Shown here: piece by piece, positions 1-64,000 of the stretch
How the letters are laid out: each line of letters starts with the position of its first letter
Numbering within the stretch: position 1 is the first letter of the stretch
IMG/VR virus record: IMGVR_UViG_3300047476_000982
Span: 32,001-96,000 of that record
From: a virus
Direction: 5' to 3' (one strand)
DNA: 64,000 nt
Program-made: the position numbers and the translations under genes
Notes under the pieces: model-generated
What the model saw: the letters and a program-made list of their open reading frames with translations, nothing else
Told to the model about the DNA's origin: nothing
Database searches by the model: none

Positions 1-2802
1 ACAATTCCATGTAACTATTGCAAATAAGTTATTATTTACTTCTGCGTTTCTTTCGTCTTCATATTTTTTATTATCAGAAACTTTAAATACAGAAGAGAAA
101 AATCCGTCTATTATAGAATCAGATTCTGCAGGCGAAGTTACTGAATTCCAATACGTTTTTGGAAACTCTCTTTCTAAATCTTCAGGGGTTTTAACTATTA
201 TATCTTCTAAACCTTTCTTTTTTATAATTCTAAGTAAAAAGTCTTCGACTAATATAAAGTCATTATGCTTACTATTTAAATAAAATTTAGTATTTATATA
301 ATCTTTTTCTGTATTAATTTTTGGCATTATTTTTGTAAAATAATCTAAATCAAAATACCACAATTGGAAAGACAAATACTTTTCTTCATTCACATAAATA
401 AATCCTTTTTTATTTTTCTCTTCAGTTTCAATAATTAAATTATTTATGTTTTCTATGTTTTTTATTATAGAATCATATTCTATTCTAATAAATTTTGTAT
501 ATCCTAAAGACTTAGCTAAATTAGTAGTATGATATAAATTAGAAAGTACAGATAGTCCATGTTTTTGAGATGCTTTATTTGAAAAGCAAAAATATTTTTC
601 GGCATCACCATACCATAATCCAATTAAATCATTTGTATTATATTCTTTTTCAAATAATCTATTATTTTTATCGTACACTAAATAATCAATACTATCTATT
701 ATAGATTTATCAAAATCACTATTAGTAACTACCATAATAGGTAATCCTAATTTTTTAATATTTAAAATAGATTCTTTAAAAGTAGAAAGGCAATGATCAT
801 TATGAAAAAAAGCATCTATAATTACTATAGGATTTTGTTTCGCTTTTCTTTTTGCATATATAGTACCTATTACAGAATCTTCATATCTGTGTTTTATACT
901 ATCATTATTTAATGAGTTTTGATCTCTTATTTGATCTATTTCAAATCCTTTTGAAGATAATTTATTTACTAATTTAGAAACTTTCTTATTTTGATTATCA
1001 TGAAACTCTATTAAAAAGCCATCTATAACATCAAATACTTCATCTTCTAATTCTTCAATAATTTCATATTCGGCTCCTTCAATATCCATTTTAACTAAAG
1101 ATACTCTATCAATATTATTCTGTTTAATAAATGTTTTTAAAGATATTGCTGGAACTACTATTTCTTCTAATGAATTTGAATGTATTTCTAAATGCTCTTT
1201 AGAAAGACTTCCTATAGTAGTATTTGTAGGATCTATATAAAATTTAAGATCTTCATCTTTAGTATAAACTGCTTTATCTAGTATTTCTATATCTAAATTT
1301 TGAGTAACACTTTTTAAGTTAATTAAAGAATCTTGATTTGGTTCAAATGCATAAATCTTTTTAACTCCTTTATTTGCACATAAAAGAGAAAATAATCCAC
1401 TATTAGCTCCAATATCAAAAACTGTATCTAAATTATCTAATTCATAACAGTCGTATTTTTTAGATAAAAACATTTCATTGTAATTATTAAATAGACAATC
1501 AAATGGATTATTTAAATTTAATGCGACATCTTTTTTTACAGTTTCTTTTATAAATAAATCTTTAGAATATAAAAGTTCATTTTCTAAATTATAAAATTCA
1601 ATTACTAAAGTACCAACGACTGGATCTCTTACGAAGTCTAAAGATTGCACAGGAATTGGTACTATCCACCACGCAGAGCCATTAACAAACTCAGCATTAA
1701 ACCAATACATTGGTGCATTAGAATCTTTTTCTTTTATTGATACTTTATATTTACTAGGCTCGTGTTTTTTATATGTAATATGAATTTTATTCTCTGATGG
1801 ATTTATTGATATATCAAATATTTCGTCTATTTTATTTTCTTGCATTCCTAATTTATTTAATATCAATTTTATATTTTGTTCTTTATTATTAAAATCTAGA
1901 TAATTTATATTACTAAATTTATTAAAATAATTTAAATAAACATCTAGATTAAAAATAAGTGATGGTGTTTTCCAACTAATAGCCTCTCTAATTACCAGAG
2001 GCATTGTTTCTTTATCAGTGGCATGGCCTCTAGAAGTAAATAAAAATAGATCAGCCATTTCAAAAAAAGTATCTACATCATCTCGTTCTCCCCACCATTT
2101 ACAATTACTAGGAAATTCTTTCATTAAAGGTTGCCAATAATCTTGAAAATTATCTGCTTGATTTCCTATAAAGTGAAATTGAATAGGATAGTCTTTAAGC
2201 ATTCTAGCATACTCAATAACTTCTGCTTGATTCTTTCTAGGAGTAAATAATCCTACGTTTATAACATGTTTTTTATTAGGATCTAAACCTAATTTATTTA
2301 ATAATTCTTGTCTAGTATAAGTTTTAGTTTTATATTCTATGGGATATTCTACTAATTGTATTGGAATATTTAATGGTTTATAAGTCTCTACTTGATATTG
2401 ACTTACCATCATAAATTTGTCTGGAAAGTATATTTTTCTATTTATGTCAAAACTTGAATCGTGAGATGTTTCAATTATTTTATATGTTCTATTTATTGAA
2501 TAAAATTTATCTGCAATATCACTAGGCATAAACATTTCAGGGATTTCTTGAAGGTGTATTATGTCTGGATTATATTCTTCAATCAATTTAAATAAATGGT
2601 GTTTATCTTGATCTAGTGTTACTAATCTTTTACCTAAAATATTTTTAATTTTATTTCTTTGAACTACAAGATTACCTCCTGTAATGTCATCCCACTCTAA
2701 ACAATATATAGAATGTTTTTTATGTAAAGCCTCTATTTGTTTATAAAGATATTGAGGCATTCCACCTGTAGAAAGGTGAGGAGCAATAAAAAATATCGTC
2801 AT
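1..2802 (-). CDS. Multidomain glycosyltransferase (GT4/GT-B-like N-terminus) fused to FkbM-family SAM methyltransferase plus a further domain; 3'-partial, runs off the window
   Basis: Manual translation from ATG at 2802: MTIFFIAPHLSTGGMPQYL...PDIIHLQE; later VFDIGANSG...YAFEPN...VKMDIEGAEY...LIEFH (FkbM motifs). The frame is open to base 1. Absent from the ORF track, presumably because no stop lies in the window. Confidence 0.85.
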   Translation of the reverse strand, partial: MTIFFIAPHLSTGGMPQYLYKQIEALHKKHSIYCLEWDDITGGNLVVQRNKIKNILGKRLVTLDQDKHHLFKLIEEYNPDIIHLQEIPEMFMPSDIADKFYSINRTYKIIETSHDSSFDINRKIYFPDKFMMVSQYQVETYKPLNIPIQLVEYPIEYKTKTYTRQELLNKLGLDPNKKHVINVGLFTPRKNQAEVIEYARMLKDYPIQFHFIGNQADNFQDYWQPLMKEFPSNCKWWGERDDVDTFFEMADLFLFTSRGHATDKETMPLVIREAISWKTPSLIFNLDVYLNYFNKFSNINYLDFNNKEQNIKLILNKLGMQENKIDEIFDISINPSENKIHITYKKHEPSKYKVSIKEKDSNAPMYWFNAEFVNGSAWWIVPIPVQSLDFVRDPVVGTLVIEFYNLENELLYSKDLFIKETVKKDVALNLNNPFDCLFNNYNEMFLSKKYDCYELDNLDTVFDIGANSGLFSLLCANKGVKKIYAFEPNQDSLINLKSVTQNLDIEILDKAVYTKDEDLKFYIDPTNTTIGSLSKEHLEIHSNSLEEIVVPAISLKTFIKQNNIDRVSLVKMDIEGAEYEIIEELEDEVFDVIDGFLIEFHDNQNKKVSKLVNKLSSKGFEIDQIRDQNSLNNDSIKHRYEDSVIGTIYAKRKAKQNPIVIIDAFFHNDHCLSTFKESILNIKKLGLPIMVVTNSDFDKSIIDSIDYLVYDKNNRLFEKEYNTNDLIGLWYGDAEKYFCFSNKASQKHGLSVLSNLYHTTNLAKSLGYTKFIRIEYDSIIKNIENINNLIIETEEKNKKGFIYVNEEKYLSFQLWYFDLDYFTKIMPKINTEKDYINTKFYLNSKHNDFILVEDFLLRIIKKKGLEDIIVKTPEDLEREFPKTYWNSVTSPAESDSIIDGFFSSVFKVSDNKKYEDERNAEVNNNLFAIVTWNC

Positions 2803-2845
2803 AACTAAATATAACTAAAAAATTTAAATAATAAAATTTATCTTA

Positions 2846-3121
2846 TTAGTAACCATTATTATCTAACCAATCTTGTAGTGGTTGTCTATCTCCATTATAT
2901 AATTCTCTTCTAAGATCGTGTTCTATATGTTGTTCAGGAGTTGGTACTTCTCCATTTGTCAACAATTCACCGTGTCTTTGTCCTTTAATAAATTGAATTA
3001 TATTTTCAAAACATCTAACATAATAAAGAAAATTCATATACTCAAAAGTAACAATCTTAGTAGATTCTTCTCCTGTTAATTCTGTTTTAATGTAAATAAA
3101 ATCATTAGTACTATAACTCAT
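2846..3121 (-). CDS. Hypothetical protein (91 aa)
   Basis: ORF track; co-oriented and closely spaced with its neighbours. Confidence 0.7.
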   Translation of the reverse strand: MSYSTNDFIYIKTELTGEESTKIVTFEYMNFLYYVRCFENIIQFIKGQRHGELLTNGEVPTPEQHIEHDLRRELYNGDRQPLQDWLDNNGY

Positions 3122-3133
3122 ATTAAATTATTT

Positions 3134-4429
3134 TTAAACTATAAAAGCGCCTTCTACAGGTGTAGGTCTAGATCTTTTTATATCTCCAAAAGCTAAATAA
3201 CCATGCCATTCATTTTCAGGACCACCTGCATCGATTTCAACTACTGTTGTAAAGTTATTAAATCCCCAAGCATTCAAATCAAATCTAGCTTGAACACCAC
3301 CAGCAGTACTAGGAAATGCTAATAGGTTATTATATTCTATTACTGTATCTATTTCTGAGGATGCTGTAAGATCCTCATCTAATACTGACATAGTTTGTCT
3401 TGATGCTGTACCTGTAGCCGTTCCAAAACCCATCCTATCCTGTGTTGATGCTGTACCAGCTGCACTTTGAGTTTTCATTGCTCCCATTATACAAATACCT
3501 CTTAAATAAAATGGAAGTCCTGTAACAGCTGCTGTACGGCCAGCATCTTGTCTTATAGTATAAGAACCTACTTGCCAACCTCCACCTTTTATTGCCATAT
3601 AAATGCTTCTTCTATTTGTAGTAGCTCTATTAGTCCAGTTTAATGTAAATTGGTCTGTACCAAAAGATTGTAATACTGCTCTAGCATCTGGGTTACCTCC
3701 TGCTACTACAATCATTGCTAAACAATCTCCTGCTCTAGCATAACCATCAGTATCCATAGTTGCTGAAGCATCGTCTGCATTACCTAGAACAACGATATTA
3801 TTTGCTGCTGCTGTTCCTGTTGTAAATCCAACAAATAGTCCAGAGTCATTAGCTTGTCCTGTGCCTACTGCTGCTGTTGATTGCACTCCAGCTAACATCA
3901 CTACTTGATCATTTACTATATTAGTAGACGTAAATCCTGTAGCTGTATAGTTTTGATTGCCAGTAGCTGCTGGTTCCGCTATATCTCCTATTGTTACGTC
4001 TTGTATATCATCACCACCCCAAACTTCATAAAATATTGTTAAATTAGCAGGTGTAGCATCATCTACTATTAAAGTAAATCCATCAGCATCAAAACTACTT
4101 ATATCAAGTTTTCCATCAATAGCACCTGCTCCAGTAACAGTTACAACAACACAATCACTTGCTGCTACTGATCCACAATCAGAATCTGCTACGTTATCTG
4201 CACTGAATGTGCCTACGCATCTTCTAGTTGTTGCTGATGAAGCAAATCCGATTCCTCTTCTTTCTGATACGGCTTGTGACGCAGCATTAGTTGGAGAGTT
4301 AGATTGTAAACCTACCCAATAAAATCTTATTGCACGAGGAGGAAAACCTAATCCTGAAATAACTTTAGTAGAATTAAGCGCATCAGAAGTTAACCATTGA
4401 ATAGAACCAAACCGGAATAACGCCGCCAT
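3134..4429 (-). CDS. Probable virion/fibre-associated protein with a three-fold internal repeat
   Basis: ORF track; Ala/Gly/Thr-rich; three repeated segments of about 130-140 aa (GF..T..A / SF..D.FTL / Y..(W,F,I).G); directly downstream of a fibre gene. Confidence 0.65.
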   Translation of the reverse strand: MAALFRFGSIQWLTSDALNSTKVISGLGFPPRAIRFYWVGLQSNSPTNAASQAVSERRGIGFASSATTRRCVGTFSADNVADSDCGSVAASDCVVVTVTGAGAIDGKLDISSFDADGFTLIVDDATPANLTIFYEVWGGDDIQDVTIGDIAEPAATGNQNYTATGFTSTNIVNDQVVMLAGVQSTAAVGTGQANDSGLFVGFTTGTAAANNIVVLGNADDASATMDTDGYARAGDCLAMIVVAGGNPDARAVLQSFGTDQFTLNWTNRATTNRRSIYMAIKGGGWQVGSYTIRQDAGRTAAVTGLPFYLRGICIMGAMKTQSAAGTASTQDRMGFGTATGTASRQTMSVLDEDLTASSEIDTVIEYNNLLAFPSTAGGVQARFDLNAWGFNNFTTVVEIDAGGPENEWHGYLAFGDIKRSRPTPVEGAFIV

Positions 4430-4430
4430 A

Positions 4431-7391
4431 TTATGCTTTTGTATAAGTTATATGTATAGAAAGCAATTCTGCTGTTGCTGCTAATGTATCACCAGCTGCT
4501 GCAGGGTTTCTATACGCTCTAAATTGAACAAAATTTCCAGCTGCTGGAGTACCACCAATAGTAATTGCTGATGTTGCTGCTGATATATTAACATCATCAT
4601 TAGCTTGGTTTGCGTCTGTTACTTCTTGTGCTGTGCCAAATGCTTGATCTAAAGCATCGCCATCAGCGTAAGCCCGCGCTTGTAGTCCCCAAACTACAGA
4701 GTTTGTTGATGCATTACCTGCAACCCAATAAAATTTTGCAGTAATAGTTCCACCATTATAATCTGATGGCATTGGTATTGCCCAGTTAGCATATAATGTT
4801 GTAGCACCATCTGCAAATCCTAAATAATAAAAATTAACTTGGTTAGTTGTTGTTTGTGTTGTTTGCGGAGGTTGACAACCGTTAGTTAATGAAGGCCATC
4901 CACCTGCTGCTGTAAGTATTATTGTACCAGTAGTTGATCCACCACCTCCTGGTGTAGCAATTGTTAAAATATTACCTGATGAATCAAATGCAAGTACACC
5001 AGCTGCAGTACCAGTAAATGATGTGGTTGTAGTATACTGAGGTAGTTGTATTTGACCAGTATTTTTTAGTATTAATGTGTTTGTACTTGGTGCAAGTCCA
5101 GTAGAAGTTCCATATCCAATCACAAATTGACTTGTCGCATAATAAGTGAAATATGGATTACTACTTGCAAATCCATGTCCTGTAAAAAATCCTCCAGAAG
5201 TTCTTTCTAATGTTATACCAGCTGCATCTCCACCAGTAACTACTTGTAATTTACCAGAAGTAGGACTTGTAGTATTTATACCTAAGTTACCAGCATCTGA
5301 TAGAGTCATTCTTTTTTGAGTACCTTGAGTATAGAAAGTTAAACCCGATGCTTGGTTAGTTCTGATTTGGAGTTCTCCAGCCGCATATAAAATAGAGTTG
5401 GCATTACTTGCTGCTCCAAAATATAAACTGCCTCCTGTAGTTCCATCTCCTATAATAGCAATATTACCACTTCCTGATATATCTAGTGTTGCTCTTGGAG
5501 AAGTTACAACTCCTACACCTACATTACCTCTAAGTACAGTCCGTGTGATACTATTATTACCTAAAGTAGCAGTATTTGAACCGTGTCCAACATTATTAGA
5601 TCCAATTACTATTTCATTTTGTCCATTACTTTGAGAAGCATATGCAGCATATCCTACATATACTGAACTATCTGCTGTTGTATTTTCTGTAACTCCACCT
5701 CCTAGATATCCTCCTGCACCATTTCCTATTGCTACATTTTGAGTTCCATCTGTATTTCCTACTAAAGCACTATTTCCTATAGCTGTATTAAATGAACCTC
5801 CTGTATTAGCAAATAAAGCGCCGTCACCAAGAGCAACATTTTCTGCTCCATTAGTATTATTTCTCATTGCTGTAGCTCCTACAGCCGTATTAGAATATCC
5901 TGTAGTACTTCCTGATAAAGCAAACCATCCTATTGCGGTATTTCTATCAAGAGATCCCGCTGATCTGGCTAATGCTGCAAGACCAAAAGCAGTATTTGAA
6001 GTAGTCGTATCATTTCCTGTACCTATAGTAAGGCCTGCTACTTGTATATTTCCACTACTTGTAATATTACCAGTTACTGTTAAAGTAGTTCCATTAAATG
6101 TTAAATTACTTTCTACAGTTGCATTTGGAGCAGTACCATTAAGAGTTATTACACCATTATCTGTAGTTCCAGTTAAAGTTAGCGTGCCGCTAGTTCCACT
6201 CGATCCAGAAGAACCTGATGATCCTGTATTACCAGAAGTTCCTGAACTACCTGATGAACCTGAACTACCAGAAGATCCAGGAGAGCCAGTTTGACCTGAT
6301 GAACCTGAACTACCAGAAGTTCCTGAACTACCAGGTGAACCAGTTTGACCTGATGAGCCTGAACTACCAGAAGTTCCAGAAGTACCTGGAGCTCCTGTTT
6401 GTCCAGATGAACCTGATGAACCTGAACTACCTGAAGATCCATTAGCGCCTGAAGTACCTGAGCTGCCACTAGATCCAGATGATCCATTTGCTCCAGAGGT
6501 ACCAGAAGATCCTGAATTTCCAGATGAGCCAGAAGAACCGCTAGATCCACTTGAACCGTTAGCACCACTAGTACCTGATGAGCCACTAGATCCATTTGCT
6601 CCGGAAGTTCCTGAGGATCCTGATGACCCTCGAGTACCTGATGTACCAGATGAGCCAGAAGAACCGCTTGATCCGCTAGAGCCGTTTGCTCCACTTGTTC
6701 CACTAGATCCTGCAGTACCGCTAGATCCTGCGCTTCCAGACGAGCCAGAAGATCCATTTGCGCCTGATGTACCTGCGCTACCAGATGAACCACTTGATCC
6801 ATTAGCCCCACTTGTTCCAGAAGAGCCGGCACTACCTGAAGATCCTGAGCTACCAGATGAACCTGACGACCCATTGGCTCCACTTGTTCCAGAAGATCCT
6901 GATGATCCACTAGAACCGGAAGTGCCAGATGAACCAGCTGCAGCTACCCAAGTGCTACCATTATATCTATAAATGTTATTATCTGAAGTATTGTAATATA
7001 TTTGACCTGCAGCAGTACCTGTTGGATTTGATGCAGCTACGGGTATTCTTAATGATCCTGTTAAATTAGTACTACCTGTTACAGTAAAACTACCACTAAT
7101 ATCTAATGTAGCATTTAATAAAGTTTCTTTACCTACACCTACTGTTGATTGAGAAACAAATAAAGCTCTTTGACCAAATTGACCAATACGTACTGTATTG
7201 TCAGAAAAAGCTTCTATAATAGGAAGGCCCGCTGCTGTATTGACTGAGAATAACGAACCAGAAAGAGAGTCATCAATCTGGAATAAACGACCAGATGTTC
7301 CATCTACTGAAAATACTTCTGACCCAGAAGAATTAATGTTGGCTGATCCTGAGACCAGCAGGCCGTTTTTTACTTTAAATTCGTTTGGCAT
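4431..7391 (-). CDS. Tail fibre/adhesin-like protein: G-S-S repeat tract, YadA-like 14-aa head repeats, C-terminal putative binding domain
   Basis: GSSGTSGANG triplet tract; repeats SNTAFGLAAL/RNTAIGWFAL/SNTAVGATAM/ENVALGDGAL/FNTAIGNSAL resemble trimeric adhesin beta-roll repeats. Confidence 0.75.
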   Translation of the reverse strand: MPNEFKVKNGLLVSGSANINSSGSEVFSVDGTSGRLFQIDDSLSGSLFSVNTAAGLPIIEAFSDNTVRIGQFGQRALFVSQSTVGVGKETLLNATLDISGSFTVTGSTNLTGSLRIPVAASNPTGTAAGQIYYNTSDNNIYRYNGSTWVAAAGSSGTSGSSGSSGSSGTSGANGSSGSSGSSGSSGSAGSSGTSGANGSSGSSGSAGTSGANGSSGSSGSAGSSGTAGSSGTSGANGSSGSSGSSGSSGTSGTRGSSGSSGTSGANGSSGSSGTSGANGSSGSSGSSGSSGNSGSSGTSGANGSSGSSGSSGTSGANGSSGSSGSSGSSGQTGAPGTSGTSGSSGSSGQTGSPGSSGTSGSSGSSGQTGSPGSSGSSGSSGSSGTSGNTGSSGSSGSSGTSGTLTLTGTTDNGVITLNGTAPNATVESNLTFNGTTLTVTGNITSSGNIQVAGLTIGTGNDTTTSNTAFGLAALARSAGSLDRNTAIGWFALSGSTTGYSNTAVGATAMRNNTNGAENVALGDGALFANTGGSFNTAIGNSALVGNTDGTQNVAIGNGAGGYLGGGVTENTTADSSVYVGYAAYASQSNGQNEIVIGSNNVGHGSNTATLGNNSITRTVLRGNVGVGVVTSPRATLDISGSGNIAIIGDGTTGGSLYFGAASNANSILYAAGELQIRTNQASGLTFYTQGTQKRMTLSDAGNLGINTTSPTSGKLQVVTGGDAAGITLERTSGGFFTGHGFASSNPYFTYYATSQFVIGYGTSTGLAPSTNTLILKNTGQIQLPQYTTTTSFTGTAAGVLAFDSSGNILTIATPGGGGSTTGTIILTAAGGWPSLTNGCQPPQTTQTTTNQVNFYYLGFADGATTLYANWAIPMPSDYNGGTITAKFYWVAGNASTNSVVWGLQARAYADGDALDQAFGTAQEVTDANQANDDVNISAATSAITIGGTPAAGNFVQFRAYRNPAAAGDTLAATAELLSIHITYTKA
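6185..6940 (-). repeat. Gly-X-Y (GSS/GTS/GAN) low-complexity coding repeat
   Basis: Gly at every third residue in the translation; approximate bounds. Confidence 0.9.
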
Positions 7392-7425
7392 AGTCTATAC
7401 TGTTTTCACTTTCCAACAGCTATGA

Positions 7426-7433
7426 ATAAATAT
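7426..7433 (-). promoter_or_regulatory. ATATTTAT putative late promoter
   Basis: Sense-strand motif upstream of the fibre gene starting at 7391. Confidence 0.65.
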
Positions 7434-7434
7434 A

Positions 7435-7692
7435 CTACGGAATTGGATTAGGATTAGTCCATTCGGGAGTTGTTAAAATATTTAGCATTTCATTATAAGT
7501 GTATGGTCCTTCTTTAGTAGTTAATGAATCTACTGATGGTGGAATAGTTGTTCCGTCCCATTTTATAAATGTTTTTGTTTCGTCTACTGATTTTCTTACT
7601 GTGTCAGCTGATGTTTCTAATACTTGATTAAAATCAATTTGTGGCAATTCTGATACATTGAAGATCATGAATTCTCTGTTTTCGTATGACAT
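7435..7692 (-). CDS. Hypothetical protein (85 aa), within the fibre/lectin cluster
   Basis: ORF track; tightly packed with its neighbours. Confidence 0.75.
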   Translation of the reverse strand: MSYENREFMIFNVSELPQIDFNQVLETSADTVRKSVDETKTFIKWDGTTIPPSVDSLTTKEGPYTYNEMLNILTTPEWTNPNPIP

Positions 7693-7695
7693 AGT

Positions 7696-8367
7696 TTATA
7701 AATTAAATCGTAATTTTTGTGCGTTATAATTTTGTAGGATTTCTATAGCCGAGAGAGCTTTATTATATATTTTAGTAGATGCTATTTTTCCGCTCCAAGC
7801 ATAACCAGCACCTGAACTCCATTGAGCCAATACTATATTACCGGTTCCTGATGATCCAGGGGCGTGAGTGTAACTAGCATCTAATAATCCATTTACGTAT
7901 ATTATAGATGAAGAACCATTCCAAGTCCAAGCCGTATGATACCAGGTGTTTGCAACAACAACGGTATTGCTACTATCAGTAGTAAAAAGCCAACTACTAC
8001 CATTTCCTAAATGAATATTAAATTTATTTGTTGTTGTTATTTCGTATCTTAAAGATGTATTTTGATCTAAAAATATATTTTGTGTACCATCTACAACAGC
8101 TGTATTTAAAAAAAGTTCTATAGTAAAATTACTTAAAGAAGGTATTGAATTTGTTACTGTACAATTATCATCTGCTCCATCAAATACAATTATACCTCCA
8201 TTAGTAGAACTAAAAGTAGGTCCATTAGTTAAAGTACCATTATTTCCATTTCCAGACATATCTCTCCAAGTAGTTCCACTACCAGGATAAGAATTTTTAT
8301 CGGCTGCATCTAATGCTAATACTAATCCGTTTGTTACTATTTTACCAAATGCAAATTGTGTTGCCAT
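7696..8367 (-). CDS. LamG/ConA-like lectin domain protein
   Basis: GLVLALDAADKNSYPGSGTTW..., WYHTAWTWNG...IYVNG, KIYNKALS..EILQNYNA: LamG-like jelly-roll signature. Confidence 0.8.
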   Translation of the reverse strand: MATQFAFGKIVTNGLVLALDAADKNSYPGSGTTWRDMSGNGNNGTLTNGPTFSSTNGGIIVFDGADDNCTVTNSIPSLSNFTIELFLNTAVVDGTQNIFLDQNTSLRYEITTTNKFNIHLGNGSSWLFTTDSSNTVVVANTWYHTAWTWNGSSSIIYVNGLLDASYTHAPGSSGTGNIVLAQWSSGAGYAWSGKIASTKIYNKALSAIEILQNYNAQKLRFNL

Positions 8368-8371
8368 AACT

Positions 8372-8497
8372 TTATAGATTATTTATCCAATTTTGACATT
8401 CTTCATAAGTAACTCCCCAATATACTTGATTATTATTTTCATCAACTACATAAAAAGGAGGAAGTGTTTCTACTGATCCACTTATAAAAATATTCAT
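8372..8497 (-). CDS. Small hypothetical protein (41 aa, MNIFISGSVETLPPFYVVDENNNQVYWGVTYEECQNWINNL)
   Basis: Manual translation; fills the gap between two LamG genes in the same orientation. Confidence 0.6.
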   Translation of the reverse strand: MNIFISGSVETLPPFYVVDENNNQVYWGVTYEECQNWINNL

Positions 8498-8510
8498 ATT
8501 TTGTTCTATA

Positions 8511-9158
8511 TTATAAGCCATATCTTGATTTATTAGCATTATAATTGTAAATTATTTCATTGTCTGATAATTCTCTATTATAAAAATAGATTTCTTTAAC
8601 TTTACTAGTACCTGCTGCTTCTGGACCATATAATCCTATTGCTGCTGTTGCTGATGTAGTAGGACCTATATTTCCTGTAGTTCCACTTCTTCCTCCTGTT
8701 TTAGCTCCATTTTTCCACATTATTCCTCCTCCACTAGATGTATTAAATTGTAAAACTATATTTGCTATTTCTCCACTAACCATCCAAGCACCACTGCCTG
8801 CTATACCCGTCCAACCATTTCCTGTAGTATACCCATACCAAACTAATAATCCATCTTGATTATTACCTAAATAATTTTCAAAATGATATAATATAAAAGA
8901 AGCATTAACATTATAAGCTGTATTCCATTTTGCAACAGGATGGTTAGCATAACCCGTTCCAGTGCCTGTTTTTTCTAACCATAATTGAACTGTTATTTGA
9001 GAAGCATTATTTGCCCATGATGGATCTCCAGGTGAAGTTCCTCCATTAACTAAACTATACCATGTAGCTCCTGTTCCTAAATATGAATTTTTGTCGATGC
9101 CAGAGTAGGCATCTACTAATCCACTTTCAATTATATTTGGTCCACCTGATATTCCCAT
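8511..9158 (-). CDS. LamG/ConA-like lectin domain protein (divergent paralog)
   Basis: N-terminal GPNIIESGL..KNSY.GTGATW and C-terminal FYNRELSDNEIIYNYNANKSRYGL match the paralogs. Confidence 0.7.
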   Translation of the reverse strand: MGISGGPNIIESGLVDAYSGIDKNSYLGTGATWYSLVNGGTSPGDPSWANNASQITVQLWLEKTGTGTGYANHPVAKWNTAYNVNASFILYHFENYLGNNQDGLLVWYGYTTGNGWTGIAGSGAWMVSGEIANIVLQFNTSSGGGIMWKNGAKTGGRSGTTGNIGPTTSATAAIGLYGPEAAGTSKVKEIYFYNRELSDNEIIYNYNANKSRYGL

Positions 9159-9160
9159 AG

Positions 9161-9829
9161 TTATAAGCCGAAGCGTGATTTTTGTGCGTTATAGTTTTGC
9201 AGTACTTGAGAAACAGATAGTGATTGATTATATACTCTCATTAAAAATGTTGAAAAATTTGAACAATATATAATATCAGATCCTAGTCTAGCCATAGTAG
9301 CCCATGTAAATTGTCCTGATCTAGACCCAGTATTTATTAAAATCCCATTAACATATAAAGAAACTAAATTAGATGAGTCTCTTGTAACAACTGTATGAAA
9401 AATTGTATTTAAAGGAAAATTATAAGATATAGATAAACTATTAACACCACCTGCTTGATTCCACATAAGAAAGCTAGTAGAATTAAAAATCATCATACTA
9501 TTTCCTCCAGAACTACCTAGCCAATGAACTCTTGATAGTGTTTGACTAGCAAAGTTTGGTATTGATAGTATAATTTCAGCAGAGAATGGACTTGCATCTG
9601 CAAAATCTATTGCTGTACCAAAATTTAAAAAATCATTTGTTCCATCAAATGTAATATTCCCTCCATTTACGGAACTAAAAGCTGGGCTATTGTTTAGACT
9701 TGAGTTATTTCTGCTAGTTGATAAATCAGTCCAAGTGGTTCCACTACCAGGATAAGAATTCCTATCAGCAGCATCTAGATTTAATACTAATCCACTAGTA
9801 ACAATTCTTGGTCCATTTCCAAATGCCAT
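9161..9829 (-). CDS. LamG/ConA-like lectin domain protein
   Basis: GLVLNLDAADRNSYPGSGTTW...FHTVVTRD..LYVNG...RVYNQSLS..QVLQNYNAQKSRFGL. Confidence 0.8.
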   Translation of the reverse strand: MAFGNGPRIVTSGLVLNLDAADRNSYPGSGTTWTDLSTSRNNSSLNNSPAFSSVNGGNITFDGTNDFLNFGTAIDFADASPFSAEIILSIPNFASQTLSRVHWLGSSGGNSMMIFNSTSFLMWNQAGGVNSLSISYNFPLNTIFHTVVTRDSSNLVSLYVNGILINTGSRSGQFTWATMARLGSDIIYCSNFSTFLMRVYNQSLSVSQVLQNYNAQKSRFGL

Positions 9830-9840
9830 ACACCTTTATT

Positions 9841-12800
9841 TTATAATAAGTTAGCAATTGATTTTACTGTCCAAACACCAGATGATGTAAATTGAAGTTG
9901 CACATTTGCTCCTGATATACCTACTGCAAATAAAGCAGAGTTGGTATTTCCTATATCAGTAGTTGTTACTTCAGTAAATCTTACGGTTGTTCCATTCCAA
10001 ACACTCATTACTTGACCTGATCTTGCATTTGATCCAGAAGCTATTGTATAGTTATAGAATGCAGATGTTGCAGAACCTGTGTTTATTGATGATACTACTA
10101 CTGCACCAGTTGTTGTAATAGATGATGTAGAATTAAATTCTGCTATACCTAAATCTAATGGTCCACCATTTATTAATACAGATCCTGTAAATTGGTGAGT
10201 ATTAGTAGTCAGCGTACCAAATCTAGTTGATCCAGTTATAAAGCTTACACTTGATGTTACTGTTTGAACACTAAGTGTCTGAGCAGTTATTGTACCTGTT
10301 GAAGTTACATTACCAGTTACTGTTAATGTGCTACCATCAAATGTTAAGTTTGCTTCTGCGTTTGCAGTATTAGTCGTACCTAGAGATGTTAATACCCTAT
10401 TGTCAACAGGGTTAGTAATTGTATTGAATCCTGTACCTGAAGTTCCTGAGCTGCCAGATGATCCGGAAGATCCACTACTACCATTTGCACCTGAAGTTCC
10501 ACTTGATCCTGATGTACCTGAGCTACCTGAAGTACCTGATGAACCAGAACTACCATTTGCTCCAGACGTGCCTGATGATCCTGAGCTACCTGATGAACCA
10601 TTTGCCCCACTAGTGCCTGATGAACCGCTTGATCCATTTGCACCTGAAGTTCCACTTGATCCAGATGAGCCAGAGCTACCATTAGCTCCAGATGTACCTG
10701 ATGAACCGCTTGATCCATTTGCACCTGAAGTTCCACTTGATCCAGATGAGCCAGAGCTACCATTAGCTCCAGATGTACCTGATGAACCGCTAGATCCGTT
10801 AGCACCTGAAGTTCCTGATGAACCGGAAGAACCGCTAGAACCAGATGATCCATTTGCTCCAGATGTGCCTGATGAACCCGATGTACCTGATGAACCACTT
10901 GAACCATTAGCTCCTGATGTACCTGATGAACCAGAAGATCCCCGAGTACCTGAAGTTCCTGAACTACCACTAGTACCATTTGCTCCAGATGTGCCTGATG
11001 ATCCTGATGTACCGGAACTACCATTTGCACCTGATGTGCCTGAACTACCAGAACTACCATTAGCTCCACTAGTTCCACTTGATCCTGATGTACCTGATGA
11101 TCCTGATGTACCTGATGAACCACTTGAACCATTAGCTCCACTAGTTCCTGATGATCCAGATGTGCCTGAAGATCCAGAAGTTCCAGATGACCCAGAAGTT
11201 CCGCTTGAACCAGCAGCCGCTAACCAAGTAGTACCATTATATCTGTAGATATTATTGTCTGTACTATTATAATATATTTGACCTGCTGATGTACCAACTG
11301 GATTAGTTGTAGATACGGGTATTCTTAAAGATCCTGTTATAGAAACAGATCCTGTGAATTGATGCGTATTAGTTAATAAAGATCCATTAATACTTGAGCC
11401 AGTAACATATTCTCTAGATGAAGTTACTTCTTGTACATTTAAAGTTTGCGCTATAATATTTCCAACTACAGTTAAAGTAGTTCCATCAAAAGTTAAATTA
11501 GCTTCAGCATTTGCTGTATTAGTCGTACCTAGAGATGTAAGTATTCTATTATCTGCTGGGTTAGTAATAGTATTAAAACCAGTACCTGAAGTTCCTGAGC
11601 TACCTGATGATCCACTAGAACCAGAAGAACCACTTACTCCACTTGTTCCACTAGATCCTGCAGTACCGCTAGATCCACTAGTTCCTGAAGAGCCACTTGA
11701 ACCATTTGCGCCAGATGTACCTGAGCTACCTGAAGTACCTGATGAACCAGAACTACCATTTGCACCTGATGTACCAGAAGAACCACTTGAGCCGCTTGAT
11801 CCATTTGCACCTGAAGTTCCACTTGATCCTGACGTACCGCTAGATCCAGAAGTTCCAGATGAGCCAGAAGATCCATTTGCTCCACTTGTTCCAGAAGAAC
11901 CAGATGTACCTGATGAACCACTTGAACCATTAGCTCCACTAGTTCCACTTGTACCAGATGAACCAGCGCCAGATAACCAAGTAGATCCATTATAACGATA
12001 AATGTTATCGTCAGTCGTATTATAATATACTTGACCTTCTTCTGTACCAGTAGGAGTTGAAGCGTATACTGGGAATCTTAGTGAGCCTGAAATAATTGTT
12101 GAACCAGATATTGTTAATCCATTTGTATATCTACCTGAACCAGATACGTCAAAGCTAAATTGAGGATTAGGTTGATTAATACCTATTCTACCATTAGCAG
12201 AGCCAGAGAATGGATTCGCAGTATATGTTGTATAGTTACTATTTACTCCTTGCCAAGCAGATCCTGTAGCAAATATTAAACCTCCTATATTGATGCTATC
12301 TTGAGCATTTGTTGGTAATGAAATATTTGTACCTATTATAATGTTGTTTCTTCCTAGAGTAGAGTTTCTCCCAGAGAATGAACCTATAATTATAGAATTA
12401 GAACCACTAGTTAAAGAATTGCCAGTGCCATTTCCTATTATAATTGATGAAATACTATTATTAGACAAACTAAATGCATCAAACCCAATAGCAATACTAT
12501 AGCTACCTGTTTTTGCAGAATACGCTGTAGAATTTCCTATAAATGTAGATCTAGTTGCTCCTTTAACTCCGTATGCAGCACTCTCTCCTATAGCAACTAT
12601 TTCAGAAGAATTTACTAATCCATTTCCTGAAAGCCATCCAATTAAAACGGATTCTTGGCTATTAATTGTATTTAGTCCTGCATATGCGCCTACTACTACA
12701 TTATAAAAATTATTGTCTGAATTTTTTCCAGCACTAGCTCCTATTAAAACTGCATCTGATGAAGCTGTACTATTAGCTGCTACTGAATCTCCTATTAACA

Positions 12801-15800
12801 CATTATCTCCTGAATTAGAAAATACTACAATAGATCCACTATGTATATTATTTCCTATAGCAACACTTCCATAATTATAAACATCTGTTTTATATGATGT
12901 TCCAACAGTAGAATATATAGTACTACCACTAACAGCTAAAGGATAAGATGAACTAATAGCATTTCTTGCCCAACTAGCAGTTCCGAATAACGAACTTGTT
13001 ATAGAAGTAGCAGAAATATTATCTACATTAGTAATGTCATTTCCATCAAGAGATAAATTTCCTTGCATTGCTCTAGTACCATCAACTAACAAATATTGTT
13101 GATGATCATCTGCATCTAACCCTAATAAGTTTCCATGTAAAGTAACTACGCCTGTTCTAGAAGGCGATGCAAAACCAAGCCTAGGTCTTTCATCAATTAT
13201 AGATTGAATACTAGCACTATCTGGGGTTACTACTATGGAAGCAAATAAAGCAAATTGCTCTGTTACAAAGCTTGGAGGAGTCGGTAAAGAACCTGCTTCA
13301 GCAGCTTCAACATTATCATATAAATCTTGACCATAAACAAGGAAATACCTTGTTGTAGGAAGACCTATCATATATAATGAATGCTTAGTATATTTTCCAG
13401 ATGGTATTGATTGCAAAGTACCAAAACTAGCACTATCGTATAAAGTATTACTTGCAGTAGTTTGACTTGCAACTCTAGTAAATCCAGATCCACCAACACC
13501 TGTACCAGCTGATCCGCTTCTATAAAAAGCATCAAAAGTTATAGGAGACGCACCTGTAGTACTTATTCTATGTTCGGAGAAGAAATATATTGCAGAAGTA
13601 ACGTCTAAACTTCTAGATACAATTCCTTGAGTAGTTGTTGCTCCTGATTGGAATATAGGTCCTAATGCATCTCTAAATAATCTGTCTACATAGTTGCTAT
13701 AGTGGTGAGCATCTAAAGGTGTTCTATCTATATAAACTATAGAAGTTGAATCAGTAATAACTCTTCCTAAAGGAACGTTAAATCTAGAGTTAGGTTCAGT
13801 TGCAGAAGAGGTTAATATACCAGAACCATTATAATAAACATATCTATCAGATGAAGTAGGCATTGTTATTTGCCTAGATTCTGTAGTTGTTCCTCTAGTA
13901 TTAATTTTAAATAAATTATGATTAGCATACCCACCTTGACTCATTACGTATCCTACAGACTCTGCTACTTGAAGAGTTAATGCACTAGCAGTACTTAAAG
14001 CACCGCCATCAATAATACCCATCGTACTAGCAAAAGATATTAGATCACCAATTTCTGTTTTAACAGCAGACGGTTCTCTAACCCAATCAAGTCCTCCATA
14101 AAGTACGATTGATGCAGTATTAATTCCAGCACCACCGCTAGGAATTAAAGTGATATTGCCTCTAGGATTAGCAAATATACTTGCAGAAATAGAACTAGAA
14201 ACAGTTAAAGATCCTGTAATTATTACGTTTCCAGGAATAGTAACATTAGTTCCATCATCAGTAATTTGAGAGTCTCCGATATGTTCTCCGCTCTCTCCTG
14301 AATATCCTTTTGTAAGTCTATTTAAAGTTATTTGAGTTTCATTACCTAAATTATTATAGGTTTCAGGACCCATAATTCCAATAGAACTAGTCGGTGATGA
14401 TCCAGCAGGTTGTTGATGGATCATTATCCATCTATCTTTAGTGGAATCAAATAACCAAGATCCTGATCTTTGAGGGCTTGATCCTGAATCAATAACAGCT
14501 AATCCACCATAACGTACAGATGGAGTATTAGAGTTTACAGTAATTAAATTAGTTCCAATATTAAGTGTAGATTCACTTACATATGTAATAGAAGCAGATC
14601 CTAAAACAGTTAAATTTTGTAATATAGTTAAACTTCCTGATACTGTAGTAATGCTACCAGAAACTGTTAATACTGACGAAGCTGTTGCGGCATTTGTAGT
14701 ACCATCTGATACTAAAACTCTATATAATGCTGGATTATTTATTGTATTAAATCCTGTTCCACTAGAGCCAGATGATCCAGAACTACCTGAAGAACCTGAC
14801 GATCCACTTGAACCAGAAGATCCGTTTGCTCCACTAGTTCCACTAGATCCTGACGAACCTGTGGAACCAGAACTACCAGAAGTACCAGTAGAACCTGAGC
14901 TACCGCTAGTACCTGTTGATCCACTAGAACCACTTGATCCAGATGATCCAGCACTACCTGATGAACCAGATGAACCGTTTGCTCCGCTTGTACCAGAACT
15001 ACCGGAAGATCCAGAACTACCACTAGTACCTGTTGATCCGCTTGATCCAGATGAGCCTGCAGTACCACTAGTACCAGATGAACCTGAGCTACCAGATGAA
15101 CCATTAGCTCCTGATGTTCCACTAGATCCGCTTGTGCCAGTAGATCCACTTGAGCCTGAAGATCCAGAACTACCGCTAGATCCTGCTGTACCAGAAGTAC
15201 CACCACCAACAATTAATGATGCTTCAAACCAAGTTCCGTTTCCTGAAGAATTTATATTTTGAGATGTAGGATTTCCTGTATAAGCAGTAACTTCTACATA
15301 ATCTGTTGAACCATTAAAATAAATTATTGCATCTATTTCTTGTGCATAACCTGAGCCAGATAGAATTTGAGTTTGATGTATGGCAATTTGAGTTGTTCCA
15401 TTTTTTCTAAATTGGATATTGCTTTGGTTATTAGTTACAGAACCGGCATCCCACCAAACTTGGGCATTAGTTATATAATAACCTGCAACAGTTGGTTGAA
15501 TTTTATTAGAAGTTAACCAATTATTAGGATCAAAATCATCGCCAAATGTTACAACAGTATCAACACCATTTGATATAGTTTGCGAACCTCCTTGTTTAGT
15601 ACCTCTAACAATATAGTTAGATGCTACAAGTCCTGTTGGTGAAGTACCTGATGAACCTGCAGTACCTGATGAACCACTAGAACCAGAAGTACCAGAGTTA
15701 CCAGACGTACCACTAGATCCACTCGAGCCATTAGCTCCGCTAGTTCCTGCAGATCCACTTGAACCTGATGTCCCTGAACTTCCAGAAGATCCAGAAGAAC

Positions 15801-18800
15801 CATTAGCACCACTAGTTCCTGCTGATCCAGAACTACCTGATGAACCACTAACACCTGATGATCCAGATGATCCGCTTGATCCAGATGAGCCTGAGGAACC
15901 GCTTACTCCTGACGTACCTGAACTACCGGAAGATCCAGAACTACCATTTGCTCCTGATGTACCTGATGTACCACTAGTTGCTGTAGTAAATGATGTTCCG
16001 TTTATAGTTAATGATCCAGTAATATTTACAGAGCCTGTAAATTGATGAGTATTAGATAATTCACTACCAAATACTGTTGAGCCTGTAATATATTCTTGAG
16101 AAGATGTAATATTCTGTACAATAAGTGTTTGCGCTGTTATTGTTCCAGAACTTACAATACTTCCAGTTATACTAAGAGTATTATTAGAAAAAGATAAATT
16201 AGTTGATGCAGTTGCTGCATTTGTAGTGCCGTCTGATAATATTATTCTATTAGCTCCAGGATTATTGATGGTATTGAATCCTGTACCTGAAGTTCCTGAA
16301 GTACCTGATGATCCAGATGATCCGCTTGAACCATTAGCTCCTGATGTTCCACTACTGCCAGAAGTACCAGTTGATCCACTACTACCGCTTGTACCTGTTG
16401 AACCAGATGTGCCGCTAGAACCAGATGATCCATTTGCTCCGCTTGTTCCAGAAGATCCAGAACTACCTGCAGATCCTGAGCTACCAGATGTTCCACTAGA
16501 TCCGTTTGCTCCAGATGTCCCAGAACTTCCAGATGAACCACTTGAACCAGAAGTACCATTTGAACCATCGGCACCGGAAGTACCTGACGATCCTGAACTA
16601 CCTGAAGTTCCTGATTCTCCACTTGTGCCACTAGATCCTGAGCTGCCAGATGATCCACTAGAACCAGATAAACCTGAAGTACCTGATGAACCACTAGTTC
16701 CACTCTCTCCGCTTGTACCTGAAGACCCTGAACTACCTGATGTACCAGAAACTCCACTACTTCCAGAAGACCCTGATGTTCCCGCACTTCCTGATGAGCC
16801 GCTAGTACCGCTCTCTCCACTAGTTCCTGAGCTTCCTGATGTTCCAGAAGTACCCGATTCTCCAGAACTTCCACTAGATCCACTTGTTCCTGTAGAACCA
16901 GATGAACCAGAACTACCGCTTGAACCAGATGATCCAGTTGTACCAGAACTACCTGATGATCCAGAGCTGCCAGATGAACCATTAGCTCCCGATGTTCCAC
17001 TTGTACCTGAAGTCGCAGCAGTAAATGATGAACCATTTATAGTTAATGATCCAGTAATATTTACAGAACCTGTAAATTGATGAGTATTTGAAAGTTGAGA
17101 TCCAAAAACTGTTGATCCAGTTACATATTCAACACTAGAAGTTATTGTTTGAACAATTAAAGTTTGTGCAGTAATTGTATTTTGGATTAATGCATTTGAT
17201 GCAGTTATTGCTCCATTAATAGAAATATCTCCTAAATTATTTATTGATCCTGTAACTGATAAAATATTATTATCATAAGTTAAATTAGACGATGCAGTCG
17301 CTGCATTTGTTGTACCATCAGACAATATTATTCTGCCTTGACCAGCATTGCTAATAGTATTAAATCCTGTTCCTGAAGATCCTGCTGTACCGCTTGAGCC
17401 TGTAGAACCAGATGAGCCACTAGATCCGCTAGTGCCTGCAGATCCACTTGAACCTGCCGATCCTGAGCTGCCAGATGATCCGCTTTCCCCACTAGTGCCA
17501 GATGAACCAGAACTACCCGAAGTGCCAGATGTTCCAGAGCTTCCGCTAGATCCAGTTGAGCCAGAACTTCCAGATGTTCCTGATTCTCCACTAGTTCCTG
17601 AACTACCTGATGATCCAGAGCTACCAGACGTTCCCGACTCTCCACTAGTGCCAGATGATCCAGAGGAACCTGTACTACCAGATGATCCTGTAGAACCAGA
17701 AGATCCCGATGTACCTGTAGACCCAGAAGATCCTGATGTACCAGAACTTCCAGATGAACCTGAGGATCCAGATGTTCCACTTTCCCCACTAGTACCAGAA
17801 GATCCTGATGTACCTGTACTTCCAGAACTTCCTGATGATCCACTAGATCCAGAAGTACCTGAGCTACCGCTTGAACCTGAACTACCAGATGATCCAGCAG
17901 TTCCAGAAGTTCCTGATGTAGCTGCGGTGAAAGACGATCCATTTATACTTAATGATCCAGTAATATTTACTGAACCAGTAAACTCATGAGTATTAGATAA
18001 TTGAGAGCCGAATATAGTTGACCCAGTTACATATTCAATTGATGATGTAATTGTTTGTGCTACTATAGTTTGTGCAGTTAATGTTCCTCTAACTAAAAAA
18101 TTATCTGCAGAAGATGCTGTATCCGCTAATGTTGCAGATGCTGCTTTATTAGTATATTGAAATAAACCAGTAGATGGATTTACAGCAACTAAAGAGCCTG
18201 ATAATGAATTATTTTGAGCAATAACAGGATTGTAAATACTACCACTTATATTAATTGATCCAGTTAATTCATGTTGATTATTTGGATCTAATCTAAATTT
18301 TCTATTAGATATACTATCTTCTCCTCCAACAAAAAATTCAAGAGGGTAATTAGAAGCATTACCTATATATAAATAATTTCCTGTAGAATATAAATAGGCA
18401 TCACTTCCTAATCCAACCCCTCCAGTAACATTATAATTAGTGCTGTTAATACCTAAATTAATAAAGTTAGTAGTTTCAGTAGCATTGTCATTTTCAGCTA
18501 CTATATCTGAAGAAGCTTCACTTCCTGTTGATCTATTTTGTAAACTAAGTTGAGAGTAATTATCAACATCACCTTTTATTTGAACTAAATTATATGTTTC
18601 TGTACCTTGTATTCCTTCTATCCAAAGAGAAGCAGGATTAAATGAATCATATTGACTTGAGTTAATACTAATAGTACCTTGATTATGAATCCATAATCTA
18701 GCATTTTCAGTAGTATCAAAACCACCATTAAAGAAAATAATTTGTTTACCTGAAACAGCATTACCTATTAGTAAATTTTCACCTGTAGAATATAAATAAG

Positions 18801-19323
18801 CATCTAAAGCACTACCAATATATTGATTAGCATTATATCCAGAACCATTAATACCTAAATTAACATAATTAGCTTCTTCGTTTCCATTATCAGCAGTCGC
18901 TACAATATCTGAAGACGCACTAGGTCCTGAATTAAAATTTTTTATATTTAATTGAACATAACCATCTACATCAGCATGACCTGATATTAAATTATACGAA
19001 TTTGTTAAAGAGTTTACTAAAAAAGTTTCAATAGCTTCAGGATGTAATGATCCTGTTGCGTTTATAGCAGTAAAAGATCCTGATTGATAAATCGTACTAG
19101 AAACTAACGCTTCTGATCCAGAAAATACAGATAAATAAAATGAAGATCCACTAATAAAACCTGAACCTATAGTAACTATTTCTTCACCTGCAGAACCAGA
19201 TCTTTTCATAAACGCTTTACCATCATAGGTATTAAGCGCAATTTCACCAAGTTGTAAAGAAGCTGTATCAGGTATTCTACCTGGTACTGCGCTTCTACGC
19301 AGTTTCAGATACTGGTTTGACAT
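9841..19323 (-). CDS. Giant modular tail fibre-like protein (3160 aa) with six G-S-S tracts, YadA-like repeats and an Mtd-like N-terminus
   Basis: N-terminal LKLRRSAVPGRIP..LQLGEIALNTYDGK resembles the major tropism determinant N-terminal attachment motif; repeated TAQTL..STHQFTGSV modules; xxVxIGxxAG repeats. Confidence 0.75.
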   Translation of the reverse strand: MSNQYLKLRRSAVPGRIPDTASLQLGEIALNTYDGKAFMKRSGSAGEEIVTIGSGFISGSSFYLSVFSGSEALVSSTIYQSGSFTAINATGSLHPEAIETFLVNSLTNSYNLISGHADVDGYVQLNIKNFNSGPSASSDIVATADNGNEEANYVNLGINGSGYNANQYIGSALDAYLYSTGENLLIGNAVSGKQIIFFNGGFDTTENARLWIHNQGTISINSSQYDSFNPASLWIEGIQGTETYNLVQIKGDVDNYSQLSLQNRSTGSEASSDIVAENDNATETTNFINLGINSTNYNVTGGVGLGSDAYLYSTGNYLYIGNASNYPLEFFVGGEDSISNRKFRLDPNNQHELTGSINISGSIYNPVIAQNNSLSGSLVAVNPSTGLFQYTNKAASATLADTASSADNFLVRGTLTAQTIVAQTITSSIEYVTGSTIFGSQLSNTHEFTGSVNITGSLSINGSSFTAATSGTSGTAGSSGSSGSSGSSGTSGSSGSSGSSGSTGTSGSSGTSGESGTSGSSGSSGSSGTSGSSGSTGTSGSSGSTGSSGSTGSSGSSGTSGESGTSGSSGSSGSSGTSGESGTSGSSGSTGSSGSSGTSGTSGSSGSSGTSGESGSSGSSGSAGSSGSAGTSGSSGSSGSTGSSGTAGSSGTGFNTISNAGQGRIILSDGTTNAATASSNLTYDNNILSVTGSINNLGDISINGAITASNALIQNTITAQTLIVQTITSSVEYVTGSTVFGSQLSNTHQFTGSVNITGSLTINGSSFTAATSGTSGTSGANGSSGSSGSSGSSGTTGSSGSSGSSGSSGSTGTSGSSGSSGESGTSGTSGSSGTSGESGTSGSSGSAGTSGSSGSSGVSGTSGSSGSSGTSGESGTSGSSGTSGLSGSSGSSGSSGSSGTSGESGTSGSSGSSGTSGADGSNGTSGSSGSSGSSGTSGANGSSGTSGSSGSAGSSGSSGTSGANGSSGSSGTSGSTGTSGSSGSTGTSGSSGTSGANGSSGSSGSSGTSGTSGTGFNTINNPGANRIILSDGTTNAATASTNLSFSNNTLSITGSIVSSGTITAQTLIVQNITSSQEYITGSTVFGSELSNTHQFTGSVNITGSLTINGTSFTTATSGTSGTSGANGSSGSSGSSGTSGVSGSSGSSGSSGSSGSSGVSGSSGSSGSAGTSGANGSSGSSGSSGTSGSSGSAGTSGANGSSGSSGTSGNSGTSGSSGSSGTAGSSGTSPTGLVASNYIVRGTKQGGSQTISNGVDTVVTFGDDFDPNNWLTSNKIQPTVAGYYITNAQVWWDAGSVTNNQSNIQFRKNGTTQIAIHQTQILSGSGYAQEIDAIIYFNGSTDYVEVTAYTGNPTSQNINSSGNGTWFEASLIVGGGTSGTAGSSGSSGSSGSSGSTGTSGSSGTSGANGSSGSSGSSGTSGTAGSSGSSGSTGTSGSSGSSGSSGTSGANGSSGSSGSAGSSGSSGSSGSTGTSGSSGSTGTSGSSGSTGSSGSSGTSGANGSSGSSGSSGSSGSSGSSGSSGTGFNTINNPALYRVLVSDGTTNAATASSVLTVSGSITTVSGSLTILQNLTVLGSASITYVSESTLNIGTNLITVNSNTPSVRYGGLAVIDSGSSPQRSGSWLFDSTKDRWIMIHQQPAGSSPTSSIGIMGPETYNNLGNETQITLNRLTKGYSGESGEHIGDSQITDDGTNVTIPGNVIITGSLTVSSSISASIFANPRGNITLIPSGGAGINTASIVLYGGLDWVREPSAVKTEIGDLISFASTMGIIDGGALSTASALTLQVAESVGYVMSQGGYANHNLFKINTRGTTTESRQITMPTSSDRYVYYNGSGILTSSATEPNSRFNVPLGRVITDSTSIVYIDRTPLDAHHYSNYVDRLFRDALGPIFQSGATTTQGIVSRSLDVTSAIYFFSEHRISTTGASPITFDAFYRSGSAGTGVGGSGFTRVASQTTASNTLYDSASFGTLQSIPSGKYTKHSLYMIGLPTTRYFLVYGQDLYDNVEAAEAGSLPTPPSFVTEQFALFASIVVTPDSASIQSIIDERPRLGFASPSRTGVVTLHGNLLGLDADDHQQYLLVDGTRAMQGNLSLDGNDITNVDNISATSITSSLFGTASWARNAISSSYPLAVSGSTIYSTVGTSYKTDVYNYGSVAIGNNIHSGSIVVFSNSGDNVLIGDSVAANSTASSDAVLIGASAGKNSDNNFYNVVVGAYAGLNTINSQESVLIGWLSGNGLVNSSEIVAIGESAAYGVKGATRSTFIGNSTAYSAKTGSYSIAIGFDAFSLSNNSISSIIIGNGTGNSLTSGSNSIIIGSFSGRNSTLGRNNIIIGTNISLPTNAQDSINIGGLIFATGSAWQGVNSNYTTYTANPFSGSANGRIGINQPNPQFSFDVSGSGRYTNGLTISGSTIISGSLRFPVYASTPTGTEEGQVYYNTTDDNIYRYNGSTWLSGAGSSGTSGTSGANGSSGSSGTSGSSGTSGANGSSGSSGTSGSSGTSGSSGTSGANGSSGSSGSSGTSGANGSSGSSGTSGSSGTSGANGSSGSSGTSGSSGTAGSSGTSGVSGSSGSSGSSGSSGTSGTGFNTITNPADNRILTSLGTTNTANAEANLTFDGTTLTVVGNIIAQTLNVQEVTSSREYVTGSSINGSLLTNTHQFTGSVSITGSLRIPVSTTNPVGTSAGQIYYNSTDNNIYRYNGTTWLAAAGSSGTSGSSGTSGSSGTSGSSGTSGANGSSGSSGTSGSSGTSGSSGTSGANGSSGSSGTSGANGSSGTSGSSGTSGANGTSGSSGTSGTRGSSGSSGTSGANGSSGSSGTSGSSGTSGANGSSGSSGSSGSSGTSGANGSSGSSGTSGANGSSGSSGSSGTSGANGSSGSSGTSGANGSSGSSGSSGTSGANGSSGSSGTSGANGSSGSSGSSGTSGANGSSGSSGTSGSSGTSGSSGTSGANGSSGSSGSSGSSGTSGTGFNTITNPVDNRVLTSLGTTNTANAEANLTFDGSTLTVTGNVTSTGTITAQTLSVQTVTSSVSFITGSTRFGTLTTNTHQFTGSVLINGGPLDLGIAEFNSTSSITTTGAVVVSSINTGSATSAFYNYTIASGSNARSGQVMSVWNGTTVRFTEVTTTDIGNTNSALFAVGISGANVQLQFTSSGVWTVKSIANLL
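10435..11210 (-). repeat. G-S-S coding repeat tract containing a perfect 81-bp tandem duplication (10621-10701, 10702-10782)
   Basis: Base-by-base identity of the two 81-nt units. Confidence 0.9.
14760..17930 (-). repeat. Four further G-S-S tracts (approximately 14760-15200, 15640-15985, 16285-17030, 17365-17930) separated by globular modules; another at about 11585-11965
   Basis: Translation of the 3160-aa ORF; approximate bounds. Confidence 0.85.
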
Positions 19324-19374
19324 GTGACGTTATTAGTTAGTATATACTGGTTCAAAGACTATGTAGTCTCATGT

Positions 19375-19382
19375 ATAAATAT
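19375..19382 (-). promoter_or_regulatory. ATATTTAT putative late promoter
   Basis: Sense-strand motif upstream of the giant fibre gene starting at 19323. Confidence 0.65.
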
Positions 19383-19603
19383 TAGTAATCTCCTAAATCC
19401 ATAGTATCAAAGCTGCCAGAATCTCCAAAAGAATCAATATTTTGTATAGTTAATGAACCTGTTTTTTCATTAGTAGAAGCTATATAAACAGAACCTGAAA
19501 TAATAAAATCTGCATTTTGTCCACTGCCACTTAAACTAAGTTGTGAATTAGCTTCATTATATTGAAGATTTGATAATATTTGTTTAAATTTTAACCTTGC
19601 CAT
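19382..19603 (-). CDS. Hypothetical virion-associated protein (73 aa)
   Basis: ORF track; coupled to the neck/tail gene upstream. Confidence 0.7.
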   Translation of the reverse strand: MARLKFKQILSNLQYNEANSQLSLSGSGQNADFIISGSVYIASTNEKTGSLTIQNIDSFGDSGSFDTMDLGDY

Positions 19604-19604
19604 A

Positions 19605-20867
19605 TTAGTTAAATTTACCTACTCCTATAATAACATCCGAAACTTCTAATTCGTACTGTAAAGCTGTTGTATCTAATACTAAAGTAGAAGATGTTGTATT
19701 ATTAGTAAAGCTTATTATACTTGTAGCTTCTACGTATTGACCATTTACAAAGAATGTAAAGTTATTTACGCTAGTAGCGGGAAGCCCTGTTGGAGCATCT
19801 AAGAAACCATATGGGAACGTTACTGTATTTGCTGATACAAATGTTCCTGTTGCAGTCTTGTTAGTATTTAAATAAGTTATTGCTGCCACATCAGTTCCAG
19901 TATTATTAGTTATATTATTTACAATATTCACAGAATCGTTTAATAGTACAGATTTAGATCCACCAGATTTTCCTTTTTTAACTCTAGCACTAAACTCTTC
20001 AGTGCCTGTAGAAGTTTCTAGTCCAAAAACTACTTTAGAAATCCCATAAGCGTTAGATGGAGTGGCTAATTTTTTATTTAAAGTATCAGGAATTAAATAA
20101 CCGTTTAAAGTAATATTAAAATTTGTTCTAACCGCACGATTGTCACCTATATCATAGGTTATGCTATCATCAAATGATTCAATTGAACTGTAAAAAAGAA
20201 AGCGATTTGGGTCACCCCAATAGCTTCTGGATGCGAAGTTTAGTGATTCAATAAGCTTATCCATTTGCTCAACAAAATAAGTCCAAACTATGCATTCATA
20301 CTCTACAGTTATATAATCTGGAGTAGCTGATACTACATACTTTGTTTCTGGTACTCTATTATTTAGCGCTCCAAAATTACTATAAATATTTCTTTGAGTA
20401 AATGCTTTTTTAAATAGTTGAACATTATAAACTTGATTACCATCTAATTTATATCCTAAATTACGATTTTGTGTTATAGAACTTCTTTTAAACATTAAAA
20501 GAGGCGCCATTAATTTTTCATTCTGATCTCTATAATAACCATCTCTTTGAACACTTTTCCAGTTTTCAGGAGTACCATAAATTACAGGAACAGTTAATTT
20601 AGAATTATTTTGAACTACAGATAATTTAAGATGATTATTAAAATAGTACATTAATGCTTCATCAACATCTTTTATACCAATAGTAAAATCTTTATCTCCA
20701 TTTTTTCTTTCGCTTATTTCATAAGCTCTATTTTGTTCAGGCTGTCCTAATTTAGTTGGTTCAGAAAAAGGTTTTTGCACTGTACCCTCATTTGGTGCAT
20801 AAGCAGGCCCAATGAGTTTACTCATAAATTCTTTTCTATTTTCAGGTCTAACTATTTGTATCGCCAT
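19605..20867 (-). CDS. Tail terminator/sheath stabiliser, T4 gp15-like, with C-terminal extension
   Basis: VPVIYGTPE and APLLMFKRSSI motifs; position after the neck genes. Confidence 0.6.
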   Translation of the reverse strand: MAIQIVRPENRKEFMSKLIGPAYAPNEGTVQKPFSEPTKLGQPEQNRAYEISERKNGDKDFTIGIKDVDEALMYYFNNHLKLSVVQNNSKLTVPVIYGTPENWKSVQRDGYYRDQNEKLMAPLLMFKRSSITQNRNLGYKLDGNQVYNVQLFKKAFTQRNIYSNFGALNNRVPETKYVVSATPDYITVEYECIVWTYFVEQMDKLIESLNFASRSYWGDPNRFLFYSSIESFDDSITYDIGDNRAVRTNFNITLNGYLIPDTLNKKLATPSNAYGISKVVFGLETSTGTEEFSARVKKGKSGGSKSVLLNDSVNIVNNITNNTGTDVAAITYLNTNKTATGTFVSANTVTFPYGFLDAPTGLPATSVNNFTFFVNGQYVEATSIISFTNNTTSSTLVLDTTALQYELEVSDVIIGVGKFN

Positions 20868-21358
20868 TATAATCTTTCTTTAGTTATACCAAGTTTATCA
20901 GGATTAACATAGTGTCCAGTTAAAATAATAGAATAAGATTGACCAAATCCTTCAACTGGTGTTGAATAAGAATAATCGGGATCTTTACCTAATATCAACT
21001 GGTTTTCATTTGTATTATTTATCTCATAATAAACTTCATTATACATAACTATATCTCCCATTTCTGGAACTATATTTGCTTCAATTAAATGGTCTTTAAA
21101 AAATCTAAAATCAACAGATCTTTCTGTATCAGGACCATAATCTGTATTTGTTCTACTAAAATCCCCTCTTACAATTAAGCAAGGAATTAAAACAGGTCCT
21201 ATAAAATATTTAGTTAAAGCTTCACCGTACATATTTACAGGAGTATCATTTAGCTTTATTTTATAATAGCCTACTTGTTGAGACACAATATCTTCAACGA
21301 TCTCTTTTGTAAAGATCTTAAATGTAGCTACATCCCTAGTAGATCCAAACATTGCCAT
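20867..21358 (-). CDS. Neck/head-closure protein, T4 gp14-like
   Basis: MYGEA..K, PEMGDIVMYNEVYYEI motif; synteny with capsid and neck genes. Confidence 0.55.
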   Translation of the reverse strand: MAMFGSTRDVATFKIFTKEIVEDIVSQQVGYYKIKLNDTPVNMYGEALTKYFIGPVLIPCLIVRGDFSRTNTDYGPDTERSVDFRFFKDHLIEANIVPEMGDIVMYNEVYYEINNTNENQLILGKDPDYSYSTPVEGFGQSYSIILTGHYVNPDKLGITKERL

Positions 21359-21359
21359 A

Positions 21360-22535
21360 TTATCCTATATATATGAACATCGGTACCTCATTTAATGTAC
21401 TCGATATTGATTGATTTTCAGATTGTTTACGCTCTAACTGAGCTCTACGACTCATATCTTCAAAATCCCCTCTAAGTCTTTCTCTAAGAGCTGTTTGTTG
21501 TTCACGACCTTTACTAATTAAGTCTCCAGAATTTAAAGTAACTTCCGAACCAGGTGCAGGGATTTGTGAATATTTTCCTCTAATTAAACCAAGAAGTTCT
21601 GAGGCTAGGGCTAAAGTATATTCATAGATCCATTGTCTACCAGGATGATTAATTTGTTTGTATGTTATAGTTGAATATGGGGCAAGTCCTGGATTTGCTA
21701 TTAAACCTGGATCGGTTCCATAAGGACTATTTCCTGATATACTTTTTAATTCACTTTCTTTTGCATAATCAACCCAAACAACTATACCATCTTGTTCAGG
21801 CCAAGGAAATATAGTTAATTTATTATTTGTTATAGAAAAAGAATACATTGAACGACGAACATTATTTGACATTTCAATTTCTTGTATTCTAGATATATCC
21901 CAATAAATAGGAAATAAAACAAAGTTTAAGCCTGGTGAATAACTTGCCCAACCAAAATTTTCAGTTGCGCCTTGATAATTTATGCTACCTCCAATATATG
22001 GATCATAATACTGATTAATTGCTGGTTGAGCTTCATAATATATTCTATTAATAGAAATTCTATCTCCACTAGATATTAAACTTCCTGATAATGCCCATGC
22101 TTGTAAATCATAAGTCTGTTGACTAGCAGTTAGATATAATGCTGCTTTATATTGATTAACATACCCTCCTACTTGAATAGGCGTGCCATAATTTCCTGCT
22201 ACAGTAATTATAGAATTTAAATTAGGAACAACAACTGTATTATTTAATGATGAACCTGTAGATGCTCCTTCTAAAGAAAGATAGTTATCTTTTATTTTAG
22301 ATTGATAAAGTTCTTCTGCATAAACAGATACAGCTTCCTCAAAACAAGCATAAAAATTTATATCTTGTAATTCTACTTCCATTACAGGATAACCTAATTT
22401 ACGAGCACAATAATTTGCTACTTTAGGACCGTCTGCTTGGAAATTAAGATCTAAATCATAAAAACCAAATGGAGTAGATCCTGAAATAGGACCTGGAGTT
22501 CCATCATATATTACTGTTGTTGCTGTAGATGCCAT
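21360..22535 (-). CDS. Neck/head-tail adaptor, T4 gp13-like
   Basis: RKLGYPVMEVELQD, WIYEYTLALASELLGLIRGKYSQIPAPGSEVTLN motifs. Confidence 0.7.
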   Translation of the reverse strand: MASTATTVIYDGTPGPISGSTPFGFYDLDLNFQADGPKVANYCARKLGYPVMEVELQDINFYACFEEAVSVYAEELYQSKIKDNYLSLEGASTGSSLNNTVVVPNLNSIITVAGNYGTPIQVGGYVNQYKAALYLTASQQTYDLQAWALSGSLISSGDRISINRIYYEAQPAINQYYDPYIGGSINYQGATENFGWASYSPGLNFVLFPIYWDISRIQEIEMSNNVRRSMYSFSITNNKLTIFPWPEQDGIVVWVDYAKESELKSISGNSPYGTDPGLIANPGLAPYSTITYKQINHPGRQWIYEYTLALASELLGLIRGKYSQIPAPGSEVTLNSGDLISKGREQQTALRERLRGDFEDMSRRAQLERKQSENQSISSTLNEVPMFIYIG

Positions 22536-23200
22536 TAATCGTGTGCTTTATATATTTCAAGAATATGTTCTACTATTGGATCACGATGATTTGTTTTCAA
22601 AGTGACTACTGCAAAACCTGGCACTTCTTTAAAATTAGTGCATATGAAATTAAAACCACTTATTTTTTTATCTTTTAAATCTATCTGAGCAGTATCACCG
22701 CATATAATCATTTTACTGCCTTGACAAATTCTGCCTAATAATAACTCCATTTGTCTATGAGTTATGTTTTGACCTTCATCTACTACTACGCAACAATTAG
22801 TTAAGTTTCTCCCTCTCATAAAAGCTAAAGGTATTACTTCAATATTACCTTCTGCTAATTCTTTATCTATTTTTTCCTTATTATAAAGTCTATACATATT
22901 GTCATATATAGCTGCTGTATAAGGAGCAAGTTTATCATCTTTAGAGCCAGGTAAAAAACCAATATCTTCACCTGATGTAACCGCCGGCCTTGTTAAAATA
23001 ACTTTTTCAACTTCTTTACGAAATAGCAAATCAAGAGCTATTTGAGCTGCGACTAATGATTTACCTGAACCAGCCTGTCCTTTTAAAACTGTTATTTTAT
23101 TATTTAGTATAACTAATTTGGCTTCTTTTTGTTCTTCATTAAGTTGAACTTGAAATCTAATCTCATTTTTGGGTCTACGCTTAGCACTTTTATCAACCAT
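22535..23200 (-). CDS. phoH: PhoH-family ATPase; start corrected to ATG at 23200 (MVDKSAKRR)
   Basis: GQAGSGKS P-loop, RPAV..GEDIGFLPG, FMRGRNL, VVVDEGQN, CGDTAQID. The track's start at 23251 lies inside the capsid terminator and upstream of a promoter motif. Confidence 0.9.
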   Translation of the reverse strand: MVDKSAKRRPKNEIRFQVQLNEEQKEAKLVILNNKITVLKGQAGSGKSLVAAQIALDLLFRKEVEKVILTRPAVTSGEDIGFLPGSKDDKLAPYTAAIYDNMYRLYNKEKIDKELAEGNIEVIPLAFMRGRNLTNCCVVVDEGQNITHRQMELLLGRICQGSKMIICGDTAQIDLKDKKISGFNFICTNFKEVPGFAVVTLKTNHRDPIVEHILEIYKAHD

Positions 23201-23217
23201 GTTATAACGCCTTTCAA

Positions 23218-23225
23218 ATAAATAT
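23218..23225 (-). promoter_or_regulatory. ATATTTAT putative late promoter
   Basis: Lies between the capsid terminator and the phoH start at 23200. Confidence 0.65.
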
Positions 23226-23239
23226 TGATTAACAGTAAA

Positions 23240-23272
23240 TAAAAAACCCAACCTTACGGGGTTGGGCTTTTA
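23240..23272 (-). terminator. Intrinsic terminator after the major capsid gene
   Basis: Minus strand: CCCAACC-CCGTAA-GGTTGGG followed by TTTTTT. Confidence 0.9.
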
Positions 23273-23292
23273 TAATCTATAGTAGAGTTAAA

Positions 23293-24936
23293 TTACACTA
23301 CGTTAAGATCAGCTACTGCTACCAAGCCATAGTATTCAGGACGTACCATAGTCATTGCGTAACGAGTCATAATACCTTTTCTTGGAGTGAAGGTATTTGG
23401 ATCGTACACAAGTGGAGTCATGATCAATGGAACATATGGAGAGTAAACAGCGCCACACTCAAGGAACTGATTGCCACGGAAACCGAGCAAGATAACGTTC
23501 TCAAGCATGTAAGGATTTTTGTAAACCTTGTAACGGCTGTTCAACTGACCGATTTTTTGTACACCGAAAGCATACTTCATTGTATCAGCTGCGCCATCTG
23601 TATCAGCAGCAAATCCTGGGATAGACTCAAGAATTGTAGCTACAGTAGGAGAAACTACCATGAAGTTTGCACCACCGCGCAAAGTACGCTGATGGATAAT
23701 ATTAGATACTTTCTGAAGTTTGATACCCAAAGTCTGGAACCAACTCATTTGAGTATAGTAAACACCGTTAGTGTTGCTATCAAATGTAGTTGCAGCAGCG
23801 TTGATTTGGTTACCAACTTTAGCTGACCAATACTCGATAGTTGGAGCGTTTTGAATCAACATATCTAATACTTCCAAATCAATCTCAAGAGAGATATGCT
23901 CAGAAAGAAGACCAGTCAATTCAGCTTCAGCATCAAGAGAATGGTAAGCATTCAAGTCTTGTGCAAATTCTGGAGTCCATTGTGCTTTCAACTTACGAGT
24001 TTTAGCACTGATTGTTTGAGACTTCATTTGAACGTTGATCTCAGGGATAACGATAGAAGTTGCAGACAATGTATTTGGAACAGATGGGTTACCATTTCTG
24101 TCTTCGAAATCACCACGTGCATTGAAGTCAGTAGCTTTGTTATAAATAACAAAGAATGCATCCAATGTTGGAATTTCAGCTGTAGATGCAGTAACAAAGA
24201 ATTCAATGTTAGCACCATTAACTTTAGTAAACTGCTGCAAGTTATCAGCAACAGATACTGATCCAGAAGTAACGATAAATGCACGTACTCCGTCAAGATT
24301 TGGAGTAGTCAAAGATGAAGTTGCTACAGTAAGCTTCTTGATTTGACCAGCTGCAACTGATGCAGAATATAAATTGTTGAAATCTATATCATTATAAGAT
24401 GCAGTAGCTGCTGTTACAGTTACACCAGAAGCTGAGAATTGGTTCAAAGAATAACCAAAGCGACCAGCACCGTAAAGAGCGCCTTGAGCAAGGTTACCAA
24501 AGTTTGCACTTGGAGTACCGTAGATAGAATCACCAGCAGTGAAAGGACTCTTAGTGTTTCCGTATTGGAAATCAAGATAGAATACTAAACCAGCAGGAAG
24601 ATTCATTGGCTGTACAGAAACGAATTCTTTAGCAGCGATTTGACCAAAGATCTTACGTACTAATGGAAGAGCAACACCAGCCCACTGCTCACCAGTACCA
24701 GGAGTAAAGGTAGCACCGCCAGAGTTTGCGTTACCGTTAGTAGAAGAAGATTCAACTACAAGCTGTTTAGCTTGGTTTTCGAGAATTACGGCCATGTTGT
24801 TGGCGTCGTAATCATGCATGCCCTCGAGAAGGCCAGACTTGCTCCACTTTTTAGCAAGACGCTGAGCAACACCATGTTGATCAGAGAAAGCCGTGTTAGC
24901 GGATTCAGTCAATAAAGATTGTACTAAATTTGCCAT
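23293..24936 (-). CDS. gp23: Major capsid protein, T4 gp23-like
   Basis: VSVQPMNLPAGLVFYLDF, KTRKLKAQWTPEFAQDL.AYHSLDAEAEL, YSPYVPL, PRKGIMTRY. Confidence 0.95.
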   Translation of the reverse strand: MANLVQSLLTESANTAFSDQHGVAQRLAKKWSKSGLLEGMHDYDANNMAVILENQAKQLVVESSSTNGNANSGGATFTPGTGEQWAGVALPLVRKIFGQIAAKEFVSVQPMNLPAGLVFYLDFQYGNTKSPFTAGDSIYGTPSANFGNLAQGALYGAGRFGYSLNQFSASGVTVTAATASYNDIDFNNLYSASVAAGQIKKLTVATSSLTTPNLDGVRAFIVTSGSVSVADNLQQFTKVNGANIEFFVTASTAEIPTLDAFFVIYNKATDFNARGDFEDRNGNPSVPNTLSATSIVIPEINVQMKSQTISAKTRKLKAQWTPEFAQDLNAYHSLDAEAELTGLLSEHISLEIDLEVLDMLIQNAPTIEYWSAKVGNQINAAATTFDSNTNGVYYTQMSWFQTLGIKLQKVSNIIHQRTLRGGANFMVVSPTVATILESIPGFAADTDGAADTMKYAFGVQKIGQLNSRYKVYKNPYMLENVILLGFRGNQFLECGAVYSPYVPLIMTPLVYDPNTFTPRKGIMTRYAMTMVRPEYYGLVAVADLNVV

Positions 24937-24960
24937 TTTGTTATTAATTTTGTTTTTTTG

Positions 24961-26013
24961 TTATTTGATTCCAGCAAGTTTTTGCCATCTACTCATCATA
25001 TTATCTTGTTCGATAATAGGTTGTTTAGGGGCTACACCAGCTGCTTGTGAAGCAAAACCAATTGATTCTTTAAGTTGCTTTTTAGATTCAAAAGATTCTT
25101 TCAAAGTTTCAAAAGTATTCTTAACCTCAGTTACAGATGTAGCACGGTCAAGAGCATTAATTACTTTTACTTTTTGAGATTCAGTCAAAGTCTTAGCTTT
25201 AAACAACTTATTCATGTAAAGATATTTTGCATTAAGAAGATTAACTTCTTGAAGATCTTGGCGAAGTGCCTCTACAGTAGCTTTAGCTTCTTCGAGTTCT
25301 TCTTCCATTTTCTTTTTGTCATCATGGTCTTCTTCTTTTTTCTCTTCAAGTTCAGGCTCAGAATCTTTAGCTTCTTCAATGCCCTCTGCTTCAAGTTCAG
25401 CAAGAATTTCGTCTAATGAAATTTCAGCTTCAGCTTCAGAATCAGCGTCTGCTTCGTCAGAAGCAATGTCTGCACCCATATCTTGAGAGCCAGCCATTAC
25501 AGATTGAAGAACTTGTTTAAGGTCACCAAGAGTGATGTCGATAATTTTAGTTTCGTCATCAACGTCTTCGCCGCCTTCTACTTCTTCTTCTTCTTCCTCT
25601 TCTTCTTCAGCTTCTTCTTCTTCAGCTTCATTTAAACTTTCGTCTTTCATTTCGTCATGCTTAGCCTCTTCCATTTCTGGTTTATCGTGGCCAACTTCAT
25701 CAACGTTAGAAAGTTCTTCAAGTTGAGCAAGAATTTCTTCTAACTCAGCTTCATTAATGTCAAGATTTTCCTCCATTCCATCTTCAGAATAGGTTTCTTC
25801 CATCTTGTCATCGTGCATTTTTTTGTCCATACCTTCTTCAACTTCAGCCTCTTCAAGATCTTCTACTTCATCTAATTCTTCAGATAACTTCAAACGAAGC
25901 ATCTCTTGAATCTTAGGTTCGAAAGCTTCTTCAAGCGCAGCTTTGGCGTTAGCCATTGCAGATGCTCTTAAGGCTTTAGCATCAAGGATAGCGTCTTGAT
26001 ACAATTTGCTCAT
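24961..26013 (-). CDS. Prohead scaffold/core protein
   Basis: Highly acidic coiled coil; located between the protease and capsid genes; many L-x-E sites. Confidence 0.8.
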   Translation of the reverse strand: MSKLYQDAILDAKALRASAMANAKAALEEAFEPKIQEMLRLKLSEELDEVEDLEEAEVEEGMDKKMHDDKMEETYSEDGMEENLDINEAELEEILAQLEELSNVDEVGHDKPEMEEAKHDEMKDESLNEAEEEEAEEEEEEEEEVEGGEDVDDETKIIDITLGDLKQVLQSVMAGSQDMGADIASDEADADSEAEAEISLDEILAELEAEGIEEAKDSEPELEEKKEEDHDDKKKMEEELEEAKATVEALRQDLQEVNLLNAKYLYMNKLFKAKTLTESQKVKVINALDRATSVTEVKNTFETLKESFESKKQLKESIGFASQAAGVAPKQPIIEQDNMMSRWQKLAGIK

Positions 26014-26034
26014 GATTATAAGATTGTGTCGGGG

Positions 26035-26098
26035 ATTGCTTATTAAATGTAAAGCAATATAAGGATTTTTTTATAGTAGTGCCATATTAGATCATGGC
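26035..26098 (-). promoter_or_regulatory. Two stem-loops in the leader of the scaffold-capsid transcript
   Basis: ATTGCTT(26035-41)/AAGCAAT(26052-58) and GCCAT(26081-85)/ATGGC(26094-98). Confidence 0.55.
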
Positions 26099-26107
26099 GC
26101 ATATACC

Positions 26108-26115
26108 ATAAATAT
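26108..26115 (-). promoter_or_regulatory. ATATTTAT putative late promoter for scaffold-capsid
   Basis: Sense-strand motif in the intergenic gap. Confidence 0.65.
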
Positions 26116-26154
26116 CTAAGTCTGTAGTAAAATACATAAACTTAGAAATATTTT

Positions 26155-26787
26155 TTATTTACTTATACAACAAACACCAGATTGAGAACAAATAATATCT
26201 GATATTAATTGATGTACTTTATTTTCTTTACGTTGAACTATTGTATGATCTACTGATTCTCTTAAACCTCCCATTGGTTTCATATATGCACCATAAGTTG
26301 ATGGTGTAGATACAAAATCCCAACAAATAAGATCTAGATCATCTTCAACTTGAACAAGACCTTCGCCAATTGGAGTAACAGAACCCATGGCCCTAGATGA
26401 AATACCAACTGTAATATTGTTCTTAAATAGTTCTTTTAATATATTTCCAGAAGGAGTAGGAAGTATTTCAACATCTCCATATAAATCTTTACCTTCCCAA
26501 AATAGTCTTATTATATTATGACTAACATTTTTAAGGTTAATAATAGAAGATTCTGGATGATCTAATTCTCCTAAAGCTCTATTCTCTGCAATTGGTCCGG
26601 CAATATATTTTTGTACTTGCTCAAATAAAGTTTGATAAGGATATATTCTTCTATTTGCATTAGGTTTATCAGTTGCCTGGACAAGTCCAGATACCACCAT
26701 ATTACCATTAGCTAAACGACGACCTTCAGTCAAAGACTGGGCTATAGGTTGGAAAGCGTTGTATTCTATTAAGAGTTGTTTAGACAT
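26155..26787 (-). CDS. gp21: Prohead protease, T4 gp21-like
   Basis: NANRRIYP, ALGELDHP, VSH, GISSRAMGS, WDFVSTPS. Confidence 0.95.
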   Translation of the reverse strand: MSKQLLIEYNAFQPIAQSLTEGRRLANGNMVVSGLVQATDKPNANRRIYPYQTLFEQVQKYIAGPIAENRALGELDHPESSIINLKNVSHNIIRLFWEGKDLYGDVEILPTPSGNILKELFKNNITVGISSRAMGSVTPIGEGLVQVEDDLDLICWDFVSTPSTYGAYMKPMGGLRESVDHTIVQRKENKVHQLISDIICSQSGVCCISK

Positions 26788-28108
26788 TTTGTTCTTGGCC
26801 TGTTTTTAAATTTACAATTTTTAATGGCTCTCCAGTATTTTGTTCTATTCCTTTAGCTTGGTTTTTACCCATACTATCATTTTTTCCTGCTCCAACAACA
26901 GTATTTGAACCAACTGTTTTTATAACATAAGCCTCTTTTAATTTTTTTAAAACCTCTTTAAGTTTTTTCATTTTTTCTTTATCATCCTTATACATTTCCA
27001 TGTATTGTTTGATCTTAGATAAATCTAAAGGCTTTTTAAATTGTTCAGGATCACCAATCATGCCGCTAAAAGGTTTTGCTTGATTTTTGTCCCAGTTTGC
27101 CCACATATCTTTTACAGAAGGTTCTGTTTGTGATCCTTGAGTAGGCTCTTGTTCTTGTGACTTTTGAGTAAAATGATCTACAGTATTAATTTGATAGTCT
27201 TTATGTGTACCGTCTTCCATTTCAACAGTAAATGTACCACCTACTATTTCAATTACTTTACCTTGACCATCAGGAGTGTGAACTTCTGAACCCACATGAT
27301 GTTTCCAGTGGCTATCTTCGTTAACTAACTCTTTTTTTTTAAGATGCGTAGTAAGCTCTTCAATAGCAGACTCTTTCAAGGATTTAACCTTTACTTTCTT
27401 CATCTCATTAGCCTTGTTCTTATGATTAGCTTTTTTAACTTCTTCAGTTTCAAGCTTAGCATCTGCCTTTTCTACATCTTTTGCATTAGCAAACATCTCT
27501 TCATCAAATGCATGGGGATTCTTTTCAAGCATTGATGCAGCTTTGTTTAGAGCTTTAATATATGAATCGTTAGTAAGTTCTTTTTCTTTTGCTAATAGTT
27601 TCTCTACTCCTTTTTTCAAAAAGTATGGATTTACTCTATCAACCGCTGGATCTGTAGGAATGTTATTATCAACTTCATTTAAAGACATTTTTTTAGCAGC
27701 TAATTTAGGATCATTTTTTGATTTATTATCCATAAAAGAACCATCCCCCCACCAAGCTACTACTGCATCAGTATCTGCTGTTGAATTAAAATTAGGTCCT
27801 GCTTTAAATACATCTACATGTTGTAATTTGTCGTTAGTACTTACCAATGACTTAGCAAAAGATATGGCTTGATTTATATCTTTGAACTTCTTAGCTTGTC
27901 TAACTCCATCTGAATAATGCACCTCATAGTTCTCACTAATCTCAGCTTCACTAATCACACCCTTATTCTTAAGGATCTTTACAGCATCATCATAAGAAGT
28001 AACATTAGTTACCCAAGGAAGATTTTTATCACGGCGTACTTCGTAAAGAAACTTCTCACGACTTACTTCACCGGCTTTATGCTTACGATATAATTCAATT
28101 GTTCTCAT
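26780..28108 (-). CDS. Hypothetical head-cluster protein (442 aa), probable internal/core protein
   Basis: Lys/Glu-rich with multiple (L/I)-x-E sites; overlaps the protease start. Confidence 0.6.
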   Translation of the reverse strand: MRTIELYRKHKAGEVSREKFLYEVRRDKNLPWVTNVTSYDDAVKILKNKGVISEAEISENYEVHYSDGVRQAKKFKDINQAISFAKSLVSTNDKLQHVDVFKAGPNFNSTADTDAVVAWWGDGSFMDNKSKNDPKLAAKKMSLNEVDNNIPTDPAVDRVNPYFLKKGVEKLLAKEKELTNDSYIKALNKAASMLEKNPHAFDEEMFANAKDVEKADAKLETEEVKKANHKNKANEMKKVKVKSLKESAIEELTTHLKKKELVNEDSHWKHHVGSEVHTPDGQGKVIEIVGGTFTVEMEDGTHKDYQINTVDHFTQKSQEQEPTQGSQTEPSVKDMWANWDKNQAKPFSGMIGDPEQFKKPLDLSKIKQYMEMYKDDKEKMKKLKEVLKKLKEAYVIKTVGSNTVVGAGKNDSMGKNQAKGIEQNTGEPLKIVNLKTGQEQNV

Positions 28109-28112
28109 GCTA

Positions 28113-28120
28113 ATAAATAT
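28113..28120 (-). promoter_or_regulatory. ATATTTAT putative late promoter
   Basis: 4 nt upstream of the ATG at 28108. Confidence 0.65.
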
Positions 28121-28249
28121 TTATCTTCCTTGTCCACGATAATTCTTTTCTGAACGGTCGTGTTTGTTAAATGATTTTTGTGCTTTTCCTTTTCTTCTTT
28201 TACCAAATGTAACTTTAGCTGCGCCACCTGAACCTTTTGCTTTTGCCAT
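28121..28249 (-). CDS. Small basic protein (42 aa, MAKAKGSGGAAKVTFGKRRKGKAQKSFNKHDRSEKNYRGQGR)
   Basis: Manual translation; TAATG coupling to the upstream gene; C-terminal YRGQGR recalls small basic ORFs of T4-like head clusters. Confidence 0.75.
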   Translation of the reverse strand: MAKAKGSGGAAKVTFGKRRKGKAQKSFNKHDRSEKNYRGQGR

Positions 28250-29115
28250 TACTTAAACTTTTTTATGTTTTGATTAAGTTCTGAAACCATTTCCTTGATT
28301 TTTGCAAGGGCTTTTTCTGTATGCATTTTATATTTAAGACCACCTTCACCTTCAGATAATTCTGTTTTTAGGCGGCTTACATATTCAAATAATCTATTAA
28401 TCTCTTGTACTTTCCTTCTCACTTCACGAACAGCTTGGTGGAATTGATCTGATTTACCTCTAGTCTTAGTCTCTGTCTTAAATTTAGAATAGCTTTCATT
28501 TATATTGCTATTAGTAAACCAATCGTAGCTATCTTCATCATCATCTTGTTCTTCAGGTTCATACTCATTTCTGATATCTTCGATAGCTTTTAAAGCATCT
28601 ATTTTAGTTATCCTATCTACTTTTGGATGATTTTCAATCTTTACTTTTAAATCATCAAGAATATTTACAGCAGACATTAAGTCTGTTTGAAATCTTAAAG
28701 ATTCAAGAGCCTTATATAATTCTTCACTATTTTCATCTCTCATCTGTCTAATTGCCTCTCCTACTTTACTAATATAGTAGTTAAAGCTACGAATATCTTT
28801 TATATTGAGTTTGTTCTCTTTAACAAAATCACTTAGTTCTTCAAATAATTGTTTATAGATAAAACCACCTTTTGATGGACGATTAGGAACAGATGGAGCA
28901 TCTTTCCAACCCCATTTGTTTTTCATATATACATTAGCTTTACCCGCAGCCAATTTAGGTTCAACATCTTTTTCTTCTTTTTTTACTTTCTTTTTGAATG
29001 CCTTATTAGTAGCCATTTGTTCACCGGTTCCAGGAGTAAAAGTTGCTCCAGTACCAGTCACAGACATTTCCTGACGTAGTTTTTGAGTAGCAAATTGATT
29101 GTTGAAATTAGACAT
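28249..29115 (-). CDS. Hypothetical head-cluster protein (288 aa)
   Basis: ORF track; translationally coupled to both neighbours. Confidence 0.7.
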   Translation of the reverse strand: MSNFNNQFATQKLRQEMSVTGTGATFTPGTGEQMATNKAFKKKVKKEEKDVEPKLAAGKANVYMKNKWGWKDAPSVPNRPSKGGFIYKQLFEELSDFVKENKLNIKDIRSFNYYISKVGEAIRQMRDENSEELYKALESLRFQTDLMSAVNILDDLKVKIENHPKVDRITKIDALKAIEDIRNEYEPEEQDDDEDSYDWFTNSNINESYSKFKTETKTRGKSDQFHQAVREVRRKVQEINRLFEYVSRLKTELSEGEGGLKYKMHTEKALAKIKEMVSELNQNIKKFK

Positions 29116-29966
29116 TATTGGTTGTTTTTTAACTCTTCAATCAAATCAAAATATTGTAATATTCCTGTTATGGTCTCGTCTTTAATAGACTGATTATCTT
29201 TAATAGGAGTTACAAATTTTAATACTTCTTCTAATTTGATTTTAACAACCTGGTCTTTTGAAGACTCTTTCAATTCAGTTAATTCTTTTTGTATTTGATC
29301 TAACTGACTATTTAAATATACTTTAAGATTCTTTGTATCAGAAATATTTGTAATATATTCTTTCAATACCTCTTTTTGCTTTTCAGACATATCTTGATAC
29401 TTGTTGTTGAACTTCTCAACCATCAATTTGTATGCTAAAAGTCTGATCTCTTTGTCTTCTTTCATAAGATCCTCTACTATAGACTTAGGAGCTTTTGAGT
29501 CAGAAAGATCTTGTTTTGTTAAGTGTTCAAGAAGATTGATCTTATTTACAATCAACTGTTTAGTATCTGATGTTTTTGAGTTTTGAGACTCAAGAATAGT
29601 ATAAATTGAAGCATAAGGCTTGTAGTTATCTATTTTAGCCTTAAAGAAATTATCTAGGTCGTAATTCTGCTTAATTTCTTTTATCAAATTATATTTTAAC
29701 TTGTTTATCTTTTCATAATCAAGTTTTTTATATTGCTCAATAAGAGTAGAAATTAATATTTCAGCTTTAGATTCTGTTAATTTAGGGCTAGTTGAGAAAG
29801 CGCTATAGAGACCATATTCTTTACCTAGTTCTGTATTTGTAAAATACTTTTTAAGTATCTTAACAGATTTTGAATCTTGATTATTCAAAAGGTCTGAAGT
29901 GGTCTGTCTAACTAGTAGTTCAAATAAAATACCAGTATTGCGATATTTGGAATGTTTTATTGCCAT
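29115..29966 (-). CDS. Hypothetical helical protein (283 aa) downstream of the portal gene
   Basis: ORF track; has its own late motif upstream. Confidence 0.75.
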   Translation of the reverse strand: MAIKHSKYRNTGILFELLVRQTTSDLLNNQDSKSVKILKKYFTNTELGKEYGLYSAFSTSPKLTESKAEILISTLIEQYKKLDYEKINKLKYNLIKEIKQNYDLDNFFKAKIDNYKPYASIYTILESQNSKTSDTKQLIVNKINLLEHLTKQDLSDSKAPKSIVEDLMKEDKEIRLLAYKLMVEKFNNKYQDMSEKQKEVLKEYITNISDTKNLKVYLNSQLDQIQKELTELKESSKDQVVKIKLEEVLKFVTPIKDNQSIKDETITGILQYFDLIEELKNNQ

Positions 29967-29990
29967 AGTTTTTTTACGAGTCCGCTAGTA

Positions 29991-29998
29991 ATAAATAT
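29991..29998 (-). promoter_or_regulatory. ATATTTAT putative late promoter
   Basis: Upstream of the gene starting at 29966. Confidence 0.65.
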
Positions 29999-30006
29999 CT
30001 AAATAT

Positions 30007-31917
30007 TTAATCTAAACCATTAATTATATTGTCTTCACTTAAAAGATCTGGTTGCTCAAACAAATTAACCTTTCTTTGGTGTTTCTTTGTCATTGCATTC
30101 AAAGCATTTTTATTTTTTAAATATTCTGCCATAGTCCCTTCTAATGCTAATGGGCTTCCTCCTTTATAGTTTGGCTTCATATTATTTTCTCCAGTCTCAG
30201 CATCCTTACTATAGGCTGCTTGACCAATTGGATCTCTGCCAAATCTAGAATTATCAGTGCCAATAATAGAAGTTACAGATTTAGGACGCCCTGGCTTATT
30301 TTCATCGTATCCATAAGGTACATTTAACATAGAATCTTCTTTACCTCCATATAGACTAGCTATCTGATGAGGTGTTCCGTATGCCTGACCTGATTCTGCT
30401 GGATCATTACCTTCTTCTTGTATTTGTGCATACCTAAATTCCCTCTTCTTATCTTCAATGATCATATCTTCAAGCTCAGCATATTGATCTTCAGAGAAGT
30501 GGAATATTTTATCATAGATAAAATCTCTAGGTAAGAGTGATCCTTCCATTGCTTGTTTAGCCAAATCAATCTTTTCTTTAAATAGTGCTATCCTTTCTTG
30601 ATCGTAAATAATAGAAGGATTAGTCAATGAAAGGCTAAAGTTAGCAGCAGACTCATTAGTATATCCATGAGCATATAAGTGAACTAAGGCAATCTTAGTC
30701 AACTCACTAATTATAATTCTTTGTAATCTTTCAATAGTTCTAGCAAAACGAATATCTTCTGCAGCAAGTGTAGCTTTACCAGTTAGATCTTTTTCGTATC
30801 CCATGAAAGCTTTAGGTATTTTAAGAGCCGCAAATAACTTCTCACGGAAGTAAGCTACGTCTTCAATACCATTATAATCAAGGCCTTTTGCAGTATCTAT
30901 CTTAGTAGAAGTATCATTACCTCTTACAGGGATAAAGAAGTCTTCTAATAAGTTTTGCTGGTTGTATTTGAGGTTATAATTACCTGTATTTGGATCAATC
31001 AAAGGAGTTTTCTTCATCTTTTGAATCATCTTCTGCATGTAATTATCTACTTCACCTGGAGGAATTGCTCCTACATTTACATAGAAAATTCTTCTTTCAG
31101 GAGCTCTTACTATACGATGAATCAACATTGCATCTTCAATCAACACATACTGCTTAAATAACTTACGAGCAGGCTCTAAATAAGATCTACCATAAGGAAG
31201 ATAGTTAACGTCTCCAGTTAATCTGAAGTGCGCCATTTCAAAGTTGTCAAACCAAATACCGGTATCATTGTTCTTTTGTGAACTATATCCTGTAGATGAA
31301 GCTAGAGTTGCATTTGGATCATACTTAAATCTTACCTCTTGTGGGTTTTCTGGATTGTATCCTTCTTCACGAATAATATTATACGCTGAGAAAGGAATTA
31401 CATTATAAACACCGTAGTTTTCTGCTATCTCTAATTTGAGGTAGAAGTCGCCGTATTTAGCCATGTTACGAACCCAAGACCAAAGATTAAATTCAATATT
31501 AAGTACAGAATAAAATAAATTGTAGAGGAGTTTCTGAATGTTTTCGTCAGAAGATCTAATTTGTAATACTTCACCTTGTTCATTTTTAAGTGTACATTCG
31601 TCTGCTACAATATCCAATGCTGAACAACAAATAGCATCTGTGTCCATAGCATCATAGTCTGCATATATTTGAACCCTTGCGGATTGATAGTTCTGCGCTA
31701 AGTTAAGGTTCACACCATAAGCTGTTGATGTAGTATATACCTTATTGAATCTATCAATTAAAGAGTTAGTTTGAATAACGCCAGATCTTTGTATAGTATC
31801 TGTGTCAATTACTTTAAGCATATCTCCGCCTTCATTACGAATGATAACATCTGTAGAAAACAGACGTCTTAAGGTAGAGAATAAATTGTTTTGTTTTTGC
31901 GGTTGTTGTTCTGCCAT
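30007..31917 (-). CDS. gp20: Portal protein, T4 gp20-like
   Basis: PYGRSYLEPARK, LIEDAMLIHRIVRAPERRIFYVNVG, LEDFFIPVRG, LFAALKIP. Confidence 0.95.
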   Translation of the reverse strand: MAEQQPQKQNNLFSTLRRLFSTDVIIRNEGGDMLKVIDTDTIQRSGVIQTNSLIDRFNKVYTTSTAYGVNLNLAQNYQSARVQIYADYDAMDTDAICCSALDIVADECTLKNEQGEVLQIRSSDENIQKLLYNLFYSVLNIEFNLWSWVRNMAKYGDFYLKLEIAENYGVYNVIPFSAYNIIREEGYNPENPQEVRFKYDPNATLASSTGYSSQKNNDTGIWFDNFEMAHFRLTGDVNYLPYGRSYLEPARKLFKQYVLIEDAMLIHRIVRAPERRIFYVNVGAIPPGEVDNYMQKMIQKMKKTPLIDPNTGNYNLKYNQQNLLEDFFIPVRGNDTSTKIDTAKGLDYNGIEDVAYFREKLFAALKIPKAFMGYEKDLTGKATLAAEDIRFARTIERLQRIIISELTKIALVHLYAHGYTNESAANFSLSLTNPSIIYDQERIALFKEKIDLAKQAMEGSLLPRDFIYDKIFHFSEDQYAELEDMIIEDKKREFRYAQIQEEGNDPAESGQAYGTPHQIASLYGGKEDSMLNVPYGYDENKPGRPKSVTSIIGTDNSRFGRDPIGQAAYSKDAETGENNMKPNYKGGSPLALEGTMAEYLKNKNALNAMTKKHQRKVNLFEQPDLLSEDNIINGLD

Positions 31918-31921
31918 ATTA

Positions 31922-33517
31922 TTAAATTAACCAAGTTAAATCTTGTGTTTCGCCACCCATTGGAGTATTAACATTCATAATCCAAGGATTTTGATTATAT
32001 TGATTATTAGCATTATAACTAATACTGTTATCTTGAGTTCTAGTAAAACTATTTAATGCTGCATAAGTTAAATTTTCTGCTGTCTTTCTATATCTAAGAC
32101 TTGTTTCTCTTAAATACATTGCGATAGCAAAAGACATAACTAAGTCATCATTATAACTCTGCATTGCTTGTGCTTTACCATTTTTCCAAATAAAGACTCT
32201 TAACTCTTCTAAAAGTCTTATTGACTTTATGTTTGCTAATTTAGTCTCTACAAAGTCTCTCATCTTTTCTATAACCAAAGGCCTAGTTTTTTCTGTTGTA
32301 CTAAAGCCAGGAACTAAACCAGTTTGAGTATTAAATCTATCTACATACTTAGTAAAGTCCATGTTTTGATCTTGCTTATAACTATAATGTACATTGTTAT
32401 AACCCCTCTCTAATACTGTTTGAATTACATCCCAACCTATATTAGCATTCTCAATTACAACTAGTGCATTATTATATTCAGATGCAACACTTAATATTAT
32501 ATTAGCATAATCTCTAGTATCTATTTGTGACTTATACTCTGCTACTTGAGTTACAGATTCTATATCTATAACATGAAAAGAAGAGTAGTCTTTACCATCA
32601 CCACGTGCAACGTCAGCAACCAAGGCATAGTATTTCATTGGATCGGGATATTCCCATAACCATAATGCTTTATCTAAACCACGCCTTTCTATTGGTTCTG
32701 AGATCATATTCTGCTCATACCAATTCAATATATCTGGTTCTATAACTGTATTACCTGACGTGGCGAAATCACAATCACACTCTTGAGCAGCATTACGCTT
32801 ACCTAATATTGTATCTTGCTCGTCTCTCCAATCTTGATTACGTTCAGGGTGAACTGTCCAAGGAAGAGAGATTGGTAAAAACCTGTTCTTTTCTTCTTGG
32901 GCAGACGTATATGTTTTATGAAACCAATTACCTACACCATTAGGAGTAGATAAAGCTATACAACCACCACCTGTTGCCAATGTTTGTTGAGCAGCAGTAA
33001 ATATTTCTTCAATACGATCAATGAACGCAGCCTCATCTATAACTAGTAGAGATACAGCTTCAGAACGGCCAGCATCACCAGCGGCAGATACTGCTTTTAC
33101 TTGAGAACCATTTACTAATTTTAGACTAAGTCTATTATCTTCAGCTGTTCCTATTTTAAGCCAACTTGGTAAGTTTTGGTAAGCAAATCTTACTTTAGTT
33201 ACCATATTCTTGGCAGTATCTTGCTTAGTAGCAATAACAAGAACGTTTTTATCTTTATTAAAGAGCATTAACCATAATGAGTAAGCAGATACTAAGGTAG
33301 ATATACCTAACTGTCTTGACTTATTTATGATTGAATAGTCATGTTTCTGAAACAGTTTAAGAACCTTTTCTTGAAACGGATAAAGATTAAAAAATTGTCT
33401 ACCTCTTTGCGGGTGCTGGATCATATAGTACTTCTTCATGAAGTATACAGGATCTGTCGCGCATTTGACAAACTCTTCTTTAATCTTTTCTTTTATCGAT
33501 ATCTGGTTATCAGACAT
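31922..33517 (-). CDS. gp17: Terminase large subunit, T4 gp17-like
   Basis: INKSRQLGIST Walker A, LLVIDEAAF Walker B, LSTPNG, ADVARG.G.DYS, DDLVMS nuclease motifs. Confidence 0.95.
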   Translation of the reverse strand: MSDNQISIKEKIKEEFVKCATDPVYFMKKYYMIQHPQRGRQFFNLYPFQEKVLKLFQKHDYSIINKSRQLGISTLVSAYSLWLMLFNKDKNVLVIATKQDTAKNMVTKVRFAYQNLPSWLKIGTAEDNRLSLKLVNGSQVKAVSAAGDAGRSEAVSLLVIDEAAFIDRIEEIFTAAQQTLATGGGCIALSTPNGVGNWFHKTYTSAQEEKNRFLPISLPWTVHPERNQDWRDEQDTILGKRNAAQECDCDFATSGNTVIEPDILNWYEQNMISEPIERRGLDKALWLWEYPDPMKYYALVADVARGDGKDYSSFHVIDIESVTQVAEYKSQIDTRDYANIILSVASEYNNALVVIENANIGWDVIQTVLERGYNNVHYSYKQDQNMDFTKYVDRFNTQTGLVPGFSTTEKTRPLVIEKMRDFVETKLANIKSIRLLEELRVFIWKNGKAQAMQSYNDDLVMSFAIAMYLRETSLRYRKTAENLTYAALNSFTRTQDNSISYNANNQYNQNPWIMNVNTPMGGETQDLTWLI

Positions 33518-34206
33518 TATTTTACAATTAATAAACCTATGATCGCAGCACCTAGTGCTACTTTTTGGAATCTACCAAATTTAAGTTTGCGATCAGCTTT
33601 TTTTACTTCTGTTTTCAAACCGTCAACTTGTATTTTATAGTTGTCAATTTGACTTGATTTATCTTTATCTATTTGAATATAATTAGCTTCTTTATCTCTT
33701 AATTTAACTATAACTTCTTCACGATTCTTAAGAGATTGGTCTAAAGTAACTATAACACTATCTTGTGCTACTACTAACTTTTCATTTGTTTCTCCTTCTT
33801 GAAGATCAACAACAATTGCTTTACTTACTTCTAGAGGAAGTTGGGTAGTATCTTTAGAAACTAAAATATATTCATTAGAATACTTAGCTATAAAAAAACT
33901 ATCTACTTGAGTAGGAGTATATTTTAATGCGTCTTTTGCATCTTTAAGATCTCCTTTTAAATCTAAGACTTTTTCATTTAATTTACCTACTTTAACTACC
34001 AAGTATCCATTATCTTGTTCTAATACACTGATAGCTCCTTCTAAATGAGTATTTTCTATTTGTACAGAATCTATATTATGTTGTAATGAATCAATCTTTT
34101 GTTCAAATGGCTTAGTATCAAATTTAGGTGCTTTATAAATGAATACATACCATACTGCTATTAAAGCTAAAAGGCATATTACTATAATACTAATTGTCTT
34201 CTTCAT
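33517..34206 (-). CDS. Membrane-anchored coiled-coil protein, possibly spanin-like
   Basis: N-terminal hydrophobic helix, long heptad region, C-terminal hydrophobic tail. Confidence 0.45.
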   Translation of the reverse strand: MKKTISIIVICLLALIAVWYVFIYKAPKFDTKPFEQKIDSLQHNIDSVQIENTHLEGAISVLEQDNGYLVVKVGKLNEKVLDLKGDLKDAKDALKYTPTQVDSFFIAKYSNEYILVSKDTTQLPLEVSKAIVVDLQEGETNEKLVVAQDSVIVTLDQSLKNREEVIVKLRDKEANYIQIDKDKSSQIDNYKIQVDGLKTEVKKADRKLKFGRFQKVALGAAIIGLLIVK

Positions 34207-34540
34207 CTGGATCTAATTTAGGGTTTTCTACTTTATCTATTTGAGCTTTAAGAAGCTTAATTCTATCAGGAATATTTCCAACAGCATTCTTATATCCAGC
34301 TACATCTTTAAGTTTAAGATTACCATCAGGTCCTCTTTCTGTATATTTTGCAAGGATAGTTTTTACTTGTTGTTGAAGATTGGCTAGCTCTTTTTTCTTT
34401 TTGTCTATTGATCTAAAATCCTTTTCAGATTGTTTAAGATCATCTTTTGAAGGTTCTGCCTCCATATCTTCCTCTTCTCTAATTCTAGAAATTATGGTAA
34501 GATTGTTTTCGACTAAATACTTTTCTAAGTTAAATGACAT
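34190..34540 (-). CDS. Hypothetical protein (116 aa), candidate internal head protein
   Basis: ORF track; MSFNLEKYLVE N-terminus; late motif upstream. Confidence 0.65.
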   Translation of the reverse strand: MSFNLEKYLVENNLTIISRIREEEDMEAEPSKDDLKQSEKDFRSIDKKKKELANLQQQVKTILAKYTERGPDGNLKLKDVAGYKNAVGNIPDRIKLLKAQIDKVENPKLDPDEEDN

Positions 34541-34556
34541 GGTCGTACATTTACTT

Positions 34557-34564
34557 ATAAATAT
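34557..34564 (-). promoter_or_regulatory. ATATTTAT putative late promoter
   Basis: Upstream of the gene starting at 34540. Confidence 0.6.
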
Positions 34565-34567
34565 TTA

Positions 34568-34813
34568 TCAATCAACAAAATCTTCTTTAGTAGTAGCTTT
34601 CCTTAAAGGTCTAGATAATTCTAACCATCTGTCATAATCGTATTTAACTCCAAACAAATAGTATTCGTCCTGCTTATTATGTCCTTTTCCATAAAGGATG
34701 GCTGGTCCTGTAGCACAGTGAGGTTTTGTAACACCTTTTTCGTCTTCGTAAATGTGAATTGTTGTCCCTTCTATAGTCTTTATTGTTCTATAGATCGTAT
34801 CTTTTTTTGCCAT
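34568..34813 (-). CDS. Hypothetical protein (81 aa) with an H-x-x-x-GPA motif
   Basis: PHCATGPAILY...EYYLFG resembles one copy of the LHRxDGPA viral repeat. Confidence 0.65.
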   Translation of the reverse strand: MAKKDTIYRTIKTIEGTTIHIYEDEKGVTKPHCATGPAILYGKGHNKQDEYYLFGVKYDYDRWLELSRPLRKATTKEDFVD

Positions 34814-34828
34814 GTTATTAATTTATGG

Positions 34829-34839
34829 CTAATATACAA
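34829..34839 (-). promoter_or_regulatory. TTGTATATTAG putative early/host-type promoter
   Basis: Similar to TTGTATATTGG at 45414-45424. Confidence 0.4.
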
Positions 34840-34856
34840 AAAATAATTAAGAGATA

Positions 34857-36386
34857 TTAACTAAAGTCTATAGTATCATTTACTGAAATATCATCATCTG
34901 TCAGGGTATCTCCAAATAAAAATTTAGTGAGAGAATAAATTCCATTATCCATAAAATCTTTTACTTTATCAATATAAGATTTAATAGTATCTGTTATTCC
35001 TTCTTTAAGTTTAGTTGGATCTGATATTAAAGATACCACACTCCAAAATCTATATCTTCCAGTTTTTTCTCCTTTTAATTTTTCAGAAGAAGATTTAAAT
35101 CTAACAGTCAATTTCATTTGATCTGCTATTTTTGAAGCATACGCATCATTTTGAGTAGAGTGCAATTTAGGATTAGATAAATCACTACTTACAGATAGTA
35201 CATAATCAGCAGACGCAGGACTACCTGCCCCAAATTTTTCATATCCAGACATTGCTTCTTTTGCAAATGCAATTTTAAATTCAGGACTTTTAGTAAATAA
35301 AGACTCTAACTTTTCAGCCATTTCTTTATGCGCTTTATCACCAGCCGCTAATATCTTGTCTTTTCCTGATTTTAAACCCGCTTCTACTCCTCCAGATTTT
35401 GTATATCCTACCTCAACAAATTTATCAAATGTGTTTAGGACTTCTTTTGCTTCTTTTGTATTTAGTATTCCAGGAACTTTTTTAGCCGCGGCATAAAATG
35501 TTGCTAAAGACTCATTTTTACCTCCTGACATTAATTGAGAATTTCCTACTTTTACTGATATTTTTTTATTTCCTAATATTACATCAGTTTTTGGAGTTGT
35601 ATTAACAGCTCCTTGATTTTTCCAAAAATCGGTTAATGTTGCTTTTTCACCGCTTCTTCCTGTTGCTCTAGCAGATTTACCTGTTTGAAGTTTTAATTCT
35701 ATTATTACATTCTTTGCTTTTTCTAGCATTTTTTTATTAGACTTAAGTTTATCTAATTCTTCTGGTAAAATTGCATCAGGTGGTACTTTTAATCCGTTAA
35801 CTAAATACCAAGCGTATACTAAAGCCGATTCAAAAAGGGTCGCCTCACCTGTATCTGCTTCTTTTAATATAGCTTCTAATATTCTAGATTCTGTTAATTC
35901 TTCTCCTCCGCCTTCTTCTGTACTAGTTTCCGCTGGAGGTGTTGGTCCTGCTTCTTCTGCAGGTCCTTCTGAATCTCTAGTGCCTTGCTCTGCTCCATCT
36001 GGGCCTTTGGTCTTTAAAGGATTACCAAACCTAAGAAGTCTTGATATAGCAACCATACATCTTTCTTTCTCACCAATAGACATTAAATAATACTTCTTTC
36101 CTTCAACAGTTGCTTCATAGGCTTTGCCCATAAACTGCAAGAAAAAGAATTGCCCATTATGTAGAACAATTTTAAATGTAGTCGGCTTAGGAGCAACTAC
36201 ATATATACCAGTAATATATTCTTCAAATGAAGGAGTCATAAGATACTCAAGAGTATTCTTAAGTCCTACATACTTCTTTAATATAAACTGCATAGGATCA
36301 TCCTCAAACGTTGATTGTTCAGGTTCCATCCTATCTAATTCTTGTAAGAGTATTGTTTTTAATATGTCTTGGTTACTCACTGGCAT
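34857..36386 (-). CDS. Two-domain protein; C-terminal region is PD-(D/E)xK-like nuclease candidate
   Basis: TPKTDVILGNKKISVK motif follows an acidic linker containing LTE/ILE/LKE sites. Confidence 0.45.
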   Translation of the reverse strand: MPVSNQDILKTILLQELDRMEPEQSTFEDDPMQFILKKYVGLKNTLEYLMTPSFEEYITGIYVVAPKPTTFKIVLHNGQFFFLQFMGKAYEATVEGKKYYLMSIGEKERCMVAISRLLRFGNPLKTKGPDGAEQGTRDSEGPAEEAGPTPPAETSTEEGGGEELTESRILEAILKEADTGEATLFESALVYAWYLVNGLKVPPDAILPEELDKLKSNKKMLEKAKNVIIELKLQTGKSARATGRSGEKATLTDFWKNQGAVNTTPKTDVILGNKKISVKVGNSQLMSGGKNESLATFYAAAKKVPGILNTKEAKEVLNTFDKFVEVGYTKSGGVEAGLKSGKDKILAAGDKAHKEMAEKLESLFTKSPEFKIAFAKEAMSGYEKFGAGSPASADYVLSVSSDLSNPKLHSTQNDAYASKIADQMKLTVRFKSSSEKLKGEKTGRYRFWSVVSLISDPTKLKEGITDTIKSYIDKVKDFMDNGIYSLTKFLFGDTLTDDDISVNDTIDFS

Positions 36387-36389
36387 TAT

Positions 36390-37061
36390 TTATTTTGCTT
36401 TTTTAAGCTTTATAACACTTTCCATCATAGATTTAAGAGACGTTTCGTTAATCTTTTTTGGAATAGGTAATACATCAAGATCTTTAGCAAGCTCCTTAGC
36501 TTTATCTTGATCTTTTGCACTTAACTTATTATAAGAGGTAATAAGTTGAGATTTGGTGATGTTTTCTTTTTTATATAGCTGTAAATTTTTAGAAAAATCT
36601 TTAAGACTAATAGACTTGACTTCCATCATAGATTGAAGTTTCATATCTAAATCTTCTGCATCGCCTGCAGGTTCTTCAATTGTACCGTTTGGTAATTCAT
36701 CCATATCATGTTCACTATTATGATATTCATGGTAGTTTTTTGAAGCTTGATTAATAAAGTTCTCTGCATTAGTAATGTGATCTTGGATCCAAGCTGGGAT
36801 GTCTTTTTCATCTTGGCCTAACATATTCATTAATTGACTTGCTGAGCTTATAATAGACTTAAGACTATTTTGTGCCATTGATACTTCATGGTCTTCACCT
36901 TCTTTTTTTACATCTTTTTTTGCACGAAGTGCAGCAAAGTCTGCACCAGTAATTTTGTCTTTAGGTTCAGCAGCTTGTGCTATTTTTTCTTGATTTCCAG
37001 GAAGATCTTTTTCGTTCAACTCTTTCATTAAAAGAGCTTTAAAGAATGAAATACTATTCAT
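36390..37061 (-). CDS. Hypothetical protein (223 aa), candidate processed internal head protein
   Basis: ORF track; modules separated by LNE/MME/INE. Confidence 0.65.
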   Translation of the reverse strand: MNSISFFKALLMKELNEKDLPGNQEKIAQAAEPKDKITGADFAALRAKKDVKKEGEDHEVSMAQNSLKSIISSASQLMNMLGQDEKDIPAWIQDHITNAENFINQASKNYHEYHNSEHDMDELPNGTIEEPAGDAEDLDMKLQSMMEVKSISLKDFSKNLQLYKKENITKSQLITSYNKLSAKDQDKAKELAKDLDVLPIPKKINETSLKSMMESVIKLKKAK

Positions 37062-37224
37062 TTGTATTATTTTGTCTTTGTTTACATTTATTACATTTAC
37101 AACCTTTATGTATATAAATATTATATCTTAATTTTAACCAACTATAAACACCAGCTAATCCTAATGCACCAGAAATCCATGCTAATGCATTTAATATCAT
37201 AGCAGTCCAACAGGCTGGGCACAT
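37054..37224 (-). CDS. Cys-rich membrane microprotein (56 aa, MCPACWTAMILNALAWISGALGLAGVYSWLKLRYNIYIHKGCKCNKCKQRQNNTNE)
   Basis: Manual translation; overlaps both neighbours (TAATG and ATGAATAG coupling). Confidence 0.6.
   Translation of the reverse strand: MCPACWTAMILNALAWISGALGLAGVYSWLKLRYNIYIHKGCKCNKCKQRQNNTNE
37114..37121 (-). promoter_or_regulatory. ATATTTAT putative late promoter (inside the microprotein ORF)
   Basis: About 50 nt upstream of the gene starting at 37061. Confidence 0.45.
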
Positions 37225-37511
37225 TACTTTTTCTTTTTAGATTTACTTGCTTTTTTCCATAACTTTTTATCTACTTTTCTTGCTCCACCTTTACCTGTTA
37301 CAAATGAATTAACTCTACCCATTGCCCATTGATGCTGTCCAACTCCAGGGCGATGTCCTGTTTTCCAAGCCGCTAAACCTTTAGCATAAACGCTTTTAAG
37401 TATAGTTTTAGATATACCAGTAGACTTGGCTTTATTTGCTAATGCTTTTTCTACTTCAGCATCGTACTCAAGCATGAGTATTTGCTTTAATATATCTAAT
37501 TTATTTATCAT
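37224..37511 (-). CDS. Small basic protein, DUF5824-like
   Basis: SVYAKGLAAWKTGHRPG...QWAMGRVNSF motif, recalled from memory of that family. Confidence 0.6.
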   Translation of the reverse strand: MINKLDILKQILMLEYDAEVEKALANKAKSTGISKTILKSVYAKGLAAWKTGHRPGVGQHQWAMGRVNSFVTGKGGARKVDKKLWKKASKSKKKK

Positions 37512-37783
37512 TTCTTTTTCTTTTTATCTAGTTTGTTTTTAACTATTTCTCTAGTTCTATCCATTTTCCTTGCATAAGCAGGATCGTCTTTACGGTTAAA
37601 ATTTGCTTGTTGGTTTAATGAGCCAGTTATTTTACTCATGTTACCTTTTCTTGTTTTAATTAACCAATTAGCTAACTTTTCTGCTGGCAACTCTTTAAAC
37701 CTACCTTTTGCATCTGGTGCGTTTGAATGGTGAAACTTTAATCTTTCTTCAACTAATTGTTGTAATAGTTTTTGTAGCTTCAT
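37508..37783 (-). CDS. Small basic hypothetical protein (91 aa)
   Basis: ORF track; MKLQKLLQQLVEE N-terminus. Confidence 0.7.
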   Translation of the reverse strand: MKLQKLLQQLVEERLKFHHSNAPDAKGRFKELPAEKLANWLIKTRKGNMSKITGSLNQQANFNRKDDPAYARKMDRTREIVKNKLDKKKKK

Positions 37784-38313
37784 TATTTTTCTTTTTTACC
37801 AAACCTTTTTTCATACGCAGAAGTTGCAGCACTTTTCTTAGTTTTATATTTTTTAGTCTTAGCCTTATCTGAATAATCTGCATCCCATTTACCATACGCA
37901 GAAGGATCATCAGACTTTAATTTCTTTACTCTATCAATTTCTTTCTTCATTGCTGCTGCATCTTTAGTAAGATATGCAGGATTAACTTTACCTTTCTTTT
38001 TTGCTTCACTTACTCTAACACAATTAGGAACCATTCTGTTCCCTTTCTTTTTTAATCCTTTTTGTCTGTATCCTTTCCAACAAGCTTCTTCTAAAGGATT
38101 TAAATCTAATTCTCTTCTTATTAAATCAAACTCTTCATATTCCATCCCTAAAAGTTCCTCTTGTACATCTTCTTTAGATCTTAGTTTGTGATAAGGGAAT
38201 ACTACTTTAGATACTAATTCAGGATTTTGATCATATAAATCTAGAATAGGTTGTATTGTCATTACTCCCATTTCTGAGATAACTTCATTCAATATATCTT
38301 TAAGCTTGATCAT
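37783..38313 (-). CDS. Modular basic protein with CWKGY...VPNCV peptide
   Basis: MIKLKDILNE tag; ACWKGYRQKGLKKKGNRMVPNCV module is flanked by Glu. Confidence 0.7.
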   Translation of the reverse strand: MIKLKDILNEVISEMGVMTIQPILDLYDQNPELVSKVVFPYHKLRSKEDVQEELLGMEYEEFDLIRRELDLNPLEEACWKGYRQKGLKKKGNRMVPNCVRVSEAKKKGKVNPAYLTKDAAAMKKEIDRVKKLKSDDPSAYGKWDADYSDKAKTKKYKTKKSAATSAYEKRFGKKEK

Positions 38314-38627
38314 TTATTTCTAATTATTAGTTCACCTAATACTTCTAGTCTACCAACCTCTCTTTGAAATTCTGTTTGAGTCATATTCAAAGATATGCTT
38401 TTATACGTTTTATCATATTCTTTTTTAGCTTCTTCTATATTAAACTCACCTTGTTTAGCTTTCTTATAATAAGGAAGCTTAACTATAAAGTGGTTATAAG
38501 TAAGCATAGATAGGCCGCCTTTTTCCTTTGCGTTGTTTGCAATCTTCTCAGCACCCTTCATTCTTGTTTCTGCAAAATCTATGAAAGACTCTTTAATTTC
38601 CTTTAAAATATCTAGAAGCTTTGTCAT
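38310..38627 (-). CDS. Hypothetical protein (105 aa) with MTKLLDILKE tag
   Basis: ORF track; late motif upstream. Confidence 0.7.
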   Translation of the reverse strand: MTKLLDILKEIKESFIDFAETRMKGAEKIANNAKEKGGLSMLTYNHFIVKLPYYKKAKQGEFNIEEAKKEYDKTYKSISLNMTQTEFQREVGRLEVLGELIIRNK

Positions 38628-38633
38628 ATGAAT

Positions 38634-38641
38634 ATAAATAT
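38634..38641 (-). promoter_or_regulatory. ATATTTAT putative late promoter
   Basis: 6 nt upstream of the ATG at 38627. Confidence 0.65.
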
Positions 38642-38642
38642 C

Positions 38643-39263
38643 TTAATTTCCACTTTGATTTATATCATAGTAATAGGAGTCTGAGTCTTCGGATACCCAC
38701 CTATCAGAAACAGATTCTACATTTAATAGTTCCGTATCTACTTTAATCATTTTTGGATCAATAGGAAAGTCTTTTGTTATCCAGTTAGAATCCTTCCAGT
38801 ATATCCTATTATTAGGCATACAAAGTAAATAACCATCATCTGCTACTAAAATATGGCCGCATTTGTAGTCTGATGGTTCATTTGAATAAGTATTATTCTG
38901 CCAATCTATGGTCATTAAGTATGTAGCCCAGACCGTAGTTTTATCTCTAAGAATAACTTTGCATCTTTTGTCTTTTAGGAAGTCATATTTTATAACTGCG
39001 GCATCTGAACCAAAACAATCCCATAATTGTTTAAAATAGTAAGGTATATCTTTAGTGGGAGGTTTTAAATATATTTCAGACATAGGAACTCTAGATCTAA
39101 GCATCCCGTAGTCTGTCATTACATGGAAAGTTAGTATCTTAGCATCTACAGATTGAACTCCAAAGGCGTAACAATTATGAAATATATTATCGTCTTTTTT
39201 GTCTTTTGTAAAATAAGATTGTCTAACTAAACACTTAAAAGATTCTATATTATAATTTAGCAT
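38643..39263 (-). CDS. Hypothetical phage protein (206 aa; QLWDCF, KCGH, PNNR motifs)
   Basis: ORF track. Confidence 0.75.
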   Translation of the reverse strand: MLNYNIESFKCLVRQSYFTKDKKDDNIFHNCYAFGVQSVDAKILTFHVMTDYGMLRSRVPMSEIYLKPPTKDIPYYFKQLWDCFGSDAAVIKYDFLKDKRCKVILRDKTTVWATYLMTIDWQNNTYSNEPSDYKCGHILVADDGYLLCMPNNRIYWKDSNWITKDFPIDPKMIKVDTELLNVESVSDRWVSEDSDSYYYDINQSGN

Positions 39264-39270
39264 AATTCAT

Positions 39271-39735
39271 TTACCACTTCCTACATGACCAATATCTTGC
39301 TTTCCATCTTGGTCCAGGATTAGTATCACAATGATGTCTTGCTCTAAAACTTTTTCTTCTTTTAGGATTACCTTTTTTTATTTTTACTCCTTTCTGGCCA
39401 AAGTTTACTTTAACAACGTTTCCTTTAGCATTCTTAACATACACCTTAAACTTTTTAACATCACCAGCCATTGGTTTTCCTAATTGCACTTTTCTACCTT
39501 TATATTCTGCTTCATGAAGTATATTAATATGATCTTTTATATATTGCGCTAAACATTGAGGACAAAATTCTCCTTCATTTAGTTCTTCAAGTCCTGCTTT
39601 AATTAATTTATCATAGTATTTAGGATCTTCTTTAATATGATCTAAAGCTATTTTTAAAGCTATTTTAGGATCATCAGTATGCTCCATTTCAACTTCAATA
39701 CCTTTTTTTATTTGAGATAATAAAGCTTTATCCAT
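39271..39735 (-). CDS. Two-module protein (DUF5661-like plus basic DUF6321-like)
   Basis: KGIEVEMEHT..IALDHIKEDPKYY; KVYVK...VKVNFG...RRKSFRARH.C; the modules are joined by LNE/LHE. Confidence 0.65.
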   Translation of the reverse strand: MDKALLSQIKKGIEVEMEHTDDPKIALKIALDHIKEDPKYYDKLIKAGLEELNEGEFCPQCLAQYIKDHINILHEAEYKGRKVQLGKPMAGDVKKFKVYVKNAKGNVVKVNFGQKGVKIKKGNPKRRKSFRARHHCDTNPGPRWKARYWSCRKW

Positions 39736-40106
39736 TACTGTAAGAATTTAAGTTTATACTTAGTATCTTCTATTAGTTTAACTACAGTATCAACTTCATT
39801 TTGAATATAAGAATCTTGAGGAATATCTTGCCTAATCATTTCTACAAACTTAGAAAGTCCTTCAAAATACATTTTAGGATTATTATCTTCACGAATAGCT
39901 TCAGGCATTTTATAACCTGTTATAATCCCATAACGACCTTGCAATCCTTCTGCAATTCCATCTATTAAAGGTACTATATCTTCATAGTATTCTTGTAAAG
40001 CTTTATGAGCCGCAAAAGAGCCTGGGCCTTGGATTTGTAAATGATAAATGTGAGCCTGATTTCTAGACTGCATTAATGTTCCAAGAAATAAACCTAAAGC
40101 CTCCAT
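39735..40106 (-). CDS. Dps/ferritin-like four-helix protein (DUF5856-like)
   Basis: HIYHLQ..SFAAHKALQEYYE.IVPLIDGIAE resembles the Dps ferroxidase-helix pattern. Confidence 0.6.
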   Translation of the reverse strand: MEALGLFLGTLMQSRNQAHIYHLQIQGPGSFAAHKALQEYYEDIVPLIDGIAEGLQGRYGIITGYKMPEAIREDNNPKMYFEGLSKFVEMIRQDIPQDSYIQNEVDTVVKLIEDTKYKLKFLQ

Positions 40107-40744
40107 TATTTTTCTTTTTTCTCTTCTTTCTTGTCTTCTACTTTCTCAACATTCTTTTTGCTCTTCTCAATCTTTTCCATCTTACTCATAAGATCATCTA
40201 TTTGTGTAGCAATCTTGGCAATATGTTCTTTGTGTTTAGAAGCATTTTTAGGATCTTCTTTAGCCATATCAACGTGCTCTTTACGCTTTTTTTCAAGATG
40301 ATCGATAGTCTTTTTTAATTTGTCTCCAACTTTTCCTTTCTTTTCTTCAAGTTGTAAAGCTTCATCCATACAAGACTTATAAGCTTCAGCAGCAATTGCT
40401 TGTGCTTCTTCAGCATTTACATGTACAGAATGCACATCTTCCATACCTATATTTAAAGGTTGAATTCCTTCAAGTGGATTTAATTCTAATACTAAATCTG
40501 ATTCATTCATATCTGCATTAGGTTTGCGTACTATATACATAGAGGCTACTCCCATATTTTCTTTCTTAACTTTTTTAGGAAGGCCTTTATGTTTAGTTGC
40601 AGCGAAGTCTTTTACATCGCCTTTTTTCATTGATTTAGCCATTTCTTTTGCTTTTCCTGATGCTTGTGAAGGTTTTATATCTCCTTTTTGAAGGGCATGA
40701 ACTATACCCATTAATTTTTGTTGTTGTTTAGATGCTGCTGGCAT
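40106..40744 (-). CDS. Modular Lys-rich protein (MPAASKQQQK...TKHKGLP N-terminal module)
   Basis: ORF track; late motif upstream. Confidence 0.7.
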   Translation of the reverse strand: MPAASKQQQKLMGIVHALQKGDIKPSQASGKAKEMAKSMKKGDVKDFAATKHKGLPKKVKKENMGVASMYIVRKPNADMNESDLVLELNPLEGIQPLNIGMEDVHSVHVNAEEAQAIAAEAYKSCMDEALQLEEKKGKVGDKLKKTIDHLEKKRKEHVDMAKEDPKNASKHKEHIAKIATQIDDLMSKMEKIEKSKKNVEKVEDKKEEKKEK

Positions 40745-40758
40745 ACTATATAGATTTA

Positions 40759-41337
40759 CTAATAAATATCTGTTTTCCTAAACTCCTCTATCTTTTCTTT
40801 AAGCTGTTTATATAACTGAGATTTGTCTCCACCATGCCAATTTTCTACATCTCCTTGTTCAGTTACAAATGTGTCTTTTTCCTCAAGCCATGAATCCAAG
40901 GCCTGTTCAAATTCTTCAAGACTAGCATTCTTATTCATATTAAGAATATTCTTCTCATATTCCTCATACTTTCCTTCAAGCTTTAGTTTAGCCTCCATAT
41001 CAACAACACAGTTCAAACACATTTTATGTACAGAGTACATCTTCTTATTTAATTCATTTGCCTTCATAGGCTTCTTACAACTAGGACACGTAAGAGGTAA
41101 AGATACTAAGTGTTTGAATTTATCTAGCTTGGTAATAGATTGTTTTATACCATTCTTAATGGTCCACTTCTTTCCATCCTCTTCCCAAGTATCACCCTCT
41201 TTGTGCTCCTCTATTTTATTTTCCCAACCTCCGAGTATTTGAGTTTTATCACCAGTTTTACCAGTGATAATGTTTCTCATTCTTTGAACGTCTTTTTGTT
41301 TGAATTCTTTTTTTAGAGTAGAATCTTTTGGTAACAT
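40759..41337 (-). CDS. Hypothetical protein with a CxxC...CxxC zinc-finger
   Basis: LTCPSCKKPM...HKMCLNCV. Confidence 0.7.
   Translation of the reverse strand: MLPKDSTLKKEFKQKDVQRMRNIITGKTGDKTQILGGWENKIEEHKEGDTWEEDGKKWTIKNGIKQSITKLDKFKHLVSLPLTCPSCKKPMKANELNKKMYSVHKMCLNCVVDMEAKLKLEGKYEEYEKNILNMNKNASLEEFEQALDSWLEEKDTFVTEQGDVENWHGGDKSQLYKQLKEKIEEFRKTDIY
40762..40769 (-). promoter_or_regulatory. ATATTTAT putative late promoter
   Basis: Upstream of the gene starting at 40744. Confidence 0.6.
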
Positions 41338-41339
41338 AA

Positions 41340-42233
41340 CTATTTTATTCTAAATTTACTTAATATATCTTTTGTTTTATTAATATCTTTATGCATTATT
41401 GCAATCCCGCCTAATGCTTTCCAAGGAGCAAGATTCGGCCAATAATCATCTATTAGCATAGAGTTCTTAGGATCAGCTGTCATCATAGAATGCTTATCTC
41501 CTGTTTGAGCAAATAGAATTTTTTTAGGTTGAGGATTTAAATTATTTTCTATCCACATTTTTTTTCCTTCTTTAGCAAACTCAAATTTACTAGGACTAGT
41601 TAAAATATACGGTTTATATTTTCCTATAATAGACCATAATTCTTTACCTCCAGGCATCCAATTCATTTTGGCCCAGAAGTCAATACCAGCTTCATTTACT
41701 GCAACTTCAAATGCTTTAGAACCTTTTTCTGTATAATATTCTCTAGGTTGAACTCCATAAAAGTGTTCAAATCTTTCATCAAAATCACATAGAACTCCAT
41801 CCATATCACAATAGATTTGAATACCTCCAGTTTGTTCTACTTCATATATTTGTTTTAAGCTAGGTAGAAGAGATTCGTAAATAAGATCATTACTCTTACC
41901 ATAATCTCTCATCATCATACCAGCTAGTGCATTTGCTTGATTCTCTATATTAGAACCGGTTTTGCCTGCATCTGCATATAATTTACCTAATTCATTTTGT
42001 TTATGATGAACTAATTCATGACATAAAGTTCTAAGTATGTCTGCTAGATTTCTATTACCTATATAAACATCTAAATGTTTTTGATTTGGATCATATTGTC
42101 CAAAACTTCTTTTTTCAGTAGCCCATTCACGATCATTTAAAAACCTAATTGTAGGAAGTTTATCTATATCAAGTTTATTTTTTACAAACTGTATAAAATC
42201 CTCTATTATTTCTTGTCTTTGTTCTGGTGTCAT
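41340..42233 (-). CDS. Fusion: HEXXH zinc-metallopeptidase-like domain plus HAD 5'(3')-nucleotidase-like domain
   Basis: RTLCHELVHHKQ; IYCDMDGVLCDF, ILTSP, LIDDY (HAD motifs I, II and IV). Confidence 0.8.
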   Translation of the reverse strand: MTPEQRQEIIEDFIQFVKNKLDIDKLPTIRFLNDREWATEKRSFGQYDPNQKHLDVYIGNRNLADILRTLCHELVHHKQNELGKLYADAGKTGSNIENQANALAGMMMRDYGKSNDLIYESLLPSLKQIYEVEQTGGIQIYCDMDGVLCDFDERFEHFYGVQPREYYTEKGSKAFEVAVNEAGIDFWAKMNWMPGGKELWSIIGKYKPYILTSPSKFEFAKEGKKMWIENNLNPQPKKILFAQTGDKHSMMTADPKNSMLIDDYWPNLAPWKALGGIAIMHKDINKTKDILSKFRIK

Positions 42234-42820
42234 TTCATTATTTTCAATAATCTTCCAAATACATCTTTAGCTACTCCCTTATTATATGCTGAGTCTGGGA
42301 TAAACTTAACAAACTCTTCAAAGTTACCATCTTTAATTGTAGCTCTCATTTGAGTTGCAGATATTCTACCAAATTGTGCAGGTATAATTTGAGGTCTTAT
42401 TTTATTAGGGAATCTTTTTTGTATAGAATCAAAATATCCTAATTCTGTTTGTTCTTCTTCACCTGATGCAACATAAACTGGATCAATATCTGGGTTCTCT
42501 GCCATAAAAGAAAAGATATCTTTTATAGGTGTTGACTCTTTAGATATTGATACTTCTATTTTAGGATTAGGTTCTGCTTTTAAATATTCTTGCCAAATAT
42601 AAAGAGAATCTTCAGGAGTTATACCGTACTTAGTAACATTAGATATAACAACATATACCTTATTAATATAATTTAGTGATGCTAAATACTTTGCAGCTTC
42701 AAAATGTCCTTTATGAGGAGGCTTAAATTTACCAGGGTAAAAACAAGGGCCTACATCTGGAGATGCTTCTTTTAATATATCCTCTGCTATCTGTCTTCCT
42801 AGTTGTTCGAAGTTAATCAT
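42230..42820 (-). CDS. HxGH-family nucleotidyltransferase (cytidylyltransferase/NadD-like)
   Basis: PGKFKPPHKGH and ISATQMR motifs. Confidence 0.8.
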   Translation of the reverse strand: MINFEQLGRQIAEDILKEASPDVGPCFYPGKFKPPHKGHFEAAKYLASLNYINKVYVVISNVTKYGITPEDSLYIWQEYLKAEPNPKIEVSISKESTPIKDIFSFMAENPDIDPVYVASGEEEQTELGYFDSIQKRFPNKIRPQIIPAQFGRISATQMRATIKDGNFEEFVKFIPDSAYNKGVAKDVFGRLLKIMK

Positions 42821-43605
42821 GACTTAATAAATGATTTTGCTTTAGACACAACATTTTCAATACTATCATCTTTTAAAGACTCAACTTGCTTTTCTATATC
42901 TTCAAATTGTCCTGATAAGATGTCTATTTGTTTATCCACTAACTCTTTAGATTTTGCTTTCTCCTCAGGTGATTTTTCCTTGGCGGGATCTTTTCTAAAG
43001 GTAGAAGTAAATTGTCCAGAAGATAATAGCTCAGAAAAGAATTCTTTTAATTTACCAGAATTGTAGGCTTTCATAAAAGCGTCTACCATTTTCTTTTCAG
43101 CAGGACTTACATCAGTTTGAACTAGTAAAAAATTATCTCCAAACATACTTTTATATGTAGAGATATTTTTATATACGTTATTCCAACTTGACAATACTCC
43201 AACTGTTGGTACCTTTCTTTCTCTCTTAAAGTTTCTTAAGAAGCTAACTACTGGATTGGTGTAGACCATAATCATCATTACATCGTATCCAGCAGATTCT
43301 ATACCCTTCACTCTTTCTACATTTGTTCCTGTAGTATCGTAAAGAAAGTTTTTTCCTGATTTTATTGCATTAGGAAGATCAACTTTCTCGATATAACTAG
43401 AAGCTTTGCCCAGACTATTATACATAGGACTATCTTTGTCTTCTACATACTTGTCTGCATTTAGTTCTTCCCAGCCTGCTTTTTGAAGATCTGGTTGTAA
43501 TTGCCTAACTACACTGGACTTGCCTGCACCTGCTCCGCCAGCCATAACAATAGCCTTACTACCATTTTCAGGTTGTTCTTTTAATAAATCTAGTAGCTTA
43601 ATCAT
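42817..43605 (-). CDS. P-loop kinase (zeta-toxin/AAA_33-like)
   Basis: MAGGAGAGKS Walker A, LNADKY, FLYDTTG; preceded by the MIKLLDLLKE tag. Confidence 0.8.
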   Translation of the reverse strand: MIKLLDLLKEQPENGSKAIVMAGGAGAGKSSVVRQLQPDLQKAGWEELNADKYVEDKDSPMYNSLGKASSYIEKVDLPNAIKSGKNFLYDTTGTNVERVKGIESAGYDVMMIMVYTNPVVSFLRNFKRERKVPTVGVLSSWNNVYKNISTYKSMFGDNFLLVQTDVSPAEKKMVDAFMKAYNSGKLKEFFSELLSSGQFTSTFRKDPAKEKSPEEKAKSKELVDKQIDILSGQFEDIEKQVESLKDDSIENVVSKAKSFIKS

Positions 43606-43612
43606 ACTACTA

Positions 43613-43620
43613 ATAAATAT
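43613..43620 (-). promoter_or_regulatory. ATATTTAT putative late promoter for the kinase operon
   Basis: 7 nt upstream of the ATG at 43605. Confidence 0.65.
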
Positions 43621-44414
43621 TAATCTGTAAGTTTAACGGTATTAGGCAGAGTAAGTAATTCAATCTCAGACTCAGGATGCATAATCTTATAAGTCTCATA
43701 GGTATGCAAGAACATACTAAAGTACTCGTCAACTGTCTTCTTTCCTTCAATTATTTCCCAACCTGCACCTTGCATTTTTTTGCCTGCCTTATCTGCCCCT
43801 CTTTTAGAAGATTTAAGCCATATGATACCGTTACGATCCACTTTTTGGAGGTATCTTTCTTCATAAGCTTTAGTGTAGGCTGACATTTGTAAGTAGTAGC
43901 TTTCATGAACTGAGTTTGATGTTTTGATATCTAATAACCACTTTTCTCCTTTAATATCTACCAATAGATCTAAAGTACCAGAATATTTGTAGGTGTCACT
44001 AAACATGAATTCTTCTGATAGTAAAAGAGTTGGTTTGTAGGTTGTCCAGAAGTCTGTAAAACTTAAAATCATTTTCCATACATGTGTATGATAATTAACT
44101 TTACCATCAGGTTCAATCCATCTAATTTCTTCACCCTTTAAGAATTTTTCTACGGCATTGTGGACTTGAGTTCCCTCATCGCCAGCGCGACGCATAACAA
44201 TATCAGCATTATGGCCCATGTCTTTAATCCAAGTTTCGAAAAAAGCACCTTTCGGAAAGTAACCAAGAATTGTGGTAACAGACGGATAAAAAACCCCAGG
44301 CGATCTTTGATAATATCTAGAATCATGTAATGTAATTTGTCTAAGTTCAGGATCTGTTTCAACGATTCTTTTTAAGAACTTGTCTCGATAGACATTCTTG
44401 TTTTGTTCGATCAT
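43620..44414 (-). CDS. PD-(D/E)xK exonuclease (RecB/Cas4-like)
   Basis: YPSVTTIL, GTQVH, YSGTLDLL, LLDIKTS, LQMSAY. Confidence 0.85.
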   Translation of the reverse strand: MIEQNKNVYRDKFLKRIVETDPELRQITLHDSRYYQRSPGVFYPSVTTILGYFPKGAFFETWIKDMGHNADIVMRRAGDEGTQVHNAVEKFLKGEEIRWIEPDGKVNYHTHVWKMILSFTDFWTTYKPTLLLSEEFMFSDTYKYSGTLDLLVDIKGEKWLLDIKTSNSVHESYYLQMSAYTKAYEERYLQKVDRNGIIWLKSSKRGADKAGKKMQGAGWEIIEGKKTVDEYFSMFLHTYETYKIMHPESEIELLTLPNTVKLTD

Positions 44415-45340
44415 ATTAGTTGTATTTTTTTGAGAAGCAGGTCTCCGAAAGACAGTGGCTTCGCAGTATGTAATAACTTGGTCATATTATTAAAACCAAG
44501 GTCAGAAGGATCTTTACCTTCTAATTCTATTAAATAAACTTCTTTACCTAAATTAAGAAGATTTTGTGAATAATCTAGTGCTTCTTTAAGAGCATCTTTG
44601 TCTAATGCCAAATATACTGTTTTTACTTCAGATTCTACTAATTTCATCATGAGTGACTGAGGAATAGTTTTACCAAATAAAGGAATAGCATTACGTTTAA
44701 TTGCAATAGCATCAAAAATACCTTCACATAATATAACAGGAATAGACCAATTAATAAAATACTCTAGACCTATAAGTTCTGTTTTATTACAACTAGGAGC
44801 ATCATATTTACGAGAAGGATCAGGTTCAAATGATCTAGCAATAAAATAATTTACATTTCCATCTTTATCATATGAAGGCACTATAATTCTATTTCTGTAT
44901 CTTCCTGTTTTACAGTATCCAATATTATACTTTTGTATATCTTTAATAGAAATGTTTCTTTTCTTTAAATAGGCTAAAGCATGTCTACACTCAAGAGATT
45001 TATCTGGATTATATAATGAAATGAATTCTTCCGGTAGGGTTACTTTATTTGGTTTAGTAGTATCAATCTTTGTATTATCTCCTTGAAAATAGTTTTTCAT
45101 TTCGATAATTTTTTCAGTAGGAGCATCTACTTTTTTTAATAGCGACACTGGTGTTTTGCCTTTAGTAGCAGGGTGACAAGTCCAACAATTATATTGTCCA
45201 GACTTAATATTCACTATTAACTTAGGATTATGATGCTTACAAACTGGGCAATAGAATGCATAATCCATAGTGGTTTTAGATCCTTTTCCTTTACCAAGAA
45301 CTGTTTCTAATAATCCTAATACGAGTAACTCTTTGTCCAT
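44411..45340 (-). CDS. DNA primase (zinc-binding domain plus TOPRIM)
   Basis: YCPVCKHH...NCWTC zinc finger; ILCEGIFDA and LALDKDA TOPRIM motifs. Confidence 0.9.
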   Translation of the reverse strand: MDKELLVLGLLETVLGKGKGSKTTMDYAFYCPVCKHHNPKLIVNIKSGQYNCWTCHPATKGKTPVSLLKKVDAPTEKIIEMKNYFQGDNTKIDTTKPNKVTLPEEFISLYNPDKSLECRHALAYLKKRNISIKDIQKYNIGYCKTGRYRNRIIVPSYDKDGNVNYFIARSFEPDPSRKYDAPSCNKTELIGLEYFINWSIPVILCEGIFDAIAIKRNAIPLFGKTIPQSLMMKLVESEVKTVYLALDKDALKEALDYSQNLLNLGKEVYLIELEGKDPSDLGFNNMTKLLHTAKPLSFGDLLLKKIQLI

Positions 45341-45344
45341 TTAT

Positions 45345-45352
45345 CAAATATA
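45345..45352 (-). promoter_or_regulatory. TATATTTG, exact match to the Bacteroidota -7 box TAnnTTTG
   Basis: 4 nt upstream of the primase ATG. Confidence 0.6.
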
Positions 45353-45375
45353 AGACAAAAAAATGACATAAAAAA

Positions 45376-45383
45376 ATATTTAT
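45376..45383 (+). promoter_or_regulatory. ATATTTAT motif at the strand switch
   Basis: Plus-strand copy upstream of the structured non-coding region. Confidence 0.4.
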
Positions 45384-45413
45384 TAAAAAAAATTTTTCTG
45401 TTTCAAATATTTG

Positions 45414-45424
45414 TTGTATATTGG
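45414..45424 (+). promoter_or_regulatory. TTGTATATTGG putative early/host-type promoter
   Basis: One mismatch from TAnnTTTG; immediately precedes the structured region. Confidence 0.5.
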
Positions 45425-45690
45425 TAAAACTAATGTCGTATACTCAGGCTCTATGCCATAGCTTGGTTAAATTCCATGAGTGAGTTTTAGAATGAGTAAG
45501 CAACACGACTACCAGGAGTAAAGACCAATATATGCTTCAGGTATACAAAAATAGTTGGTAGTGAAAGCCTAAAATAATATCGGCCATATCCGACGGTTTA
45601 GTCCGCTAAAGGATTTTAGATATAAGCTACAGATGAAAAACAAAGTCAATTACACTCTAAAAAAAGGCTAAATACCTTTAAACTAGCTAT
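45425..45690 (+). ncRNA. Candidate structured non-coding RNA of unknown class
   Basis: Only very short ORFs; richer in G+C than the flanking A/T tracts; at least 8 complementary helices including a possible pseudoknot. Confidence 0.55.
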
Positions 45691-45691
45691 T

Positions 45692-45859
45692 ATGCAAGTA
45701 GAAGATTTTCAAATAGAAGGAGATAAAATAACAGAAGAGCAATTAAATGCACTATATATTTACTTATCGATGACATTTGATACTATGAAAGACGAAGAAA
45801 AAATGACGTGGTATCAAATAATGCAAAAAATAGATAAAGAATTTTATGAACAAGATTAA
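45692..45859 (+). CDS. Small hypothetical protein (55 aa, MQVEDFQIEGDKITEEQLNALYIYL...)
   Basis: Manual translation; overlaps the next gene. Confidence 0.65.
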   Translation: MQVEDFQIEGDKITEEQLNALYIYLSMTFDTMKDEEKMTWYQIMQKIDKEFYEQD

Positions 45860-46166
45860 ATTATTATTACTAGAAGGTTGTAGTAAGTGTGAAAAACTAA
45901 AGCAAGAATTAGGTAGAAACTATATTCATTACGATTATGAAGTTTGTAAATCGGATACGGAACTTTGTGATTCTATTGAAGATTTAATAGGATGCTCTAA
46001 CTATCCTATAGTATTAAAAATGATAAATACTAACTTTATAGAAGAAATAATTTATATAGCAAATATATATGAAGATATAAATAAAAAAATTATATTTAAT
46101 GATAAAATTAAAGGTAAAGCATTTCACTCTATAGATCAATTGATAGAGTATACAATAAAGTTGTAA
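45846..46166 (+). CDS. Glutaredoxin/thioredoxin-fold protein
   Basis: LLLLEGCSKCEKLK CxxC motif; NYP cis-Pro-like motif. Confidence 0.65.
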   Translation: MNKIKLLLLEGCSKCEKLKQELGRNYIHYDYEVCKSDTELCDSIEDLIGCSNYPIVLKMINTNFIEEIIYIANIYEDINKKIIFNDKIKGKAFHSIDQLIEYTIKL

Positions 46167-46175
46167 ATTTATAGT

Positions 46176-46352
46176 ATGAAATATAAACAATTAATATTAA
46201 GGAAAATATTCGAATTAAATAATTTGATAAATTCCCAAAGAGCTTTAGTATCTACTGCTAGATCACAAGATGAAATTAATTTTCATTTAGATAGAATAAA
46301 ATCTAAAATAGAAGAAATTGAAGTCTTAATAAATAGTGAAAGTGAATTCTAA
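46176..46352 (+). CDS. Small helical hypothetical protein (58 aa, MKYKQLILRKIFELNNL...)
   Basis: Manual translation; fills the gap in the operon. Confidence 0.65.
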   Translation: MKYKQLILRKIFELNNLINSQRALVSTARSQDEINFHLDRIKSKIEEIEVLINSESEF

Positions 46353-46366
46353 ATAAAAAATAAGTT

Positions 46367-46996
46367 ATGAAAAAATTAAGTCCTGAGCAAATGGCGGAAA
46401 ATTTAGCCAAGTTTTATTCTTTAATTGACAAATATATTTCTGGAATGAGGAAAGATAAACTTCTAGAAATGTATAAAGATATTGAAGAAACTCTTGCTAC
46501 TTCTCCGGCATCAACTAAAGTAAGTCACCATAATGCTTTTGCTGGTGGTTATTTAGATCATGTTATTAGAGTTACTGAAGCAGCTTTAGTATTTGAAAAG
46601 GTTTGGGATAAATTTGGCCAGAATAAAAATTATACAACTGAAGAACTAGCCTTCTCAGCACTTAATCATGATCTTGGTAAACTAGGTACAAATGATGAAC
46701 CTGTTTACATTCCTAATCAGTCACAATGGCATAGAGAGAATCAAGGTCTTATGTTTAATTACAATCCTGCTATAACTCATATGAGAATTGCAGAAAGAAG
46801 TTTGTTCGTACTTCAGAAGTATGGTATCCAGGTCTCAGAGAATGAGTTTCTAGCTATCAGGTTACATGATGGTTTATATGAAGAAGCAAATAAACAATAT
46901 TATATTACTTATAATAAAGATACAGAATTAAGGTCTAATATCGCTTATATACTACATCAAGCAGATTTGATGTCTAGTAAAATTGAATCAAACTAA
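46367..46996 (+). CDS. HD-domain phosphohydrolase
   Basis: HNAFAGGYLDHV, LNHDLGK, IRLHDG, LHQAD. Confidence 0.9.
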   Translation: MKKLSPEQMAENLAKFYSLIDKYISGMRKDKLLEMYKDIEETLATSPASTKVSHHNAFAGGYLDHVIRVTEAALVFEKVWDKFGQNKNYTTEELAFSALNHDLGKLGTNDEPVYIPNQSQWHRENQGLMFNYNPAITHMRIAERSLFVLQKYGIQVSENEFLAIRLHDGLYEEANKQYYITYNKDTELRSNIAYILHQADLMSSKIESN

Positions 46997-47008
46997 AATT
47001 AATATATT

Positions 47009-47281
47009 ATGACAATAGGAATTATAGCCCTTATAGTTTGGGCTGTATCTATAATAGGATACATAATTTGGAACTTATTCCAAAAGAATAGAAGACTAGA
47101 ATCAATGGTAATTACCCAACAGTTGTTTATTGACAATATCAAAGACTGTATGAAAGAGATTAACATTGCTGCAAATCAAATTGATTCTAAATTATGGGTT
47201 CAGTCTGATCCTGAGTTTTTGAGCCTTATGGAAAATGTGAAACAAATGCAAACTAGGATTAACGAATTCATAGAAGAATAA
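47009..47281 (+). CDS. Small membrane-anchored protein
   Basis: N-terminal hydrophobic helix followed by an amphipathic helix. Confidence 0.7.
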   Translation: MTIGIIALIVWAVSIIGYIIWNLFQKNRRLESMVITQQLFIDNIKDCMKEINIAANQIDSKLWVQSDPEFLSLMENVKQMQTRINEFIEE

Positions 47282-47282
47282 T

Positions 47283-48035
47283 ATGACTGACATACTATTA
47301 AATGAGGAAGAGGTTCTTTTAACTAAAAAAGGAGAACCTAGAAAGAGAAAGCCTAAAACGAAAAATAACTACTTTACAATAGAAACCGAAGAGGCTATTC
47401 TAAGATATAGAGCTGCAAAAAATCAAGCTGAGAGGAATCGAATTTACAATCAAGATATTCACTACGGGTTTTATAAGCTAGTAGAGAACATTATTCATAC
47501 ATTTAAGTTCTACTATACAGAGGTTGACAACATAGAGGATCTTAAGTATGAAGTAATATCTTTCCTCCTTCAAAAACTAGACCTTTATGATCAATCTAAA
47601 GGTAAAGCCTATTCTTATTTTGGTACAATTGCAAAAAGATATTTGATTATATATAACCAAAAGAATTATAAAAAACTTGTAGCCAAGGCAGATATTGGAG
47701 AACAGAATGATGATGACGCATTATTAAATAGCATCCTTGTAAAAGAACCAGAACCAGAGCTAGATAAACTAGATGTGGTCGAGCTTTTTATTAAATACGT
47801 AGATGACAATTTATTAGAACTATTCGACAAAACAGATGAAATAAAGGTAGCAGATGCTATCCTAGAAATATTCAAAAAGAGGGAAAATATAGATATTTTT
47901 AATAAAAAAGCCGTTTTTATATATGTTAAAGAAATGGCTGACACGCAATCAAATACCATTACGAAAGTAATTAAAAAGCTAAAAAACATCTACAGAACTA
48001 TCCTCAATCAATATCTTGAAAACAATGACTATTAA
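47283..48035 (+). CDS. Phage sigma factor, T4 gp55-like (late transcription)
   Basis: KLVENII, IEDLKYEVISFLLQKLDLYDQSKGKAYSYFGTIAKRYL: sigma region-2-like motif. Confidence 0.7.
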   Translation: MTDILLNEEEVLLTKKGEPRKRKPKTKNNYFTIETEEAILRYRAAKNQAERNRIYNQDIHYGFYKLVENIIHTFKFYYTEVDNIEDLKYEVISFLLQKLDLYDQSKGKAYSYFGTIAKRYLIIYNQKNYKKLVAKADIGEQNDDDALLNSILVKEPEPELDKLDVVELFIKYVDDNLLELFDKTDEIKVADAILEIFKKRENIDIFNKKAVFIYVKEMADTQSNTITKVIKKLKNIYRTILNQYLENNDY

Positions 48036-48042
48036 TATTTAT
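48035..48042 (+). promoter_or_regulatory. ATATTTAT putative late promoter
   Basis: 11 nt upstream of the ATG at 48054; overlaps the sigma gene stop. Confidence 0.65.
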
Positions 48043-48053
48043 TCTAAAAAGTC

Positions 48054-48416
48054 ATGGAACTTGATAAGGAAATATTCAAAGGTAAAACTATTGCCAATCT
48101 TGTAGAAGAGGTATACGATAAGCAAAAAAATCAAGATTCTACAATCAAACAGGAGATCATGAGGCTTGCCGATATGATTGAAACTCCTGGTGATGCTATT
48201 GTAGTTGTTCCACTACTTAAAGGATTTATAGACTCTAGTTTAAAGAATGATGAGGTTCTTCTTAAACTACTTAATCTTTTTCAAAAAGCTGCGGAAAATA
48301 AAAAAGCAGGTGATACAGAAGATTCTGGTATTCTTACAGAAAAAGATATTGAGCAACTATTTTCTGAGGTTTCTACTATTAAAATCAAGGATCCTAAACA
48401 ACTACCTAGTGCATAA
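48054..48416 (+). CDS. Hypothetical helical protein (120 aa)
   Basis: ORF track; first gene after a late motif. Confidence 0.7.
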   Translation: MELDKEIFKGKTIANLVEEVYDKQKNQDSTIKQEIMRLADMIETPGDAIVVVPLLKGFIDSSLKNDEVLLKLLNLFQKAAENKKAGDTEDSGILTEKDIEQLFSEVSTIKIKDPKQLPSA

Positions 48417-49339
48417 TGGCTACTAATTTTTTTCAAAATAATCCTACAGCACCAGAATCTATTGGTGGACAATATTTCCAAATAGGAAGAGTTAAAGAAG
48501 TAGTGATGGGGCCTTATAAAGGAGGGACTAATGAAATAGATAAAGATTATAATAGTCCTGCAGACATAGGAAAAATAAGATATCAAATTTTATATTCAAA
48601 TTTTAATACATCTAGAGCAGAAGAAATTTCAGAACCTGCTTATCCTATTTTTAATTTTGTAAAACAGTATCCTTTAGTAAATGAAATTGTTTTTATTATA
48701 ACTGGCCCTACTGAAAGACTCAATGATAAAATAACAAACCAGCAGTTCTTTTATTTCCCGGCTTATAATCTTTGGAACCATCCTAATCATGGCGCGTTTC
48801 CTAACTTACAAGAATATCAGAATTTTTTATTAGAATTTTCTCAACAACCTGGATATTCTGGAAATCCTATAGAGCTACCAGATTTACCTTTTGGTTATAC
48901 TTTTTTAGAAAAACAAGATGTTTTAAATTTACAACCTTTTGAAGGAGATACTATTTTACAAGGAAGATTTGGCCAGACAATAAGACTAGGTAGTACAACG
49001 GTACCTGAATTAAAAGAATATAATAGTTGGTCACCTACAGGTAGTGTAGGAGATCCAATTACTATAATAGTAAATAAATTAGGTCCATCAAAGTCACTTT
49101 CTAAATTTGATCCAGGAATTGAAGATATTAATTCTGACGGAGCTTCTATATATTTAACTTCTACTCAACAGATATCTTTACAGGATATAAATAATTTCCC
49201 TAGAAATTCTTTTAAAGAAAAACAACAAGAAGTAATATCTAGGCCTATTATAAAAACATTCCCAAAACCTATTTCTACTGATGCTACATCTGCTGATGCT
49301 CAAGATAAAATAGCAACACAAAATTCCCCAACCGTATAA
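48416..49339 (+). CDS. Baseplate hub/spike-associated protein (gp5 N-terminal OB-like)
   Basis: QYPLVNEIVFII, EGDTILQGRFGQTIRLGST; baseplate context. Confidence 0.55.
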   Translation: MATNFFQNNPTAPESIGGQYFQIGRVKEVVMGPYKGGTNEIDKDYNSPADIGKIRYQILYSNFNTSRAEEISEPAYPIFNFVKQYPLVNEIVFIITGPTERLNDKITNQQFFYFPAYNLWNHPNHGAFPNLQEYQNFLLEFSQQPGYSGNPIELPDLPFGYTFLEKQDVLNLQPFEGDTILQGRFGQTIRLGSTTVPELKEYNSWSPTGSVGDPITIIVNKLGPSKSLSKFDPGIEDINSDGASIYLTSTQQISLQDINNFPRNSFKEKQQEVISRPIIKTFPKPISTDATSADAQDKIATQNSPTV

Positions 49340-49340
49340 A

Positions 49341-49778
49341 ATGGCAGCACCTATTCCATATAATCCTCAATTTCCTTTTGCAGGCGAACAAATAGTTTTA
49401 TCTGCTGATAGGGTTACTTTGCATTCTAAAAATGATGCAATTTTTCTTTTTGGTAAACAAGCTGTTGGTTTATCATCTATAAAAACTATAAATTTAGATG
49501 CAAACCAAGAAATATTATTATACTGTAAAAAAATTACTTTAGGACCAAATGCTAAACAACCTCTTGTATTAGGAAAATTTTTTAATGAAAGATTAAAACT
49601 TTTTGTACAAGAACTTCAATCCGTTTCTATCTTATTAGCACAAAGCTCTGAATCAGAAATAGGTACTAGTATGCAATCAATAGCTTCCGCAGGTAAAAAA
49701 TTAAACGAGGCTTGTGAAAAAATGTTAAATGTTATAAAAAACGATTCATTTTTATCTAAAAATACTTTTACAAAATGA
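49341..49778 (+). CDS. Baseplate spike-like protein (gp5 C-terminal-like)
   Basis: ADRVTLHSKNDAIFLFGKQAVGLSS beta-rich pattern; PLVLG motif. Confidence 0.5.
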   Translation: MAAPIPYNPQFPFAGEQIVLSADRVTLHSKNDAIFLFGKQAVGLSSIKTINLDANQEILLYCKKITLGPNAKQPLVLGKFFNERLKLFVQELQSVSILLAQSSESEIGTSMQSIASAGKKLNEACEKMLNVIKNDSFLSKNTFTK

Positions 49779-51529
49779 GTCTTACTAGAAATTTAGTAAA
49801 TGATAAATTAAATATAAATACTACATCTGCAAAAGGTTTAGAAAAAGCTATTGCAGCAATCGCTACATTTGTAATTAATGCTCAAAGTAAAACAGATGGC
49901 ATAATTTATGGAAAATATGCACTAAATGAAGATCAAGGGAATTTAATTACAAGAGCATTTGATAAAGGAATTATTTATATATTAGAAAGAATTTCAACAG
50001 TAGATTTTTGTAATTTAATTAATTATTTAATAAACCAAATACCTGGAGGTAAACCTTTTAATCCAGCAGATCCAATACCTTCTGATCCTATAGCTAGAAA
50101 AAAATGGCAATTACAAAAATTAGCTTTTGATATACAAAAAATAATTGATGGATATTTTGCAAGTTATGGTGATGCAAATAATCCAGAAAGTAGATTAGGC
50201 TTATACAATCTTATTCAAAGTATAAGAAATAATTTTACTGGATTAATAGACACTTTAAATGATCCTGAGATAAGAGAAGCATTTCCTGAGGTTTCTATAG
50301 TCTCTAATTTTATTACAGATAAATTAAGCTATTTTGATAAATACGGAAGTGTTAATGCTATTCCTATTGAAGAAGTTCAAAAAATTATATCTGTAGTAGA
50401 AAAAACAAGAGCTATTTGTGCTACTGTCCAAGCTATTAATACTCCTGCTGCATTATTAGCAAATGCTGATTTTCTTTTAGGCGGACAAATACAAGAAGAA
50501 ATAGCTAGATTAAATAGAGAAATACCAGTAGAGAAAATCATACCTGTTTTAAAAAATTTATTAAAACAAGCTAAAAATGTTTCTTCAATTGCCCAAAAAA
50601 TTGTTTCATATATAAATAGTTCAAGAGTTTTTATACGTTTATTTTTAATACTTTTAAAGGTATTTTATATACTAAGAAAATTCCTTTTTGGTATCCCTAT
50701 TCCAAATGTGTATACAACTTCTGGTGTTACTACACTTTTATCTAATATAAATGAAGATGTTGTTGGAGCAAAAGGAATAGATAAACTTGTAAAAAGACTT
50801 CAACAAATAAATTTTGTTCTAAATTTAATTGCTATTTTTGCAACTTCTCTTGTTGCTGGTATGCAAATTATAATAGATAGATTAAATATAATACTTAATA
50901 ATTTAGAAGCTTGCTCAAATGTAGAAGAAGAAATTAAAAAAGAAATTGAAGATACAATAAATTCACTAGAAAATTCTATTACCCCACTAAGAAATTTTTT
51001 AGATCAATTTAATTCAAGATCAGAAAGAGCATTAAGAAATATAGGAGATTATAATATAGAAATAATTTCAGAATCTACTGTAGATGAAGGAATATCAATT
51101 AGAAGAAGATATGGAATTGCAAGAGATACTAATGGATATGTAGTGGTACAATCCAATCCTACTTTTGCATCTTTAGATTTAATAATAATAAATGAGGTAA
51201 AATTTTTATTATATTCTAAAGGTTTAATAAAATCTAATATACCGTCTTTATCACCTAGTGATTTAGCTATAGTATTAGAATCTACAAGATTTCTTGATGA
51301 AGATGAAGTATCATTAGGAGATTTAGATACCAATTTGGATGGTGTAGGATCTATTTTTGAAGAAAATAAAGAATTAGGAATTTCTTCATTTGTTGATAAT
51401 CTCCAAGGAGGTAAAGCTCTTAAAAAGAGGGTTAGAAGCGCACTAGCCAAACAAAATCAAAATCTTACAAGTGACTTAAATTCAGTTGATCCTAACTCAA
51501 AATATAAATCAAACATAATTAAACAGTAA
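49775..51529 (+). CDS. Hypothetical baseplate-region protein (584 aa)
   Basis: ORF track; helical, with a hydrophobic central stretch. Confidence 0.7.
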   Translation: MSLTRNLVNDKLNINTTSAKGLEKAIAAIATFVINAQSKTDGIIYGKYALNEDQGNLITRAFDKGIIYILERISTVDFCNLINYLINQIPGGKPFNPADPIPSDPIARKKWQLQKLAFDIQKIIDGYFASYGDANNPESRLGLYNLIQSIRNNFTGLIDTLNDPEIREAFPEVSIVSNFITDKLSYFDKYGSVNAIPIEEVQKIISVVEKTRAICATVQAINTPAALLANADFLLGGQIQEEIARLNREIPVEKIIPVLKNLLKQAKNVSSIAQKIVSYINSSRVFIRLFLILLKVFYILRKFLFGIPIPNVYTTSGVTTLLSNINEDVVGAKGIDKLVKRLQQINFVLNLIAIFATSLVAGMQIIIDRLNIILNNLEACSNVEEEIKKEIEDTINSLENSITPLRNFLDQFNSRSERALRNIGDYNIEIISESTVDEGISIRRRYGIARDTNGYVVVQSNPTFASLDLIIINEVKFLLYSKGLIKSNIPSLSPSDLAIVLESTRFLDEDEVSLGDLDTNLDGVGSIFEENKELGISSFVDNLQGGKALKKRVRSALAKQNQNLTSDLNSVDPNSKYKSNIIKQ

Positions 51530-51541
51530 TTTACAAGTAAA

Positions 51542-51549
51542 ATATTTAT
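51542..51549 (+). promoter_or_regulatory. ATATTTAT putative late promoter
   Basis: 5 nt upstream of the ATG at 51555. Confidence 0.65.
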
Positions 51550-51554
51550 AAGAT

Positions 51555-51995
51555 ATGGGACAAGTAGACCAATTAAGGAAATTAATTAGAGAAGAGCTTA
51601 GAGCGGTTCTTAAGGAGGAGCTTCCTAAACTATTAAGTGAGGTTAAGAAAACTCCTATGGCAGATCCTAAAAAAAGCTTACAGGAGCAGGTAAAATCAAA
51701 AATACCTGGAACTTTAAATACTCAAACTCCTAAACCTATTAAATTTGCAGGAAATAATCCTATGGCAGCATTTTTAAATGATACCGCCCAAACTATGTTA
51801 AATGAGGATTTTAATATGACCTCTGATAGTGTGCATCCAGGACTTGCTTTTCAACCTAAAGAAGTTAAAGTTGGTAGTATAGAAGGAATGCTAGGAACGG
51901 CTAGACCAAGCTCAAATTTAGATGCAGTACAAATAAATGAAGTTCCTGACTTTAGTGCTTTAATGGGAAAACTTAAAGAGCAAGGACAAATATAA
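51555..51995 (+). CDS. Hypothetical protein (146 aa)
   Basis: ORF track; LRKLIREELRAVLKEE N-terminus. Confidence 0.7.
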   Translation: MGQVDQLRKLIREELRAVLKEELPKLLSEVKKTPMADPKKSLQEQVKSKIPGTLNTQTPKPIKFAGNNPMAAFLNDTAQTMLNEDFNMTSDSVHPGLAFQPKEVKVGSIEGMLGTARPSSNLDAVQINEVPDFSALMGKLKEQGQI

Positions 51996-52408
51996 TGGCA
52001 TACGGATTAAAACAAATATCACCATTAGATTTAAAACCTTCAACAGCAATTGGAGTAAAAATACCTTTTGACGCTGAAAATGTATTCTCATCTGTATATA
52101 CTACGAAAGATCAATTAAAATATAATATAATAAATTATCTCTTAACAGATCCTGGTGAAAGAGTTTTTAATCCAACTTTTGGAGCCGGACTTAGAGCTAG
52201 ATTATTTGAACAAATAGATGAACAAAGTTTTGAAGAAATAGAACAATCTATAAGAACACAAATGGAAAATCAGTTTCCTCAAATACAAATAGTTAATTTA
52301 AATGTAGTTCCTAGCCCTGATTATAATTCTATAAATATAAAATTTAGTTACAGATTATTAACTTCAAATGAAAATGATTCAGTTATATTAACTGTTCAAA
52401 ATATGTAA
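51995..52408 (+). CDS. gp25: Baseplate wedge protein, gp25-like
   Basis: LLTDPGERVFNPTFGAGLRARLFE. Confidence 0.9.
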   Translation: MAYGLKQISPLDLKPSTAIGVKIPFDAENVFSSVYTTKDQLKYNIINYLLTDPGERVFNPTFGAGLRARLFEQIDEQSFEEIEQSIRTQMENQFPQIQIVNLNVVPSPDYNSINIKFSYRLLTSNENDSVILTVQNM

Positions 52409-52410
52409 AA

Positions 52411-54270
52411 ATGGCAACAAATATTGACATAAGATATTTAAATAAAGATTTTTCTACTTTCAAGTCAGATCTTATAGAATATGCAAGAGCATACTATCCT
52501 ACTGTATATAATGATTTTACACAGGCTAGTCCAGGTAGTATGTTCATAGATATGTCTTCTTATGTTGGAGATGTTCTTTCATTTTATTTAGATAATCAAA
52601 TCCAAGAAACTTTTTTACAATATTCAAAGCAAAAAAATAATTTATATACTTTAGCTTATATGTTAGGTTATAGACCTAAAATAACATCTGCTGCTATAGT
52701 AAATCTTGATGTGTATCAACAAATACCAGCAGTTAATATAGGTGGTGGAGATGTTGGACCAGATTTTACTTATGCATTTACTTTAGAACAAGGAATGCAA
52801 GTTAGATCAAATGTAGATAATTCAGTAACATTTTATGTTCCTCAAAAAATTAATTTTGCCGCCTCTTCTTCATTAGATCCTACTACAGTTGAAGTATATA
52901 CTTTAAATGGTTCAAATGTGCCCACTTCTTATCTACTAAGAAAAACTGTACAAGCTATATCAGGATTAGTAAAAACTCAAAATTTTAGTTTTTCTGCACC
53001 GCAAAGATTTTCAACAATTACTATAAATGATAATTCAATAATTACAATATTAGATGCAAAAGATTCTGATGGTAATACTTGGTATGAGGTTCCTTATTTA
53101 GCGCAAGATTATATATTAAAACCTGTAGAAAATACTGCGGCTAATTATCCTTCACTATATCAATTTCAAAATCAAGTTCCTTATATGATACAGAAAATAT
53201 CTGTACCTAGAAGGTTTACATCTAGATTTAGATCTGATGGATCATTAGAAATAGAATTTGGTCCTGGTATTAATTCTGTTGCTGATACATCTGTGCTTCC
53301 AAATCCTAATAATGTAAGTGTAGGATTAACAGGTGGTGGTCTTAGCACTTTATCTAGTTCATTTGATCCAACAAATTTTGTAACAACACAAACTTATGGA
53401 TTAGCTCCAAAAAATACTACGATAACTTTTCAATATTTAGTAGGAGGGGGAGCAAAATCAAATGTTCTTTCTAATCAATTAACTCAAATAACTTCTTATA
53501 CACTATCAGGAAATTCTTCATTTGAAAATACTTTGATTGTAAATAATGCAGACCCTGCTTCAGGTGGAGGAGACGGAGATTCTGTTGATGAACTTAGAAT
53601 GAATATAGCCGCAGAGTTTCCTACTCAATATAGAGCAGTAACTCAAGAAGATTATTTAGCTAGAACACTTAGCATGCCTGCTCAATATGGCAAAGTTTCT
53701 AAAGCATATATAACTAAAGATGATGCTACATTTAATAATTACATGCAAGGAGACGTTAGTCAAAAAGATCAAGTTTTAGTTAGTCTATATGTACTAGGTC
53801 TTAATTCTACTAATAATTTAGCAAATCCTTCGCCAGCTTTACTTCAAAATTTACAGACATATCTTTCTGATTATAGAATGATGACAGATGCTGTTAATAT
53901 AAAACCCGCTTATATAATTAATATAGGATGTGACTTTGAAATTGTAATTAGACCTAATTATACAAGTCAAGATGTAATTGCTAGATGCATATTAGCACTA
54001 CAAAACTTTTTCAATATAAATAACTGGCAAATAAATGAACCTATTATATTAGGAGATGTTTATGCTTTATTAGATGTTGTTGAAGGCGTTCAAACTGTAA
54101 ATGATATAAGAATAGTAAATAAAACAGGAGAGGCTGATGGATATTCAAAATATTCTTATGATATCTCAGCTGGTACTTTGAACGGGGTGATATATCCGTC
54201 TTTAGATCCTTCTATATTTGAAGTAAAATATCCTAATACAGATATTCAAGGTCGTGTAGTAACAATGTAA
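52411..54270 (+). CDS. gp6: Baseplate wedge protein, T4 gp6-like
   Basis: YLNKDFSTFKSDLIEY, SYVGDVLSFYLD, GGGDGDSVDELR, QYRAVTQEDY. Confidence 0.9.
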   Translation: MATNIDIRYLNKDFSTFKSDLIEYARAYYPTVYNDFTQASPGSMFIDMSSYVGDVLSFYLDNQIQETFLQYSKQKNNLYTLAYMLGYRPKITSAAIVNLDVYQQIPAVNIGGGDVGPDFTYAFTLEQGMQVRSNVDNSVTFYVPQKINFAASSSLDPTTVEVYTLNGSNVPTSYLLRKTVQAISGLVKTQNFSFSAPQRFSTITINDNSIITILDAKDSDGNTWYEVPYLAQDYILKPVENTAANYPSLYQFQNQVPYMIQKISVPRRFTSRFRSDGSLEIEFGPGINSVADTSVLPNPNNVSVGLTGGGLSTLSSSFDPTNFVTTQTYGLAPKNTTITFQYLVGGGAKSNVLSNQLTQITSYTLSGNSSFENTLIVNNADPASGGGDGDSVDELRMNIAAEFPTQYRAVTQEDYLARTLSMPAQYGKVSKAYITKDDATFNNYMQGDVSQKDQVLVSLYVLGLNSTNNLANPSPALLQNLQTYLSDYRMMTDAVNIKPAYIINIGCDFEIVIRPNYTSQDVIARCILALQNFFNINNWQINEPIILGDVYALLDVVEGVQTVNDIRIVNKTGEADGYSKYSYDISAGTLNGVIYPSLDPSIFEVKYPNTDIQGRVVTM

Positions 54271-54282
54271 AAAAAATAAAAA

Positions 54283-55389
54283 ATGGCCGTATATAAAATA
54301 TTTGCATCTTCTGATACTACTTTATATTCAAGTAGTCCTGCTGCTAATGCTGGTCTTGATGAAATATTAGAAATATCAGTTAAAAATTCAGATAATCCAT
54401 CTAATTATTTTGTAGATCCAGTACCATCAGAACCTTTACTTCAAGATAATTTAAGAAGAGCAATTATATCTTTTTCAGATGTAGATATTGCTACATTAAA
54501 ATCTTTTACTACTGGATCTTGGAAAACTAATTTAAGGTTATTCTTAGCTACCGCTGAAAATTTAAATACAACTTACAGTTTAGAAGTAAGGCAAGTTTCT
54601 CAGTCTTGGCAAATGGGCACAGGCAAATTTGGAGATGAACCAGAAAATAGAAATGGTGCTTGTTGGTATAGTCCTAATCAATTTATAACCGCTTCTAATC
54701 AATGGGGAAATGGATCTTATTATTTAACTCCTGGTGGCGGTTCATGGACAAATGGTGCAGTTACTCAATCATTTGGATATTCTGATAGTAAAGATATAAA
54801 CGTAGACGTTAGTTCTATAGTTAACACTTGGTTTAGTGGTTCATATCCTAATTATGGATTTTTAATAAAACATCCAAATGTTATTGAACAAAACTCTGGT
54901 AGTTATATAGGGTTAAGTTTTTTCTCAGTTGATACCCATACTATTTATCCTCCAACATTAGAAATAAAATGGGATGATAGTTCATATTCTACAGGAAGTC
55001 TTTCTGTAATTAATAATACAGACAGTGTAATAACACTATCTAATAATTTAGATACTTACAAATACGGAACCGGAAAATATAAATTTAATATAAATGTAAG
55101 AGATAAATATCCGGTAAGAACTTTTACTACTTCTTCTTTATATACAACAAATAAAGCACTTCCACAAACATCTTATTGGGCTTTACAAGATGTAAAGACA
55201 AATGATATATTAATAGATTACGATACTACGTACACAAAGATTAGTTGTGATGGAACAAATAGTTATTTTAACTTATATATGAATGGATTAGAACCAGAAA
55301 GATATTATAAAATATTAATTAAAACTGTATTATCTGATGGTGAATCTTATGAAATAGACAATAACTTAATATTTAAAGTTACTAGATAA
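54283..55389 (+). CDS. Probable baseplate/virion structural protein (368 aa)
   Basis: ORF track; beta-rich; baseplate operon. Confidence 0.6.
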   Translation: MAVYKIFASSDTTLYSSSPAANAGLDEILEISVKNSDNPSNYFVDPVPSEPLLQDNLRRAIISFSDVDIATLKSFTTGSWKTNLRLFLATAENLNTTYSLEVRQVSQSWQMGTGKFGDEPENRNGACWYSPNQFITASNQWGNGSYYLTPGGGSWTNGAVTQSFGYSDSKDINVDVSSIVNTWFSGSYPNYGFLIKHPNVIEQNSGSYIGLSFFSVDTHTIYPPTLEIKWDDSSYSTGSLSVINNTDSVITLSNNLDTYKYGTGKYKFNINVRDKYPVRTFTTSSLYTTNKALPQTSYWALQDVKTNDILIDYDTTYTKISCDGTNSYFNLYMNGLEPERYYKILIKTVLSDGESYEIDNNLIFKVTR

Positions 55390-55727
55390 TGACAAATATT
55401 GAATTAACAAAAGAAATATATGGTTTAAATACATATACAAAAGCTATTGATACAGATTTTGAAGAACTTATACCTCAAGAAACTCCTGTAACTTCTAGCA
55501 TTGTAACTGTAGATGAATTTTTTACTTATTATAATGATTTGTTTTTTGATATTCCTGTATCTGGATCTATAAATTCTCATACATATTTAGTTGAAACAAG
55601 TCAACAATATATAGGAGGTTCTGTACTTGATGCTGAAAAGCAAGCGCTTATAGAAGAAATAAATTCTTTAAGACAGCAAATACTAGATATAAATCAATCA
55701 TTAAATGATATAAACAATATAGTATAA
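55389..55727 (+). CDS. Hypothetical virion protein (112 aa)
   Basis: ORF track; coupled to both neighbours. Confidence 0.7.
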   Translation: MTNIELTKEIYGLNTYTKAIDTDFEELIPQETPVTSSIVTVDEFFTYYNDLFFDIPVSGSINSHTYLVETSQQYIGGSVLDAEKQALIEEINSLRQQILDINQSLNDINNIV

Positions 55728-58700
55728 TGGAATTAGTTAATATTGAATATAGCGGAAGAGGAAATGACTTAGGACAGCTATCTTCACAAGATAGATCTTT
55801 AGTCACAACTAATTTTATAAATACTTCTTTTGGAAATCCTAGTGATTATTTAGAACTTTTTATTTATGATGAAAATAACTTATTATTATTTTCTGATTAT
55901 AATGCATTTGATTATTATCCTTACTTATTAAATAATCCTCAAAATAATACGTACTCAGCTCTTTCTTTAGATCCTGAAAAAGATTTAAAAAATAGAGGGT
56001 TTTTTAGAGGGGATTTAAATATAAAATATAATTTTTATACAAAATTATTTAATTCTTCATTTGGTACTTACTATTGGATAAAAGAAATTTCTCCATCAAG
56101 AAAAGAAATAAAATTAGCATCTCAAACATTAAGTAATGATATTATAAGAGGGGGATTTCTTTCATACCAATCTTATATTGCTACTAAAAATTATTATCCT
56201 GTATTTTATTTAAATTTTGGAGAAAATCAAATTGTAGCTGCAAACAATGTTGCATATACAGAAGATGATGATGGCTCTTACTTAATAATAAAATTATATG
56301 AACCTTTACCTATTGAGTTTGGATTAAAATCTCAATTATGGATAATAGATAAAGTAGCAGAGTCAGTTAGTTTTAATGTATCTATTACTGTTGAGGCAGA
56401 AAATATACAAGAATTAAATAGATTAAGAGGACCTAACTTTAATGTTCAAATAAATGATAAAAACGGTCAGACTACACCATATTATAATTATAATAACTTA
56501 TTAGCTAGCCCTGTAAGTTCTTCATATCAAAAATTATTAAGTTACTATCAAGATAGATCAGTAGCTATAAATGTAGATTACACTAACTTTTCAAACTTTA
56601 TACATTTCTCAAGTGCAGTAGAAAGAGTAAATAATTTTGTTTATAAAGTAGGATTAATAGAACAATATAAAAATCAACAATATAGCCAATCTTTAGTAGC
56701 TGGTGGATCTGGGAATGTTACTTACGCTGTGAATTCTATAGATGTTTCTCAACAAGCTATAGATAATATAATAGAGAAATTTGATACTTATGAATATTTT
56801 TTATATTTTAATTCTTCAAGTTGGGCATGGCCTAAATCAAACTCAACACAACCATATCAATTATATTCAGTAACATCTTCTCAAGTTAGTAATTTTTTAG
56901 GTTCTGAAAATGCAGTTCCTACAGCTACTACACAATCTTTATTATTTAGTGCATCTTATTATGATTCTACTAATAAAGATCTACTTCATAATTCTATTCC
57001 TCAGTACTTATTAGATGATCCAAATAATCAATCTTTCATTACCTTTATGGATATGATTGGTCAGCACTTTGATAATATTTGGATATACTATAAAGATGTT
57101 TCTAATAGGTATAATGCTACAAATAATCCTGATACAGGAATATCATTAGACGTTGTTGGAGACGCTTTAAGAGGATTCGGTATTCAATTATATACAAATT
57201 CAAACATATCAGATAACCTCTATTATACATTGTTTGGATTGAATACAGATGGATCTTTATTACCTCCGACTGGTTCAGAAAAAATAACTGCAATTGGAGG
57301 AAATTATGTTACTTCAAGTTTAGAAACACTTTCTGCGAAAGAAATTCAGCAGGAATTATATAAAAGACTCTATCATAATTTACCGTACTTACTAAAAAGT
57401 AAAGGTACTGAAAGGGGTGTTAAGGCACTTATAAGTACATTTGGTATTCCTGATAATATTTTAACTGTTAGAGAATTTGGAGGAACTCCAATAGATTCTG
57501 TAGACGGTATATTTGATTTAGATTCTTCTGCTTATAAAGTTACTATTGTAACAGGAAGTAGTGGAAATGTTACTGGTAGTTTAACACTATCGTCATCATT
57601 ATTACATCCTGAAGCAAGTTTACAGTATTATCAAAATATTAATAGAATTAATACTACTAATATAGAAGTTGGATTTTCCCCAGCAGATACTATTAATGAC
57701 AATATAGTTTCATCTGAAGGATATTTTGATATAAACCAACTAATATCTTCTCCTGGATACCAATACTCTTCATCTTATTTGCCTCTTGATGATTTTAAAA
57801 ACACATACTTTAGTAATTATACTGAACCTAATAGTATTTGGGAGTATATAAGACTTATTAAGTTTTATAATAACTCTTTATTTAAAATGATTAAAGATTA
57901 TGTTCCTGCTAGATCAAATTTATCTACAGGCATAATAGTTAAATCTCATATGTTAGAGAGAAATAAATATGCTAGACATGAACCTAGTTCTAGTTTTAAT
58001 GATAATTACTCTCAATCTATAGATACTGCATTTATAAGTGGCTCATCTGCAGGATCTGTTATAGGATCTACTGCATTTACAGGAAGTATAATAACTCCAT
58101 CAGGATCTATACAATTTATAAGCTCAGATGGAATAGAAAAATATAATGGCGAATTTAGTGGTTCTACTATAATAGTTACAGATGGTCAAGCTCTTCCTCA
58201 ATTTGAAATATCACAACTTCCGTCTAGTTCTTTATATGTAACTTACTCATTAGGAGCACTTTATCAAAATGTTACACAATCTGTAAGATCTCAAATTCTT
58301 TTTGATTTAGATTATAATTCAGATCAAATAAAAGCAGTTAATTATGGAATAGTTACTAAATCTATGAATGATGCGCAAATAGATAATTATACAACATATA
58401 CTAATCCAAATAATCCTTATGCGTATGTTCAAGACTATAATTATAATTTAAAAAGATCTGTTATTCCTAGATATAGCGGATCTTATATACAAAGTGCACT
58501 ATATAATGTTTACACAGCAGGAGATATTTCTTATGGTAAAACAGCAACTATAGATAAGATAAAATATCAATATGCTTATTTAGTTGACATATATTCTGCG
58601 TCTTTTCAATTACCTCAAAGAGCTAACGCTCAAATTAAATATTTTATAGACAATAATGAAAATGTATTAGATTTAACTAAATTAAACACTAATATATTTA

Positions 58701-59824
58701 CTACTCAAAATGTATTTAAATCAGGAGAAACTTTAGACGTATCTTTATTTGATTACGATAATACAAATCCTTATATTCAAAAATTAACTAATAATAATAC
58801 ATTTACTATATATGAGGGTGGTTATAGATATAGTCCCACTCTATTTAATGTAGGAGGCAGTGGAAGTATGAATTATGTTTTAGACGAGCCTCTTCAAGTT
58901 GTTAGCTCAGTAACTGTGCCATCTACGACTCCTTTAAATCCTGGTGATACAAATTACTGGACTATAAATAATTCGGATTTAGATTTATATAAGCCTAATC
59001 CTTTTGCACCTTTAATACTATCTGTTACAGCAAGTTCTGTAGTAGGAGGTACTTCAACTGCAGCAGTAAATGTATCATTACAAATAAGAAATACATCGGC
59101 AAGAAATACTATTTATTATTCAGTTCCAGAATTTCAAATTCCATCTGGACTTTCTGTATATCAATTTAGTATAAATTTACCAAGTGGAGTATATTCTGAT
59201 TGGGTTGATGCAGATATAGTCGTTGTTAATAACTTATCAGAAGCTCAATTTAACCCAAATGGAGGAGGAACGGTTGACTCTGTAGAGTTTATAACAAGTG
59301 TAACAGATCAAGACACATGCTGGATTGCAATAGATCCAAGAAATATAAAAATGTCTCTTACGCAATCGGCATATTATGACGCTGGTTTTCTTTTCTCTGG
59401 TAGTTATCCAGGTATAGATACTCCTGTTTTTGATTTTACTTTAAATCAAATGGATTTATTAAGATTTTATAACACTGGAAGTGGATGGTCTATAAATTCT
59501 GAATATAGGGTGCTGTCCGTTCAACCATATATAGATTCGACTGGATCTTACTATAGTATAACTATTGATAGGGATCTTAATTTATCAGATACATCAGGAT
59601 CTTCTTATCCTGCAAAAATTTGTAAGTATATTATTTTAAAAAGATTACCAGATGAAACTAATGTTATATTAAATTATAATTTAGGAACTCCTATAACTCA
59701 AGACGGAGTGCTTTTCCCTCAATATATAGATCCTGTTGTAAGAGATAATTCTGGTAACGTGATTAAGTCATTAAGACAGCAAAATCTATTAGATCCAAAT
59801 ACAAATACATTAATTTTCCAATAA
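55727..59824 (+). CDS. Large baseplate/virion structural protein (1365 aa)
   Basis: IPQYL..D, MIGQHFDNIW, LLKSKGTERGVKALISTFGIP: wedge-like segment. Confidence 0.6.
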   Translation: MELVNIEYSGRGNDLGQLSSQDRSLVTTNFINTSFGNPSDYLELFIYDENNLLLFSDYNAFDYYPYLLNNPQNNTYSALSLDPEKDLKNRGFFRGDLNIKYNFYTKLFNSSFGTYYWIKEISPSRKEIKLASQTLSNDIIRGGFLSYQSYIATKNYYPVFYLNFGENQIVAANNVAYTEDDDGSYLIIKLYEPLPIEFGLKSQLWIIDKVAESVSFNVSITVEAENIQELNRLRGPNFNVQINDKNGQTTPYYNYNNLLASPVSSSYQKLLSYYQDRSVAINVDYTNFSNFIHFSSAVERVNNFVYKVGLIEQYKNQQYSQSLVAGGSGNVTYAVNSIDVSQQAIDNIIEKFDTYEYFLYFNSSSWAWPKSNSTQPYQLYSVTSSQVSNFLGSENAVPTATTQSLLFSASYYDSTNKDLLHNSIPQYLLDDPNNQSFITFMDMIGQHFDNIWIYYKDVSNRYNATNNPDTGISLDVVGDALRGFGIQLYTNSNISDNLYYTLFGLNTDGSLLPPTGSEKITAIGGNYVTSSLETLSAKEIQQELYKRLYHNLPYLLKSKGTERGVKALISTFGIPDNILTVREFGGTPIDSVDGIFDLDSSAYKVTIVTGSSGNVTGSLTLSSSLLHPEASLQYYQNINRINTTNIEVGFSPADTINDNIVSSEGYFDINQLISSPGYQYSSSYLPLDDFKNTYFSNYTEPNSIWEYIRLIKFYNNSLFKMIKDYVPARSNLSTGIIVKSHMLERNKYARHEPSSSFNDNYSQSIDTAFISGSSAGSVIGSTAFTGSIITPSGSIQFISSDGIEKYNGEFSGSTIIVTDGQALPQFEISQLPSSSLYVTYSLGALYQNVTQSVRSQILFDLDYNSDQIKAVNYGIVTKSMNDAQIDNYTTYTNPNNPYAYVQDYNYNLKRSVIPRYSGSYIQSALYNVYTAGDISYGKTATIDKIKYQYAYLVDIYSASFQLPQRANAQIKYFIDNNENVLDLTKLNTNIFTTQNVFKSGETLDVSLFDYDNTNPYIQKLTNNNTFTIYEGGYRYSPTLFNVGGSGSMNYVLDEPLQVVSSVTVPSTTPLNPGDTNYWTINNSDLDLYKPNPFAPLILSVTASSVVGGTSTAAVNVSLQIRNTSARNTIYYSVPEFQIPSGLSVYQFSINLPSGVYSDWVDADIVVVNNLSEAQFNPNGGGTVDSVEFITSVTDQDTCWIAIDPRNIKMSLTQSAYYDAGFLFSGSYPGIDTPVFDFTLNQMDLLRFYNTGSGWSINSEYRVLSVQPYIDSTGSYYSITIDRDLNLSDTSGSSYPAKICKYIILKRLPDETNVILNYNLGTPITQDGVLFPQYIDPVVRDNSGNVIKSLRQQNLLDPNTNTLIFQ

Positions 59825-59827
59825 CAC

Positions 59828-59835
59828 ATATTTAT
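59828..59835 (+). promoter_or_regulatory. ATATTTAT putative late promoter
   Basis: Upstream of the ATG at 59852. Confidence 0.65.
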
Positions 59836-59851
59836 TTAAAAGCCCATTTAT

Positions 59852-60511
59852 ATGTCATATTTAAGTAGCACATCGGTAGTAGTAGATGCAATTCTTACGG
59901 CAAAGGGTCGAGAACTCTTAGCAAGAAACGATGGATCTTTCAGAATTACTCAATTTAGTTTAGCCGACGACGAGGTAGACTATACACTTTATAATCCAAA
60001 CCATCCTTCAGGATCTGCATTTTACGGAGAAGCAATTGAAGCTATGCCAATAATTCAAGCGTATCCTAATGATACAGAAATCATGAAGTATAAATTAATT
60101 ACTCTTCCTAGAGGAACTGCCAAGATCCCTGTATTAGATTTGGGATATTCTGCAATAACTATAAAACAAGGTGCTTCTTTAGCAATTACACCTCAAACAT
60201 TAAATTATTTAGGCGCAACATCTACATTTGAACAATCAGGATATGTAGCTACTATAGGAGATGTAAGAACTATGAGCTCTTTCAATGGTGTTGGAATTAA
60301 CACTCCTGAAGCAACTTCTTTAAATGCTACTACAACTATTGGAACAAATGTAAGTAAAACAGTTATAGGAACAACAATTAACTTGACTGCTACTACTGTT
60401 AATACTTTGTTTGGTTCTAACTCTTCTTTATATACTACATTAGTAGTTGTAGGTCGTGATTCTGGAGCTAGAATTTCTATACCTGTAACAATTATAAAAG
60501 TAAACTCATAA
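59852..60511 (+). CDS. Probable virion structural protein (219 aa)
   Basis: VDAILTAKGRELLA, FSLADDEVDY. Confidence 0.65.
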   Translation: MSYLSSTSVVVDAILTAKGRELLARNDGSFRITQFSLADDEVDYTLYNPNHPSGSAFYGEAIEAMPIIQAYPNDTEIMKYKLITLPRGTAKIPVLDLGYSAITIKQGASLAITPQTLNYLGATSTFEQSGYVATIGDVRTMSSFNGVGINTPEATSLNATTTIGTNVSKTVIGTTINLTATTVNTLFGSNSSLYTTLVVVGRDSGARISIPVTIIKVNS

Positions 60512-60522
60512 TATATTAACAC

Positions 60523-61557
60523 ATGTCATTTACTAGATTAGACTCAACCGATTTTGTAGTATCATCAGATTCAGTTGTAGCACCAGCTTGGAGCAATAAT
60601 GTAACAGAATTAACTGCTTTTTATACCGCAAATCCTGCTACTACAGGTAGTTATTACATAGATATATATGATGGGAATACAAGTTCTCCATCTGCATCAA
60701 TTCAATTTTCAGTAGCATACGGTCATTATGCAGGATCAGGTTCTGCTCCATTAAATTCTTTAGTTACAGGCATCAGTCCTTCTAGAATTACTTTTGGTCA
60801 GTATAGAAATTTAATATATGGAGATGCAGAATCTCCTGTAAATTTTGGTAGTGGAAATACAAATTCTCCTGATTTAGTTGCTATTCAAATAGATAGAAAC
60901 AAATATAAAGAAAGTTTATTCCCTGGTACTTTTAATCTTGCATTATCTTCTGGTGGGTTTAAAATTTTTCTTACTGATGATTCTAATGATGTTAGCACAG
61001 TAACTTATTTAGATGGAGGAAGAGTATTTAATGTAGTATCTGGATCTAATGGTACTGCTCAAAATAGTCCTTTATTATCAGGAGCTTCAGCAAAAGGATA
61101 TACTGTTTCTGGAAGTTACGGATTATTTTTACCTGATATTGGATTGATCTTACTTAATCCAAGAGCCTTATCTTTAGCTAATAATGCTGGCGGATTAAAT
61201 ATTAATTTTAGTACAACTAATACAACTGCTGGTTCTACAACTAATCATAATTTAATTTATACAATTATAAATTCTGGGGCTTCATTTAAATTAAATTCTC
61301 AAGAAACCATATCATCAGATTATATTTTTGTTAGAATTAAAAATGGTGATTATAATTACACTACTAATCCATCATTTATTACAGGTTCTACGGGAGCTTT
61401 GATATATTCTAATTTTATTAATAGTCCTCAAACTTATCCAACTAGCGTAGGTTTGTACAATGATAATAATGAATTACTAGCTGTAGCTAAAATGTCAAAA
61501 CCTCTTACAAAAGACTTTACTAAAGAAGCATTAATAAGAGTTAAATTAGATTGGTAG
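60523..61557 (+). CDS. Probable virion structural protein (344 aa)
   Basis: C-terminal VGLYNDNNELLAVAKMSKP...IRVKLDW resembles tail-collar/baseplate-type C-termini. Confidence 0.6.
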   Translation: MSFTRLDSTDFVVSSDSVVAPAWSNNVTELTAFYTANPATTGSYYIDIYDGNTSSPSASIQFSVAYGHYAGSGSAPLNSLVTGISPSRITFGQYRNLIYGDAESPVNFGSGNTNSPDLVAIQIDRNKYKESLFPGTFNLALSSGGFKIFLTDDSNDVSTVTYLDGGRVFNVVSGSNGTAQNSPLLSGASAKGYTVSGSYGLFLPDIGLILLNPRALSLANNAGGLNINFSTTNTTAGSTTNHNLIYTIINSGASFKLNSQETISSDYIFVRIKNGDYNYTTNPSFITGSTGALIYSNFINSPQTYPTSVGLYNDNNELLAVAKMSKPLTKDFTKEALIRVKLDW

Positions 61558-61580
61558 TAAAATACCTTAACAGTTTATAA

Positions 61581-64000
61581 ATGGGATTATCAAAAAACAC
61601 TCTTGATAGATCAGATATTTCTACTTATCCTATTAAGTTAAAATATTCTGCTTCTTACTCAAGTTCTACTGCCATTAATTATGGAATTACAGCAAATAGA
61701 GGAATTAATACTTCTTTTGATGTAGATGGTAGAGATTTTTTAGTTTATAAACTAGCTAAGCAATTATACTATAATTCTTATATAACTGGAGCTTTAAACA
61801 ACTCTAGTAGTATATGGGATGATAATTTACAATCAACAGCTGCATCAGGAACTTTTGATGACGATTTTAGATTTTTTCCAACTGGATCTGGTGATGAGAT
61901 AACAGTGCTTTGTATACCTTCTATAGTTTTTGGACAAAATATATCTAAGACTACTTTTAGAATATCATCTGCTAATTATAATCTTATAGATGATGGTAAT
62001 GGTAATGTAATAGATACTGATAATGGAAATGTACATGTAGGTAATGTATTATATAGACAGGGAATTTCAGTTATTACTAATCCTGATTATAGATATGCTT
62101 TAATTGAAGCAATTCCAACTACAACAACTACAACTACAACTAGTACAACTAGTACAACAACTACTGTGGCTCCAACTACTACTAGTACAACAACTAGTAC
62201 AACTACTGCTGCCGCAGCATCTATATTATGGGAAAATACTGAATTAGTAAGTCCTTTTATAGATAGTGACTTATTTATAAATGATGATGGCGCAAATATA
62301 GTTGCTGAATATGTTGATAATACTGGAACATTTAATGCATCTGCTGGAAGCTCTATTTATTCACAACAGAATTCAATGGGCGGAACTATAGGTAACTATA
62401 GATTATATGTAAGAAATTTAACTGATTCTATAACATTATATGATAATACATCAACTGCTGGATCATTACCCTCTACTGTAAATAGCTACACTTTTACAGC
62501 AGTATCAGGTAAGTCATACTATGTAAGTGCTTCGGTTTCAGAAATTCCTACAACTACTACAACTACAACTAGTACAACAACCGCGGCTCCAACTACAACT
62601 ACAACTAGTACAACAACTAGTACGACAACAGCAGCTCCAACAACAACTAGTACAACTACTGTTGCCCCAACTACTACTAGCACAACAACTAGTACTACAA
62701 CTGTAGAACCAACTACTAGTACAACAACTAGTACAACTACGGCTGCGCCAACTACTAGTACAACTACGGCTGCGCCAACTACAACTACTACTAGTACAAC
62801 AACTAGTACTACAACTGTAGAACCAACTACTAGTACGACGACAACTAGTACTACAGAAGCACCTACAACTACTAGTACGACAACTAGTACAACTACGGCT
62901 GCGCCAACTACTAGTACGACAACTAGTACAACGACCGTAGCTCTAACTACAACTACAACTAGTACAACTACAAGTACAACTACAGAAATTCCAACTACTA
63001 GTACAACAACTAGTACGACAACTGCAGGACCAACTTGTTGTTATCAATATGAAATAACTAATTATTATACAACATCTAAAACAATATTCTATACAGATTG
63101 TAATGGAACTCCATCTTCTATTTCTGCTCCTGGTAACGGACTTCAAACTTATATAAGTTGCGCGATTGAAGGAAGCATTAGTTTCTCTGAAACTCCTTGT
63201 GATGGTGGAAGTTCTGATTGTATAGCAGTAGTTCAAGCTAACGAACCTTGCGGAGGGTGCGTAAGTACCACAACTACAACCAGCACAACAACTGCAGCTC
63301 CTACAAGTACAACTACTAGTACAACTACAATAGCACCAACAACAACTAGTACAACTACAAGTACAACTACTGTAGAACCATGTGCGGTATGCGGAGATAT
63401 AATTAACGGATCTTATTCTGGTTTAGACTTTACTACTCAAACAAAATGTTTAGACTTAACATCAGCAATTAATGGAGGACAAATTACACTATCATACGAT
63501 GCTATAGATAGACCTAATAGATTTAATATTTATGAAGTTGTTGGTGGAACATTAGTTGCTACTAGTGGTTGGGTTGGATCACCATCATCTACTCCTGGTC
63601 CTTGGAATCCTCCTGGACCTGGAACTGGTACGTTCTCATTTATTTATGATAATACTAAGACTTATGAACTTAGAGTAGATATTGCAGCAGATACTATTAG
63701 TGATACTTGGTCTATTTCAATAACTTGTGGACCTGTACCTACAACTACAACGACAACAACAACTAGTACAACAACTAGTACAACTACTATTGCCCCAACT
63801 ACTACTAGCACAACAACTAGTACGACAACTGTAGAACCAACAACAACAAGCACAACTACGTCAACTACAACTATAGCATGTTATGAATATGTAGCAACAG
63901 CAGATCAAACAGATATAGATAATTCAGATAATGGAACTGTTTATTTTGAATACACTGATTGTGACGGAATAACTCAAACATTATCTAGAGGTACAACCAT
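61581..64000 (+). CDS. Mucin-like Thr-rich modular virion protein; 3'-partial, runs off the window
   Basis: Manual translation from ATG at 61581 (MGLSKNTLDRSDISTYPIKL...), open to the window end; four TTSTTT(A/V)(A/E)P tracts alternate with globular and Cys-rich modules. Absent from the ORF track. Confidence 0.85.
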   Translation, partial: MGLSKNTLDRSDISTYPIKLKYSASYSSSTAINYGITANRGINTSFDVDGRDFLVYKLAKQLYYNSYITGALNNSSSIWDDNLQSTAASGTFDDDFRFFPTGSGDEITVLCIPSIVFGQNISKTTFRISSANYNLIDDGNGNVIDTDNGNVHVGNVLYRQGISVITNPDYRYALIEAIPTTTTTTTTSTTSTTTTVAPTTTSTTTSTTTAAAASILWENTELVSPFIDSDLFINDDGANIVAEYVDNTGTFNASAGSSIYSQQNSMGGTIGNYRLYVRNLTDSITLYDNTSTAGSLPSTVNSYTFTAVSGKSYYVSASVSEIPTTTTTTTSTTTAAPTTTTTSTTTSTTTAAPTTTSTTTVAPTTTSTTTSTTTVEPTTSTTTSTTTAAPTTSTTTAAPTTTTTSTTTSTTTVEPTTSTTTTSTTEAPTTTSTTTSTTTAAPTTSTTTSTTTVALTTTTTSTTTSTTTEIPTTSTTTSTTTAGPTCCYQYEITNYYTTSKTIFYTDCNGTPSSISAPGNGLQTYISCAIEGSISFSETPCDGGSSDCIAVVQANEPCGGCVSTTTTTSTTTAAPTSTTTSTTTIAPTTTSTTTSTTTVEPCAVCGDIINGSYSGLDFTTQTKCLDLTSAINGGQITLSYDAIDRPNRFNIYEVVGGTLVATSGWVGSPSSTPGPWNPPGPGTGTFSFIYDNTKTYELRVDIAADTISDTWSISITCGPVPTTTTTTTTSTTTSTTTIAPTTTSTTTSTTTVEPTTTSTTTSTTTIACYEYVATADQTDIDNSDNGTVYFEYTDCDGITQTLSRGTT
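62118..63873 (+). repeat. Thr/Ser-rich coding repeats (approximately 62118-62210, 62550-63023, 63268-63372, 63742-63873)
   Basis: ACA/ACT/AGT codon runs. Confidence 0.9.

Follow-up and report, generated by a model that had tools for sequence, protein, structure and literature searches.

Pseudoknot-gated riboswitches such as SAM-II/SAM-V and preQ1-II, like the large cobalamin and glmS aptamers, are found in 5' leaders, and the HK022 put and Bacillus EAR elements are structured RNAs that immediately follow a phage or operon promoter and act on their own transcript. Among the orphan RNAs GOLLD, ROOL, raiA, OLE and HEARO, some are carried by phages or prophages; GOLLD and ROOL occur in phage DNA too (bioRxiv 10.1101/2024.12.08.627333). 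The leader of T4 gene 32 mRNA carries a pseudoknot that serves as an autogenous translational operator (PMC10690425). In 2023, Fremin and co-workers obtained 8495 unnamed structured RNA candidates of 29-151 nt from IMG/VR, which are not individually described; a primase is unmentioned in the main text of that work (PMC10690425).

The RNA described herein lies in an uncultured phage. The window, which is the whole analysed stretch of 64,000 nt from IMG/VR record IMGVR_UViG_3300047476_000982, is phage DNA of about 30% G+C, in which two gene blocks diverge at about 45.3-45.7 kb. The leftward block starts with the primase gene, followed by a PD-(D/E)XK nuclease and, further on, by terminase, portal, capsid and tail genes. 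The rightward block extends over at least 18 kb on one strand, with the RNA, small ORFs and an HD phosphohydrolase at its head and baseplate genes further on. In the 351-nt gap between the two (45341-45691), the longest stop-to-stop frame does not exceed 50 codons, so the region is non-coding, as an earlier sequence-only reading had stated; other gaps of about 300 nt between ORFs of at least 100 aa occur in the window. A small-protein or uORF reading was dropped, the ATG at 45433 being ACG, AAG or AGG in relatives. The features of the junction are as follows.

44411-45340, - strand: DnaG-type primase gene (Pfam DNAG_N, Zn ribbon, Toprim; synteny), the constant upstream neighbour of the RNA
45345-45352, - strand: leftward promoter-like box TATATTTG, kept in relatives, the mirror image of the rightward box
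45417-45424, + strand: rightward promoter-like box TATATTGG, with TATATT (45417-22) invariant or nearly so in 48 representatives and at a fixed distance from helix P1
45428-45680, + strand: whole structured RNA, about 250 nt (covariation on alignment A2; profile and covariance-model matches)
45692-45859, + strand: first ORF of the rightward operon, 55 aa, acidic, without known family

The TATATT box is located 12-14 nt 5' of the first helix, P1, and by its position transcription would start at about 45427-45430. The leftward box lies 4 nt 5' of the primase ATG (45340-45338, - strand), so that the primase mRNA would be all but leaderless. Both boxes fit TAnnTTTG, which we take to be the Bacteroidota -7 consensus. 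A scan for sigma-70-type promoters returned fewer sites than in shuffles. The motif TTGNTATATT has no second occurrence in the window. The cultured relatives are, nearest first, the 160-kb Flavobacterium myophage immuto (42.5% identity in the primase and 54.7% in the capsid protein), Microcystis phage Mel-JY01 and Rhodothermus phage RM378. By these protein comparisons, the window phage is assigned to a distant T4-like group. Its host probably belongs to the Bacteroidota, and boxes of an apparent Bacteroidota type agree with kinship to a Flavobacterium phage.

Known families offer no counterpart. With Rfam 15 (4227 models, including riboswitches, ribozymes, GOLLD, ROOL, OLE, raiA, 6S, RNase P and SRP), 0 matches were obtained in the whole window at gathering thresholds, and ARAGORN found 0 tRNA or tmRNA genes there, in keeping with the earlier remark that no tRNA, tmRNA or RNase P motif could be recognised. 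A search of 45300-45750 at E values up to 10 gave chance-level scores for mir-7 (17.8 bits), SAM-II and STnc410 (12.6 bits), all far below threshold; the SAM-II score, the sole Rfam hint of a riboswitch of this kind, amounts to 15 bits against a gathering threshold of 44 (E 3.9) and falls in the non-conserved tail. Like the T4 gene 32 leader, the element is a 5' leader with a pseudoknot and belongs to a T4-type phage. However, it is several times larger, no homology is seen, and the downstream 55-aa ORF has no Pfam or PHROG family or domain, including no SSB domain, and falls only into unnamed clusters, below 0.9, in the ESM Atlas. The candidates of Fremin et al. resemble it in their IMG/VR source and in their covariation in intergenic regions of uncultured phages, but at about 250 nt it is larger; a fragment of it may be among them.

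Homologues were sought from the primase outward and by motif. A primase-anchored search of IMG/VR returned 56 loci with primase identities of 67-99%, nearly all with alignable intergenic DNA, and two DNA patterns derived from invariant blocks (TACCNGGNGNNAAG..GCNTCNGGTA and GGTATANANA..ATATCG..CGACGG) led to more divergent contigs, with primase identity as low as 53%. The primase-anchored loci and three pattern scans together provided at least 70 distinct full-length homologues in IMG/VR, and 48 representatives with less than 93% mutual identity make up alignment A2. A scan of JGI/ENA metagenomes added 58 matches, including one contig with a primase only 50% identical; about 25 of 83 metagenome matches, plus several viral ones, were chance matches in coding DNA. 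The pattern AATATCG..CGACGG..CCG was too loose on viral contigs, where the matches listed were mostly due to chance.

Wherever flanks were available, the gene order was the same: a divergent primase, the RNA, and then 55-aa, 106-aa, (58-aa), HD, 90-aa and 250-aa ORFs, all on the strand of the RNA. A small ORF follows the RNA in all relatives, either an orf55 homologue or another; tblastn did not detect orf55 in several clades that keep the RNA. Contig L253 is without domain 1 of the RNA. Another contig, L012, seems to be without the RNA but stops 335 nt upstream of the primase and was dropped as a reliable case. In each of three near-complete genomes (162-183 kb), there is exactly one copy.

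A covariance model of the P4-P8 core (CM R1) has a single match in the window (45508-45639, 127 bits, E 3e-22). Neither the pattern nor CM R1 found the RNA in the genome of phage immuto, whose primase gene is not at a divergent junction, and a blastn search of 50,697 phage records with the region as query gave no match. No match to CM R1 was obtained in two Flavobacteriaceae genomes or in 151 sampled Flavobacteriaceae genomes, in which 22 candidates were scored per genome. A pattern scan of bacterial and archaeal contigs listed at least 120 stretches, with no real homologue among the matches fetched (best E 0.008). The RNA was thus not found in the cellular genomes searched, and its distribution is phage-only in these data.

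The fold was read from the alignments and then tested on A2. It consists of ten helices and two pseudoknots, organised into domain 1 (P1-P3b), P4, a three-way junction (P5-P8) and a tail that contains the 3' strands of the pseudoknots PK1 and PK2. All nested elements lie on the + strand.

45435-45509, + strand: domain 1, an irregular rod (P1-P3b)
45435-39 / 45505-09, + strand: P1, closing domain 1; all 5 pairs changed on both sides
45441-46 / 45493-98, + strand: P2; all 6 pairs changed on both sides
45450-53 / 45488-91, + strand: P3, in domain 1
45455-59 / 45480-85, + strand: P3a, in domain 1
45462-66 / 45474-78, + strand: P3b, with a 7-nt loop at 45467-73 (UNNRANU)
45510-19 / 45534-43, + strand: P4 (UACC-A-GGAGY / RCUUC-A-GGUA); 97.7% of cells paired
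45520-33, + strand: P4 loop, holding the PK1 5' strand GACC (45523-26)
45544-45553, + strand: junction J4/5 (UAUACAAAAAUA / UAUANAAANA); A at alternate positions invariant in A2
45554-45634, + strand: three-way-junction domain (P5-P8), with invariant AAUAUCG, CGACGG and AUAA (45622-25)
45554-61 / 45627-34, + strand: P5; all 7 pairs changed on both sides
45568-75 / 45613-20, + strand: P6; all 8 pairs changed on both sides
45580-83 / 45590-93, + strand: P7; 2 covarying pairs
45594-96 / 45603-05, + strand: P8, invariant CGG/CCG, kept across loops of 6-12 nt

P1 occurs as GUCGU/ACGAC, GUAAAG/CUUUAC and GAGAUU/AAUCUC, P6 as CUAAAAU/AUUUUAG, GAACACC/GGUGUUC and GGGAGAG/CUGUCCC, and the P3a pair 45458:45481 is A-U in 30 sequences and G-C in 18. 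Both strands of P4 (ACCAGGAG / CTTCAGGT) are nearly invariant, with a conserved A.A mismatch and a G.U pair; 2 of its 9 pairs are compensatory (one in just 2 sequences) and the other 7 hardly vary. The pair 45517:45536 is A-U in 33 cases, C-G in 9, G-C in 3, U-G in 2 and U-A in 1. P8 never shows a compensatory change in A2. The P3b loop appears T-loop-like, a pattern match made by eye; no tetraloop-receptor or K-turn motif was matched by eye.

Every string and coordinate quoted in the sequence-only reading is correct, and about half of its detailed fold survives comparison with relatives. Covariation bears out its ACCAGGAG / CTTCAGGT helix as P4, CTAAAAT/ATTTTAG as P6, TCGG/CCGA as P7 and GTAG/CTAC as part of P5. 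It was right to expect a pseudoknot, of which there are two, although the pairing it proposed for this role, GTCGT (45435-39) with ACGAC (45505-09), is the ordinary nested helix P1. Three of its helices had to be replaced: TAAAACT/AGTTTTA is paired in only 55% of cells and was not kept, TACTCA has its true partner in TGAGTA at 45493-98 instead of TGAGTG (45477-82), and the TTTAG/CTAAA hairpin gave way to P8 and a long-range pairing of AAAGG (45608-12), which P8 leaves free for PK2. A further helix, AAAGG (45663-67) with CCTTT (45675-79), exists in about half of the family as the hairpin P9, in competition with that long-range pairing. The four helices of that reading outside those that covary are, as a set, 64.8% paired (61.7% in shuffles), with 15 compensatory pairs against a shuffle value of 13.9, a level reached by 185 of 500 shuffles.

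For the model itself, 87.5% of 2984 cells on A2 hold standard pairs, compared with 75.4% after column shuffling and 33-44% once the 3' strands are displaced by 1-3 columns. Changes on both sides affect 45 of 64 pairs (shuffle mean 31.8; none of 500 shuffles reaches 45), cells with double changes number 378 against 119 in shuffles, and the covariation score is 0.340, as opposed to 0.144 for shuffled and 0.06-0.10 for slid alignments. Compensatory changes are present in 9 of 10 helices, P8 being the exception. In an APC-corrected mutual-information scan, the top pairs are those of the model helices, the pairs of domain 1 among them, and no further long-range helix emerged. The RNA strand can be assigned to +, because the near-invariant G.U pair of P4 and U.G pair of P3a would turn into A.C if the - strand were the RNA.

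The folding energy of one sequence tells a different story. The minimum free energy is -47.4 kcal/mol, with shuffles at -46.5 +/- 4.4 kcal/mol (z -0.21 on the + strand, +0.10 on the - strand); for the window sequence, the nested model has -35.4 kcal/mol, or -42.6 with extra pairs allowed, and the unconstrained minimum is -45.5. Taken by itself, a single sequence thus gives helices no better than chance. The sequence-only reading had warned that short AT-rich helices may be due to chance, which holds at this level, and it had named an energy equal to that of shuffled controls as an outcome speaking against its proposal, which is what was found. Its comparative check, for homologues and covariation, came out in favour, with more than 70 homologues and compensatory changes in 45 of 64 pairs. 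The evidence for structure thus comes from the comparison with relatives, and we judge that the covariation outweighs an energy at the level of shuffles.

Constraint is also visible in the unpaired parts. Across the 48 representatives, 46 columns are invariant and 39 nearly so, and the junctions are rich in such columns (UAGC..GGU, GGUAUA.A.A.A, AAUAUCG, CGACGG, AUAA). The identity of the RNA core to the window sequence plateaus at 55-63% in distant clades, in which the primase third-codon identity is 28-50%; overall primase identity falls to 53-54% in the loci compared and to 50% in the metagenome contig. On this comparative evidence, we regard the element as almost certainly a genuine functional structured RNA. 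The proposal of a novel ncRNA or regulatory leader of about 260 nt after a promoter-like box has accordingly been borne out by the homologues, the strong covariation and the TATATT box, and the comparisons indicate that the RNA is a previously uncatalogued, well-supported new family of unusual complexity.

The same data bear on whether the conservation could reside in the DNA, as an origin, a set of protein-binding sites or a primer or R-loop transcript, with the RNA helices being incidental. The locus sits at the divergence of the two blocks, where the cumulative GC skew turns (minimum) at the strand switch beside the primase gene, and a 45-nt imperfect palindrome covers 45340-45429. Yet compensatory changes keep the pairing in nearly all helices, and the conserved G.U pairs work on one strand only. 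The palindrome belongs to the promoter region and precedes the RNA; an origin might be situated at that place but would leave 45435-45680 unexplained. We consider a DNA-level element extremely unlikely.

Beyond the nested helices, three tail pairings were delineated.

45523-26 (P4 loop, GACC) / 45644-47 (tail, AGUC), + strand: PK1, by covariation
45607-12 (J8/6, UAAAGG) / 45675-80 (tail, CCUUUA), + strand: PK2, with seven covarying types
45663-45679, + strand: P9, local hairpin AAAGG/CCUUU, in 33 of 60 sequences; 74% of cells paired on A2

In PK1, the strands change in step, as judged by eye (GAC/GUC, GAU/AUC, GGUU/AGCC, GACA/UGUC); one pair is C-G in 27 sequences, U-A in 6 and U-G in 3, and another is A-U in 39 and G-C in 1. 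PK2 takes the forms UAAAGG/CCUUUA, UAGGG/CCCUA, CAGGG/CCCUG, UAAGGG/CCCUUA, UAGAG/CUCUA, UAAGGU/ACCUU and UAUAG/CUAUA. Its mean duplex energy is -6.9 kcal/mol for cognate and -5.0 kcal/mol for non-cognate strands, and the own tail beats 83% of foreign tails. Mimicry of a Shine-Dalgarno/anti-Shine-Dalgarno pairing by PK2 was considered and rejected, as PK2 covaries to sequences that are not SD-like. In the window, the PK2 3' strand ends 11 nt before the ATG at 45692 (10 nt if the duplex includes A45681). This distance is 8-18 nt in most sequences, within a range of 8-68 nt, and 20-68 nt in about one fifth. P9 is found only in the UAAAGG, UAGGG and UAGAG clades, where its 5' strand repeats the J8/6 motif (UAAAGG, UAGGG or UAGAG, respectively), and is absent from the UAAGGG and CAGGG clades. 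Since P9 and PK2 share one 3' strand, they are mutually exclusive.

Given this arrangement, the most likely role of the RNA is, in our tentative view, that of a switch-like leader acting in cis. This is favoured because the RNA starts at a promoter and ends just before the first ORF, and because one strand (45675-80) has two alternative partners. A leader position is indicated by the fixed distance between box and P1 and by the constant setting of the RNA, with the divergent primase on one side and an unchanging set of genes on the other, and switch-like behaviour by the proximity of the PK2 3' strand to the ATG in most sequences, by the seven covarying types and by the competing P9. We infer a transcript, a switch, a ligand and a regulatory output in the following manner. 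The TATATT box would drive the RNA as the 5' leader of a rightward early operon that comprises the 55-aa ORF, a thioredoxin-like ORF, the HD hydrolase and the 250-aa ORF. PK1, joining the P4 loop to the tail, and PK2, joining J8/6 to the tail, lock the fold, and docking of the tail into the core through PK2 would compete with P9. A ligand or protein may bind the highly conserved junctions, and binding could set the accessibility of the start region of the first ORF or the stability of the operon mRNA.

Among known systems, the RNA shares with pseudoknot-gated riboswitches and large aptamers the 5' leader position, a pseudoknot 3' strand just before the start codon and a competing hairpin in about half of the members. 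As in a riboswitch, a conserved structured element occupies a 5' untranslated leader, its covarying fold running from the promoter box to the first ORF; mutually exclusive pairings could arise in the 33 of 60 sequences where PK2 and P9 use a common strand, but P9 is absent in two clades and a terminator was not found. In contrast to these riboswitches, there is no association with metabolic genes, and the spacing to the ATG is not fixed. The downstream genes (small ORFs of no family, a CxxC thioredoxin-like ORF, the HD phosphohydrolase and the 250-aa ORF) reveal no single metabolic pathway, and none points to a ligand, as the genes next to a riboswitch would. The variable ATG spacing, the lack of P9 in two clades and these ligand-neutral genes argue against a simple translational switch. 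The absence of an intrinsic terminator or other recognisable expression platform 3' of the RNA also counts against a cis switch, and the unexceptional folding energy of the single sequence is counted against this explanation as well. Moreover, most aptamers are smaller than an RNA of about 250 nt with its two pseudoknots, and such dimensions would fit a ribozyme or an RNA acting in trans just as well.

The second of these possibilities envisages a stable trans-acting ncRNA, or the RNA of an RNP, formed by the early 5' end of the transcript and perhaps trimmed, which would bind and redirect or block an RNA polymerase, ribosome, RNase or defence protein of host or phage. In its size, two pseudoknots and about 85 invariant or nearly invariant positions, it is closer to large orphan or RNP RNAs than to a simple operator. 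Conservation of the core far exceeds that of the following ORF, orf55 being undetectable in several RNA-bearing clades, and the position behind an early-type promoter and the variable distance to the ATG fit as well. Like the large orphan RNAs, it is long, with many helices, pseudoknots and invariant unpaired nucleotides, and was found by comparative analysis; unlike them, it has about 250 nt instead of 200-800 nt, matches no Rfam model even at E up to 10 and keeps strictly to its place as an operon leader throughout one phage lineage. A 3' end is not marked by any conserved terminator or processing signal, the PK2 3' strand is usually very near the start codon, and no partner protein is identifiable, the adjacent 55-aa ORF being acidic. 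From the sequence evidence, we hold this explanation to be possible but rather doubtful.

Catalysis is frequent among large RNAs that combine a complex fold with many invariant unpaired nucleotides, which counts for a self-cleaving ribozyme or one that modifies the 5' end in the manner of lariat capping, and such a ribozyme could process or protect the operon mRNA. The double-pseudoknot architecture and the location directly upstream of an ORF would be in line with this analogy, but no Rfam ribozyme family is matched even at E up to 10 and no candidate cleavage site can be named. A ribozyme appears improbable.

By analogy with put and EAR, the nascent leader might also bind RNA polymerase and carry it through terminators. 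The RNA lies directly downstream of its promoter, at the head of the same-strand block of at least 18 kb, a fixed start-codon spacing would not be needed, in agreement with the range of 8-68 nt, and the near-invariant P4 could provide a polymerase-binding surface. However, put and EAR are several times smaller than this RNA, no similarity in sequence or structure emerged, Rfam included, and there is no excess of downstream terminators: terminator-like sites in 45300-64000 number 6, against 5.1 +/- 2.0 in shuffled sequence, with 2 on the + strand, Rho-dependent sites being outside the scan. Processive antitermination is highly improbable. Overall, a cis-acting leader remains our preferred interpretation; the RNA would work most like pseudoknot-gated leaders, and its complexity resembles that of the large orphan RNAs.

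RNAs this large and complex without a known family are rare, and those discovered earlier by the same route have proved to be riboswitches, ribozymes or unusual assemblies of RNA. Since the fold is at hand, together with two pseudoknots and many natural compensatory variants, probing, ligand screens, ribozyme assays and structure determination are feasible. The RNA was found in none of the bacterial genomes sampled, and in the phages it is under strong constraint while the neighbouring proteins have diverged to about 50% identity. With some reserve, it may be envisaged as the founding member of a class of large phage RNAs that are active in their own right, as a ribozyme or as an early effector that binds and reprograms a host machine or defence; the class would be specific to uncultured T4-like aquatic phages of 160-185 kb that probably infect Bacteroidota. 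Its fixed place at the head of an early operon, across an abundant environmental lineage of T4-like phages, together with this constraint and the negative result in the sampled bacteria, suggests a central role early in infection.

A shortened version of the structured RNA was found in one IMG/VR contig (L253), as follows:

L253:1012-1338, RNA form without domain 1

This form retains P4 together with the three-way junction and both pseudoknot strands. It has lost domain 1 and the greater part of the promoter region, and the primase ATG is separated from P4 by about 33 nt only. It may represent either a natural minimal form of the RNA or a decaying copy. In another related contig, L012 (positions 1-335), whose primase is 93% identical to that of the window, the match to the family sequence stops directly after the TATATT box and the RNA seems to be absent. 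Since the contig end falls there, this departure from the family may be an assembly join.

Downstream of the RNA, two ORFs without any Pfam or PHROG match were noted:

45846-46166, 106-aa ORF, next after the first small ORF
47283-48035, 250-aa ORF

The position and conservation of the former are common to all relatives, and a CSKC (CxxC) motif close to its N-terminus gives the predicted protein a thioredoxin/glutaredoxin-type likeness. The latter is one of the best-conserved genes 3′ of the RNA, with 54-88% identity in most relatives and its lowest value (41%) in the related contig L251.

Elsewhere in the window, two further coding regions were noted:

42817-43605, 262-aa protein of the primase operon, with a match to Pfam PF06414 (Zeta-toxin / P-loop kinase family) at E 1e-10
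9841-19323, minus strand, 3160-aa ORF

The G+C content of the 3160-aa ORF (0.40-0.43) is clearly above that of the remaining window (~0.30). Long ORFs overlap on both strands of this region, which suggests a repetitive or biased composition.

The divergent promoter region itself is covered by an inverted repeat:

45340-45429, imperfect palindrome, 45 nt, 71% complementary

Within it, the boxes TATATTTG (minus strand) and TATATTGG (plus strand) mirror each other. Because the TATATTTG box lies only 4 nt upstream of the primase ATG, a nearly leaderless primase mRNA is implied by this arrangement. The cumulative GC skew turns at the palindrome, and the region could have an additional role as an origin or operator.
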